From contig CP068257.2 in the NCBI GenBank assembly GCA_009914755.4, positions 7,200,001 through 7,264,000 on the forward strand: DNA of 64,000 nucleotides. The letters are read 5' to 3'. Below the pieces are notes generated by a model, which had not been told where the DNA came from, made no database searches, and was given only the letters and a program-made list of their open reading frames with translations. A program made the translations under genes and the position numbers. Origin of the DNA: the human T2T-CHM13v2.0 reference genome, Homo sapiens. Position 1 is the first letter of the stretch; each line of letters begins with the position of its first letter. Of the stretch, positions 1 through 64,000 are shown piece by piece.

Positions 1-189
1 TGCAATCAACTGGAATGGAATGGAATGGAATGGAATGGAATGGAATGGAAAGGAATGGAATGGAATCAACCCGAATGGAATGGAATGGAATGGAATGGAA
101 AGGAATGGAATAGATTTGAATGGAATGGAATGGAATCAACCCGAGAGGAATGGAGTGGAATGGAATAGAGTTATCCCGAGTGGAATGGA

Positions 190-1310
190 ATGGAATGGAA
201 TCAACCCGAGTGCAATGGAATGCAATGAAATGGAATGGAATGGAATGGAAAGGAATTAACGAGAGTGGCATGGAATGGAATGGAATAGAATGGTATGGAA
301 TGGAATGGAATGGAATCAGCCCGAGTGGAATGGAATGGAATGGAATGCAATGGAATGGAATGGATAGTAATGGAATGGAACAGAATGGAATGGAATAAAA
401 TGGAATGAACCCGAATAGAATGGAAGGAATAAACGCGAGTGGAATGGAATGGAATGGAATGGAAGGGAATGGAATGGAATGGAATCAAACCGAGTGGAAT
501 GTAATGGAAGGGAAAGGAATGAAAAGGAATGGAATGGATTGGTATGGAATCAACATTAGTGGAATAGAATGGAATGGACTGGAATGGAACAGAATGGAAT
601 GGAATAAAATGGAATGGAATGCAATGGAATCAACAAGAATGAAATGGACTGTAATGGAATGGAATGGAATCAACCCGTGTGGAATGGAATGGAATGGAAT
701 GGAATGGAATCAACCCTAGGGGAAGGGAAGCGAAAGGAATGGAATGGAATGGAATGGAATGGAATCAACCCGAGTGCAATGGAATGCAATGAAATGGAAT
801 GGAATGGAATGGAAAGGAATTAACGAGAGTGGCATGGAATGGAATGGAATAGAATGGTATGGAATGGAATGGAATGGAATCAGCCCGAGTGGAATGGAAT
901 GGAATGGAATGCAATGGAATGGAATGGATAGTAATGGAATGGAACAGAATGGAATGGAATAAAATGGAATGAACCCGAATAGAATGGAAGGAATAAACGC
1001 GAGTGGAATGGAATGGAATGGAATGGAAGGGAATGGAATGGAATGGAATCAAACCGAGTGGAATGTAATGGAAGGGAAAGGAATGAAAAGGAATGGAATG
1101 GATTGGTATGGAATCAACATTAGTGGAATAGAATGGAATGGACTGGAATGGAACAGAATGGAATGGAATAAAATGGAATGGAATGCAATGGAATCAACAA
1201 GAATGAAATGGACTGTAATGGAATGGAATGGAATCAACCCGTGTGGAATGGAATGGAATGGAATGGAATGGAATCAACCCTAGGGGAAGGGAAGCGAAAG
1301 GAATGGAATG
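190..1310. repeat. 564-bp tandem duplication (2 copies) nested in HOR copy 1
   Basis: ORFs 120..398 and 744..962 are identical over 72 aa. ORFs 405..719 and 969..1283 are identical over 104 aa, and minus-strand ORFs 201..488 and 765..1052 are identical. The string caacccgagtgcaatggaatgcaatgaaatgg occurs at 203 and again at 767. The single-copy equivalent is at 6148-6680. Confidence 0.8.
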
Positions 1311-3899
1311 GAATGGAATGGAATGGAATCAACCCAAGTGGAATGTAATGGAACGCAGTGGAATGGAATGGAACGGTATGGAATGGAATAGAATGGAATG
1401 GAGGCAACTCGAGGGGAAAGGAATGGAATGGAAAGGAATGGAATGGAATGAATAGGAATGGAATGCAATGGAATGCAATGGTATGGAATGGAGTCAAACA
1501 GAGAGGAATGTAATGGAATGGAATTGAATGGAATGGAATGGAATGCAATGGAATGGAATGGAATGGAATCAACCGTGTGGAATGGAATGGAATGGAATGG
1601 AATGGAATGGAATGGAATGGAATCAACTCGATTGGAATGGAATGGAATGGAATGGAATGGAATGGAATGGAATGGAATGGAATGGAATCACCCCGAGTGG
1701 AATGGATTGGAATGGAGTGGAATGGAATGGAAAGGCATCCAATACAATGGAATCAACTAGAATGGAATGCAATGGAATGGAATAGAACGGAATCAACCTG
1801 AGTGGAATGGAATGGAATGGAGTGGAATGAATGGAATGCAATGGAATGGAAACTAATGGAATGGAATTGAAACAACCCGAGAGGAATGGAATGCAATGGA
1901 ATGGAATGGAATGGAATCAATTCGGGTTGAATGGAATGGAATGGAATGGAGTGGAATGGAATGGAATGGAGTGGAATGGACTGGAATGGAGTGGAATGGG
2001 ATGCAATGAAACAGAATGGATTGCAACGGAATCAACCCGATTGAAATGGAATGGTATGGAATGGAAAGGAATGGAATCAAAAAGAGTGTAATGCAATGGA
2101 TTGGAATGGAATGGAATGAAAAGGAATGGAATCAACACGAGTGGAATGGAATGGAATGGAATGGAAAGGAATGGAATGGAATGGAAAGGAATGGAATGGA
2201 ATGGAATAAAATGGATTGGAATGAAATGGCATCAACCCCAGTGAAATGGAATGGAACGGAATGAAAAGGAATCAACCCGAGTGGAATGGAATGGAATGCA
2301 ATGGAATGGAATGGAATCAACCCAAGTGGAATGGAAAGGAATGGAATGGAATGGAATGGAATGGAATGGAATGGAATGGAATGGAAAGCAATGGACTCAA
2401 CTGGATTGGAATGGAATGGAATGGAATGGAATCGAATGAAATGGAATGGAATGGATTGGAATGGAAAGAAATTCAACGGAATGGATTCAACCAGAATGGA
2501 ATGGAATGGAATGGAATGCGATGGAATGGATTGGAATTCAATGGAATCAAATGGAATGGTACAAATGGAATGGAATGGAATGGAATGGAATTGAATGGAA
2601 TCAACTGGAATGGAATGGAATGAAATGGAATGGAATGGAATGGAAAGGAATGGAATGGAATCAACCCCAATGGAATGGAATAGAATGGAATGGAAAGGAA
2701 TGCAATGGATTTGAATGGAATGGTATCAAATGGAATGGAATGGAATGGAATGGAATAGAATGGAATGGATTGGAATGGAATGCAATGGAATTAACCCGAG
2801 AGGAATGGAATGGAATGGAATGGAGTTATCCCGAATGGAATGGAATGGAATGGAATGGAATGGAATGGAATGGAATGGAATGGAATTAACCAGAGTGGCA
2901 TGGAATGGAATGGAATGGAATGGTATGGAATGGAATAGAATGGAATGGAATCAACTCGAGGGGAAAGGAATGGATTGGAAAGTATTGGAAGGGAATGGAA
3001 AGGAATGGAATGCAATGGAATACAATGGTATGGAAAGTAGACACCGTGAGAGGAATGGAATGAAATGGAATTGAATGGAATGGAATGAAATGCAATCGAA
3101 TGGAGTCGAATGGAATAAAACCAAGAGGAATGGAATGGAATGGAATGGAATGGAATGCAATGGAGAGGAATGGAAGGAAATGGAATGGAATGGAATGGAT
3201 AGTAATGTAACAGAACAGAATGGAATGGAATCAAACACAGTGGAATGGAAAGGAATGGAATGGAATGGAATGGAATGGAATGCAAACAACTGGAATGGAA
3301 TGAAATGGAATGGAATGGAATGGAATGCAATGGAATGGAATGGAATCAACCCGAGTGGAATGCAAAGGAATGGAAAGGAATGGAATGGAATGGAATGGAA
3401 TGGAATGGAATCAACCCTATTGGAATGGATTGGAGTGGAGTGGAATGGAATGGAACGGCATCGAATGCAGTGGAATCAACTAGAAGGGAATGGAATGGAA
3501 TAGAATGGAATGGAATGGAACGGAATCAACCTGAGTGGAATGGAATGGAATGGAATGGAATAGAATGGAATGGAAGGAATGGAATGCAATGAATGGAAAC
3601 TAATGGAATGGAATGGAAACAACCCGAGTGGAATGGAATGCAATGGAATGCAATGGAATGGAATGGAATGGAAGGGAATGGAATGGAATGGAGTTCAACA
3701 TAATAGAACCAAACCAAGTGGAATGGAATGGAATGGAAAACACTGAAATGTAATGGAATGGATTGGAATAACCAGATTCAAATGCAATGGAATGGAATGG
3801 AATTGAACGGAATGGAATGGGATGGAAAGGAATGGAATGAACTGGAATGGAATGGAAGGGAATGGAATATAATTGAATGGAATGGAATGGAATCAATCC

Positions 3900-5250
3900 G
3901 GGTTGAATGGAATGGAATGGAATGGAGTGGAATGGAGTGAAATGGAATGGAATCAACCCGAGTGGAATGGAATGGAATGGAATGGAAGGGAATGAAATGG
4001 AATGGAATGAAACTGAGTAGAATGAAATGGAATGGAATGGAAAGGAAGGGAAATGAATGGAAACGAAAGGAAAGGATTGGTATGGAATCAACATTAGTGG
4101 AATGGAATGGAATGTAATGGAACAGAATGGAATGGAGTGGAATGGAATGGAATGGAATCAACCCGAGTGGAATGGAATTGAATGGTATGGAATGGAATGG
4201 AATTGGATCAACCCGAGTGGAATGGAATGGAATGGAATGGAATGGAATGGAATGGAATGGAATCAACCCGAGTTGAATGGAATAGAAAGGAATGGAATGG
4301 AACGGAATGGAATGGAATGGAATGGAATCAACCCGAGTGGAATGGAATGGAATAGAATGGAATTGAGTCAACCCGAATGGAATGGAATGCAATGCAATGG
4401 AATGGAATTGAACGGTATGGAATGGAATAGAATGGAATGGAGTCACCGTGAGGGGAAAGGAATGGAATGGAAAGGAATGCAATGGAATGGGAAGGAATGG
4501 AATGCAATGGAATGGATTGGTATGGAATGGAGTAAAACCGAGAGGAATGTAACGGAATGGAATTGAAAGGAATGGAATGGAATGGAATCAACCGTGTGGA
4601 ATGGAATGGAAAGGAATGGAATGGAATGGAATGGAATGGAATGGAATGGAATGGAATGCAATGGAATGGAATGGAATCAACTCGATTGGAATGGAATGGA
4701 ATGTAATGGAATCAACCCGAGTGGAATGGATTGGAATGGAGTGGAATGGAATGGAACTGCATCCAATACAATGGAATCAACTAGAATGGAATGGAATGGA
4801 ATGGAATGGAATGGAATGGAATGGAATGGAACGGAATCAACCTGAGTGGAATGGAATGGAATGCAGTGGAATGAATGGAATGCAATGGAATTGAAACTAA
4901 TGGAATGGAATTGAAACAACCCGAGTGGATTGGAATGCAATGGAATGGAATGGAATAGAATGGAATGCAATCAATCCGGGTTGAATGGAATGGAATGCAA
5001 TGGAGTGGAATAGAATGGAATGGAGTGGAATGGAATGGAATGGAATGCAAGGAAATGGAATGGAATGGAACGGAAAGTACCCGAATGGAATGTAATGGAA
5101 TGGAAAGAAATGGAATCAACAAGAGTGGAATTCAATGGATTGCTAAGGTATGGAATGGAATGGAATGGAATGGAATGGAATGGAATCAACCCTAGTGGAA
5201 TGGAGTGGAATGGAATGGAACGGCATCGAATGCAGTGGAATCAACTATAA
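3900..5250. repeat. Segment present in HOR copy 1 only; a second copy lies at ~17100-18400
   Basis: ORF 4057..4566 matches 17302/17382..17801, including the WYGINISG and SHREGKGMEWKGM stretches. ORF 4577..4894 matches 17802..18050 and 4965..5195 matches 18170..18364. The offset is ~13.2 kb. Confidence 0.65.
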
Positions 5251-5459
5251 TGAAATGGAATGGAATGGAATGGAATAGAATGGAATGGAATGGAACAGAA
5301 TCAAACTGAGTGGAATGGAATGGAATGGAATGGAATGCATGGAATGCAATGAATGGAAACTAATGGAATGGAATGGAAACAACGCAACTGGAATGGAATG
5401 CAATGGAATGCAATGGAATGCAATGGAATGGAATGGAATGGAATGGAATGGAATGGAAT

Positions 5460-7560
5460 GGATTGGAATCAACCAGATTCCAATGCAATGGAATGGAATG
5501 GAATGGAAGGGAATGGAACGGGATGCAAAGGAACGGAATGAACTGGAATGGAATGGAATATAATTGAATGGAATGGAATGGAATCAACACAAGTGGAGTG
5601 AAATGGAATGGAACAGAAATGAATGGAATGTAATGGAACGTAATGGAATTAACTTGAGGTGAATGGAATGGAATGGGATGGAATGGAATGGAATAATCCC
5701 GAGTGGAATGGAATGGAAAGGAATGCAATGGAATGGAATGGAGTGGAATGCATTGGAATCAACTGGAAAGGAATGGAATGCAAAGGAATGCATTGGAATC
5801 AACTGGAATGGCATGGAATGGAGTGGAATGCAATGGAATGGAATCCATCCGGGTTGAATGGAAAAAAATGGAAAGGAGTCGAATGGAACGCAATGGAGTG
5901 CAATGGAATGGAATGGAATGGAATGGAAAGGAATCAACACGAATGGAATGGAATGGAATGCAATGGAATGGAATGGAACGGAATGCTTTGGAAACAACCC
6001 TAGTGGAAAGGAATGGAATGGAATGGAATGGAAAGGAATGGAATGGAATCAACCCAAGAGGAATGGAATGGAATGGAATGGAATGGAATGGAATGCAATG
6101 GAATGGAATGGAACGGAATGCTTTGGAAACAACCCTAGTGGAATGGAATGGAATGGAATGGAATGGAAAGGAATGGAATGGAATCAACCCAAGAGGAATG
6201 GAATGGAATGGAATGGAATGGAATGGAAGGGAAAGGAGTGGAATGGAATGGAATCAACCAGAGTGGAATGGAATGGAATGGAATGGAATGGAATGGAATG
6301 GAATGGAATGGAATCAGCCCGAGTGGAATGGAAAGGAATGGAATGCAATGGAATGGAATGGATAGTAATGGAATGGAACAGAATGAAATGGAATAAAATG
6401 CAATGAACCCAAAGAGAATGGAAGGAATCAACCCGAGTGGAATGGAATGGAATGGAATGGAAGGGAATGGGATGGAATGGAATCAAACTGAGTGGAATGT
6501 AATGGAAGAGAAAGGAATGAAAAGGAATGGAATGGATTGGTATGGAATCAACATTAGTGGAATAGAATGGAATGGACTGGAATGGAACAGAATGGAATAG
6601 AATAAAATGGAATGGAATGCAATGGAATCAACAAGAATGAAATGGACTGTAATGGAATGGAATGGAATCAACCCGTGTGGAATGGAATGGAATGGAATGT
6701 AATGGAATGCAATGGAATGGAATCAACCCGAGTGGAAAGGAAGGGAAAGGAATGGAATGGAATGGAATGGAATGGAATGCAATGGAATGGAATAAAGCCG
6801 AGTGGAATGGAAAGGAATGGAATGGAATGGAATGGAATGGTATCAACCCAAGTGGAATGTAATGGAAAGCAGTGGAATGGAATGGAACGGTATGGAATGG
6901 AATAGAATGGAATGGAGGCAACTCGAGGGGAATGGAATGGAATGGAAAGGAGTGGAATGGAATGAATAGGAATGTTATGCAATGGAATGCAATGGTATGG
7001 AATGGAGTCAAACAGAGCGGAATGTAATGGAATGGAATTGAATGGAATGGAATGGAATGGAATGCAATGGAATGGAATGGAATGGAATCAACCGTGTGGA
7101 ATGGAATGGAATGGAATCGAATGGAATGGAATGGAATGGAATGGAATGGAATCCACTCGATTGGAATGGAATGGAATGGAGTGGAATGGAATGGAATGGA
7201 GTCAACCCGAGTGGAATGGATTGGAATGGAGTGGAATGGAATGGAAAGGCATCGAATACAATGGAATCAACTAGAATGGAATGGAATGGAATGGAATGCA
7301 ATGGAATGGAATCAACCGTGTGGAATGGAATGGAAAGGAATGGAATGGAATGGAATGGAATGGAATGCAATGGAATGGAATGGAATCAACTCGATTGGAA
7401 TGGAATGGAATGGAATGGAATCAACCCGAGTGGAACGGATTGGAATGGAGTGGAATGGAATGGAACTGCATCCAATACAATGGAATCAACTAGAATGGAA
7501 TGGAATGGAATGGAATGGAATGGAATGCAGTGGAATGAATGGAATGCAATGGAATGGAAA
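5460..7560. repeat. ~2.1-kb segment duplicated colinearly at 19800-21690 (offset ~14.3 kb); its first ~470 bp are also copied at 9490-9950
   Basis: The gattggaatcaaccagattccaatgcaatgg ... ggaattaactYgaggtgaatgg ... gcattggaatcaactggaaaggaatggaatgca string occurs at 5461, 9491 and 19811. ORF 5858..6406 matches 20211..20703 and 6148..6396 matches 20406..20693. ORF 6403..6600 matches 20700..20912 and 6972..7274 matches 21269..21586. Confidence 0.7.
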
Positions 7561-10159
7561 CTAATGGAATGGAATTGAAGCAACCCGAGTGGAATGGAAT
7601 GCAATGGAATGGAATGGAATGGAATGGAATGGAATGGAATGGAATGGAATGGAATCAATCCGGGTTGAATGGAATGGAATGGAATGGAGTGGAATGGAAT
7701 GGAATGGAGTGGAATGGAATGGAATGGAGTGGAATGGAATAGAATGGAGTGGAATGGACTGGAATGGAATGCAATGAAACAGAATGGAATGCAACGGAAT
7801 CAACCCGAATGGAATGGAATGGTATGGAATGGAAAGGAATGGAATAAACAAGAGTGAAATGCAATGGATTGGAAAGGAATGGAATGAAATGGAATGGAAT
7901 CAACACGACTGGAATGGAATGGAATGGAATAGAAAGGAATGGAATGGAATGGAACGGAATAAAATGGATTGGAATGGAATGGCATCCACCCCAGTGAAAT
8001 GGAATGGAACGGAATGAAAAGGAATCAACCCGAGTGGAATGAATGGAATGCAATGGAATGGAATGGAATCAACCCGAGTGGAATGGAAAGGAATGGAATG
8101 GAATGGAATGGAATGGAATGGAATGGAATGGAATGGAATGCAATGGACTCAACTGGATTGGAATGGAATGGAATGGAATGGAATGGAATGGAATGGAATG
8201 GATTGGAATGGAAAGAAATTCAACGGAATGGATTCAACCAGAATGGAATGGAATGGAATGGAATGCGATGGAATGGATTGGAATTCAATGGAATCAACTG
8301 GAATGGTACGAATGGAATGGAATGGAATGGAATGGAATTGAATGGAATCAACTGGAATGGAATGGAATGGAATGGAATGGAAAGGAATGGAATGGAATCA
8401 ACCCCAATGGAATGGAATAGAATGGAATGGAAAGGAATGCAATGGATTTGAATGGAATGGTATCAAATGGAATGGAATGGAATGGAATGGAATGGAATGG
8501 AATGGAATGGAATGGAATGGATTGGAATGGAATGGAATCAACCCGAGAGGAATGGAATGGAATGGAATGGAATGGAATGGAATGGAATCAACCCGAGAGG
8601 AATGGAATGGAATGGAATGGAGTTATCCCGAGTGGAATGGAATGGAAAGGAATGGAATCAAACCAAGTGCAATGGAATGGAATGCAATGGAATGGAATGG
8701 AATGGGATGGAATTAACGAGAGTGGCATGGAATGGAATGGAATGGAATGGTATGGAATGGAATAGAATGGAATGGAATCAACTCGAGGGGAAAGTAATGG
8801 ATTGGAAAGTATTGGAATGGAATGGAAAGGAATGTAATGTAATGGAATGCAATGGTATGGAATGTAGACACCGTGAGAGGAATGGAATTAAATGGAATTG
8901 AATGGAATGGAATGAAATGCAATCGAATGGAGTCGAATGGAATAAAACCTAGAGGAATGGAATGGAATGGAATGGAATGGAATGAAATGGAATGGAATGG
9001 AATGCAATGGATAGGAATGGAATGGAATGGAATGGAATGGACTGGAATGGATAGTAATGGAACGGAACAGAATGGAATGGAATCAAACACAGTGGAATGG
9101 AATGGAATGGAATGCAATGGAATGGATTGGAATGGAATCAACTGGAATGGAATGAAATGGAATGGAATGGAATGGAATGCAATGGAATGGAATGGAATCA
9201 ACCCGAGTGGAATGCAATGGAATGGAAAGGAATGGAATGGAATGGAATGGAATCAACCTTAGTGGAATCGAATGGAATGGAGTGGAATGGAATGGAATGG
9301 CATCGAATGCAGTGGAATCAACTAGAATGGAATGGAATGGAATGGAATGGAATGGAATGGAACGGAATCAACCTGAGTGTAAAGAAATGGAATGGAATGG
9401 AATGGAAGGAATGGAATGGAATGGAGTTCAACATAATGGAACCAAACCAAGTGGAATGGAATGGAATGGAAAGCACTGAAATGTGATGGAATGGATTAGA
9501 ATCAACCAGATTCCAATGCAATGGAAGGGAATGGAATGGAAGGGAATGGAATGGGATGGAAAGGAATGGAATGAACTGGAATGGAATGGAATATAATTGA
9601 ATGGAATGGAATGGAAGCAACCCAGGTGGATAGGAATGAAATGGAATGGAAATGAATGGAATGGAATGGAACGTAATGGAATTAACTAGAGATGAATGGA
9701 ATGGAACGGAATGGGATGGAATTGAATGGAATCATCCCGAGTGGAATGGAATGGAAAGGAATGCAATGGAATGGAATGGAGTGGAATGCATTCGAATCAA
9801 CTAGAATGGAATGGAATGGAATGGAATGGAATGGAATGGAATGGAATGAAATCAATCCGGGTTGAATGGAATGGAATGGAATGGAGTGGAATGGAACGCA
9901 ATGGAGTGGAATGGAAAGGAATGGAATAGAATGGAATAAACCCGAATGGAACGGAATGGAATGGTATGGAATGGAATGGAATGGAATGGAATGCAGCGGA
10001 ATGCTATGGAATCAACCTGAGTGGAATGGAAATGAATGGAATGAAATGAAATGGAATGGATTCCACCCAAGTGAAAAGGAATGGAATGGAATGCAACGGA
10101 ATCAACCGGAGTGGAATGGAATGGAAAGGAATGGAATGGAATGGAATGGAATGGAAAGG

Positions 10160-11045
10160 AATGGAATTGAATCAACCAAAGAGGAATGGAATGGAATGCA
10201 ATCAACCCTAGTGTAATGGAATGGAATGGAATGAAAAGTAATGGAATGGAACGGTATGGAATCAAACCGAGTGGAATGGTATGGAATGGAACGGAATGGA
10301 ACGGAAAGGACTGGAATAAATTGTTATGGAATGGAATGGAATCAACCAGAGGGAAATAGAAAGGAATGTAATAGGATGGAATAAACCCGAGTGAAATAGA
10401 ATGGAATGGAATGGAAGGGAATGGAATGGTATGGAATGTCATGGAATCGAATGGAATGGAATCAACCCAAGTGGAATGGAACGGAATGGAATGGAACGGA
10501 ATGGGATGCAGTGGAATGGAATGGAATGGAATGAAATCAACCCGAGTGGAATGGAATGGAATGGAAAGGAATGGCATGGAATGGAATGGAATGGAACGGA
10601 ATGGAATTGAATCAACCAAAGAGGAATGGAATGGAATGCAATCAACCCTAGTGTAATGGAATGGAATGGAATGAAAAGTAATGGAATGGAACGGTATGAA
10701 ATCAAACCGAGTGGAATGGTATGGAATGGAAAGGAATGGAACGGAAAGGACTGGAATAAAATGTTATGGAATGGAATGGAATCAACCAGACGGAAATAGA
10801 AAGGAATGTAATAGGATGGAATAAACCCGAGTGAAATAGAATGGAATGGAATGGAAGGGAATGGAATGGTATGGAATGTCATGGAATCGAATGGAATGGA
10901 ATCAACCCAAGTGGAATGGAACGGAATGGAATGGAACGGAATGGGATGCAGTGGAATGGAATGCAATGGAATGAAATCAACCCGAGTGGAATGGAATGGA
11001 ATGGAATGGAAAGGAATGGCATGGAATGGAATGGAATGCAATCAG
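10160..11045. repeat. 440-bp tandem duplication (2 copies); a third dispersed copy lies at ~22800-23050
   Basis: ORF 10401..10610 equals 10841..11104 at the N-terminus and 10411..10656 matches 10851..11096. The string ggaattgaatcaaccaaagaggaatggaatggaatgcaatcaaccctagtgtaatgg occurs at 10161 and 10601. A related caccaaagaggaatgg...caaccctagtgtaatgg...ctggaataaaatgttatgg string sits at 22801-22960. Confidence 0.75.
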
Positions 11046-14000
11046 CCCGAGTGGAATGGAATGGAATGGAAAGGAATGGCATGGAATGTAATGTAATTGA
11101 ATAAACCCGAGTGGAATAGAATGGAATGAATGGAATGGAATGGAATGGAATAGAATGGAATGGAATGGAATGGAATGAAATGGAATGGAATGGAATGGAA
11201 TCAACCCGAGTGGAATGGAATGGAATGGCATGGAATGGAATGGATTTAACCCGAGTGGCATGGAATGGAATCTAATGGAATGCAATGGAATGGAATGGAA
11301 TGGTATAGAATGGAATAGAATGGAAAGGAATCAACTCGAGGGGAAAGAAATGGAATGGAAAGGAATGGAATGGAAGAGATAGGAATGGAATGCAATGGAA
11401 TGCAATGGTATGGAATGGAGTCAACTCGAGAGGAATGTAATGTAATGTAATGGAATGGAATGGAATGGAATGCAATGGAATGGAGTTTAATGGAATAAAC
11501 ACCAGAGGAATGCAATGGAATGGCATGGAAAGGAATGGTATGGATAAGAATGGAATGGACTGGAATGCAATGGAATGGAATGAACTGGAATGGAAGGGAA
11601 TGGAATGAAATCAAAAAAAGTGAAGTGGAATGGAATGGAATGGAATTGAATGGAATGGAATGGAATGGTATGGAATCAACCCGAGTGGAATAGTATGGAA
11701 TGGAATGGAATGGAACGGAATGGAATGGAATAAAATGGAATGGAATGGAATGCAATCAACCCGAGTGAAATGGAATGGAATAGAATGGAATGGAATCAAC
11801 CCGAGTGGAATGGAATGGAATGGAATAGAATGGAATGGAGTGGAGTGGAATGGAGTGGAATCAACCAGAGTGGAATGGAATGTAATGGAATGCAATGGAA
11901 TGGAATGGAATCAACACGGGTGGAATGGAATGGAATGGACGGCAATGGAATGGAATGCATTGGAATCAACTGGAATGGACTGGAATGGAATGGAATGGAA
12001 TGGAATGGAATGGAATCAATCCGGTTTGAATGGAATAAAATGGAATGGAGTCGAATGGAAAGCAATGGAGTGGAATGGAATGGAATGGAATGGAATGGAA
12101 TGGAATGGAAACAACTAGAGTGGAATGGAATTGAATGGAGTGGAATGGAATGGAATGGAATGGCATGGAATGGAATGGAATGGAATCAACCTGAGTAGAA
12201 TGGAATGGAATTGAATGGAATGGAATGCAATGGAATGGAATGGAATGTTATAGAAGGGAATGGAATCAACTCGAGGGGAAAGGAATGTAATGGAAAGGAA
12301 TGGAATGGAATGGATAGGAATGGAATGCAATGGAATGCAATGGTATGGAATGGAGTCAAAACAAGAGGAATATAATGGAATGGAATTGAATGGAATGGAA
12401 TGGAATGCAAAGGAATGGATTTGAATGGAATGAACCCCAGAGGAATGGAATGGAATTGCATGGAATGGAATGGTAGGGATAGGAATGGAATGGAATGGAA
12501 TGGAATAAACTGGAATGGAATGGAATGAAATCAAAAAAGTGGAATGGAATGGAATGGAATGGAATTTAACGGAATGGAATCAACTGGAATGGAATGAAAT
12601 GGAATGGAATGGAATGGAATGGAAACAACCCAAGTGGAATGGAATGCAATGGAATGGAATTCAACGTAATGTAAACAAACCGAGTGGAAAGCAAAGGAAT
12701 GGAAAGGACTGAAATGTAATGGAAGTTATTGGAATCAAACTGATACCAATGCAACGGAATGGAAAGGAATGGAATCGAAAGGAAGGGAATGGAATGGAAT
12801 GGAAAGGAATGGAATGAACTGGAATGGAATGGAATGGAATGGAATATAATGGAATGGAATGGAATGGAATGGAATGGAATGGAATGGAATGGAATGGAAT
12901 CAACCCGAATGGAATGGAGTGGAATGGAATGAAATGGAATGGAATGCTTTGGAAGTTATGGGAATCACCTGGAATGCAATGGCATGGAATGGAATGGAAT
13001 GGAGTTGAATGGTACGGAATGGAATGGAGTAAACCTGAATGGAATGGAATGGAATGGAATGGAAAGGAATGGAATGGATTTGAATGGAATGGAATGGAAT
13101 GGAATGGAATGGAATGGAATGGAATGGAATAGAATGGAATGGAATGGATTGGAATGGAATGGAATGGAATAAACCCGAGAGGAATGGAATGGAATGGAAT
13201 GGAGTTTTCCTGAGTGGAATGGAATGGAATGGAATCAACCCGAATGAAATGTTATGGAATGGAATAGAATGGAATGGAATCAACTCGAGGGGAAAGGAAT
13301 GGATTGGAATGGAATGGAATGGAATATAATTGAATGGAATGGAATGGAATGGAATGGAATGGAATGGAATGGAATGGAATGGAATCAACCAAAGTGGAGT
13401 GGAATGCAATGGAACGGAAAAGAATGGAATGGAATGGAACGGAATGGAATTAACTCGAGGTTAATGGATTGGAATGGCATGGAATGGAATGGAATCAACC
13501 CAAGAGGAATGGAATGGAATGGAAAGCAATGGAATGAAACGAAGAGGAATGCAATGGAATCAACTGGAATGGAATGGAATGGAATGGAATGGAATGCATT
13601 GGAATCAACTGGAATGGAATGGAATCAACTGGAATGGATTGGTATGGAATGGAATGGAATGGAATGGAATGGAATGGAATGGAATGGAACAGAAACAACC
13701 CAAGTGGAATGGATTACAATGGAACGGAAATGAATGGAATGGAATGGAACGGAATGGAATTAACTCGAGGTGAATGGAATGGAATGGCATGGAATGGAAT
13801 GGAATCAAACCGAGTGGAATGGAATGGAATGGAAAGCAATGGAATGGAATGGAATGGAATGCATTGGATTCAACAGCAGTGGAATGGAATGGAATGGAAT
13901 GCGTTGGAATCAACTCGAATGGAATGGAATGGAATGGAATGGAATCAATCCGGTTGAATGGAGTGGAATGGAATGGAGTGGAATGGAACGCAATGGAGTG

Positions 14001-17000
14001 GAATGGAATTGAATGGAATAGAATGGAGTCAACACGAATGGAATGGAATGGAATGGTATGGAATGTAATGGAATGGAATGGAATGGAACGGAATGCTGTG
14101 GAATCAACCCGAGTAGCATGGAAATGAATGGAATGGAATGGAATGCTTTCAAACCGAGAGGAATGGAATGGAATGGAATGCAACGGAATCAACCCTAGTG
14201 GAATGGAATGTAAAGGAATGAAATGGAATCAACCCAAGAGGAATGGAATGGAATGGAATGGAATGGAATGGAATGGAATGGTATGGAATCAAACCGAGTG
14301 GAATGGTATGGAAAGGAATGGAATGGAACGGAATGGACTGGAATAAATGGAATGGAATGGAATGGAATCAACCCGACGGAAATGGAATGGAATGTAATGG
14401 AATGGAATAAAACCGAGTGGAATAGAATGGAATGTAATGGAATGGAATGGAATGGAATGGAATCAACCCGAGTGGAATGGAATGGAATGGAATGGAATGG
14501 AAAGGAATGGAATGGAATAAACCCGAGTGGAATGGAATGGAATGGAATCAAATGGAATGGAATGGAATGGAAAGGAATGGAATGGAATAAACCCGAGTGG
14601 AATGGAATGGAATGGAATCGAATGGAATGGAATGGAATGGAATGGAATGGAATGGAATGGAATAAACCCGAGTGGAATGGAATTGAATGGCATGAAAAGG
14701 AATGGAATTAACCCGAGTGGCATGGAATGGAATGGTATAGAATGTAATAGAATGGAATGGAATCAACTCGAAGGGAAAGGAATGGAATGAAAAGGAATGG
14801 AATGGAATGGAATGGACAGGAATGGAATGCATTGGAAAGCAATGGTATGAAATGGATTCAACCCGAGAGGAATGTAATGGAATGGAATGGAGTGGAATGG
14901 AATGGAATGCAATGGAATGGAGTTGAATGGAATAAACCCCAGAGGAATGGAATGGAATGCAACGGCATGGAATGGAATGGTATGGATAGAAATGGATAGG
15001 AATGGAATGGAATGCAATGGAATGGAATGGAATACAATGGAATGGAATGGAAAAAGCTGAAGTGGAATGGAATGCAATGGAATGCAATGGAATGAAATTC
15101 AACGTAATGGAAACAAACGGAGTGGAACGGAATGGAATGGAAAGGACTGAAATGTAATGGAAGTGATTGGATTCAAACCGATTCCAATGCGAAGGAATGG
15201 AAAGTAATGGAATCGAATGCAAGGGAATGGAATGGAATGGAATTAACTGGAATGGAATGGAATGGAATGGAATATAATTGAATGGAATGGAATGGAATCA
15301 ACCCGAGTGGACTGGAAGGGAATGGAATGGAAATGAATGGAATGCAATAAAATAGAACGGAATGGAATGAACCCGAGTGGAATGGAATTGAATGGAATGG
15401 AATGGAATGGAAAGGAACAGAACGGAACGGAATGGAATGGAATGGAATGGAATGCAAAGAAATGGAATGAACAAATGTGGAATGGAATGGAATGGAATGG
15501 ATTGGAATGGAATGGAATGTAATCAACACGAGTGGAATGGAATGGAATGGAATGGATTGGAATGGAATGGAATGTAATCAACACGAGTGGAATAGAATGG
15601 AATGGAAAGGAGTGGAATGGAATGGAATTGAATGGAATAGAATGGAGTGGAATGGAAGGGGAAGGAATTGAATGGAATGGAATGGAATGGGATGGAACAG
15701 AATGGAAAGGAGTCAACCTGAATGGAAAGAAATGGTATGGAATGGAAAGGAACGGAATGGAATGGAATGGAATTTAAATGGAATGGAATGGAAAGGAATG
15801 GAATTGAATGGAATGGAATGGTATGGAACCAACACGAGTGGAATAGTATGGAACGGAATGGAATGGAATGGAATGGAATAAAATGGAATGGAATGGAATG
15901 GAATCAACCAGAGTGAAATGGCATGGATTAGAATGGAATGGAATAAACCCGAGTGGAATGGAATGGAATGGAATGGAAAGGAATGGAATGGAATGGAGTG
16001 GAATGGAACGGAGTGGAATGGAATGGAATGGAGTGGAATGGAACGGAATGGAATGGAATGGAGTGGAATGGAATGGAATGGAGTTGAATGGAATAAACCC
16101 CAGAATAATGGAATGGAATGGAACGGCATGGAATGGAATGGTATGGATAGGAATTGATAGGAATGGAACGGAATGGAATGGAATGGAATTGAATGGAATG
16201 GAGTGGAATTGAATGGTATGGAACAGAATCAACCCGAGTGGAATGGAATGCAATGGAAGGCAATGGAGTGGAATGGAATTCAATGGAAGGCAATGAAATG
16301 GAATGGAATGGAATGTATTGGAATCAACTGGAATGGAATGGAATGGAATTGAATGGAATGGAATGGAGTCAATACGGGTTGAATGGAATTCAATGGAATG
16401 ATGATGAATGGAATGCAATGGAGTGGAATGGAATGGAATAGAATGGAATCAACCCGAATGGAATGGAATGGAATGCAATGGAATAGAATGGAACGGAATG
16501 CTATGGAAACAACCCGATTGGAATGGAAAAGAATGGAATGGAATGGAATCAACCCAAGTGGAAAGGAATGGAATGGAATGCAACGGATTCAACCAGAGTG
16601 GAATGGAATAGAAAGGAATGGAATGGAATGGAATGGAATTGAAAGGAATGGAACGGAATCAACCCAAGAGGAATGGAATGGAATGGAATGGAATGTCATG
16701 GAATGGAGTGGAATGGAATCAACCAGAGTGGAATGGAACGGAATGGAATGTAATGGAATGGAAAGGGAGGCAATGGAATGGAATGGAATGGAATGGAATG
16801 GAATGGAATGGAAACAACCCGAGTGGAATGGAATGGAATGGAATGGAATGGAAAGGAATGGCATGGAATGGAATGGAATGCAATCAGCGCGAGTGGAATG
16901 GAATGGAATGGAATGGAAAAGAATTTAATGGAACAGAATGGAATGGAATAAAATAGAATGAACCTGAATGGAATGGAAGTAAGGAACCCGAATGGAATGG

Positions 17001-17099
17001 ATTGGAATGGAATGGAATGGAATCAACCCGAGTGGAATGGAATGGAGTGGAATGGAACACAATTGAATGGAATGGAATAGAATAGAATGCAATGGAATG

Positions 17100-18400
17100 G
17101 AACGGAATGGAATCAATCGGAATGGAATGGAACGGAATGGAAGGGAATGGAGTGGAATGGAGTGAAATGGAATGGAATGGAATGGAAGGGAATGAAATGG
17201 AATGGAATGAAACTGAGTAGAATGGAATGGAATGGAATGGAAAGGAAGGGAAATGAATGGAAACGAAAGGAAAGGATTAGTATGGAATCAACTTTAGTGG
17301 AATGGAATGGAATGCAATGGAACAGAATGGAATGGAGTGGAATGGAATGGAATGGAATCAACCCGAGTGGAATGGAATTGAATGGTATGGAATGAAATGG
17401 AATGGAATCAACCCGAGAGGAATGGAATGGAATGGAATGGAATGGAATCAACCCGAGTGGAATGGATTGGAATGGAATGGAATGGAATGGAATGGAATCA
17501 ACCCGAGTGGAATGGAATGGAAAGGAATGGAATGGAACGCAATGGAATTGAATGGAATGGAATCAACCCGAGTGGAATGGAATGGAATAGAATGGAATTG
17601 AATCAACCCGAGTGGAATGGAATGCAATGCAATGGAATGGAATTGAACGGTATGGAATGGAATAGAATGGAATGGAGTCACCGTGAGGGGAAAGGAATGG
17701 AATGGAAAGGAATGGAATGGAATGGGAAGGAATGGAATGCAATGCAATGGAATGGTATGGAATGGAGTCAAACCGAGAGGAATGTAACGGAATGGAATTG
17801 AATGGAATGGAATGGAATGCAATGGAATGGAATGGAGTGGAATCAACCGTGTGGAATGGAATGGAATGGAATGGAATGGAATGCAATGAAATGGAATGGA
17901 ATCAACTCCATTGGAATGGAATGGAATGGAATGGAATCAACCCGAGTGGAATGGATTGGAATGGAGTGGAATGGAATGGAACGGCATCCAATACAATGGA
18001 ATCAACTAGAATGGAATGGAATGGAATGGAATGGAACGGAATCAACCTGAGTGGAATGGAATGGAATGCAGTGGAATGAATGGAATGCAATGGAATTGAA
18101 ACTAATGGAATGGAATAGAAACAACCCGAGTGGATTGGAATGCAATGGAAAGGAATGGAATAGAATGGAATGGAGTGGAATGGAATGGAATGCAAGGAAA
18201 TGGAATGGAATGGAACGGAATATACCCGAATGGAATGTAATGGAATGGAAAGAAATGGAATCAACAAGAGTGGAATGCAATGGATTGCAATGGAATGGAA
18301 TGGAATGGAATGGAATGGAATGGAATGGAACGGAATCAACACGAGTGGAATGGAATGGAATTGAATGGAATGGAATGGAATGGAATGGAATGGAATGGAA
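17100..18400. repeat. Dispersed copy of the 3900-5250 segment
   Basis: Same ORF-translation identities as listed for 3900-5250. A nearby variant, ggattagtatggaatcaactttagtggaatgg at 17271, corresponds to the ggattggtatggaatcaacattagtggaatgg signature. Confidence 0.65.
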
Positions 18401-18410
18401 TGGAATGGAA

Positions 18411-18530
18411 TCAACCTTAGTGGAATGCTATGGAATGGAATGGAATGGAATGGAATGGAATGGAATGGAATCAACCCTAGTGGAATGCTATGGAATGGAA
18501 TGGAATGGAATGGAATGGAATGGAATGGAA
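18411..18530. repeat. 60-bp tandem duplication (caacc[t/c]tagtggaatgctatgg + (GGAAT)8)
   Basis: Read directly from the sequence: caaccttagtggaatgctatgg at 18411 and caaccctagtggaatgctatgg at 18471. Confidence 0.8.
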
Positions 18531-19799
18531 TAAAATGGTTTGGAATGGAATGGCATCAACCCCAGTGAAACGGAATGGAATGGAACCAACCCGAGTGGAA
18601 TGGAACGCAATGAAATGGAACGGAATGGAATCAACCAGAGTGGAATGGAATGCAATGGAATGGAACGGACTGGAACGGAATGGAATGGAATGGAACCAAG
18701 TGGAATGGAACGAATGGAATGGAATTGAATGGAAATGAATGGAATGGAAATGAATGGAATGGAATGGAATGGACAGGAATGGAATGGAATCAACCCGAAT
18801 GCAATGGAATGGAATGGAATGGAAAGGAATGGAATGGATTTGAATGGAATGGAATGGAATCAACCTGAGAGGAATGGAATGGAATGGATTAGAGATATCC
18901 CGAGTGGAATGGAATGGAATGTAATCAACCCGAGTGCAATGATATGCAATGAAATGGAATAGAATGGAATGGAATGGAATTAACGAGAGTGGCATGGATT
19001 GGAATGGAATAGAATGGTATGGAATGGAATAGAATCAAATGGAATCAACTCGAGGGGAAAGGAATAGATTGGAACGGAATGGAATGGAATGGAAAGGAAT
19101 GGAATGCAACGGAATGCAATGGTATGGAATGGAGTAACCAGGAGAGGAATGGAATGAAATGGAATTGAATGGAATGGAATGAAATGCAATCGAATGGAGT
19201 CGAAAGGAATAAACCCCAGAGGAATGGAATGGAATGGAATGGAATGGAATGGAATGGAATGGAACGGAATGGAATGGAATGGATAGGAATGTAATGTAAT
19301 CTAATCTAATGTAATGGAATGGAAAGGAATGGAATGGAATGCAAAGAACTGGAACGGAATGGAATGGAATGAAATAAAACAGAGTGGAATGGAATGCAAT
19401 GGAATCAACTGGAATGGAATGAAATGGAATGGAATGGAATGGAATGGAATGCAATGGAATGGAATGGAATCAACCCGAGTGGAATGCAATGGAATGGAAA
19501 GGAATGGAATGGAATGGAATGGAATCCACCCTAGTGGAATGGAGTGGAATGGAATGGAACGGCATTGAATGCAGTGGAATCAATTATAATGGAATGGAAT
19601 GGAATGGAACAGAATAAACCTGAGTGTAATGTAATGGAATGGAATGGAATGCATGGAATGCAATCAATGGAAACTAATGGAATGGAATGGAAACAACGCA
19701 AGTGGAATGGAATACAATGGAATGGAACGGAATGGAATGGAATGGAGTTCAACATAATGGAAACAAACCAAGTGGAATGGAATGGAATGGAAAGCACTG

Positions 19800-21690
19800 A
19801 AATGTAATGGACTGGATTAGAATCAACCAGATTCCAATGCAATGGAATGGAATGGAATGGAAGGGAATGGAATGGGATGCAAAGGAATGGAATGAACTGG
19901 AATGGAATGGAATATAATTGAATGGAATGGAAAGGAATCAACACAAGTGGAGTGGAATGGAATGGAACAGAAATGAATGGAATGTAATGGAATGTAATGG
20001 AATTAACTCGAGGTGAATGGAAAGGAATGGGATGGAATGGAATGGAATAATCCCGAGTGGAATGGAATGGAAAGGAAAGCAAGGAATGGAATGGAATGGA
20101 ATGCATTGGAATCAACTGGAAAGGAATGGAATGCAATGGAATGCATTGGAATCAACTGGAATGGAATGGAATGGAATGGAATCCATCCGGGTTGAATGGA
20201 ATAAAATGGAATGGAGTCGAATGGAACGCAATGGAGTGCAATGGAATGGAATGGAATGGAATGGAATGGAATGGAATCAACACGAATGGAATGGAATGGA
20301 ATGCAATGGAATGGAATGGAACGGAATGATTTGGAAACAACCCTAGTGGAATGGAATGGAATGGAATGGAATGGAATGGAATGGAATGGAAAGTAATGGA
20401 AAGGAATGGAATGGAATCAAACCAAGAGGAATGGAATGGAATGGAATGGAATGGAATGGAATCAACCAGAGTGGAATGGAATGGAATGGAATGGAATGGA
20501 ATGGAATGGCATGGAATGGAATGGAATGGCATGGAATGGAATGGAATGGCATGGAATGGAATGGAATGGCATGGAATGGAATGGAATGGCATGGAATGGA
20601 ATGGAATGGAATAGGCCGAGTGGAATGGAATGGAATGGAATACAATGGAATGGAATGGATAGTAATGGAATGGAACAGAATGAAATGGAATAAAATGGAA
20701 TGAACCCAAATAGAATGGAAGGAATCAACCCGAGTGGAATGGAATGGAATGGAATGGAAGGGAATGGAATGGAATGGAATCAAACTGAGTGGAATGTAAT
20801 GGAAGGGAAAAGAATGAAAAGGAATGGAATGGATTGGTATGGAATCAACATTAGTGGAATAGAATGGAATGGACTGGAATGGAACAGAATGGAAAGGAAT
20901 AAAATGGAATAGAATGCAATGGAATCAACAAGAATGAAATGGACTGTAATGGAATGGATTGCAATCAACCCGTGTGGAATGGAATGGAACGGAATGGAAT
21001 GGAATGGAATCAACCCGAGTGGAATGGAAGGGAAAGGAATGGAATGGAATGGAATGGAAGGGAATGGAATGGAATGGAATGGAATCAACCCGAGTGGAAT
21101 GGAATGAAATGGAATGGAATGGAATGGAATGGAATGGAATCAACTCAAGTGGAATGTAATGGAACGAAGTGGAATGGAATGCAACGGTATGGAATGGAAT
21201 AGAATGGAATGGAGGCAACTCAAGGGGAAAGGAATGGAATGGAAAGGAATGGAATGGAATGAATAGGAATGTTATGCAATGGAATGCAATGGTATGGAAT
21301 GGAGTCAAACAGAGAGGAATGTAATGGAATGGAATGGAATGGAATGGAATGGAATGCAATGGAATGGAATGCAATGGAATCAATCGTGTGGAATGGAATG
21401 GAATGGAATGGAATGGAATGGAATGGAATGGAATCAACTCGATTGGAATGGAATGGAATGGAATGGAATGGAATGGAAGGGAATGGAATCAACCCGAGTG
21501 GAATGGATTGGAATGGAGTGGAATGGAATGGAATGGCATCCAATACAATGGAATCAACTAGAATGGAATCCAATAGAATGGAATAGAACGGAATCAACCT
21601 TAGTGGAATGGAATGGAATGGAGTGGAATGAATGGAATGCAATGGAATGGAAACTAATGGAATGGAATTGAAGCAACCCGTGTGGAATAT
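19800..21690. repeat. Dispersed copy of the 5460-7560 segment
   Basis: See the 5460-7560 feature. It includes a run of five 20-bp units of ggaatggaatggaatggcat at ~20497-20600. Confidence 0.7.
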
Positions 21691-22450
21691 AATGCAATGG
21701 AATGGAATGGAATGGAATGGAATGGAATCAGCCCGAGTGGAATGCAATGGAATGGAATACAATGGAATGGAATGGATAGTAATGGAATGGAACAGAATGA
21801 AATGGAATAAAATGGAATGAACCCAAATAGAATGGAAGGAATCAACCCGAGTGGAATGGAATGAAATGGAATGGAAGGGAATGGAATGGAATGGAATCAA
21901 ACTGAGTGGAATGTAATGGAAGGGAAAATAATGAAAAGGAATGGAATGGATTGGTATGGAATCAACATTAGTGGAATAGAATGGAATGGACTGGAATGGA
22001 ACAGAATGGAAAGGAATAAAATGGAATGGAATGCAATGGAATCAACAAGAATGAAATGGACTGTAATGGAATGAATTAGAATCAACCTGTGTGGAATGGA
22101 ATGGAACGGAAAGGAATGGAATGGAATCAACCCGAGTGGAATGGAAAGGAAAGGAATGGAATGGAATGGAATGGAATGGAATGGAATGGAATGGAATGGA
22201 ATCAACCCGAGTGGAATGGAATGAAATGGAATGGAATGGAATGGAATGGAATGGAATGGAATGGAATGGAATCAACGCAAGTGGAATGTAATGGAACGAA
22301 GTGGAATGGAATGGAACGGTATGGAATGGAATAGAATGGAATGGAGGCAACTCAAGGGGAAAGGAATGGAATGGAAAGGAATGGAATGGAATGAATAGGA
22401 ATGTTATGCAATGGAATGCAATGGTATGGAATGGAGTCAAACAGAGAGGA
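20600..22450. repeat. ~1.1-kb tandem duplication, ~1.7 copies (20600-21690 and 21690-22450)
   Basis: The string aataaaatggaatgaacccaaatagaatggaaggaatcaacccgagtgg occurs at 20690 and 21807, an offset of ~1117 bp. ORF 20939..21202 matches 22089..22334. Minus-strand ORF 20925..21437 matches 22042..22440. ORF 20700..20912 matches 21871..22074. Confidence 0.75.
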
Positions 22451-23259
22451 ATGTAATGGAATGGAAGGCAATGGAGTGGAATGGAAAGGAATGGAATAGA
22501 ATGGAATCAACCCGAATGGAATGGAATGGAATGGTATGGAATGGAATGCAATGGAATGCAGCGGAATGCTAAGGAATCAACCCAAATGGAATGGAATGGA
22601 ATGGTATGGAATGGAATGCAATGGAATGCAGCGGAATGCCATGGAATCAACCCGAGTGGAATGGAAAAGAATGGAATGAAATGAAATGGAATGGATTCCA
22701 CCCAAGTGGAAAGGAATGGAATGGAATGCAACGGAATCAACCCGAGTGGAATGGAATGGAAAGGAATGGAATGGAATGGAATGGAATGGAATGGAAAGGA
22801 ATGGAATGGAGTCACCAAAGAGGAATGGAATGGAATGGAATCAACCCTAGTGTAATGGAATGGAATGGAATGAAAAGTAATGGAATGGAATGGTATGGAA
22901 TCAAACCGAATGGAATGGTATGGAATGGAACAGAATGGAACGGAATGGACTGGAATAAAATGTTATGGAATGGAATGGAATCAACCAGACGGAAATAGAA
23001 AGGAATGTAATAGAATGGAATAAACCCGAGTGGAATAGAATGGAATGGAATGGAATGGAATGGAATGCCATGGAATGGAATGGAATGGAATCAACCCGAG
23101 TGGAATGGAATGGAAAGGAATGGAACGGAATGGGATGCAGTGGAATGGAATGGAATGGAATGGAATCAACCCGAGTGGAATGGAATGGAATGGAATGGAA
23201 TGGAATCAACCCGAGTGGAATGGAAAGGAATGAAATGGAATGGAATGGAATGGAAAGGA

Positions 23260-23700
23260 ATGGAGTGGAATCAACCAAAGAGGAATGGAATGGAATGTAA
23301 TGGAATGGAATGGAATGGAATGGAATGGAATGGAATGGAATGGATTGGAATGGAATGGAATTGAATGGAATGGAATCAACCAGAGTGGAATGGAGCGGAA
23401 TGGAATGGAATGGAATGGAATGGAATGGAATGGAATGGAATGGAATGGAATCAACCCGAGTGGAATTGAATGGAATGGAATGGAATGGAATCAACCCGAG
23501 TGGAATGGAAAGGAATGGAATGGAATGGAATGGAATGGAAAGGAATGGAGTGGAATCAACCCTAGAGGAATGGAATGGAATGGAATGGAATGGATTGGAA
23601 TGGAATGGAATCGAATGGAATGGAATCAACCAGAGTGGAATGGAGCGGAATGGAATGGAATGGAATGGAATGGAATGGAATGGGATGGAATGGAAATGAC
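23260..23700. repeat. ~246-bp tandem duplication (2 copies)
   Basis: The string caaccagagtggaatggagcggaatgg occurs at 23381 and 23627. ORF 23240..23827 shows an internal repeat: ...GINQSGMERNGMEWNG... appears twice. Confidence 0.6.
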
Positions 23701-24156
23701 TCAACCCGAGTGGAATGGAATGGAATGCAATGGAATGGAATGGAAAGCTATGGAATGGAAGAGAATGGAATGGAATCAACTCGAGGGTAAAGGAATGGAA
23801 TGGAAACGAATGGAATGGAATGGATAGGAATGGAATGCAATAGAATGTGATGGTATGGAATGGAGTCAAACCGAAAGGAAAGTAATGGAATGAAATTGAA
23901 TAGAATGGAAAGGAATGCAATGGAATGGAGTTGAATGGAATAAAACCCAGAGGAACGGAATGGAATGGAATGGATAGGAATGGAATGCAATGGAATGGAA
24001 TGAATTGGAATGGAATGGAATGAAATGGAATGGAATGAAATCAAACAGAGTGGAATGGAATGGAATGAAATGGAATGGAATGGAATTTATTGGAATGGAA
24101 TCAATTGGAATGGAATGAAATGGAATGGAATGGAATGCAATGGAATGGAATGGAAT

Positions 24157-24560
24157 CAACCCGAGTGGAATGGAATGCAATGGAATGCTATGGAATGGAA
24201 TGGAATGGAATTCAACTTAATGGAAACAAACCGAGTGGAATAGAATGGAACGGAAAGGACTGACATGTAATGGAATGGCTTGGAATCAACACGATAACAA
24301 TGCAACGGAATGGAATGGAATTGAATGGAATGCAATGGAATGGAATGGAATGGAATCAACCCGAGTGGAATGGAATGCAATGGAATGCTATGGAATGGAA
24401 TGGAATGGAATGGAATTCAACTTAATGGAAACAAACCGAGTGGAATGGAATGGAACGGAAAGGACTGACATGTAATGGAATGGATTGGAATCAACACGAT
24501 AACAATGCAACGGAATGGAATGGAATTGAATGGAATGCAATGGAATGGAATGGAAGGGAA
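24157..24560. repeat. ~201-bp tandem duplication (2 copies) carrying the diverged 'island' element
   Basis: The string caacccgagtggaatggaatgcaatggaatgctatgg occurs at 24157 and 24358. ORFs 24075..24263 and 24245..24475 share NATEWNG...MESTRVEWNAMECYGMEWNG. The minus-strand ORFs 24156..24380 and 24388..24807 also match. Confidence 0.7.
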
Positions 24561-27500
24561 TGGAATGGAATGCAAAGGAATAGAATGTACTGGAATGCAA
24601 TGGAATGGAATGGAATATAATTGAACTGAAAGCAATGGAATGGAATGGAATGGAATGGAATGGAATGGAATGAACCCGAATGGAGTGGAATGGAATGGAA
24701 TGGAATGGAATGGAATGGAACAGAATGGAATGAACCCGATTGGAATGCATTGGAATGGAATGGAAAGGAAAGGAATGGAATGGAATGGAATGGAATTGAA
24801 TGAACACAAGTGGAAATCGAATGGAATGGAATGGAATGGATTGGAATGGAATGGAATCGAATCAACCCGAGTGGAATAGAATGGAATTGAATGGAGTGGA
24901 ATGGAATGGAATTGAATCTAATAGAATGTAGTGGAATGGAAGGCGAAGGAATTGAATGGAATGGTATGGAATGGAATGGAATGGGATGGAAAAGAATGGG
25001 AAGGAAACAACCCGAATGAAATGGTGTGGAATGGAATGGAATCAACCCGAGTGGAATGGAATGGAATGAAATGCAATCAATCCGAATGGAATGGAATGGA
25101 ATGGAATGGAATGCTATGGAATCAAACAGAGAGGAATGGAAATGAATGGACTGGAATGGAATGGAATGGAATAGAATGGAATGGAAAAGAATTGAATGGA
25201 ATGGAAATACCCCGAGTGGAATGGAATGCAATGGAATGGAATGGAATGGAATTGAATGGAAAGTAATGGAATTCAACGGAATGCAATTAACTCACGTGGA
25301 ATGGATTGGAAAGGAATGAAATGCAATGGAATGGAAACAAAATCAACGGAATGGAATCAAAGAGTATGGAATGGAATGGAATGGAATGGGATGGAATGGA
25401 ATGGAATGGAATCAACCCGAGTGAAATGGAATAGAATAGAATTGAATGGAATCAACCTGAGTGGAACGGAATTGAATGGAAAGGAATGGAATGGAATCAA
25501 CCTGAGTGGAATGGAATGGAATGGAAAGGAATGGAATGGAATCAACCTGACTGGGATGGAATGGAATGTAAAGGAATGAATGGAATTGAATGGAATGGAA
25601 TGGTATGGAGTCAACCCGAGTGGAATGGAATGGAATGGAATGGAATGGAATACAATGGTATGGAATCAATCCGAGAGGAATAGAATGGAATGGAATGGAA
25701 TCAACCAGACAGGAATGGCACGGAATGGAATGGAATGGAATAGAACGGAATGGAATGGAACGGAAAGGAATGGAATGGAATTGATTGGAATCAACCAGAG
25801 TGGAATGTAATGGAACGAAATGCAATTGAATGGAATGGAATGTAACGGAACTGAATTGAAAGGAATTGAATGGAAAGAAACCGAATGGAATGGATTGGAA
25901 GGGAATGCAAAGTAATGGAATCAACCAGAATGGAATGGAATGGAATGGAGTGGAGTGGAATGGAATGGAATGGAATGGTATGGAATGGAATGGAATGGAA
26001 TGGAATCTACCCAAATGGAATGGAATTGAATGGAATGGAATGGAATGGCATGGAATGGTATGGAATCAACCCGAGTGGATTGGTATGGAACGGCAATGAA
26101 TGAAACGGAATTGAATGGAATAAAATGGAATGGAATGGAATGGAATCAACACGAGTGAAATGGAATGGCATGGAATGGAATGGCTTCAACAAGAGTGGAA
26201 TGGAATGAAATGGAATGGAAGGAAATTTAATGGAATGGATTCAACCTGAGTGGAAAGGAGGAAAATGGAATGGAATGTAATCAACCTGAGTGGAATGGAA
26301 TGGAATGCAATGCAATGGAATAGAATGGAATGGAAGACAGTGGAATCACCTGGAATGGAATGGAATGGAATGGAATGGAATGGAATCATTCCTTGTGTAA
26401 TGGAATGGAATGTAAAGGAGTGGAATGTAATGGAATGGTGTGGAATGGAATGGAATGGAATGGAATGGAATCAAACCGAATGGAATGGAACGGAATGCAA
26501 TGGAATTGAATTTAATGGAAAGGAATGGAATCAACCAGAAGGGAATGGTATGGAATTCAACGGAATGGAATGGAACGGAATGCTAAGGAAACAAACCGAG
26601 TGTAATGGAAAAGAATGGAATGGAATGGAATGGAATGGAATGGAATGGAATGGAATGGAGTGGAATGGAATCAAACCAATTGGAATGGAATGGAATGGAA
26701 TGCAACGGAATAAACCGGAGTGGAATGGAATGGAAAGGAATGGAATGGAATGGTATGGAATCAACCGAGTGTAATGGAATGGAATGTAATGGAAGGGAAT
26801 GGAATCAACCCGAATGTAATGGAACGGAAAGGAATGGAATGGAATGGAATGGAATCAACCCGAGTGGAATGCAAAGGAATGGAATGGAACGGAACGGAAC
26901 GGAACGGAATGGAATGGAAAGGAGTGGAATCAACCCCAGTGGAATGAAATGGAATGGAATGGAATGCAATGGAATGGAATCTAATGGTATCAACCCGAGT
27001 GGAAGGGAATGGAATGGATTGGAATGGAATGGAATGCTATGGAATCTACCCTGGGGGAATGGTATGGAATGGAATGGAATGGAATGGAATGGAATGGAAC
27101 GGAATAGAATAAAATGGAAAGGAATTGAGTTTAAGCAACCCGAGTGAAATAGAATGGAATGGAATCGCATCGAATGGGATGGGATGAAATCAACCCGAGA
27201 GGAATGGAATGGAAAGCAAAGAATCAATCGGAGGGGAATGCAATGTAATTTAATGGAATGAAACGGAATGGAATCAACCCGAGTGGAGTGGAATAAAATG
27301 GAATGGAATGGAATGGAATCAACCCGAGTGGAACGGAATGGAATGGAATGGAATGGAATCAAACCGACTGGAATGAAATGGAGTGGAATGCAATGGAATG
27401 GAATGGAGTGGTATGGAATCAACCCGAGTGGAATAGTATGGAATGGAATGGAATGGAACGAAATGGAATGGAAAAAAATGGAATGGAATGGAATGGAATC

Positions 27501-27599
27501 AACCCAAGTGAAATGGAATGGAAAGGAATGGAATGGAATCAACCCAAGTGAAATGGAATGGAAAGGAATGGAATGGAATCAACCAGAGTGGAATGGAAT

Positions 27600-28450
27600 G
27601 GAATGGAATGAAAGGGAATGGAATGTAAAGGAATCAACCTGTGTGGAATGGAATGGAAGGGAATGGAATGGAATGAAATGGAATATAATGGAATGGAATG
27701 GAATCATCCCGGGTTGAAAGGAATGTTATGGAATGCAACGGAACGGAATGGAACACAACGGAATGGAATGCAACGGAATAGATTGAATCAGAGAGGAATT
27801 GAATGGAGAGGAATGGATTGGAATGGAATGCAATGGATTCAACCCTAGTTGAATGTCATGGATTGGAAAGGAATGGAATGGAATGGAATGGAATGGAATG
27901 GAATGGAATGGAATGGAGTGGAATGGAATGGAGTGGAATCAACACGAATGGAATGGAACGGAATGGAATGGAATGTAATGGAATGAAATGGAATGGAATG
28001 GAATGGAAACAACACGAATAGAATGGAACGGAATGGAATGGAATGCTGTGGAATGGAAAGGATTGGAATGAAATAAACACGAATAGAATGGAACGGAATG
28101 GAATGGAACGGAATGGAATGGAATGGAAAGGAATGGAGTGAAATGGAAAGGAACGGAATGGAATTAACCCGAGTGGAATTGAATGGAATGGAAAGGAATA
28201 AACACGAGTGGAATGAAACGGAATGTAATGCAATGGAACGGAGCGGAATCATTCTGAGTGGAATGGAATGCAATGGAATGGCATGGAATGGAATGGAATG
28301 GAATGGAATGGAATGGAGTGGAGTGGAATGCAATGCAATGGAATGGAATGGAATGGAATCAACCCGAATGGAATGGAATGGAGTGGAATGGAATCAACAC
28401 GAATGGAATGGAATGGCATGGAATGGAATGGAATGGAATGGAATCAACCA
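27600..28450 (+). repeat. Ectopic island of the downstream (36.7-64 kb) HSat3 subfamily embedded in the upstream domain
   Basis: It contains gattgaatcagagaggaattgaatggagaggaatggattggaatggaatgcaatggattcaaccctagttgaatgtcatggattggaaagg at 27781. It also contains cacgaatagaatggaacggaatggaatggaatgctgtggaatgg at 28018 and 28078, and ggaattaacccgagtggaattgaatgg...gtaatgcaatggaacggagcggaatca at 28160. All three are signatures otherwise confined to >36.7 kb. ORF 27618..27848 matches 37507..37692. Confidence 0.7.
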
Positions 28451-28949
28451 GACTGGAATGGAGTGGAATGGAGTTTAATGGAATGGAATGGAATAGAATG
28501 GTATGGAATCAACACGAGAGGAATGGTATGGAATGGAATGGAATGGAACGGAATGGAATGGAATAAAATGGAATGGAATGGAATGGAATCAACCAGAGTG
28601 GAATGGAATGGAACGGAGTAGAATGCAATGGAATGGAATGGAATGCAATGAAATGGAAAGGAACGGAATGGAATCAACCCGAGTGGAATGGAAAGGAATG
28701 GAATGGAATCAACCCGAGTGGAATGGAATGGAATGGAATAGAATGGAATGGAATGGAATGTAACGGAATATAATGGAATGGAATTGAATCATCCCCAGTG
28801 GAATGGAATGCAATGGAATCAACAAGATTGAAATGGAGTGTAATGGACTGGAATGGAATCAACCCGAGTGGAATGCAATGGAATGGAACGGAAAGGAATG
28901 GCATGGAATGGAATGGAATGGAATCAGCCCGAGTAGAATGGAATGGAAT

Positions 28950-29850
28950 GGAATGCAATGGAATGGAATGGATAGTAATGGAACGGAACAGAATGGAATG
29001 GAATATAATGGAATGAACCCGAATGGAACGGAAGGAATGAACCCGAGTGGAATGGAATTGCATGGAATGGATTGGAATGGAATGGATTGGAATCAACCCG
29101 AGTGGAATGGAATGGAATAGAATGGAGTGGAATGGAATGGAATGGAATGGAATGGAATGGAATGGAATGGAATGGAATAGAATGGAATGGAATGAAATGG
29201 AATCAACCAGAATGGAATGGAATGGAATGGAATGGAATGGAAGGGAATGGAGTGAAATCGAGTGGAATCAATACGAGTGGAATGGAATGGAATGGAATGG
29301 AAGGGAATGGAATGGAATGGAATCAAACCGAGTGGAATGGAAAGGAATGGAATGGAAAGGAACGGAAAGGAATGGAAAGGAATGGAATGGATTGGTATGG
29401 AATCAACATTAGTGGAATAGAATGGAATGGAATGGAATGGAACAGAGTGGAATGGAATATAATGGAATGGAATGCAATGGAATCAACAAGAATGAAATGG
29501 AGTGTAATGGAATGGAATGGATTCAACCCGAGTGGAATGGAATGGAATCAACCCGAGTGGAATGGAATGTAATGGAATGGAATCAACCCGAGTGGAATCG
29601 AATGGAATGCAATGGAATGGAATGGAACGTTATGGAATGGAATAGATTGGAATGGAATCAACTTGAGGGGAAAGGAATGGAATGGATAGGAATGGAATGG
29701 AATGGATAGGAATGGAATGCAATGGAATGCAATGGTATAGAATGGAGTCAAACCGAGAGGAATGTAATGGAATGGAATTGAATGGAATGCAATGGAATGG
29801 AATGGAAACAACCCGAGTGGAATGGAATGCAATGGAATGCAATGGAATAG
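28950..29850 (+). repeat. Fifth copy of the recurrent ~1.2-kb module M1 (other copies at 360-1830, 6330-7560, 20600-21690, 21690-22450)
   Basis: ORFs 28803..29120 and 29072..29572 carry MQWNGMDSNG.EQNGME / MEGNGMEWNQTEWN / GMDWYGINISGIEWNG / AMESTRMKW.VMEWNG. ORF 29682..29885 carries MQWYRMESNREECNGMELNG. The ggattggtatggaatcaacattagtggaat signature is at 29390. Confidence 0.65.
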
Positions 29851-30430
29851 AATTCAACGTAATGGAAACAACCCGAGTGGAATAGAATGGAATGGAAAGG
29901 AATGAAATATAATGGAATGGATTGGAATCAACCCGAATCCAATGCAAGGGAATGGAATGGAAAGCAAAGCAACGGAATGGAATGGAAGGGAATGGAATGG
30001 AATGGAAAGGAATGGAATGGAATAAACAATAGTGGAATGATATGGAATGGAATGGAAAGGAATGGAATGGAATGGAATGTAATGGTATGGAATCAACCCG
30101 AGGGGAATGGTATGGAATGGAATGTATTGGAACGGAATGGAATGGAATAAAATGCACTGGAATGGAATGGAATCAACCCGAGAGAAGAGGAAGGGAATGG
30201 AATGGAATGGAATCACCACGAGGGGAATGGAATGGAATGGAATGGAATGGGATCGAATGGAATTGAATGGAATCACCCTGAGTGTAATGGAAGGGAATTG
30301 AATGGATTGGAATCAACGGGAGTGGAATGGAAAGGAATGGAATGGAATGGAATGGAATGGAATGGAATGGAATGAACGAAATCAACCTCAGTGGAATGGA
30401 ATGGAATGGAATGGAGTGGAATAGAATGGA

Positions 30431-33400
30431 ATGGACAATAATTGAATGGAATGGAAACACCCCGAGTGGAATGGAACGCAATGGAATGGAATGGAATGGA
30501 AAGTAATGGAATTCAACGGAATGGAACTAACTCGAGTGGAATGGAATGGAATGGAATGGAATGGAATGGAATGGAAACAAACTCAACGGAATGCAATCAA
30601 ACAGAATGGAATAGAATGGAATGGAATGGAATGGGATGGAATGGAATAGAATGGAATGGAATCAACCCGAATGAAATGAAATGGAATGGAATGGAATGGA
30701 ATCAACCTGAGTGGAATGGAATGGAATGGAATGGAAACGAATGGAATGTAATCAACCAGACTGGAATGGAAAGGAATGTAAAGGAATGAATGGAATTGAA
30801 TGGAATGGAATGGTATGAACACAACCCGAGTGGAATAGAATGGAATGGAATGGAATGAAATAGAATGGAATGGAACGGAATCAACCGGAGAGGAATGGAA
30901 TGGAATGAAATGGAAACAACCAGACTGGAATGGAACGGAACGGAATGCAATGGAATAGAACGGAATGGAATGGAACGGAACGAAATGGAATGGAATGGAA
31001 TGGAATCAACCCGACTAGAATGGAATGGAACGGAATGAAATGAAGTGGAATGGAATGTAACGGAACGGAATTGAAATGAATGGAATGGAATGAAACCGAA
31101 TGGAATGGATTGGAATGGATTGGAAGGGAATGCAATGCAATGGAATCAACCCGAATGGAATGGAGTGGAAAGGAATGGAGTGGAATGTTATGGAATGGAA
31201 TGGAATGGAATGGAATGGAATGGAATAAACCCGAGCGGAATGGAATTGAATGGAAGGCAATGGAATGGAATGGAATGGAATGGAATGGAATGCATTGGAA
31301 TCAACTGGAATGGAATGGAATGGAATGGAATGGAATGGAATGGAATCAATCCGGGTTGAATGGAATGGAATGGAATGGAGTCAAATGTAACGCAATGGAG
31401 TGGAATTGAATGGAATGGAATCAACCCGAATGAAATGGATTAGATTGGAATGCAATGGAATCAACCTGAGTGGAAAAGAATGGAATGGAATAGAATGGAA
31501 TGGAATGGAATGGAATAGAATGGAATTGAATGGAATGGAATTTAATGGAATGGAATGGAATGGAATGGAATCAAGCCGAATGGAAAGGAAAGGAATGGAA
31601 TGGAATGGAATGGAATGGAATGGAATGGAGTGAAATGGAATGCAATCAACACGATTGGAATGGAATGGAATGGAATGGAAGGGAATTGAATGGAATGGAA
31701 TCAAACCGAGTGGAATGGAATGGAATGAAATGGAAAGGAATTGAAAGGAATGGAAAGGAAAGGAATATACTGGTGTGGAATCAACAGTAGAGGAATGGAA
31801 TGGAACGGAATGCAATGGAATGGAACAGAATGGAATGGAAAGGAATGGAATGGAATCAACCCGAATTAAATGGAGTGGAATGGAATGGAATGGAATCAAC
31901 CCGAGTGGAATGGAATTGATTGGAATGGAATGGAATGGAATGGAATGGAATGGAATGGAATGGAATGGGATGGAATGGAATGGGATGGAATGGAATGGAA
32001 TCAAACCGAATTAAATGGAGTGGAATGGAATGGAACGGAATCAACCCGAGTGGAATGGAATTGAATGGAATGGAATGGAATGGAATGGAATGGAATGGAC
32101 AAGAATTGAATGGAATGGAAACACCCCGAGTGGAATGGAACGCAATGGAATGGAATGGAATGGAAAGTAATGGAATTCAACGGAATGGAACTAACTCGAG
32201 TGGAATGGAATGGAATGGAATGGAATGGAATGGAATGGAAACAAACTCAACGGAATGCAATCAAACAGAATGGAATGGAATGGAATGGAATGGAATGGGA
32301 TGGAATGGAATAGAATGGAATGGAATCAACCCGAATGAAATGAAATGGAATGGAATGGAATGGAATCAACCTGAGTGGAATGGAATGGAATGGAATGGAA
32401 AGGAATGGAATGTAATCAACCAGACTGGAATGGAAAGGAATGTAAAGGAATGAATGGAATTGAATGGAATGGAATGGTATGAACACAACCCGAGTGGAAT
32501 AGAATGGAATGGAATGGAATGAAATAGAATGGAATGGAACGGAATCAACCCGAGAGGAATGGAATGGAATGAAATGGAAACAACCAGACTGGAATGGAAC
32601 GGAACGGAATGCAATGGAATAGAACGGAATGGAATGGAACGGAACGAAATGGAATGGAATGGAATGGAATCAACCCGACTAGAATGGAATGGAACGGAAT
32701 GAAATGAAGTGGAATGGAATGTAACGGAACGGAATTGAAATGAATGGAATGGAATGAAACCGAATGGAATGGACTGGAATGGATTGGAAGGGAATGCAAT
32801 GCAATGGAATCAACCCGAATGGAATGCAGTGGAAAGGAATGGAGTGGAATTTTATGGAATGGAATGGAATGGAATGGAATGGAATGGAATGGAATGGAAT
32901 GGAATGGAATGGAATAAACCCGAGCGGAATGGAATTGAATGGAAGGCAATGGAATGGAATGGAATGGAATGGAATGGAATGCATTGGAATCAACTGGAAT
33001 GGAATGGAATGGAATGGAATGGAATGGAATTGAATCAATCCGGGTTTAATGGAATGGAATGGAATGGAGTCAAATGTAACGCAATGGAGTGGAATTGAAT
33101 GGAATGGAATCAACCCGAATGGAATGGATTAGATTGGAATGCAATGGAATCAACCTGAGTGGAAAAGAATGGAATTGAATAGAATGGAATGGAATGGAAT
33201 GGAATCAAGCGGAATGGAAAGGAAAGGAATGGAATGGAATGGAATGGAATGGAATGGAATGGAATGGAATGGAATGGAATGGAGTGAAATGGAATGGAAT
33301 CAACACGATTGGAATGGAATGGAATGGAATGGAAGGGAATTGAATGGAATGGAATCAAACCGAGTGGAATGGAATGGAATGGAATGGAAAGGAATTGAAA

Positions 33401-35380
33401 GGAATGGAAAGGAAAGGAATATACTGGTGTGGAATCAACAGTAGAGGAATGGAATGGAACGGAATGCAATGGAATGGAACAGAATGGAATGGAAAGGAAT
33501 GGAATGGAATCAACCCGAATTAAATGGAGTGGAATGGAATGGAATGGAATCAACCCGAGTGGAATGGAATTGATTGGAATGGAATGGAATGGAATGGAAT
33601 GGAATGGAATGGAATGAAATGGGATGGAATGGAATGGGATGGAATGGAATGGAATCAAACCGAATTAAATGGAGTGGAATGGAATGGAACGGAATCAACC
33701 CGAGTGGAATGGAATTGAATGGAATGGAATGGAATGGAATGGACAAGAATTGAATGGAATGGAAACACCCCGAGTGGAATGGAACGCAATGGAATGGAAT
33801 GGAATGGAAAGTAATGGAATTCAACGGAATGGAACTAACTCGAGTGGAATGGAATGGAATGGAATGGAATGGAATGGAATGGAAACAAACTCAACGGAAT
33901 GCAATCAAACAGAATGGAATGGAATGGAATGGAATGGAATGGGATGGAATGGAATAGAATGGAATGGAATCAACCCGAATGAAATGAAATGGAATGGAAT
34001 GGAATGGAATCAACCTGAGTGGAATGGAATGGAATGGAATGGAAAGGAATGGAATGTAATCAACCAGACTGGAATGGAAAGGAATGTAAAGGAATGAATG
34101 GAATTGAATGGAATGGAATGGTATGAACACAACCCGAGTGGAATAGAATGGAATGGAATGGAATGAAATAGAATGGAATGGAACGGAATCAACCCGAGAG
34201 GAATGGAATGGAATGAAATGGAAACAACCAGACTGGAATGGAACGGAACGGAATGCAATGGAATAGAACGGAATGGAATGGAACGGAACGAAATGGAATG
34301 GAATGGAATGGAATCAACCCGACTAGAATGGAATGGAACGGAATGAAATGAAGTGGAATGGAATGTAACGGAACGGAATTGAAATGAATGGAATGGAATG
34401 AAACCGAATGGAATGGATTGGAATGGATTGGAAGGGAATGCAATGCAATGGAATCAACCCGAATGGAATGCAGTGGAAAGGAATGGAGTGGAATTTTATG
34501 GAATGGAATGGAATGGAATGGAATGGAATGGAATGGAATGGAATAAACCCGAGCGGAATGGAATTGAATGGAAGGCAATGGAATGGAATGGAATGGAATG
34601 GAATGCATTGGAATCAACTGGAATGGAATGGAATGGAATGGAATGGAATGGAATGGAATTGAATCAATCCGGGTTTAATGGAATGGAATGGAATGGAGTC
34701 AAATGTAACGCAACGGAGTGGAATTGAATGGAATGGAATCAACCCGAATGGAATGGATTAGATTGGAATGCAATGGAATCAACCTGAGTGGAAAAGAATG
34801 GAATTGAATAGAATGGAATGGAATGGAATGGAATCAAGCGGAATGGAAAGGAAAGGAATGGAATGGAATGGAATGGAATGGAATGGAATGGAATGGAGTG
34901 AAATGGAATGGAATCAACACGATTGGAATGGAATGGAATGGAATGGAAGGGAATTGAATGGAATGGAATCAAACCGAGTGGAATGGAATGGAAAGGAATT
35001 GAAAGGAATGGAAAGGAAAGGAATATACTGGTGTGGAATCAACAGTAGAGGAATGGAATGGAACGGAATGCAATGGAATGGAACAGAATGGAATGGAAAG
35101 GAATGGAATGGAATCAACCCGAATTAAATGGAGTGGAATGGAATGGAATGGAATCAACCCGAATTAAATGGAGTGGAATGGAATGGAATGGAATCAACCC
35201 GAGTGGAATGGAATTGATTGGAATGGAATGGAATGGAATGGAATGGAATGGAATGGAATGGAATGGGATGGAATGGAATGGGATGGAATGGAATGGAATC
35301 AAACCGAATTAAATGGAGTGGAATGGAATGGAACGGAATCAACCCGAGTGGAATGGAATTGAATGGAATGGAATGGAATG
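30431..35380 (+). repeat. ~1.65-kb higher-order repeat, 3 near-identical tandem copies (30431-32094, 32095-33738, 33739-~35380)
   Basis: ORF sets recur with period 1664 then 1644: 30442/32110/33754, 30583/32247/33891 on the minus strand, 30702/32366/34010, 31080/32754/34398, and 31856/33510/35154. Translations are identical over as much as 142 aa between copies 2 and 3. The signature ggaatggacaaKaattgaatggaatggaaacaccccgagtgg is at 30431, 32093 and 33737. The end of copy 3 is the least certain boundary: I did not see identity to the other copies past ~35315. Confidence 0.88.
35111..35190. repeat. 40-bp tandem duplication inside HOR copy 3 (gaatcaacccgaattaaatggagtggaatggaatggaatg x2)
   Basis: Read directly: the unit starts at 35111 and again at 35151. 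The corresponding site in copies 1 and 2 (31851, 33505) carries the unit once. Confidence 0.8.
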
Positions 35381-35429
35381 GAATGGAATGGAATGGAATG
35401 GAATGGAATGGAATGGAATGGAATGGAAT

Positions 35430-36300
35430 CAACCCGAGAGGAATGGAATGGATTGGAATGGAACAGAATGGAATGGAATGGAATGGAATGGAAATAACTC
35501 AACCCGAGTGTAATGGAATGGAGTGCAATGGAATGGAATGGAACGGTATGGAATGGAATTGAATGGAATGGAATCAACTAGAGGGTAAAGGAATGCAATG
35601 GAATGGATAGGAATGAAATGCAATGGAATGCAGTGGTATGGAATGGAGTCAAACCGAGAGGAAAGTAATGGAATGAAATTGAATGGAATGGAATGGAATG
35701 CAATGGAATGGAATTGAATGGAATAAACCCCAGAGGAACGGAATTGAATGGAATGGAATGGAATGGATAGTAATGGAATGGAATGAATTGGAATGGAATG
35801 GAATGGAATGAAATCAAACAGAGTGGAATGGAACTGAAAGAAATGGAATGGAATGGAATTTATTGGAATGGATTCAACTGGAATGGAATGAATTGGAATG
35901 GAATGGAATGGAATGGAATGGAATGCAATGGAATGGAATGGAAACAACCCGACTGGAATGGAATGCAATGGAATGCTATGGAATGGAATGGAATGGAATT
36001 CAATGTAATGGAAACAAACCGAGTGGAATGAAATGGAACGGAAAGGACTGACATGTAATGGAATGGATTGGAATCAACAGGATTCCAATGCAACGGAATG
36101 GAATGGAATGGAATGGAATGGAATGGAATGGAATGGAATGCAATGGAATGGAATGGAAGGGAATGGAATGGAATACAAAGGAATGGAATGTACAGGAATG
36201 GAATGGAATAGAATGGAATATAATTGAAAGGAATGGAATGGAATGGAATGGAATGAACCCGAGTGGAGTGGAATGGAATGGAATGGAAATGAATGGAATG
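35430..36300. repeat. Segment related to 23750-24600 (offset ~11.8 kb)
   Basis: Minus-strand ORF 35429..35968 matches 23748..24044 and 23866..24180. ORFs 35783..36031 and 35848..36051 match 24010..24243 and 24075..24263. The island element caacMggattccaatgcaacgg is at 36071 and 24290. Confidence 0.6.
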
Positions 36301-37269
36301 CAATGGAATTAAATGGAAAGGAACGGAATGGAATCAACACGAGTGGAATGGAATGGAATGGAATGGAATGGAATCAACCCGAGTGGAATGGAATGGAATG
36401 GAGTTTAATGGAATGAAATAGAATAGATTGGTATTTAATCAACCTGAGAGGAATGGTATGGAATGGAATGGAATGGAATAAAATGGAATGGAATGGAATG
36501 GAATCAACCCGAGTGGAAGGGAATGGAATGGAATGGAATCAACCGGATTGGAATGGAATGGAATGGAATGGAGTGGAATGGAATGGAATGCAATGAAATG
36601 GAAAGGAATGCTATGGAATCAACCCGAGTGAAATGGAAATGAATGGAATGGAATGGAATGGAATGGAATGGAATCGAATGGAGTCAAGCCAAGTGCAATG
36701 GAATGGAATAGAATGCCACGGAATCAGCGCGAGTGGAATGGAATAGAAAGGCATGCAATGGAATGGGTTGGAAAGCAATGGAATGGAATCAACCCGACTG
36801 GAATGGAATGGAATGGAAAGGAATGAAGGGAATGGAATGGAATGGAAAGGTATGGAATCAACCCGAGTGGAATGGAATGGAAAGAAATGAAATGGAATGG
36901 AATGGAAAGGTATGGAATCAACCCGAGTGGAATGGAATGGAATGGAATGAAATGGAATGGAATGGAGTGGAATGGAAGGTAAGGCAATGGAATGGAATGG
37001 AATGGAATGGAACGGAACGGAATGGAATTGAATGGCATGGAATGAACCTGAACGGAATGGATTGGAATGGAATGGAATGGAATGGAATGGAATCGAATCA
37101 GCTCGAGTGGAATGAAATGTAATGGAATGCAGTGGAATGGAATGGAATTGAATGGAATGGAATGGAATGCAATGGAATGGAATGGAATGGAATCAAACGG
37201 ATTGGAATGGAATGGAATGGAATGGAATGGAATGGAATGGAATGGCATGGAATCAAACCGAGTGAAATG

Positions 37270-39350
37270 GAATGGAATGGTATGGAATCAACCCGAGTGG
37301 AATATTATCGAATGGAATGGAATTGAACGGAATGCATTGGAATAAAATGGAATGAAATGGAATGGAATCAACCAGAGTGGAATGGAATGGAATGGAGTGG
37401 AATGGAATATAATGGAATGGAACAGAATTAAATGGAAAGGAACGGAATGGAATCAACACGAGTGGAATGGAATGGGATGGAATGGAATGGAATCAACCCG
37501 AGTTGAATGGAATGGAATGGAATGCAATGGAATGAAACGGAATATAATGGAATGGAATGGAAACATCCCAAGAGGAAAGGAATGGTATGGAATGCAATGG
37601 AACGGAATGGAACAGAACGGAATGGAATGGAATGGAATAGATTGAATCAGAGAAGAATTGAGTGGAGAGGAATGGATTGGAATGGAATGTAATGCATTCA
37701 CCCCTAGTTGAATGTAATGGATTGGAAAGGAATGGAATGGAATGGAATGGCGTGGAATGGAATAGAATCAACTCGAGTGGAATGGAATGTAATGGAATGG
37801 AGTGGAATCGAATGGAATGGAATGGAGTCAACCCGAGTGGAATATTATCGAATGGAATGGAATGGAACGGAATGGAATAAAGGAATGGAATAAAATATAA
37901 TGGAATGGAATGGAATCAACCGGAGTGGAATGGAATGGAATGGAGTGGAATGGAATAAAATGGAATGGAATGGAACTAAATGGAAAGGATCAGAATGGAA
38001 TCAACACGAGTGGAATGGAATGGAATGGAATGGAATGGAATGGAATGGAATCAACCCGAGTGGAATGGAATGGAATGGAATGCAATGGAATGAAACAGAA
38101 TAAAGTGGAATGGAATGGAAACATCCCGAGTGGAATGGAATGGTATGGAATGCAATGGAACGGAATGGAACAGAACAGAATGGAATGGAATGGAATAGAT
38201 TGAATCAGAGAGGAATTGAAGGGAGAGGAATGGATTGGAATGGAATGGAATGGATTCAACCCTAGTTGAATGTCACGGATTGGAAAGGAATGGAATAGAA
38301 TGGAATGGAATGGAGTGGAATGGAATGGAGTGGAATCAACAAGAGTGGAATGGAACGGAATGGAATGGAATGGAATGGAATGGAATGGAATGGAATGGAA
38401 ACAACACGAATAGAATATAACGGAATGGAATATAATGCTGTGGAATGGAATGGAATGGAATGAAATAAACACGAATAGAATGGAACGGAATGGAATGGAA
38501 AGGAATGGAATGGAATGGAATGGAATAGAATGGAGTGAAATGGAAAGGAACGGACTGGAATTAATCCGAGTGGAATTGAATGGAATGTAATGCAATGGAA
38601 TGGAGCGGAATCAACCTGAGTGGAATGGAATGGAATGGAATGGAATGGAATGGAATGGAGTGGAATGGAATTGAATGGAATGCAATGGAATGGAATGGAA
38701 TGGGATCAACCCGAATGGAAGGGAACGGAATGGAATGGAAAGGAATGGAATGGAATGGAATGGAATAGAATGGAATTGAATAGATTGAATCAGAGAGGAA
38801 TTGAATGGAGAGGAATGGATTGGAATGGAATGCAATGGATTCAAATCTAGTTGAATGGAATGGAATGGAATGGAATGGAATGGAGTGGAATGGAATGGAG
38901 TGGAATCAACTGGAATGGAATGGAATGGAATGGAATGGAATGGAAACAACACGAATAGAATGGAACGGAATGGAATGGAATGCTGTGGAATGGAAAGGAG
39001 TGGAATGAAATAAACACGAACAGAGTGGAACGGAATGGAATGGAATGGAATGGAATGAAATGGAATGGAATGGAATGGAATGGAGTGAAATGGAAATGAA
39101 CGGAAAGGAACTAAACCGAGTGGAACTGAATGGAATGGAAAGGAATCAACCCGAGTGGAATGAAATGGAATGTAATGCAACGGAATGGAGCGGAATCAAC
39201 CTGAGTGGAATGTCATGGAATGGAATGGAATGGAATGGAATGAAATGAAATGGAATGGAACGGAATGGAAATAACCCGAGTGGAATGGAATGGAATGGAA
39301 AGGAATCAACCCGAGTGGAATGAAATGGAATGTAATGCAATGGAAAAGAG
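37270..39350 (+). repeat. ~570-bp higher-order repeat, ~3.6 tandem copies, within the downstream subfamily
   Basis: The signature element is at 37641, 38201 and 38790, spaced 560 and 589 bp apart. ORF 37352..37645 matches 37910..38203 at a 558-bp offset. ORFs 37662, 38235 and 38805 (MERNGLEWNAMDS.LVE) are spaced 573 and 570 bp. Minus-strand ORFs 37990..38595 and 38611..39180 match. Confidence 0.7.
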
Positions 39351-42300
39351 CGGAATCAACCCGAGTCGAATGAAATGGAATGGAATGGAAAGGAGTGGAA
39401 TGGAATGGAATGCAATGGAATTGAATGGAATGGGATGCAATGGAATGGAATGGAATCCAATGGAATCAACTGGAATGGAATAGCATAGAATGGAATGGAA
39501 TGGAATGGAATCAATCCGGGTGGAATGGAATGGAATGTATTGAGTGGAATGGAATGGAATGGAATGCAGTGGAATTTAATGGAATGGAATCAACCCGAAT
39601 GGAATGGAACGGAATGGAATGGAAAGGAATGGAATGGAATGGAATGGAATGGAATGGAATCAACCCGAATGGTATGGAATAGAATGGAATGGATTGGAAT
39701 GGAATGCAATGGAATGCTATGGAATCAATCCGAGTGTAAGGGAAATGCATGGAATGGAATGGAATGGACTGGAATTAACCCAATTGCAATGGAATGGAAT
39801 GGAATGCAACGGAATCAACCCAAGTGGAATGGAATGGAAAGGAATGGAATGAAATGGAATGGAAAGGAATAGAATGGAATCAACCTGAATGGAATGAATT
39901 GGAATGGAAAGGAATGAATGTAATGTAATGGAATGGAATGGAATGGAATGGAATGGAATGGGATGGAATCAACCCGAGTGGAATGGAATGGACAGGAATG
40001 GAATAGAATTGAATGGAATGGAATGGAATGGAATGGAATGGAATGGAATGGAATGCAATGGAATGGAATGGAATGGAACGGAATGGAATGGAATGGAACG
40101 GAATGGAAACGAATGAACCCGAGTGGAGTGAAATGGAATGTAATGCAATGGAATGGAGCGGAATCAACCTGATTGGAATTGAATGGAATGGAATGGAATG
40201 GAATGCAATGGAATGGAATTAAATCAACCCGAATGGAATGGAACGCAATGGAAAGGAAAGGAATGGAAAAGAATGGAATGGAAAGGAATGGAAAGGAATG
40301 GAATGGAATGGAATGGAATGGAATGGAATGGAATCATCCCTAGTGGAATGGAATGGTATGGAATGCAATGGAATGGAATGGAGCAGAACGGAATGGAGTG
40401 GAATGGAATAGATTGAATCCGAGAGGAATTGACTTGAGTGGAATGGATTGGAATGGAATGCAAGGGATTCAACCCATTTGAATGTCATGGATTGGAAAGG
40501 AGTGGAATGGATTGGAATGGAAAGGAGTGGAATGTAATGGAATAGAATCAACACGAATGGAATGGAACAGAATGGAATGGAATGGAAACAACACGAATGG
40601 AATGGAACGGAACGGAATGGAATGGAATGCTGTGGAATGGAAAGAATTGGAACGAAATAAACACGAATAGAATGGAACGGAATGGAATGGAAAGGAATGG
40701 AATGGAATGGAATGGAATGGAATGGAATGGAATGGAATGGAATGAAATGGAAAGGAACGGAATGGAATTAACCCGAGTGGAACGGAATGGAATGGAAAGG
40801 AATCAACCCGAGTGGAATGAAATGGAATGTAATGCAATGGAATGGAATGGAATGGAATGGTATGGAATCAACCCGAGTGGAATATTATCGAATGGAATGG
40901 AATGGAACGGAATGGAATGGAATAAAATGTAATGTAATGGAATGGAATCAACAGGAGTGCAATGGAATGGAATGGAGTGGAATGGAATATAATGGAATGG
41001 AATGGAATTAAATGGAAAGGAAAGGAATGGAAGCAACACGAGTGGAATGGAATCAACCCGAGTGGAATGGAATGGAATGCAATGCAATGGAATGAAACGG
41101 AATATAATGGAATAGAATGGAAACATCCTGAGTGGAATGGAATGGTACGGATTGCAATGGAACGGAATGGAAAAGAACGGAATGGAATGGAACGGAATAG
41201 ATTGAATCAGAGAGGAATTGATTGGAGAGGAATGGATTGGAATGGAATGCAATGGATTCAACGCTAGTTGAATATCATGGATTGGAAAGGAATGGAATGG
41301 AATGGAATGGAGTGGAGTGGAATGGAATAGAATCAACTCGATTGGAATGTAATGTAATGGAATGGAGTGGAATGGAATGGAATTGAATGGAATGGATGGA
41401 ATGGAATGGAATGGAATGGAATGGAATGGAATGGGGTGGAATGGAATGGAAAGCAATGAAATGGAAAGGAATGCTATGGAATCAACCCGAGTGTAATGGA
41501 AATGAATGGAATGGAATGGAATGGATTGGAATGGAATGGAATGGAATCAAGCCAAGTGCAATGGAATGGAATAGAATGCAACGGAATCAACACGAGTGGA
41601 ATGGAATAGAAAGGCATGCAATGGAATGGAATGGAAAGCAATGGAATGGAATCAACCCGACTGGAATGGAATGGAGTGGAAAGGAATGAATGGAATGGAA
41701 TGCAATGGAAAGGTATGGAATCAACCCGACTGGAATGGAATGGAATGGAATGGAATGGAATGGAATGGAATGGAGTGGAATGGAAGGCAATGCAATGGAA
41801 TGGAACGGAATGCAATGGAACGGAACGGAATGGAATTGAATGGCAGGGAATGAACCCGAATGGAATGGAATGGAATGGAATGGAATGGAATATAATCAAC
41901 TCGAGTGGAATGGAGTGTAATGGAATGGAGTGGAATGGAATGGAAATGAATGGAATGGAATGGAATGGAATGGAACGGAATGGAATGGAATGGAATCAAC
42001 ACGACAGGAAAGGAATGGAATGGAAAGGAATGGAATGGAATCAACCAGAGTGGAATGGAATGGAATGGAATGAAATGGAATTGAACGGAATACAATGGAA
42101 TTCAATGGAGTCACCCCGAGTGGAATGGCATGGTATGGAATGCAATGGAATGGAATGGAACAGAACGGAATGGAATGGAATCAATAGATTGAATCCGAGT
42201 GGAATTGAATGGAATGGAATGGATTCGAATTTAATGGAATGGATTGGAATGTAAAGCAATTATTTCAAACCGATTGGAATGTCATGGATTGGAATGGAGT

Positions 42301-45300
42301 GCAATGGAATGGAATGGAATGGAAAGGAATGGAGTGAAATGGAGTAAACACCAGTGGAATGAAATGGAATGGAATGAAATACAATGGAATGGAATGGAAT
42401 GGAATGAACCCGAATGGAATGGAATGGAATGAAATCAACCAGAGTGGAATGGAATGGTATGGAATGGAATCGAATGGAATGGAAAGGAATGGAATCAACT
42501 CTAATGGAAAAAAATGGAATGGAATGGAATGGAAACAACACGAATGGAATGGAACGGAACGGAATGGAATGGAATGCTGTGGAATGGAAAAAATTGGAAC
42601 GAAATAAACACGAATAGAATGGAACAGAATGGAATGGAAAGGAATGGAATGGAATGGAATGGAATGGAATGGAATGGAATCGAATGAAATGGAAAGGAAC
42701 GGAATGGAATTAACCCAAGTGGAATGGAATGGAAAGGAATCAACCCGAGTGGAATGAAATGGAATGTAATGCAATGGAATGGAGCGGAATCAACCTGAGT
42801 CGAATGCAATGGAATGGAATGGAAAGGAGTGGAATGGAATGGAATGGAATGGAATGGAATGGGATGCAATGGAACGGAATAGAATCCAATGGAATCAACT
42901 CGAATGGAGTAGCATAGAATGGAATGGAATGGAATGGAATCAATCCGGGTGGAATGGAATGGAATGTATGGAGTGGACTGGAATGGAATGGAGTGGAATG
43001 GAATGGAATGGAATGCAGTGGAATTTAATGGATTGGAATCAACCCGAATGGAATGGAACGGAGTGGAATGGAAAGGAAAGGAATGGAATGGAATGGAACG
43101 GAACGGAATGGAATGGAATGGAATGGAATGGAATGGAATGGAATGGAATGGAATGCAATGGAATGCTATGGAATCAATCCGAGTGTAAGGGAAATGCATG
43201 GAATGGAATGGAATGGAATGGAATTAACCCAAGTGCAATGGAATGGAATAGAATGCAACGGAATCAACCCAAGTGGAATGTAATGGAAAGGAATGGAATG
43301 AAATGGAATGGAAAGAATGGAATGGATTCAACCCGAATGGAATGAAATGGAATGGAAAGGAATGAATGGAATGGAATGGAATGGAAAGGAATCAACCCGA
43401 GTGGAATGAAATGGAATGTAATGCAATGTAATGGAGTGGAATCAACCTGATTGGAATGGAATGGAATGCAATGGAATGGAATGGAATGAAATCAACCCGA
43501 ATGGAATGGAACGGAATGGAAAGGAAAGGAATGGAATGGAATGGAATGGAAATGAATGGAATGGAATCATCCCGAGTGGAATGGAATGGTATAGAATGCA
43601 ATGGAATGGAATGGAACAGAACGGAATGGCGTGGAATGGAATAGATTGAATCCAAGAGGAATTGACTTGAGTGGAATGGATTGGAATGGAATGCAAGGGA
43701 TTCAACCCAGTTGAATGTCATGGATTGGAAAGGAGTGGAATGAATTGGAATGGAAAGGAGTGGAATGGAATGGAATGGAATCAACACGAATGGAATGGAA
43801 CGGAATGGAATTGAATGGAAACAACACGAATGGAATGGAAGGGAATGGAATGGAATGGAATGCTGTGGAATGGAAAAAATGGGAAAGAAAAAAACACGAA
43901 TTGAATGGAACAGAATGGAATGGAAAGGAATGGAATGGAATGGAATGGAATCGAATGAAATGGAAAGGAACGGAATGGAATTAACCCGAGTGGAACGGAA
44001 TGGAATCGAAAGGAATCAACCCGAGTGGATTGAAATGGAATGTAATGCAATGGAATGGAGCGGAATCAACCTGAGTCAAATGCAATGGAATGTAATGCAA
44101 TGGAATGGAGCGGAATCAACCTGAGTCAAATGCAATGGAATGTAATGGAAAGGAGTGGAATGGAAAGGAATGGAAAGGAATGGAATGAAATGGGATGCAA
44201 TGGAACAGAATGGAATCAAATGGAATCAACTGGAATGGAATAGCATAGAATGGAATGGAATGGAATGGAATCAATCCGGGTGGAATGGAATGGAATGTAA
44301 GGAGTGGAATAGAATGGAATGGAGTGGAATGGAATGGAATGTAATGCAGTGGAATTTAATGGAATGGAATCAACCCGAATGGAATGGAACGGAATTGAAT
44401 GGAATGGAATGGAATGGAATGGAATGGAATGTAATGGAATGCAATGAAATGGAATCAACCCGAATGGGATGGAATGGAATGGAATGCAATGGAATGGAAT
44501 GGAATGGAAAGGAATGCAATGGAATGCTATGGAATGAACCCGAGTGTAAGGGAAAAGCATGGAATGGAATGGAATGGAATGGAATCGAATCAACCCAAGT
44601 GCAATGGAATGGAATGGAATGCAACGGAATCAACCCGAGTGGAATGAAATGCAAAGGAATGGAATGAAATGGAATGGAAAGGAATGGAATGGAATCAACC
44701 CGAATGGAATGGAATAAAAAGGCATGCAATAGAATGGAATGGAAAGCAATGGAATAGAATCAACCCGACTGGAATGGAATGGAATAGAAAGGAATGAATG
44801 TAAAGGAATGGAATGGAAAGGTATGCAATCAACTCCAGTGGAATGGAATGGAATGGAATGGAATGGAATGGAGAAGAATGGAAGGCAAAGCAATGGAATG
44901 GAAAGGAATGGAATGGAATGGAATGGAATGGAATGGAATGGAATGGAATCAACTCGAGTGAAATGGAATGTAATGAAATGGAGTGGAACGGAATGGAATT
45001 GAATGGAAAGGAATGGAACGGAATGGAATGGAATGGAATCGAATGCAATGAACCCAAATGGAATGGAATGGAATGGAATGGAATGGAATGGAATGGAAAG
45101 GAATGGAATGGAATGGAAAAAACCCGACTGGAATGGAATGGAATGGAATGGAATGGAGTGGAATGGAAGGCAATGCAATGGAATGGAATGGAATGGAAAG
45201 GAATGGATCGGAATGGAATTAAATGGCATGGAATGGAATCAACCCGTATCGAATGGAATGGAATGGAATGGAATGGAATGGAATGGAATGGAATGGAATC

Positions 45301-48300
45301 AACCCGAATGGAATGGAATGGAATGGAAAGGAATGAATGGAATTGAATGCAATGCAATGGAATGGAATGGAATGGGATGGAATCAACCCGAGTGGAATGG
45401 AATGGACTGGAATGGAATAGAATGGAATGGATTGGAATGGAATGCAGTGGCATGGAATTGAATGGAAAGGAACGCAATGGAATGGAATGGAAAGGAATCA
45501 ACCCGAATGGAATGAAATGGAATGTAATGCAATGGAATGGAGCGGAATCAACCTGATTGGAATGGAATGGAATGGAATGGAATGCAATGGAATGGAATGG
45601 AAAGAAATCAACCCGAATGGAATTTAATGGAATGGAAAGGAAAAGAATGGAATGGAATGGAATGGAATCGAATGCAATGGAATGGAATGGAATGGAATGG
45701 AATGGAATGGAATGGAATCATCCCGAGTGGAATGGAATGGTATGGAATGCAATGGAATGGAATGGAACAGAACGGAATGGAGAGGAATGGAATAGATTGA
45801 ATCCGAGAGGAATTGACTTGAGTGGAATGGATTGGAATGGAATGCAAGGGATTTAACCCAGTTGAATGTCATGGATTGGAAAGGAGTGGAATGGAATGGA
45901 ATGGAAAGGAGTGGAATGGAATGGAATGGAATCAACACGAATGGAACGGAACGCAATGGATGGAATGGAAACAACACGAATGGAATGGAACGGAACGGAA
46001 TGGAATGGAATGCTTTGGAATGGAAAGAATTGGAACGAAATAAACACGAATAGAATGGAACAGAATGGAATGGAATGGAATGGAATGGAATGGAATGGAA
46101 TGAAATGGAAAGGAACGGAATGGAATTAACCCGAGTGGAACGGAATGGAATGGAAAGGAATCAATCCGAGTGGAATGAAATGGAATGTAATGCAATGCAA
46201 TGGAGCGGAATCAACCTGAGTCGAATGCAATGGAATGGAATGGAAAGGAGTGGAATGGAATGGAGTGGAATGGAATTGAATGGAATGGAATGCAATGGGA
46301 TGCAATGGAACGGAATGGAATCCAATGGAATCAACTGGAACGGAATAGCATAGAATGGAATGGAATGGAATGGAATCAATCCGGGTGGAATGGAATGGAA
46401 TGTATGGAGTGGAATAGAATGGAATGGAGTGGAATGGAATGGAACGGAATGCAGTGGAATTTAATCGAATGGAATCAACCCGAATGGAATGGAACGGAAT
46501 GGAATGGAAAGGAATGGAATTTAATGGAAAGGAATGGAATGGAATGGAAAGGAATGGAATGGAATCAACACGAATGGGATGGAATGGAATGCTATAGAAT
46601 GAACCCGAGTGTAAGGGAAATGCATGGAATGGAATGGAATGGAATGGAATCAACCCAAGTGCAATGGAATTGCATGGAATACAACGGAAGCAACCCGAGT
46701 GGAATGGAATGGAAAGGAATGGAATGTAATGGAATGTAAAGGAATGGAATGGAATCAACCCGAATTGAATGGAATAGAAAGGCATGCAATGGAATGGAAT
46801 GGAAAGCAATGGAATGGAATCAACCCGACTGGAATGGAATGGATTGGAATGGATTGGAGTGGAATGGAAGGCAATGCAATGGAGTGCAATGGATGTCAAT
46901 GCAATGGAATGGAATGGAATGGAAAGGAATGGAACGGAATGGAATTAAATGGCATGGAATGGAATCAACCCGAATGGAATGGATTGGAATGGAATGGAAT
47001 GGAATGGAATGGAATGGAATGGAATCAACCCGAAAGGAATGGAATGGAATAGAAAGGAATGAATGGAATGGAATGGAATGGAATGGAATGGAATGGGATG
47101 GAATCAACCCGAGTGGAATGGAATGGACTGGAATGGAATAGAATGGAATGGAATGGAATGGAATGCAGTGGAATGGAATGGAAGGGAAGGGAACGCAATG
47201 GAATGGAATGGAAAGTAATCAACCCGAGTGGAATGAAATGGAATGTAATGCAATGGAATGGAGCGGAATCAACCTGATTGGATTGGAATGGAATGGAATG
47301 GAAAGCAATGGAATGGAATGGAATGAAATCAACCCGAATGGAATGGAATGGAATGGAAAGGAAAAGAATGGAATGGAATGGAATGGAAACGAATGCAATG
47401 GAATGGAATGGAATGGAATGGAATGGAATGGAATGGAATCATCCCGAGTGGAATGGAATGGCATGGAATGCAATGGAATGGAATGGAACAGAACGGAATG
47501 GAGAGGAATGGAATAGATTGAATCCGAGAGGAATTTACTTGAGTGGAATGGATTGGAATGGAATGCAAGGGATTCAACCCAGTTGAATGTCATGGATTGG
47601 AAAGGAGTGGAATGGAATGGAATGGAAAGGAGTGGAATGGAATGGAATGGAATCAACACGAATGGAATGGAATGGAATGGAATGGAATGGAAACAATACG
47701 AATGAAATGGAACGGAACGGAATGGAATGGAATGCTGTGGAATGGAACGAATTGGAACGAAATAAACACGAATAGAATGGAACAGAATGGAATGGAATGG
47801 AATGCAATGGAATGGTATGGAATGGAATGGAATGGAATGAAATGGAAAGGATCGGAATGGAATTAACCTGAGTGGAACGGAATGGAATGGAAAGGAATCA
47901 ACCCGAGTGGAATGAAATGGAATGTAATGCAATGCAATGGAGCGGAATCAACCTGAGTCGAATGCAATGGAATGGAATGGAAAGGGGTGGAATGGAATGG
48001 AATGGAATGGAATGCAATGGGATGCAATGGAACGGAATGGAATCCAATGGAATCAACTGGAATGGAATAGCATAGAATGGAATGGAATGGAATGGAATCA
48101 ATCCGGGTGGAATGGAATGGAATGTATGGAGTGGAATAGAATGGAATGGAGTGGAAAGGAATGGAATGGAATGCAGTGGAATTTAATCGAATGCAGTCAA
48201 CCCGAATGGAGTGGAACGGAATGGAATGGAATGGAAAGGAATGGAATGGAATGGAAGGGAATGGAATGGAATCAACACGAATGGGATGGAATGGAATGGA

Positions 48301-50940
48301 ATGGAATGGAATGGAATGGAATGCAATGGAATGCTATGGAATCAACCCGAGTGTAAGGGAAATGCATAGAATGGAATGGAATGGAATGGAATGGAATGGA
48401 ATCAAGCTAAGTGCAATGGAATGGCATGGAATGCAACGGAATCAACACGAGTGGAATGGAATGGAAAGGAATGGAATGAAATGGAATGGAAAGGAATGGA
48501 ATGGAATCAAACCGAATGGAATGGAATAGAAAGGCATGCAATGGAATGGAATGGAAAGCAATGGAATGGAATCAACCCGACTGTAATGGAATGGAATGGA
48601 AAGGAATCAATGGAATGGAATGGAATGGAATGGAAAGGTATGCAATCAACCCGAGTGGAATGGAATGGAATGGAATGGAATGGAGAAGAATGGAAGGCAA
48701 TTCAAAGGAATGGAATGGAAAGGAATGGAATGGAATGGAATGGAATGGAATGGAATCAACACGAGTAGAATGGAATGTAATGGAATGGAGTGGAATGGAA
48801 TGGAATTGAATGGAATGGAAGGGAACGGAACGGAATGGAATGGAATGGAATGGAATGGAATGGAATGGAATGGAATGAACCCGAATGGAATGGAATGGAA
48901 TGGAATGGAATGGAATGGAATGGAATTGAATGGAATGTAATGGAATGGAATAGAATCAACTCGAGTGGAATGGAATGGAATGGAATGGAGTGGAATGGAA
49001 TGGAATTGAATGGAATGGAATGGAATCAACCCGACTGGAATGGAATGGAATGGAATGGAATGGAATGGAATGGAATGGAACGGCATGGAACGGAATGGAA
49101 TTGAATGGCATGGAATGGAATCAACCCGATTGGAATGGTATGGAATGGAATGGAATGGAATGGCATGAAATCAACCCGAGTGTAATGGAAATGAATGGAA
49201 TTCAATGGAATGGAATGGAATGGAATGGAATAGAATGGAATGGAATCAAGCCAAGTGCAATGGAATGAAATAGAATGCAACGGAATCAACCCGAGTGGAA
49301 TGGAATAGAAAGGCATGCAATGGAATGGAATGGAAAGCAATGGAATGGAATCAACGCGACTGGAATGGAATGGAATGTAAAGGAATGAATGGAATGGAAT
49401 GGAATGGAAAGGTATGGAATAAACCCGAGTGGAATGGAATGGTATGGAATGGAATGGAATGGAATGGAATGGAATGGAATGGAATGGAATGGAATGGAGT
49501 GGAATGGAAGGCAATGAAATGGAATGGAATGGAATGGATTGGAATAGAATGGAATGGAATGGAATGGAACGGAATTGAATTGAATGCCATGGAATGAACC
49601 CGAATGGAATGCAATGGAGTGAAATAGAAACAACTCGAGTGGACTGGAATGTAATGGAATGGAGTGGAATGGAATGGAATGGAATGGAATGGAATGGAAT
49701 GGAATGGAATCAACACAAATGGAATGGAATGGAATGGAATGGAATGGAATGGAATGGAATGGAATCAACCCGAATGGTATGGAATGGAATGGAATAGAAA
49801 GGAATGGAATGGAATAGAATGGAATAGAATGGAATCAACCAGAATGACATGGAATGGAATGGAATAGAATGGAATCAACCAGAGTGGAATGGAATGGAAT
49901 GGAATGCAATGGAATTGAACGGAATACAATGGAATTGAATGGAGTCATCCCGATTGGAATGGCATGGTATGGAATGCAATGGAATGGAATGGAACAGCAT
50001 GGAATGGAATGGAATCAATAGATTGAATCCGAGTGGAATTGAATGGAATGGAATGGATTGGAATGGAATGTAATGGATTGGAATGTAAAGGAATCCTTTC
50101 AAACCGATTGGAATGTCATGGATTGGAATGGAGTGGAATGGAATGGAATGGAATGGAAAGGAATGGAGTGGAGTGGAGTAAACACCAGTGGAATGAAATG
50201 GAATGGAATGAAATAGAATGGAATGGAATGGAATGGAATGAACCCGAATGGAATGGAATGGAATGGAATGGAATGAAATCAACTCGCGTGGAATGGAACG
50301 GAATGGAATGGAATTGAATGGAATGGAAAGGAATGGAATCAACTGCAATGGAATGAAATGGATTGGAATGGAGTGGAATGGAATGGAATGCAATGGAATC
50401 AACCCGAGTTTAATGCAATGGAATGGAATGGAATGGAATGGAATGCAATGGAATGGAATGGAATCAACCCGAGTGGAGTGTAATGAAATTGAATGGAATG
50501 GAATGGAATTAACCCGAGTGGAACGGAATGGAATGGAATGGAATGGAATCAACCCGAGTGGAATAAAATGGAATAGAATGGAATGGAATCAACTCGAGAG
50601 GAACAGAATGTAATGCAATGATATGGAATCAACCCGAGTGGAATGGAATGGAAAGGAATGGAATTGAATTAAATGGAAAGGAATGGAATCAACAGTAATT
50701 GAATGAAATGGAATGGAATGGAACAGAACGGAAAGGATTGGAATGGAATATATTGAATCCGAAAGGAATTGACGGCAGTGGAATGGATTGGAATGGAATG
50801 CAAGGGATTCAACCCAGTTGAATGTCATGGATTGGAAAGGAGTGTAATGGAAATGAATGGAATGGAATGGAATGGAATGGAATCAACCCTAGTGCAATGG
50901 AATGGAATAGAATGCAATGGAATCAACCTGAGTGGAATGG

Positions 50941-51208
50941 AATAGAAAGGCATGCAATGGAATGGAATGGAAAGAAATGGAATGGAATTAACCCGACTGG
51001 AATGGAAAGGAATGGAAAGGAATGAAGGGAATGGAATGGAATGGAAATGTACGGAATCAACCCGAGTGGAATGGAATAGAAAGGCATGCAATGGAATGGA
51101 ATAGAAAGCAATGGAATGGAATTAACCCGACTGGAATGGAAAGGAATGGAAAGGAATGAAGGGAATGGAATGGAATGGAAATGTATAGAATCAACCCGAG
51201 TGGAATGC
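50941..51208. repeat. ~134-bp tandem duplication (ggaatagaaaggcatgcaatgg...gaaatgta[c/t]rgaatcaacccgagtgg x2)
   Basis: Read directly: the unit starts at 50941 and again at 51075. The ggaatagaaaggcatgcaatggaatggaatggaaagcaatggaatggaatcaacccgactgg motif also occurs singly at ~36740, 41600, 44715, 46775, 48525 and 49305. Confidence 0.75.
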
Positions 51209-54200
51209 AATGGAATGGAATGGAATGGAATTGAATGGAGTGGAATGGAAGGCAATGGAATGGAATGGAATGGAATGGAATGGAATGGAATGGAATGGAA
51301 CTGAATGGAACTGAACGGAATGGAATTGAATGGCATGGAATGAACCAGAATGGAATGTAATGGAATATAATGGAATGGAATGGAATGGAATGGAATGGAA
51401 TGGATTAGATTCAACTCGATTGGAATGGAATGTAATGGAATGGAGTGAAATGGAATGGAATTGAATGGAATGGAATGGAATGGAATGGAATGGAATGGAA
51501 TGGAATCAGCTTGAATGGAATGGAATGGAATGGAATGGAATGGAATGGAAGGGCATCGAATCAACACGAGTGGAATGGAATGGAATGGAATTCAATGGAA
51601 TGGAATGGTATGGAATCAACCCGAGTGGAATATTATCGAATGGAATGGAATGGAACGGAATGGAAGGGAATAAAATGTAATTAAATGGAATGGAATCAAC
51701 CGGAGTGGAATGGAATGGAATGGACTGTAATGGTATGTAATGGAATGGAATGGAATTAAACGGAAAGGAACGGAATGGAATCAACACGAGTGGAAGGGAA
51801 TGGAATGGAATGGAATGGAATCAACCCGAGTGGAATGGAATGGAATGGAATGCAATGGAATGAAACGGAGTATAATGGAATGGAATGGAAACATCCCGAG
51901 TGGAATGGAATGGTATGAAATGCAATGGAACGGAATGGAACAGAACGGAATGGAATGGAACGGAATAGATTGAATCAGAGAGGAATTGAATGGAGAGGAA
52001 TGGATTGAAATGGAATGCAATGGATTCAACCCTAGTTGAAAGTCATGGATTGGAAAGGAATGGAACGGAACGGAATGGAACGGAGTGGAATGGAATAGAA
52101 TCAACTCGAGTGGAATGGAATTTAATGGAATAGAGTGGAATGGAATGGAATTGAATGGAATGGAATGGAATGGAATTGAATGGAATGGAATCAAACCTAA
52201 TGGAATGGAATGGAATGGTATGGAATCAACCCGAGTGGAATGCAATGGAATCGAATGCAATGGAATGAAACGGAATATAATGGAATGGAATGGAAACATC
52301 CCGAGTGGAATGGAATGCAATAGAACGGAATGGAACAGAACGGAATGGAATGGAACGGAATAGATTGAATCATAGAGGAATTTAATGGAGAGGAATGGAT
52401 TGGAATGGAATGCAATGGATTCAACCCTAGTTGAATGTCATGGATTGGAAAGGAATGGAATGGAATGGAATGGAATGGAGTGGAATGGAATGGAGTGGAC
52501 TCAACACGAATGGAATGGAACGGAATGGAACGGAATGGAATGGAATGGAATGGAATGGAAACAACACGAATAGAATGGAACGGAGTGGAATGGAATGCTG
52601 TGGAATGGAATGGAATGGAATGAAATAAACACGAATAGAATGGAATGGAATGGAATGGAATGGAATGGAATGGAATGGAATGGAATGGAACGGAACGGAA
52701 TGGAATGGAATGGAATGGAATGGAATGGAATGGAACGGAATGGAATTAACCCAAGTGGAATTGGATGGAATGGAAAGGAATCAACCCGAGTGGAATGAAA
52801 TGGAATGTAATGCAATGGAATGGAGCGGAATCAACCTGAGTGGAATGGAATGGAAGGGAATGGAATGGAATGGAATGGAATGGAATGGAATGCAATCAAC
52901 CCGAATGGAATGGAATGGAATGGAATGGAATGGAATGGAATCAACCCGAGTGGAATGGAATGGAATGGAATTGAATGGAATGGAATGGAATGGAATGGAA
53001 TGGAATGGAATGGAATGGAATCAAACTTAATGGAATGGAATGGAATGCTGTGGAATCAACCCGAGTGGAATGCAATGGAATCGAATCCAATGGAATGGCA
53101 TGGAACAGAACGGTAAGTAATGGAATGCAATAGATTGAATCTGAGAGGAATTGACTGGAGTGGAATGGATTGGAATGGAATGCAAGGGATTCAAATCAGT
53201 TGAATGTCATGGATTGGAAAGGAGTGGAATGGAATGGAATGGAAAGCAGTGGAATGGAATGGAATGATATCAACACGAATGGAATTGTACAGAATGGAAT
53301 GGAATGGAATGGAACGGAATGGAATGGAATGGAAACAACACGAATGGAATGGAACGGAACGGAATGGAATGGAATGCTGTGGAATCCAATGGAATGCAAT
53401 GAAATAAAAACGAATAGAATGGAACGGAATGGAATGGGAAGGAATGGAATGGAATGGATTGGAATGGAATGCAAGGGATTCAACCCAGTTGAATGTCATG
53501 GATTGGAAAGGAGTGGAATGGAATAGAATGGAAAGGAGTGGAATGGAATAGAATGGAATCAACATGGTTGAAATGGAACGGAATGGAATGTAATGGAAAC
53601 AACACGAATGGAATGGAACGGAACGGAATGGAATGGAATGCTGTGGAATGGAAAGAATTGGAACGAAATAAACACGAATAGAATGGAACAGAATGGAATG
53701 GAATGGAATGGAATGGAATGGAATGGAATCAACCCGAATGGAATGGAATGGAATGGAATGGAATGGAATGGAATTGAACGGCATGGAATCAACCCGAGTG
53801 GAATGGAATGGAATGGAATTCAATGGAATGCAATGGAATGGAATGGTATGGAATCAACCCGAGTGGAATATTATTGAATGGAATGGAATGGAACGGATTG
53901 GAATGGAATAAAATGTAATGTAATGGAATGGAATCAACCGGAGTGGAATGGAATGGAATGAAGTGGAATGGAATATAATCGAATGGAATGGAATTAAATA
54001 GAAAGGAACAGAATGGAATCAACACGAGTGGAAGGGAATGTAATGGAATGGAATGGAATCAACCCGAGTGGAATGGAATGGAATGGAATGCAATGGAATG
54101 AAACGGAATATAATGGAATGGAATGGAAATATCCCGAGTGGAATGGAATGGTATGGAAGGCAATGGATCGGAATGGAACAGAACGGAATGGAATGGAACG

Positions 54201-57200
54201 GAATAGATTGAATCAGAGAGGAATTGAAAGGAGAGAAATGGATTGGAATGGAATGCAATGGATTCAACATTAGTTGAATGTCATGGATTGGAAAGGAATG
54301 GAATGGAATGGAATGGAATGGAATGGAGTGGAATCAACACGAATGGAATGGAACGGAATGGAATGGAAAGGAATGGAATGGAAAGGAATGGAATGGAATG
54401 GAAAGGAAACAACACGAATAGAATGGAACGGAATGGGAGGGAATGCTGTGGAATGGAATGGAATGGAATGAAATAAACAGGAATAGAATGGAACGAAATA
54501 AACACGAATAGAATGGAACGGAATGGAATGGAATGGAATGGAATGCAGTGAAAAGGAAAGGAATGGAATGGAATTAACCCGAGGGGAATTGAATGGAATG
54601 GAAAGGAATCAACCCGAGTGGAATGAAATGGAATGTAATTCAATGGAATGGAGCGGAATCAACTTGAGTGGAATGGAATGGAATGGAATGGAATGGAATG
54701 GAATGGAATGGAATGGAAAGGAATGGAATGGAAAGGAATGGAATGGAATGCAATGGAATGGAATGGAATGGAATCAACCTGAATGGAATGGAACGGAATT
54801 TAAAGGAAAGGAATGGAAAGGAATGGAATGGAATGGAAAGGAATGGAATGGAATGGAATGGAATGGAATGGAATGGAATGGAATGGAATGGAATCATCCC
54901 GAGTGGAATGGAATGGTATGGAATGCAATGGAATGGAAAGGAACAGAACGGAAAGGAATGGAATAGAATAGATTGAATCCGAGAGGAATTGAATGGAGTG
55001 GAATGGATTGGAACGGAATGCAAGGGATTCAACCCAGTTGAATGTCCTGTATTGGAAAGGAGTGGAATGGAATGGAATGGAAAGGAGTGGAATGGAACGG
55101 AATGGAATCAACACAAATGGAATGGAACGGAATGGAATGGAATGGAATGGAATGCAAAGGTATGGAATCAACCCGAGTGGAATGGAGTGGAATGGAATGG
55201 AATGGAATGGAATGGAATGGAATGGAGGGCAATGGAATGGAATGGATTGGAATGGAATGGAATGGAATGGAGTGGAGTGGAAGGCAATGAAATGGAATGG
55301 AATGGAATGGAAGGGAACGGAACGGAATGCAATTATATGGCATGGAATGAGCCCGAATGGAATGGAATGGAATCAACCCGAGTGGAATTGAATGGAATGG
55401 AATGCAATGGAATGAAACGGAATATAATGGAATGGAATGGAAACATACCGAGTGGAATGGAATGGTATGGAATGCAATGGAACGGAATGGAACAGAACGG
55501 AATGGAATGGAATGGAATAGATTGAATCAGAGAGGATTTGAATGGAGAGGAATGGATTGGAATGGAATGCAATGGATTCAACCCTAGTTGAATGTCATGG
55601 ATTGGAAAGGAATGGAACGGAATGGAATGGAATGGAGTGTAATGGAATAGAATCAACTCGAGTGGAATGGAATTTAATGGAATAGAGTGGAATGGAAATG
55701 AATTGAATGGAATGGAATGGAATGGAATGGAATGGAATGGAATGGAATCAACCCTAATGGAATGGAATGGAATGGTATGGAATCAAACCGAGTGGAATGC
55801 AATGGATTCGAATGCAATGGAATGAAAGAGAATATAATGGAATGGAATGGAAACATCCCGAGTGGAATGGAATGGTATGGAATGCAATGGAACGGAATGG
55901 AACAGAACGGAATGGAATGGAACGGAATAGATTGAATCAAAGAGGATTTGAATGGAGAGGAATGGATTAGAATGGAATGCAATGAATTCAACCCTAGTTG
56001 AATGTCATGGATTGGAAAGGAATGGAATGGAATGGAATGGAGTGGAATCAACACGAAAGGAATGGAACGGAATGGAACGGAATGGAATGGAATGGAATGG
56101 AATGGAATGGAAACAACACGAATAGAACGGAACGGAATGGAATGGAATGCTGTGGAATGGAATGGAATGGAATGAAATTAACACGAATAGAATGGAACGG
56201 AATGGAATGGAATGGAATGGAATGGAATGGAATGGAATGGAATGGAATGGAATGGGGTGAAATGGAAAGCAACGGAATGGAATTAACCCAAGTGGAATTG
56301 AATGGAATGGAAAAGAATCAACCCGAGTGGCATGAAATGGAATGTAATGCAATGGAATGGAGCGGAATCAACCTGTGTAGAATGGAATGGAATGGGATGG
56401 AATGGAATGCAATGGAATGGAATGAAATGGAATCAACCCGAATGGAATGGAACGGAATGGAATGGAAAAGAATGGAGTGGAAAGGAATGGAATGGAGTGG
56501 AATGGAATGGAATGGAATGGAATGGCATCATCCAGAGTGGAATGGATTGGTATGGAATGCAATGGAATGGAATGGAACAGAACGGAAAGGAATGGAATGG
56601 AATAGATTGAATCCGAGAGGAGTTGACTGGAGTGGAATGTATTGGAACGGAATGCAAGGGATTCAACCCAGTTGAAAGTCAAGGATTAGAAAGGAATGGA
56701 ATGGAATGGAATGGAAAGGAGTGGAATGGAATGCAATGGAATCAACACGAATGGAATGGAACGGAATGGAAACGAATGGAATGGAATGGAATGGAATGGA
56801 ATGGAATGGAATGGAATGGAAACAACACGAATGGAATGGAACGGAACGGAAGGGAATGGAATGCTGTGGAATGGAAAGAATTGTAATGAAATATACACGA
56901 ATAGAATGGAACTTAATTGATTGGAAAGGAATGGAATGGAAAGGAATGGAATGGAATGGAATGGAATGAAACGGAAAGGAACGGAATGGAATTAACCCGA
57001 GTGGAACGGAATGGAATGGAAAGGAATCAACCCGAGTGGAATGAAATGGAATGTAATGCAATGGAATGGAGCGGAATCAACCTGAGTCGAATGCAATGGA
57101 ATGGAATGGAAAGGAGTGGAATGGAATGGAATGGAATGGAAAGAAATGGAATGGAATGGAACGGAATGGAATCCAATGGAATCAAGTGGAATGGAATAGC

Positions 57201-60200
57201 ATAGAATGGAATGGAATAGAATGGAATCAACCAGAACGGAATGTAATTGAAAGGAATGGAATGGAATGGAATGGAATGCTATGGAATCAACCCGAGTGGA
57301 ATGGAATGGAATGGAATGGAATGGAATGGAATGGAGTGGAATGGAATGGAATTGAATGGAGTGGAATGGAATGGAATGGAATGGATTGGATTGGAATAGA
57401 ATGGAGTGGAATCAACACGAATGTAATGAAATGGAATGGAATGGGAAGGTATGGAATCAACCCGAGTGGAATGGAATGGAATGGAATGGAATGGAATGGA
57501 ATGGAATGGAGTTGAATCGAGTTGAATGGAAGGCAATGGTATGGAATGGAAAGGAATGGAATGGAATGGAACTGAACGGAATTGAATTGAATGGCATGGA
57601 ATGAAGCCGAATGGAATGGAATGGAATGGAATGGAAAGGAATGGAATGGAATGGAATGAAATAGAATCAACTCGAGTGGAATGGAATGTAATGGAATGGA
57701 GTGGAATGGAATGGAATGGAGTGGAATGTAATGGAATTGAATGGAATGGAATGGAATGGAATGGAAAGGAATGGAATCAGCCTGAATGAAATGGAATGGA
57801 ATGGAATGGAATGGAATGGAAAGGCCTGGAATCAACCCGAATGGAATGGAACGGAGTGGAATGGAAAGGAATGGAATGGAATGGAATAGTATGGAATCAA
57901 CGAGAATGGAATGGAATGGAATGGAAAGGAATGGAATCATCCCGAGTGGAATGGAATGGTATAGAATGCAATGGAATGGAATGGAACAGAACGGAAAGGA
58001 ATTGAATGGAATAGATTGAATCCGAGAGGAATTGACTGGAGTGGAATGGATTGGAATGGAATGCAAGGGATTCAACTCAGTTGAATGTCATGGATTGGAA
58101 AGGAGTGGAATGGAATGGAATGGAAAAGAGTGGAATGGAATGGAATGGAATCAACACGAATGCAACGGAATGGAATGGAATGGAATGGAATGGAATGGAA
58201 AGGAATGGAAAGGAATGGAATCCAATGGAATCAAGTGGAATGGAATAGCATAGAATGGAATGGAATAGAATGGAATCAACCAGAACGGAATGGAATGGAA
58301 TGGAATGGAATGGAATGGAGTGGAATGGAAGGCAATGGAATGGAATGGAATGGAATGGAATGGAATGGAATGGAACTGAACGGAATGGAATTGAATGGCA
58401 TGGAATGAACCCGAATGGAGTGGAATGGAATAGAATGGAATGGAATGGAATGAAATAGAATCAACTCGAGTGGAATGGAATGTAATGGAATGGAGTGGAA
58501 TGGAATGGAATGGAATGGAATGGAATGGAATGGAATCAGCCTGAATGGAATGGAATGGAATGGAATGGAATTGAAGGGCATGGAATCAACCCGAGTGGAA
58601 TGCAATGGAATGGAATTCAATGGAATGGAATGGAATGGAATGGTATGGAATCAACCCGAGTGGAATATTATCGAATGGAATGGAATGGAACGGAATGGAA
58701 GGGAATAAAATGTAATTGAATGGAATGGAATCAACCGGAGTGGAATGGAATGGAATGGAGTGTAATGGTATGTAATGGAATGGAATGGAATTAAACGGAA
58801 AGGAACGGAATGGAATCAACACGAGTGGAAGGGAATGGAATGGAATGGAATGGAATCAACCCGAGTGGAATGGAATGGAATGGAATGCAATGGAAAGAAA
58901 CGGAGTATAATGGAACGGAATGGAAACATCCCGAGTGGAATGGAATGGTATGGAATGCAATGGAACGGAATGGAACAGAACGGAATGGAATGGAATGGAA
59001 TAGATTGAATCAGAGAGGAATTGAATGGAGTGGAATGGATTGCAATGGAATGCAATGGATTCAACCCTAGTTGAATGTCATGGATTGGAAAGGAATGGAA
59101 CGGAATGGAATGGAATGGAGTGGAATGGAATAGAATCAACACGAGTGGAATGGAATTTAATGGAATAGAGTGGAATGGAATGGAATGGAATGGAATGGAA
59201 TGGAATGGAATTGAATGGAATGGAATGGAATGGAATGGAATGGAATTGAATGGAATGGAATGGAATGGAATGGAATCAAACCTAATGGAATGGAATGGAA
59301 TGTTGTGGAATCAACCCTAGTGGAATGCAATGGAATCGAATGCAATGGAATGGCATGGAACAGAACAGTAAGTAATGGAATGCAATAGATTGACTCTGAG
59401 AGGAATTGACTGGAGTGGAATGGATTGGAATGGAATGCAAGGGATTCAACCCAGTTGAATGTCATGGATTGGAAAGGAGTGGAATGGAATGGTATGGAAA
59501 GCAGTGGAATGGAATGGAATGGTATCAACACGAATGGAATGGAACGGAATGGAATGGAATGGAATGGAATGGAATGGAATTGAATGGAATGGAATGGAAT
59601 GGAATAGAATGGAAACAACACGAATGGAATGGAAGGGAACGGAATGGAATGGAATGCCGTGGAATCCAAAGGAATGGAATGAAATAAAAACAAATAGAAT
59701 GGAACGGAATGGAATGGGAAGGAATGGAATGGAATGGATTGGAATGGAATGCAAGGGATTCAACCCATTTGAATGTCATGGATTGGAAACTAATGGAATG
59801 GAATGGAATGGAAAGGAGTGGAGTGGAATGGAATGGAATGGAATGGAATGGAATGGAATGGAATGGAATGGAATGGAATGGATTCAACCAGAATGGGATG
59901 GAATGGAATGGAATAGAATGGAATCAACCAGAGTGGATTGGAATGGAATGGAATGCAATTGAATTGAACGAAATAAAATGGATTTGAATGGAGTCATCCC
60001 GAGTGGAATGGGATTGTATGGAATGCAGTGGAATGGAATGGAACAGAATGGAAAGGAATGGAATCAATAGATTGAATCCGAGTGGAATTGAATGGAATGG
60101 AATGGATTGGAATGGAATGGAATGGATTAAAATGTAAAGGAATTCTTTCAAACCAATTGGAATGTCATGGATTGGAATGGAGTGGAATGGAATGGAATGG

Positions 60201-63200
60201 AATGGAAAGGAATGGAGTGGAGTGGAGTAAACACCAGTGGAATGAAACGGAATGGAATGAAATAGAATGTAATGGAATGGAATGGAATGAACCCGAATGG
60301 AATGGAATGGAATGGAATGAAATCAACTCGAGTGGAATGGAAAGGAATGGAATGGAATTGAATGGAATGGAAAGGAATGGAATCAACTGCAATGGAATGA
60401 AATGGAATGGAATGGAGTGTAATGGAATGGAATGCAATGGAATCAACCCGAGTTTAATGCAACGTAATGGAATGGAATGGAATGGAATGCAATGGAATGG
60501 AATGGAATCAACCCGAGTGGAGTGGAATAAAATTGAATTGAATGGAATGGAATTAACCCGAGTGGAACGGAATGGAATGGAATGGAATGGAATGGAATCA
60601 ACCCGAATGGAGTGTAATGGAATGGAATGGAATGGAATGGAATGGAATGGAAAGGAATGGAATTGAATTAAATGGAAAGGAATGGAATCATCTGTAATTG
60701 AATGAAATGGAATGGAATGAAATGGAATGGAATGGAATCAACCCGAGTGGAGTGAAATAAAATGGAATGGAATGGAATGGAATCCACCCGAGTGGAACAG
60801 AATGGGATGGATCCGAATGGAATGGAATGGAATGCAATGGCATGGATTGGAATGGAATGGCATGGAATCAACCCGAGTGTAATGGAATGGAATGGACTTC
60901 AATGGAATGGAATGGTATGGAATCAACCCGAGTGCAATATTATCGAATGGAATGGAATGGAATGGAATGGAATGGAAAGGAATGGAATAAAATATAATGG
61001 AATGGAATGGAATTAACCGGAGTGGAATGGAATGGATTGCAGTGGAATGGAATATAACGGAAAAAATGGAATTAAATGGAAAGGAACAGAATGGAATCAA
61101 CACGAGTGGAAGGGAATGTAATGGAATGTAGTGGAATCAACCAAAGTGGAATGGAATGGAATGGAATGCAATGGAATGAAACGGAATATAATGGAAAGGA
61201 ATGGAAACATCCCGAGTGGAATGGAATGGTATGGAATGCAATGGAACGGAATGGAACAGAACGGAATGGAATGGAATGGAATAGATTGAATCAGACAGGA
61301 ATTGAATGGAGAGGAATGGATTGGAATGGAATGCAATGGATTCAAACATAGTTGAATGGAATGGAATGGAATGGAATGGAAAGGAATGGAATGGAATGGA
61401 ATGGAATGGAGTGGAATGGAATGGAGTGGAATCAACACGAATGGAATGGAATGGAATGGAATGGAATGCAATGGAATGGAATGGAATGGAATGGAAACAA
61501 CACAAATAGAATGGAACGGAATGGAATGGAATGCTGTGGAATGGAATGGAATGGAATGAAATAAACACGAATAGAATGGAACGGAATGGAATGGAATGGA
61601 ATGGAGTGAAATGGAAAGGAACTGAATGGAACTAACCCGAGTGGAATTGAATGGAATGGAAAGGAATCAACCCGAGTGGAATGAAATGGAATGTAATGCA
61701 ATGGAATGGAGCGAAATCCACCTTAGTGGAATGGCATGGAATGGAATGGAATGGAATGGAATGGAATGGAATGGAATGCAATGCAATGGAATGGAATGGA
61801 ACAGAACGGAAAGGAATGGAATGGAATAGATTGAATCCGAGAGTAATTGACTGGAGTTGAATGGATTGGAATGGAATGCAAGGGATTCAACTCAGTTGAA
61901 TGTCATGGATTGGAAAGGAGTGGAATGGAATGGAATGGAAAGGAGTGGAATGGAATGGAATGGAATCAACACGAATGGAATGGAACGGAAAGGAATGGAA
62001 TGGAATGGAATGGAAACAACACGAGTGGAATGGAACGGAACGGAATGGAATGGAATGCTGTGGAATGGAATGGAATGGAATGAAATAAACACGAATAGAA
62101 TGGAACGCAATGGAATGGAAAGGAATGGAATGGAATGGAATGGAATGGAATGGAATGGAATGGAACGGAATCAAACCTAATGGAATGGAATGGAATGGAA
62201 TGTTGAGGAATCAACCCGAATGGAATGCAATGGAATCGAATGCAATGGAATGGCATGGAACAGAACGGTAAGTAATGGAATGCAATAGATTGAATCCGAG
62301 AGGAATTGACTGGAGTGGAATGGATTGGAATGGAAAGCAAGGGATTCAACCCAGTTGAATGTCACGGATTGGAAAGGAGTGGAATGGAATGGAATGGAAA
62401 GCAGTGGAATTAAATGGAATGGTATCAACACGAATGGAATGGAACGGAATGGAATGGAATGGAATTGAATTGAATGGAATGGAATGGAATGGAACGTAAT
62501 GGAATGGAATGCTGTGGAATCCAATGGAATGGAATGAAATAAAAACGAATAGAATGGAACGGAATGGAATGGAAAGGAATGGAATGGAATGGATTGGAAT
62601 GGAATGCAAGGGATTCAACCCAGTTGAATGTCATGGATTGCAAAGGAGTGGAATGGAATGGAATGGAAAGGAGTGGAATGGAATGGAATGGAATCAACAA
62701 GGTTGGAAAGGAACGGAATGGAATGTAATGGAAACAACACGAACGGAATGGAACGGAACGGAATGGAATGGAATGGAATGGAATCAACAAGGTTGGAAAG
62801 GAACGGAATGGAATGTAATGGAAACAACACGAATGGAATGGAACGGAATGGAATGGAATGGAATGCTGTGGAATGGAAAGAATTGGAACGAAATAAACAC
62901 GAATAGAATGGAACAGAATGCAATGGAATGGAATGGAATGGAATGGAATGGAATGAAATGGAAAGGAACGGAATGGAATTAACCCGAGTGGAACGGAATG
63001 GAATGGAAAGGAATCAACCCGAGTGAAATGAAATGGAATGTAATGCAATGGAATGGAGCGGAATCAACCTGAGACGAATGCAATGGAATGGAATGGAAAG
63101 GAGTGGAATGGAAAGGAATGGAATGGAATGCAATGGGATGCAATGGAACGGAATGGAATCCAATGGAATCAACTGGAATGGAATAGCATAGAATGGAATG

Positions 63201-64000
63201 GAATGGAATGGAATCAATCCGGGAGGAATGGAATGGAATGTATGGAGTGGAATAGAATAGAATGGAGCGGAATGGAATGGAACGGAATGCAGTGGAATTT
63301 AATCAAATGGAATCAACCCGAATGGAATGGAACGGAATGGAATGGAAAGGAATGGAATGAAATGGAAAGGAATGGAATGGAATGGAATGGAATGGAACGG
63401 AATCAACCCGAATGGCATGGAATGGGATGGAATGGAATGGAATGGAATGCAATGGAATGCTCTGGAATCAACCCGAGTGTAAGGGAAATGCATGGAATGG
63501 AATGGAATGGAATGGAATCAACCCAAGTGCAATGGAATGGAATGGAATGCAACGGAATCAACCCGAGTTGAATGGAATGGAAAGGAATGGTATGAAATGG
63601 AATGGAAAGGAATGGAATGGAATCAACCCGAATGGAATGTAATGGAATGGAAAGGAATGAATGGAATGGAATTGAATGGAATGCAATGGAATGGTATGGA
63701 ATCAACCCGAGTGGAATGGAATGGAATGGAATGGAATAGAATGGAATGGAATGGAATGGAATGCAATGGAATAGAATGGCATGGAAACGAACGGAATGGA
63801 ATGGAATGGAATGGAATGGAATGGAATGGAATGGAAAGGAATGGAATGGAATTTAAATGAACCTGAATGGAATGGAATGGAAAGGAATGCAATGGAATAA
63901 AATGGAATGGAATGAACCCGAATGGAATGGAATGGAATGGAATGGAATGGAATGGAATGGAATGGAAACAACACGAATGGAATGGAACGGAAAGGAATGG

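What the first reader, a model, noticed from the sequence alone, without database searches (positions are those of the whole stretch)
30431..35380. Recently homogenised 1.65-kb higher-order repeat (3 copies, near-identical)
Copies 2 and 3 give identical translations over >140 aa in several frames, which means roughly no differences over >400 nt. Copy 1 is slightly more diverged and 20 bp longer, and copy 3 carries a private 40-bp duplication. This divergence gradient and the private indel fit recent unequal-crossover amplification. The flanks (30.3-30.43 kb and 35.4-36.7 kb) do not continue the HOR, so this is a short local expansion rather than part of a megabase HOR array. That makes it useful as a locus-specific marker.
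Basis: seen in the sequence. Interest (0 to 1): 0.5.

Follow-up and report, generated by a model that had tools for sequence, protein, structure and literature searches.

The report
Local triplication inside satellite III DNA
A 1.65-kb stretch of ordinary (GGAAT)n pericentromeric satellite DNA has been copied three times in a row fairly recently, which is real but is the normal, already described way such satellites evolve.

Summary
Window 30431-35382 holds three head-to-tail copies of 1664, 1644 and 1642 bp. Substitution identity is 99.1-99.8% between copies. Random 1.65-kb pieces of the same array average 86.9% (maximum 90.2%), and both flanks sit at that background level. Offsets of 1644, 1664 and 3308 bp are among the four strongest k-mer self-match distances in the window, and they occur only here.

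The whole 64-kb window is one uninterrupted, single-orientation (GGAAT)n array with CAACCCGA(G/A)T interruptions. That is Human Satellite 3-type DNA.

Copies 2 and 3 differ by 3 substitutions (0.19%). Copy 1 differs from them by 0.7-0.9%. An older partial paralogue at 25181-26006 serves as outgroup and shows derived changes on both branches, giving the tree ((c2,c3),c1) and at least two duplication steps. The indels I resolved are whole GGAAT multiples. Both outer junctions lie in (GGAAT)n runs.

The best explanation is out-of-register exchange or replication slippage. This is a hyper-local "nested tandem repeat" expansion, as already described for HSat2/3 in the T2T centromere work. It is not an array-wide HOR. 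No gene, RNA family or foreign insertion is present.

The marker and polymorphism claims could not be tested, because no other haplotype was retrievable. Interest is low.

The parts
1..64000 (+). Host array: uninterrupted, single-orientation (GGAAT)n satellite of HSat3 type
   Evidence: TRF gives one array, 11-64000, period 5, 12,812 copies, 71% matches. GC is 0.40-0.42 and GC skew +0.61 to +0.69 throughout. Exact GGAAT covers 52% of bases. CAACCCGA occurs 235 times on + and once on -. No 100-bp window falls below 51% near-GGAAT cover, so there is no foreign insertion. All 2000 blastn HSPs are plus/plus.
30431..32094 (+). Copy 1 of the 1.65-kb unit (1664 bp), the most diverged copy
   Evidence: 0.87% and 0.70% substitutions against c2 and c3. 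About 12 private substitutions and a private 55-bp (11-pentamer) block around 31517-31571.
32095..33738 (+). Copy 2 (1644 bp)
   Evidence: 0.19% from c3. Shares a 679-bp exact run with c3. Private substitutions at 32774 and 33617. Carries 15 extra bp in the run at 32854-32868.
33739..35382 (+). Copy 3 (about 1642 bp)
   Evidence: Private substitution at 34714. Private indels: -15 bp at 34854, -10 bp at 34986, a -5/+5 pentamer shift around 34606-34623, and the +40 bp duplication.
35100..35139 (+). Copy-3-private perfect 40-bp tandem duplication (identical to 35140-35179)
   Evidence: c1 and c2 carry one copy of this 40-mer, at 31842-31881 and 33496-33535.
30395..30430 (+). Left junction: near-pure (GGAAT)n run in which homology to the inter-copy junctions decays
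   Evidence: Base-by-base walk leftwards from 30440 against 32104 and 33748. Only about 45 bp of pentamer-run similarity, then background.
35365..35429 (+). Right junction: (GGAAT)13, the longest pure pentamer run in the whole window
   Evidence: The sequence beyond it (CAACCCGAGAGG...) does not match the start of the unit.
25181..26006 (+). Older partial paralogue of unit positions 1-800 (about 92% identity), used as outgroup
   Evidence: Best non-self blastn hit. Signature match with 2 mismatches at 25178. 91.6-92.3% identity to c1-c3 against the 87% background. Collinear only over the first 800 bp of the unit.

Best explanation
This is a selectively neutral, hyper-local tandem amplification inside a Human Satellite 3-type (GGAAT)n array. 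A formerly single-copy 1.65-kb stretch of irregular satellite was bounded on both sides by nearly pure (GGAAT)n runs. It was first duplicated by out-of-register pairing of those two runs, through unequal sister-chromatid or homologue exchange or through replication template switching. Once two 1.65-kb copies existed, a second out-of-register event using the full-length homology produced the third copy; c2 and c3 are its products. Afterwards each copy gained a few point substitutions and several whole-pentamer slippage indels, including a 40-bp duplication in c3. The block encodes nothing of its own and behaves like the rest of the array. Shown: the three copies, their identities, the tree, the pentamer-multiple indels and the junctions in GGAAT runs. 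Inferred: the molecular mechanism, the neutrality and the ages.
For: Copy identity is 99.0-99.8% against 86.9% (maximum 90.2%) for random pieces, and the flanks are at background. The period peaks at 1644, 1664 and 3308 bp are confined to 30440-35397. There are exactly 3.0 copies, with both outer boundaries inside (GGAAT)n runs; the right boundary is the longest pure run in the window. Tree ((c2,c3),c1): divergences are 0.19% against 0.70-0.87%. The outgroup at 25181-26006 shows 4 changes derived in c1 (30439, 30613, 30738, 30887) and 2 derived and shared by c2 and c3 (31163, 31187), as expected for two successive events. The six c2/c3 indels are all multiples of 5 bp (5-40 bp), the signature of pentamer slippage. 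The same window holds other local duplications of different periods and ages: 564 bp at 100%, 440 bp at 98.8%, 1117 bp at 98%, 1721 bp at 97.4%, and dispersed pairs at 97-97.5%. Patchy local duplication is therefore the general mode of this array. [quoted passage not shown] No Rfam family was found, and the long ORFs arise only because GGAAT repeats lack stop codons.
Against: The sequence does not discriminate unequal crossing-over from replication slippage or template switching, or from break-induced replication. No second haplotype, read-level data or orthologue could be obtained, so recency in population terms, polymorphism and assembly correctness are untested. The substitution counts are small (3 to 14), so the two-step order rests on few sites.
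Confidence: 0.85

Rival explanations
1. These are the remnant or edge of a once longer, or still existing, regular 1.65-kb NTR/HOR array. The three copies would be survivors rather than a new local expansion.
For: Several HSat3 arrays do have kb-scale units of 0.58-3.6 kb, such as pTRS-47 at 1366 bp, pE-1 at 1748 bp and D15Z1 at 1.8 kb (Table S1 of PMC4022460). One diverged partial paralogue exists 5.25 kb upstream.
Against: Both flanks drop at once to background identity of 86-88%. No other part of the 64 kb shows the 1.65-kb period or shares 40-mers with the unit. The paralogue covers only the first 800 bp of the unit and is 92% identical, so it is not part of a periodic series.
Confidence: 0.05
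2. Gene-conversion homogenisation: three old, diverged neighbouring copies were recently made alike by conversion, rather than newly duplicated.
For: c1-private substitutions thin out in the last ~400 bp of the unit.
Against: An old tandem triplet would be expected to leave diverged unit-like sequence in the flanks or patches of low identity inside the copies. Instead identity is uniformly at least 99% over the full 1.65 kb and ends sharply in GGAAT runs. In segment-wise counts the 3' 460 bp still shows 3 c1/c2 differences, so there is no significant mosaic.
Confidence: 0.05
3. Assembly artefact: a false expansion or mis-join of reads in a low-complexity satellite.
For: Satellite arrays are the hardest regions to assemble, and I have no read data.
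Against: The copies are not identical. They differ by 3-14 substitutions and 6-8 indels. The c2/c3 indels are all whole-pentamer multiples of 5-40 bp, which looks like biological slippage rather than homopolymer-type read error. The junctions are clean and in register.
Confidence: 0.04
4. A functional unit amplified under selection, for example a transcription-factor or HSF1 platform or a transcribed SatIII unit.
For: HSat3 as a whole is reported to bind TEAD and HSF1 through GGAATG-type motifs (PMC11526998).
Against: The unit has the same composition as the rest of the array: 54% exact GGAAT against 52% window-wide. There is no Rfam hit and no distinctive element. Other equally young duplications of unrelated stretches occur elsewhere in the window.
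Confidence: 0.01

Closest known systems
Human Satellite 3 (HSat3, classical satellite III; Prosser et al. 1986; subfamilies A1-6 and B1-5 of Altemose et al. 2014, PMC4022460)
   Same: The base repeat is pentameric (GGAAT)n/(ATTCC)n, with diverged pentamers and frequent CAACCCGA(G/A)T interruptions. It is one orientation, AT-rich and strongly G-over-C skewed. No HSat2-specific 24-mers are present.
   Different: The subfamily could not be assigned. Of the 11 published top HSat3 subfamily-specific 24-mers, only the HSat3B1 one occurs exactly, and only once; 10 sites lie within 1 mismatch. The HSat3B5 (chr9) 24-mer has no site within 1 mismatch. Species and chromosome are unknown.
Nested tandem repeats (NTRs) of HSat2/3 with hyper-local expansion (Altemose et al., T2T centromere paper, 10.1101/2021.07.12.452052)
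   Same: A kb-scale unit built from variable numbers of short repeats is repeated head-to-tail, with a periodicity present only in a small part of the array.
   Different: There are only three copies (5 kb). It is an incipient or abortive NTR, not an array-defining one.
Classical cloned HSat3 long units (pTRS-47 1366 bp, pTRS-63 1404 bp, pW-1 1524 bp, pE-1 1748 bp, D15Z1 KpnI 1.8 kb, DYZ1 3.56 kb)
   Same: The unit size class (1.4-3.6 kb) and pentamer-derived make-up are the same (Table S1 of PMC4022460).
   Different: Those units are repeated hundreds to thousands of times and define whole arrays or chromosomes. Sequence comparison with them was not possible with the tools here.
Alpha-satellite higher-order repeats (HORs)
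   Same: Both show tandem copies that are much more alike than their constituent short repeats, and both are generated by unequal exchange.
   Different: HORs are a fixed integer number of ~171-bp monomers and are homogenised over hundreds of kb to Mb. Here the monomer is 5 bp, the unit length varies (1642-1664 bp) by pentamer slippage, and the periodicity stops after three copies.

Membership tests
Human Satellite 3 (HSat3) | Array derived from the pentamer (GGAAT)n/(ATTCC)n | tested here: met
   TRF period 5 over 11-64000. Exact GGAAT covers 52% of the window and 54% of the unit. Mean near-GGAAT cover is 80%.
Human Satellite 3 (HSat3) | Pentamer runs interrupted by the ~10-bp motif CAACCCGA(G/A)T (the definition comes from my own knowledge of Prosser et al. 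1986) | tested here: met
   CAACCCGAGT occurs 154 times and CAACCCGAAT 53 times on the + strand. The median spacing of CAACCCGA-like motifs is 137 bp, and 77% of spacings are multiples of 5.
Human Satellite 3 (HSat3) | Not HSat2: lacks HSat2-specific sequence (HSat2A1, A2 and B top 24-mers; CATCATCGAATGGAA-type motifs) | tested here: met
   No match even at 2 mismatches for all three HSat2 24-mers, and no match for the HSat2-type motifs.
A specific HSat3 subfamily (A1-A6, B1-B5; Altemose 2014) | Enrichment of that subfamily's specific 24-mers | tested here: inconclusive
   Only the single most common 24-mer per subfamily was available (Table 1). The stored full list is truncated within the HSat2 entries. 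B1 gives 1 exact and 10 within 1 mismatch, A4 gives 0 and 9, B5 gives 0 and 0.
Higher-order repeat (HOR) in the alpha-satellite sense | A unit made of a discrete, constant number of similar-length monomers, repeated homogeneously across an array | tested here: not met
   Unit lengths are 1664, 1644 and 1642 bp and differ by whole-pentamer indels. There are only 3 copies, and the flanks are at background identity. No 1.65-kb diagonal occurs elsewhere in the window.
Nested tandem repeat (NTR) of HSat2/3 | A long (kb) unit composed of irregular short repeats, repeated head-to-tail, possibly only locally | tested here: met
   Three in-register head-to-tail copies at 99-99.8% identity.
Product of unequal crossing-over | Reciprocal deletion allele, exchange of flanking markers, or a hybrid middle copy | tested here: inconclusive
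   The junctions lie in GGAAT runs, which is compatible. A 5'/3' segment comparison showed no significant hybrid pattern in the middle copy. Reciprocal products need other haplotypes, which were not retrievable.
Human origin / specific chromosomal locus | A match to a placed position in a human (T2T) assembly | not testable with these tools
   No human genome collection is available. Scans of the metagenome and prokaryote genome collections returned 0 hits.

The most novel reading that the evidence does not exclude
The block is an incipient nested tandem repeat caught at birth. It would be a human-lineage-specific, copy-number-polymorphic (1 to 3 or more copies) expansion whose unit-specific k-mers tag one position in an otherwise unmappable multi-megabase HSat3 array. 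Together with the other dated local duplications in the window (100%, 99.8%, 99%, 98%, 97%, 92%), it would give a usable clock for the rate of local duplication in HSat3.
Probability: 0.3. Interest if true: 0.25.

Novelty: already known. Interest (0 to 1): 0.1.

Why it matters
It matters little beyond bookkeeping. It is a clean, well-resolved small example of how kb-scale periodicity arises in a pentameric satellite: duplication between pure GGAAT runs, then re-duplication through the new homology, then pentamer slippage. If the block is unique genome-wide, its private k-mers and junctions could anchor reads or probes inside an HSat3 array, and copy number could be compared across pangenome haplotypes. 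The phenomenon itself, hyper-local NTR expansion in HSat2/3, has already been described from T2T-CHM13. Nothing here suggests a new element, gene or mechanism.

Tried and rejected
1. Other haplotypes or paralogues. I ran exact scans of metagenome contigs and genome contigs with two unit-specific signatures, GGACAAGAATTGAATGGAATGGAAACACCCCGAG and ATATACTGGTGTGGAATCAACAGTAGAGG. These collections are not human, so the result says nothing about uniqueness in the human genome.

2. HSat3 subfamily assignment from published subfamily-specific 24-mers. Only one 24-mer per subfamily was usable. The stored supplementary list is sorted by subfamily and cut off before any HSat3 entries. The result is inconclusive.

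3. Hybrid middle copy or crossover breakpoint. c1-private substitutions seemed absent from the last ~450 bp of the unit. Re-inspection found a further c1/c2 difference at 31728, and the segment-wise counts (3, 1 and 1 substitutions in the 3' 460 bp) are too few to support a mosaic. I dropped this.

4. Transversion excess in c1. Of 12 c1-private substitutions, 2 are transitions and 10 transversions. Other young duplicates in the window are also transversion-rich (50:69). My hand binomial against that background gives P of about 0.06, so it is not special to this block.

5. Coding or RNA content. Rfam found nothing at gathering thresholds. ORFs of 134-207 aa on both strands are by-products of a stop-free pentamer repeat.

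6. Foreign insertions or inversions in the window. None was found.

7. Two apparent clusters of mismatches in the MAFFT alignment (31288-31305 and 31517-31536). By eye these are a -5/+5 pentamer shift in c3 and a 55-bp block private to c1, not point-mutation clusters.
Full report
**What the window is.** The entire 64-kb window is one tandem array of the pentamer GGAAT on the + strand. Tandem Repeats Finder reports a single array from 11 to 64000, with period 5, 12,812 copies and 71% matches. Composition is flat, with GC 0.40-0.42 and GC skew +0.61 to +0.69 in every 2-kb bin. Exact GGAAT covers 52% of the bases. The pentamer runs are interrupted about every 137 bp (median) by CAACCCGA(G/A)T-type motifs. 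CAACCCGA occurs 235 times on + and once on -, and 77% of the spacings are multiples of 5. No 100-bp window departs from satellite composition, and all 2000 blastn self-hits are plus/plus, so there are no inserted elements and no inversions. None of the published HSat2-specific 24-mers is present even at two mismatches. From my own knowledge, this is the classical definition of Human Satellite 3 (Prosser et al. 1986). The subfamily could not be settled. Of the top subfamily-specific 24-mers of Altemose et al. 2014 (PMC4022460, Table 1), only the HSat3B1 one occurs exactly, and only once. The fuller list held in the library is cut off before the HSat3 entries. Species and chromosome cannot be determined with the tools available.

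**Checking the observation.** A k-mer self-match distance histogram over the whole window puts 1644, 3308 and 1664 bp among its four strongest peaks at k = 30, 40 and 60; the other is 564 bp. Merging matches along diagonals shows those distances occur only between 30440 and 35397.

- Thirty-seven random pairs of 1650-bp pieces of the same array average 86.9% and never exceed 90.2%.
- The 1.65 kb on either side of the block scores 86-88% against every copy.
- A k-mer identity map in 800-bp bins ranks the copy pairs among the most similar bin pairs of the window; they take six of the top seven places.
- The lengths are 1664, 1644 and 1642 bp, so copy 1 is indeed 20 bp longer.
- Copy 3 carries a private and perfect 40-bp tandem duplication, 35100-35139 = 35140-35179.
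- The longest exact run shared by copies 2 and 3 is 679 bp.

Every factual element of the finding is therefore confirmed and lies far outside what the array gives by chance.

**Fine anatomy.** With a stricter alignment the copies differ by 14 (c1/c2), 11 (c1/c3) and 3 (c2/c3) substitutions, which is 0.87%, 0.70% and 0.19%.

- Two apparent mismatch clusters in the MAFFT alignment are indels on inspection. One is a pentamer lost on one side and gained on the other side of a GCATTGGAATCAACT motif in copy 3. The other is a 55-bp (11-pentamer) block private to copy 1.
- The six indels between copies 2 and 3 are all multiples of 5 bp (5, 5, 10, 15, 15 and 40), which is the mark of pentamer slippage. 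The strict alignment of copy 1 against the other two splits some gaps into non-multiples (1+26, 4+1), so I do not claim this for every gap.
- The outer boundaries both lie in pentamer runs. To the left, similarity to the inter-copy junctions fades within about 45 bp of near-pure GGAAT (30395-30430).
- To the right, copy 3 runs into (GGAAT)13 at 35365-35429, the longest pure run in the whole window. After that run the sequence is unrelated to the start of the unit.
- There are thus exactly three copies and no partial fourth.

**History.** The best non-self relative of the unit is an older partial paralogue at 25181-26006. It is collinear with the first 800 bp of the unit only and is about 92% identical, above the 87% background. 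Used as an outgroup over those 800 bp, it shows four changes derived in copy 1 (30439, 30613, 30738, 30887), two derived and shared by copies 2 and 3 (31163, 31187), and one private to copy 2. This gives the tree ((c2,c3),c1) with change on both deep branches, meaning two successive duplications rather than one triplication. Assuming 0.5e-9 to 2e-9 substitutions per bp per year, the c2/c3 split is of the order of 0.5-2 Myr (Poisson range 0.1-5.5 Myr), and the split from c1 is of the order of 2-9 Myr. The higher rate allows for the elevated rates reported for satellite arrays, which I cite from my own knowledge. These ages are inferences that depend on the assumed rate. They caution that "recent" is relative to the array and not necessarily to the human population.

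**Mechanism.** The most economical account has four steps.

1. A single-copy 1.65-kb stretch lay between two GGAAT runs.
2. Out-of-register pairing of those runs produced two copies. The mechanism could be unequal sister-chromatid or homologue exchange, or replication template switching.
3. The new 1.65-kb homology then allowed a second out-of-register event, which produced the third copy.
4. Slippage then added or removed pentamers.

The steps shown directly are the copies, the tree, the pentamer-multiple indels and the junction positions. The molecular route is inferred and cannot be discriminated from sequence alone. I looked for a hybrid middle copy, as unequal crossing-over predicts. Differences in the 3' 460 bp are too few (3, 1 and 1) to say anything.

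**Context within the window.** The block is not unique in kind. The window contains several other duplications.

- 181-771 is 100% identical to 745-1335, a perfect 591-bp match at offset 564. This duplication is younger than the finding.
- A 440-bp tandem duplication lies at 10158-11006 (98.8%).
- Duplications with 1117/1132-bp offsets lie at 20629-22466 (98-100%).
- A duplication with a 1721-bp offset lies at 45356-48156 (97.4%).
- Dispersed pairs 5.7, 7, 10, 13 and 14 kb apart are 97-98.6% identical.

The array therefore has no global periodicity. It is a patchwork of local duplications of different sizes and ages.

**Comparison with what is known.** The T2T centromere paper states that HSat2/3 long units should be called nested tandem repeats. 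[quoted passage not shown] Classical HSat3 clones have units of 0.58-3.6 kb (Table S1 of PMC4022460). The block here meets the NTR description. It fails the strict HOR definition because it has variable unit length, no fixed monomer count and only three copies. It is an instance of a described phenomenon in a described satellite family.

**Rivals.**

- *Remnant of a larger 1.65-kb array.* Disfavoured by the abrupt return to background identity in both flanks and by the absence of the period elsewhere in the window.
- *Conversion-driven homogenisation of old copies.* Disfavoured by the uniform identity of at least 99% ending sharply in GGAAT runs.
- *Assembly artefact.* Unlikely because the copies carry distinct substitutions and whole-pentamer indels, but it needs reads to exclude.
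- *Selected functional unit.* Has no support. Composition equals that of the array, there is no Rfam hit, and the ORFs are stop-free repeat artefacts.

**What could not be tested.** The claims that the block is a locus-specific marker and is copy-number polymorphic need human assemblies. Four scans of the available non-human collections with two unit-specific signatures returned nothing and are uninformative.

**Verdict.** The thing itself is ordinary satellite III turnover and already known in kind, so interest is low.

Noticed in passing
window 181-1335: A perfect tandem duplication with a 564-bp period: 181-771 is 100% identical to 745-1335 (591 bp, no mismatch, no indel). It is younger than the triplication in the finding, and its ends are sharp.
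   Followed up: yes
window 10158-11006; 20629-22466; 45356-48156: Further local duplications with other offsets. One is 440 bp (98.8%, no indel). Another is 1117/1132 bp (98.0% and 100% over two segments). A third is 1721 bp (97.4%, with 15-bp indels). The array is a patchwork of local duplications, not a regular periodic array.
   Followed up: partly
window 2440-3365 vs 8187-9217; 3966-4911 vs 17166-18116; 50006-50549 vs 60055-60593; 51594-51960 vs 58629-58995; 6346-6661 vs 20643-20958: Dispersed (non-adjacent) duplicated segments 5.7-14.3 kb apart at 97-98.6% identity. They suggest older, larger segmental duplications within the array that have since been broken up.
   Followed up: partly
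window 25181-26006: An older partial paralogue (about 92%) of the first 800 bp of the triplicated unit lies 5.25 kb upstream. The remaining 850 bp of the unit has no counterpart there.
   Followed up: yes
whole window (young duplicate pairs listed): Substitutions between young duplicate copies are transversion-rich: 50 transitions to 69 transversions overall, and 2 to 10 for the copy-1-private changes. The usual genome-wide ratio is about 2:1 in favour of transitions. Many changes hit the first G of GGAAT. The cause could be mutational bias, templated conversion between variant pentamers, or alignment effects; I did not resolve it.
   Followed up: partly
whole window: Polarity is strictly uniform. 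CAACCCGA occurs 235 times on + and once on -, and all blastn self-hits are plus/plus. There is no inversion breakpoint in 64 kb, whereas the chr9 HSat3B5 array is reported to contain over 200 inversion breakpoints.
   Followed up: no
window 20491-20609: A short tandem array with a 20-bp period (matches at offsets 20 and 40) is nested in the satellite just upstream of the 1117-bp duplication.
   Followed up: no
window 29630-36303 (ORF list): ORFs of 134-207 aa occur on both strands. They exist only because GGAAT/ATTCC repeats contain no stop codon in the frames concerned.
   Followed up: yes

What the first reader, a model, noticed from the sequence alone, without database searches (positions are those of the whole stretch)
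36300..36900. Subfamily boundary inside the array at ~36.7 kb, with an ectopic island of the downstream subfamily at 27.6-28.45 kb
Upstream of ~36.7 kb the junction motifs are mostly CAACCCGAGT and CAACTCGAGGGGAAAGG, and the signature modules are M1 type. Downstream the array is dominated by a ~95-bp element (GATTGAATC.GAGAGGAATTGA..GGATTCAACCC(T)AGTTGAATGTCATGGATTGGAAAGG) and by CAACACGAATAGAATGGAACGG and GGAATGCTGTGGAATGG junctions. An ~850-bp block of the downstream type sits at 27.6-28.45 kb, about 9 kb before the boundary. This points to an inter-subfamily conversion or insertion event.
Basis: seen in the sequence. Interest (0 to 1): 0.5.

Follow-up and report, generated by a model that had tools for sequence, protein, structure and literature searches.

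The report
Variant-domain junction in HSat3 satellite
Inside one long (GGAAT)n satellite array, two locally homogenised sequence variants meet at a sharp junction near 36.3-36.5 kb, and one stray unit of the second variant sits 8 kb inside the first; this is real but is the ordinary patchwork that unequal exchange produces in satellite DNA.

Summary
The whole window is one same-strand (GGAAT)n / CAACCCGAGT satellite of HSat3 type. K-mer painting, nearest-neighbour mapping and paralogue alignments all show two domains. A-type paralogy ends at about 36,255. Unambiguous B-type paralogy starts at about 36,550. The gap is a module that both types share.

Corrections:
- CAACCCGAGT is equally dense in both halves.
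- CAACTCGAGGGGAAAGG has only 5 copies.
- "Subfamily" rank is unproven. 5-mer composition does not separate the domains cleanly, and the published 24-mer set was not available for HSat3.

The most likely origin is non-allelic homologous exchange between array variants, either a gene-conversion patch or unequal crossover. All three switch points abut copies of one shared ~200-bp module (P about 0.02-0.03, post hoc). Conversion and relic boundary cannot be told apart here.

Local variation of repeat structure within HSat arrays is already documented. Interest is low.

The parts
1..23500 (+). Domain A: (GGAAT)n/CAACCCGAGT satellite with irregular multi-kb paralogy (for example 0-3.5 kb ~ 6-9.3 kb ~ 20.3-22.3 kb, and 4-7 kb ~ 17.4-21.3 kb)
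   Evidence: Tile matrix, nearest-neighbour map, k-mer distance spectrum with peaks at 564, 1117 and about 5.4-6.0 kb
23500..27335 (+). Sub-domain A' (left part). Block X (23.5-24.65 kb) is paralogous to 35.4-36.26 kb. Block Y' (25-26 kb) is paralogous to the 1.65-kb unit at 30.3-35.4 kb. 26-27.3 kb has low similarity to everything.
   Evidence: the best single changepoint in 5-mer PC1 is at about 24.8 kb, and it is weak
27377..27579 (+). Copy of the shared ~200-bp module M, abutting the left edge of the island (93% to the A copy at 11,634-11,836; 86-94% to B R-modules)
27620..28750 (+). B-type island, about one B-type unit: modules P (27,650-27,917), Q (27,977-28,380) and R (28,381-28,750). 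Only B-specific k-mers are present from 27,651 to 28,250.
27781..27872 (+). Island copy of the 92-bp B-signature element (variant v1), 1 mismatch in 92 to the copy at 55,520
28875..30000 (+). A-type block that resumes after the island, collinear at 0.89-0.96 with 0.65-1.7 kb, 6.2-7.1 kb and 20.4-21.3 kb
30356..35408 (+). Young local tandem amplification of a 1.64-1.66-kb A-type unit, about 3.1 copies at 94-99.8% identity. It pushed the island about 3.4 kb further from the junction.
35370..36255 (+). Last A-type block (X), 92-97% identical to 23.95-24.65 kb. It ends in a 9-unit perfect (GGAAT) run at 36,095-36,139.
36212..36550 (+). A-to-B junction zone. It contains a copy of shared module M/R (36,212-36,402; 92% to B copies, 90% to A copies) followed by generic sequence.
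36550..64000 (+). Domain B: irregular nested repeat built from modules R, P, Q and others. It holds 23 copies of the 92-bp element in two sub-variants (11 v1, 12 v2), with k-mer distance peaks at about 1.72, 3.5, 5.2-5.4 and 7.0 kb.

Best explanation
The window is one uninterrupted, same-strand array of HSat3-type pericentromeric satellite. It contains two locally homogenised repeat variants, or nested-tandem-repeat types.

Domain A, with a patchwork sub-domain A' at 23.5-36.25 kb, meets domain B at a sharp junction within 36,255-36,550. A single B-type unit of about 1.1 kb (modules P-Q-R) is embedded in A' at 27,620-28,750.

Both the junction and the island were most likely produced by non-allelic homologous exchange between misaligned repeats of the two variants. 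That exchange could be unequal crossover or a short gene-conversion tract. It appears to have started or resolved in a ~200-bp module M/R that both variants share.

A later local amplification of a 1.65-kb A-type unit (30.36-35.41 kb) moved the island further from the junction.

Shown: the two domains, the positions of the switches, the B identity of the island, and the young amplification. Inferred: the exchange mechanism and the role of the shared module. No function beyond array structure is implied.
For: - One period-5 array with no strand switch (no forward-strand hits).
- Two k-mer and paralogy domains with an abrupt switch.
- The island's P and Q modules occur only in B: 19 of 19 and 12 of 12 other copies.
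- R->P->Q is a native B order, for example at 53,746-54,793.
- The island copies nest inside B diversity, with mean distance 0.10 against a B range of 0.084-0.15.
- The 92-bp element in the island differs by 1 of 92 bases from a B copy.
- Module M has 47 copies across both domains, and a copy abuts each of the three switch points. Permutation gives P = 0.02-0.03.
- The 30.4-35.4 kb amplification at 94-99.8% identity is younger than the island, which is 7-10% from its nearest B copy.
- Independent metagenome contigs carry B-type sequence at 88-93% identity, so B is a real family and not a local artefact.
- The literature reports that HSat2,3 repeat structure varies along arrays and expands hyper-locally (bioRxiv 10.1101/2021.07.12.452052).
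Against: - No donor close to the island exists in the window, so a recent conversion from the adjacent B sequence is excluded. The direction of the event is unknown.
- The insertion-versus-replacement test was inconclusive.
- The left flank of the island is not collinear with what lies upstream of the A paralogues of its right flank. The island therefore sits at an A-type paralogy break, which fits a rearranged relic equally well.
- The module-M coincidence is post hoc. It needs a 30-bp tolerance, and it is partly built in, because R is a native part of B units.
- Assembly correctness could not be checked.
Confidence: 0.65

Rival explanations
1. Relic boundary. The original A/B junction lay at about 27.6 kb. 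The 7.5-kb A-type block at 28.75-36.25 kb was later placed or expanded inside the first B unit by unequal exchange and then local amplification. On this reading the 'island' is the stranded first unit of domain B and not a transferred piece.
For: - The block between the island and the junction is a patchwork with its own history: an alpha-like piece at 28.9-30.0 kb, a 1.65-kb unit x3.1 at 94-99.8%, and X.
- Before the amplification the island was only about 4 kb from the junction.
- The best long alignment of the island plus flanks is to 37.8-39.1 kb, near the start of B.
- The island sits at an A-type paralogy break.
- The island's 7-10% divergence from B copies fits an old event.
Against: - The R module ending the island (28,533-28,735) and the R-like module opening domain B (36,232-36,400) are only about 87% identical. 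That is lower than each is to other B copies at 89-92%, so there is no sign of a recent split or duplication of one R.
- The 26-27.6 kb sequence to the left of the island is A-like or generic, as expected under either model.
Confidence: 0.25
2. The two halves are two different published HSat3 subfamilies (Altemose 2014 nomenclature) abutting each other, and the island is an inter-subfamily transfer.
For: - 24-mer sharing is 0.21-0.28 within domains and 0.08-0.11 between them.
- A block-cross-validated classifier separates the domains at 88-94%, even with 5-mers.
- Several chromosomes carry more than one HSat3 subfamily (Table 1 of PMC4022460).
Against: - Unsupervised 5-mer clustering, the published criterion, does not separate them: silhouette 0.18 with interleaved labels.
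- Both share CAACCCGAGT at equal density and module M.
- Background identity between the domains is about 77-83%, close to that within domains outside paralogous blocks.
- None of the 14 diagnostic 24-mers distinguishes the halves.
Confidence: 0.3
3. Assembly artefact. The junction and/or the island are mis-joins or collapsed reads in a hard-to-assemble satellite.
For: Satellite arrays are prone to mis-assembly. The switch points lie in a module that is repeated 47 times, which is exactly where an assembler could jump.
Against: - Both island edges would have to be errors.
- The island is 7-10% diverged from every B copy in the window, so it is not a misplaced copy of the local B sequence.
- Strand, composition and pentamer register are continuous.
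- No read data were available to test this.
Confidence: 0.07
4. No real boundary: gradual drift along one homogeneous array, and the island is a chance cluster of motifs.
For: 5-mer PCA is dominated by (GGAAT)n purity and shows only a weak changepoint, at 24.8 kb. Some B tiles look generic.
Against: - The switch is complete within 300-400 bp in four independent analyses.
- The island is a z = 8-10 outlier.
- 31 of 31 other P and Q copies lie in the 43% of the window that is B.
Confidence: 0.01

Closest known systems
Human satellite 3 (HSat3) pericentromeric arrays and their subfamilies (Altemose et al. 2014, PMC4022460)
   Same: Pentameric (CATTC/GGAAT)n-derived repeat with interspersed CAACCCGAGT-type 10-mers. 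There is no fixed monomer. Kilobase-scale irregular repeat units occur, and sequence variants occupy physically distinct blocks.
   Different: The two variants here could not be matched to named subfamilies. They are not cleanly separable in 5-mer space, so they may be sub-variants of one subfamily. A human origin is inferred, not shown.
Nested tandem repeats (NTRs) with periodicity that varies along HSat2,3 arrays (Altemose et al., T2T centromere maps, bioRxiv 10.1101/2021.07.12.452052)
   Same: Different local repeat structure in adjacent parts of one array: about 1.7-kb-related spacing in B, about 5.4-6 kb and 564 bp in A, and a 1.65-kb young amplification at 30-35 kb. This fits hyper-local expansion.
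   Different: That work describes the variation at array scale. Here one junction and a single stray unit are resolved to a few hundred bp.
Alpha-satellite HOR-haplotype domains, layered expansion and intra-array conversion (established satellite-evolution models: Smith 1976 unequal crossover; Dover 1982 molecular drive; cited from my own knowledge)
   Same: Locally homogenised variant domains with sharp borders and occasional foreign units, explained by unequal exchange and gene conversion.
   Different: A different satellite family, with no discrete monomer or HOR and no kinetochore role. No symmetry or layering can be judged from 64 kb.

Membership tests
HSat3 (human satellite 3) | Derived from a tandem pentamer (CATTC)n = (GGAAT)n | tested here: met
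   TRF finds one array at 11-64,000, period 5, consensus TGGAA, 71% matches. There are 172 perfect runs of 6 or more units.
HSat3 (human satellite 3) | Interspersed ~10-bp CAACCCGA(A/G)T / A(C/T)TCGGGTTG motif (classical description by Prosser et al. 1986, from my own knowledge; the motif is also inside the 3B1 diagnostic 24-mer in Table 1 of PMC4022460) | tested here: met
   154 copies of CAACCCGAGT, evenly spread.
HSat3 (human satellite 3) | Distinct from HSat2 (no HSat2 diagnostic 24-mers) | tested here: met
   The top 24-mers of HSat2A1, 2A2 and 2B give 0 hits even with up to 2 mismatches.
HSat3 (human satellite 3) | Located in a human (or great-ape) pericentromere | not testable with these tools
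   No human reference was available. Six metagenome contigs carry B-type sequence. One has a flank that looks like L1 from my own recollection.
Two distinct Altemose-2014 HSat3 subfamilies | Reads form separate clusters in 5-mer frequency space | tested here: inconclusive
   For 800-bp tiles, unsupervised k-means and spectral clustering gave interleaved labels with silhouette 0.18. A supervised block-CV classifier reached 88.5% at k=5. The sample is tiny compared with the 396,228 reads used in the paper.
Two distinct Altemose-2014 HSat3 subfamilies | Each half carries subfamily-specific 24-mers of a different subfamily | not testable with these tools
   Only the 14 top 24-mers were available. 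They gave 1 exact hit, 3B1 at 51,187, and no A/B contrast. The held copy of Dataset S2 is cut. The part read lists only HSat2A1 rows, and a search of it for six HSat3 subfamily labels found none.
Gene-conversion patch within a tandem array | Donor-type tract flanked on both sides by recipient-type sequence | tested here: met
   B-type sequence at 27,620-28,750 lies between A-type sequence at 27,376-27,600 and at 28,875 onward.
Gene-conversion patch within a tandem array | Tract ends lie in sequence homologous between donor and recipient | tested here: inconclusive
   Module M copies sit at 27,377-27,579 and 28,550-28,749, and at the main junction at 36,212-36,402. Permutation gives P = 0.02-0.03, but the test is post hoc.
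Gene-conversion patch within a tandem array | Replacement of homologous recipient sequence without net insertion | tested here: inconclusive
   In two A paralogues the flank modules are 64-119 bp apart, against 1,278 bp at the island. The long-gap alignment was fragmented, for the controls as well.
Gene-conversion patch within a tandem array | An identifiable donor that is much closer than family background | tested here: not met
   The nearest B copy is 7-8% diverged over modules P and Q, while B-to-B nearest neighbours are often at 1.5-5%. Only the 92-bp element is near-identical. A donor may lie outside the window.

The most novel reading that the evidence does not exclude
The ~200-bp module M/R, shared by both variants, may be a preferred site for non-allelic exchange in this HSat3 array. 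On that reading, variant-domain borders and stray units array-wide sit at M copies. This would give a sequence-level handle on how human classical satellites homogenise and form domains.
Probability: 0.1. Interest if true: 0.4.

Novelty: new member of a known kind. Interest (0 to 1): 0.15.

Why it matters
It matters little on its own. The finding documents, to a resolution of a few hundred bp, how two locally homogenised variants of a classical satellite abut, and that single units can be stranded in or transferred into the neighbouring domain. Such junctions are useful as unique anchors for assembly validation, read mapping and haplotype comparison inside otherwise featureless arrays. If surveyed array-wide, they could also test whether exchange points prefer particular shared modules. 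The finding does not point to a new kind of element or function.

Tried and rejected
1. Named-subfamily assignment. Only the 14 top 24-mers of Table 1 (PMC4022460) could be tested, and they were uninformative. The stored Dataset S2 is cut, the part read lists only HSat2A1, and a search of it for six HSat3 subfamily labels found none.
2. Unsupervised 5-mer PCA, k-means and spectral clustering. These are dominated by (GGAAT)n purity and did not recover the domains. Longer k-mers did.
3. Strict higher-order periodicity. TRF reports only the pentamer. The k-mer distance spectra show irregular peaks, not a clean HOR.
4. Insertion versus replacement. A long-gap alignment of 26.6-30.0 kb to three A paralogues fragmented into many pieces, as it did for the controls, so the result is inconclusive.
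5. Independent confirmation of the island. An island-unique 34-mer had 0 hits in metagenome contigs.
6. B-specific 28-mer and 22-mer in bacterial and archaeal genome contigs, looking for contaminating human satellite: 0 hits.
7. The motif scan that did hit returned 6 metagenome contigs, none above 93% identical to the window. It gave no cross-check of either junction.
8. A fuzzy-regex census of the 92-bp element timed out and was replaced by blastn.
9. One control (25,500-26,350) is not valid, because my exclusion rule removed the region that holds its paralogues.
10. A chance or gradual-drift explanation was rejected.

Full report
WHAT THE WINDOW IS

All 64 kb are one continuous tandem array on one strand. 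Tandem Repeats Finder reports a single period-5 array from 11 to 64,000 with consensus TGGAA. GC content (0.40-0.42) and GC skew are flat. The 10-mer CAACCCGAGT occurs 154 times. HSat2 diagnostic 24-mers are absent even with two mismatches, and no satellite k-mer hits the opposite strand. This is the anatomy of human satellite 3. A human origin is inferred from that anatomy and was not tested against a reference.

CHECKING THE OBSERVATION

Motifs. None lies in 0-27.7 kb or 28.5-37.6 kb. All others are beyond 37.6 kb, plus exactly one each at 27.78-28.04 kb.

The supposed upstream markers do not hold. CAACCCGAGT is equally dense on both sides, at about 2.5 and 2.3 per kb. CAACTCGAGGGGAAAGG has only five copies.

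Domain structure. A 1-kb tile matrix of shared 20-mers shows tiles 37-63 as one block, and tiles 27-28 join it. I trained k-mers on 0-26 kb and 40-64 kb and read the held-out middle. Upstream-specific k-mers stop near 36.25 kb and downstream-specific ones start near 36.5 kb. A leave-neighbourhood-out painting of the whole window gives the same picture, with no A-like bin anywhere in B.

In the nearest-neighbour map of 500-bp tiles, every tile from 36,501 on has its best hits in B. Every tile in 1-26,501 and 29,001-36,001 has them in A, except tile 16,001, whose top hit is a background-level 81% match in B. Tiles 27,501-28,501 have their best hits in B.

BREAKPOINTS

- Main junction, A side. 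The best A paralogue (23.95-24.65 kb) is 92-97% identical to 35.7-36.14 kb, and still 92.9% over 36,115-36,255.
- Main junction, B side. The best B paralogues (41.43-41.75 kb and 49.2-49.45 kb) reach 93-98% from 36,540-36,560 onward.
- Between them, 36,240-36,400 matches a module present in both domains (92% to B copies, 90% to A copies).
- The junction therefore lies within about 36,255-36,550.
- Island. Sliding 150-bp windows scored against A-only and B-only references give strong B signal from about 27,620-27,650 to about 28,380. Weak B signal continues to about 28,850, and strong A signal returns from about 28,880.
- Paralogue profiles extend B collinearity to about 28,750.

ANATOMY OF THE B TYPE AND THE ISLAND

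The island consists of three modules: P (27,650-27,917), Q (27,977-28,380) and R (28,381-28,750). A weakly diagnostic R-like copy precedes them at 27,335-27,610.

P has 19 other copies and Q has 12, all within 37.4-63.2 kb. R has five B copies and one A copy. R->P->Q is a native B order, for example at 53,746-54,793.

- v1: ...ATCAGAGAGG...GCAATGGATTCAACCCTAGTTG (11 B copies plus the island copy)
- v2: ...ATCCGAGAGG...GCAAGGGATTCAACCC-AGTTG (12 B copies)

The island copy is v1 and differs by one base in 92 from the copy at 55,520.

Query 27,600-28,450:

| Target | Bits | Identity | Length |
|---|---|---|---|
| 37,300-38,600 | 656 | 88.3% | 596 bp |
| Own flanks | 200 | 82.6% | 333 bp |
| Best anywhere in A | 264 | 80.5% | 589 bp |
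| Best anywhere in B | 809 | 86.4% | 848 bp |

Background identity between any two stretches of this satellite is about 77-83%.

B-only k-mer positions per 500 bp are 97 and 78 in the island. A bins give 12.4 +/- 8.2 (z = 10.3 and 8.0) and B bins give 120 +/- 40.

IS IT A 'SUBFAMILY' BOUNDARY?

This part is not established. The published HSat2,3 subfamilies were defined by clustering reads in 5-mer frequency space (PMC4022460).

I applied that representation to 800-bp tiles. Unsupervised clustering gave interleaved labels and a silhouette of 0.18, with PC1 tracking (GGAAT)n purity. Supervised, block-cross-validated classifiers do separate the halves: 88.5% at k=5 and up to 93.6% at k=8. They always call the island tiles B. 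Unsupervised clustering on 10- and 14-mers also recovers B plus the island. The fraction of 24-mers shared is 0.21-0.28 within domains and 0.08-0.11 between them. For the island it is 0.45-0.50 to B and 0.20 to A.

The 14 diagnostic 24-mers of Table 1 gave one exact hit, 3B1 at 51,187, and no contrast between the halves. The stored full list is cut. The part read lists only HSat2A1, and a search of it for six HSat3 subfamily labels found none. The safe description is two variant domains of one HSat3 array.

HISTORY AND MECHANISM

The region between 23.5 kb and the junction is a patchwork, in this order:

1. X (23.5-24.65 kb)
2. Y' (25-26 kb)
3. A low-similarity stretch (26-27.3 kb)
4. The island
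5. An alpha-like A block (28.9-30.0 kb), collinear with 0.65-1.7, 6.2-7.1 and 20.4-21.3 kb
6. A 1.65-kb unit in about 3.1 tandem copies at 94-99.8% identity (30,356-35,408)
7. X again (35.4-36.26 kb)

.

The 1.65-kb amplification is the youngest event. Before it, the island lay only about 4 kb from the junction.

The island copies of P and Q nest inside B diversity, with mean distance 0.10 against a B range of 0.084-0.15. Their nearest B copy is 7-8% away, whereas many B copies have a neighbour at 1.5-5%. The island is therefore a genuine B unit, but not a recent copy of anything in this window.

A ~200-bp module M (reference copy 11,634-11,836) has 47 copies in both domains and covers 13.6% of the window. 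A copy abuts each of the three A/B switch points: 27,377-27,579, 28,550-28,749 and 36,212-36,402. The chance of that is 0.02-0.03 by permutation with 30-60 bp tolerance. This is what homology-guided non-allelic exchange (unequal crossover or gene conversion) would produce. The test is post hoc, and it is partly built in because R is a native part of B units.

I could not separate 'B unit transferred into A' from 'A block placed inside the first B unit'. In two A paralogues the island's flank modules are only 64-119 bp apart, against 1,278 bp at the island. But the long-gap alignment meant to show a clean insertion fragmented, as it did for the controls. The R that ends the island and the R-like module that opens B are only about 87% identical, so there is no sign of a recent split.

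EXTERNAL EVIDENCE

- An island-unique 34-mer found nothing in metagenome contigs.
- Two B-specific k-mers found nothing in bacterial and archaeal genome contigs.
- The motif GATTGAATCNGAGAGGAATTGA found six metagenome contigs. Their best matches are all in B, at 88-93% identity.

The B type therefore exists in independent samples, but neither junction could be cross-checked. Assembly correctness could not be tested.

COMPARISON WITH WHAT IS KNOWN

The T2T centromere study names the irregular kilobase units of HSat2,3 'nested tandem repeats'. [quoted passage not shown] Several chromosomes carry more than one HSat3 subfamily.

Variant domains with sharp borders and stray units are the classic outcome of unequal exchange and conversion in tandem arrays (Smith 1976 and Dover 1982, cited from my own knowledge). 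The finding is a well-resolved instance of this known behaviour.

VERDICT

This is a new member of a known kind, and interest is low (0.15).

Noticed in passing
window 30356-35408: Young local tandem amplification of a 1.64-1.66-kb A-type unit, about 3.1 copies at 94-99.8% identity. This is by far the most recent duplication in the window and is likely to be copy-number polymorphic.
   Followed up: partly
window 270-1280: A 564-bp tandem duplication. Modules at 270-550 and 834-1114, and at 516-715 and 1080-1279, give identical scores to the same queries. 564 bp is the top k-mer distance in domain A.
   Followed up: no
window 23500-26000 vs 30400-36255: Blocks X (23.5-24.65 kb ~ 35.4-36.26 kb, locally 92-97%) and Y' (25-26 kb ~ the 1.65-kb unit, 87%) occur on both sides of the island but in the order X-Y' ... 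Y-Y-Y-X, which a simple tandem duplication does not give. A weak 5-mer composition changepoint lies at about 24.8 kb.
   Followed up: partly
window 37640-62378: The 92-bp B-signature element has two sub-variants, v1 (CAACCCTAGTTG, 11 copies) and v2 (CAACCC-AGTTG with GACTGGAGTGG, 12 copies). v1 is concentrated at 37.6-41.2 kb and 52-61 kb. v2 runs at 40.4-50.8 kb and alternates with v1 beyond 53 kb. This suggests sub-domains within B.
   Followed up: no
window 36841-36960: A 60-bp local tandem duplication (ggaatggaaaggtatggaatcaacccgagtggaatggaatgga at 36,841 and 36,901) inside the first B-type unit. It coincides with the identity dip at 36,880-36,940 against both B paralogues.
   Followed up: no
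window 44500-45500 and 48500-50000: Stretches of domain B that classifiers call A-like or generic and that have weaker B-specific k-mer signal. They may be spacer modules common to both variants.
   Followed up: no
L005 1-1400; L001 800-1319; L006 1000-1884: Metagenome contigs that carry B-type satellite also contain non-satellite flanks. The L005 flank resembles a mammalian L1 3' region from my own recollection. These may be real satellite/non-satellite junctions of the host genome or chimeric contigs.
   Followed up: no
window 36095-36139: A perfect 9-unit (GGAAT) run sits just before the end of A-type paralogy. Such runs are common (172 runs of 6 or more units in the window), so no significance is claimed.
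   Followed up: partly
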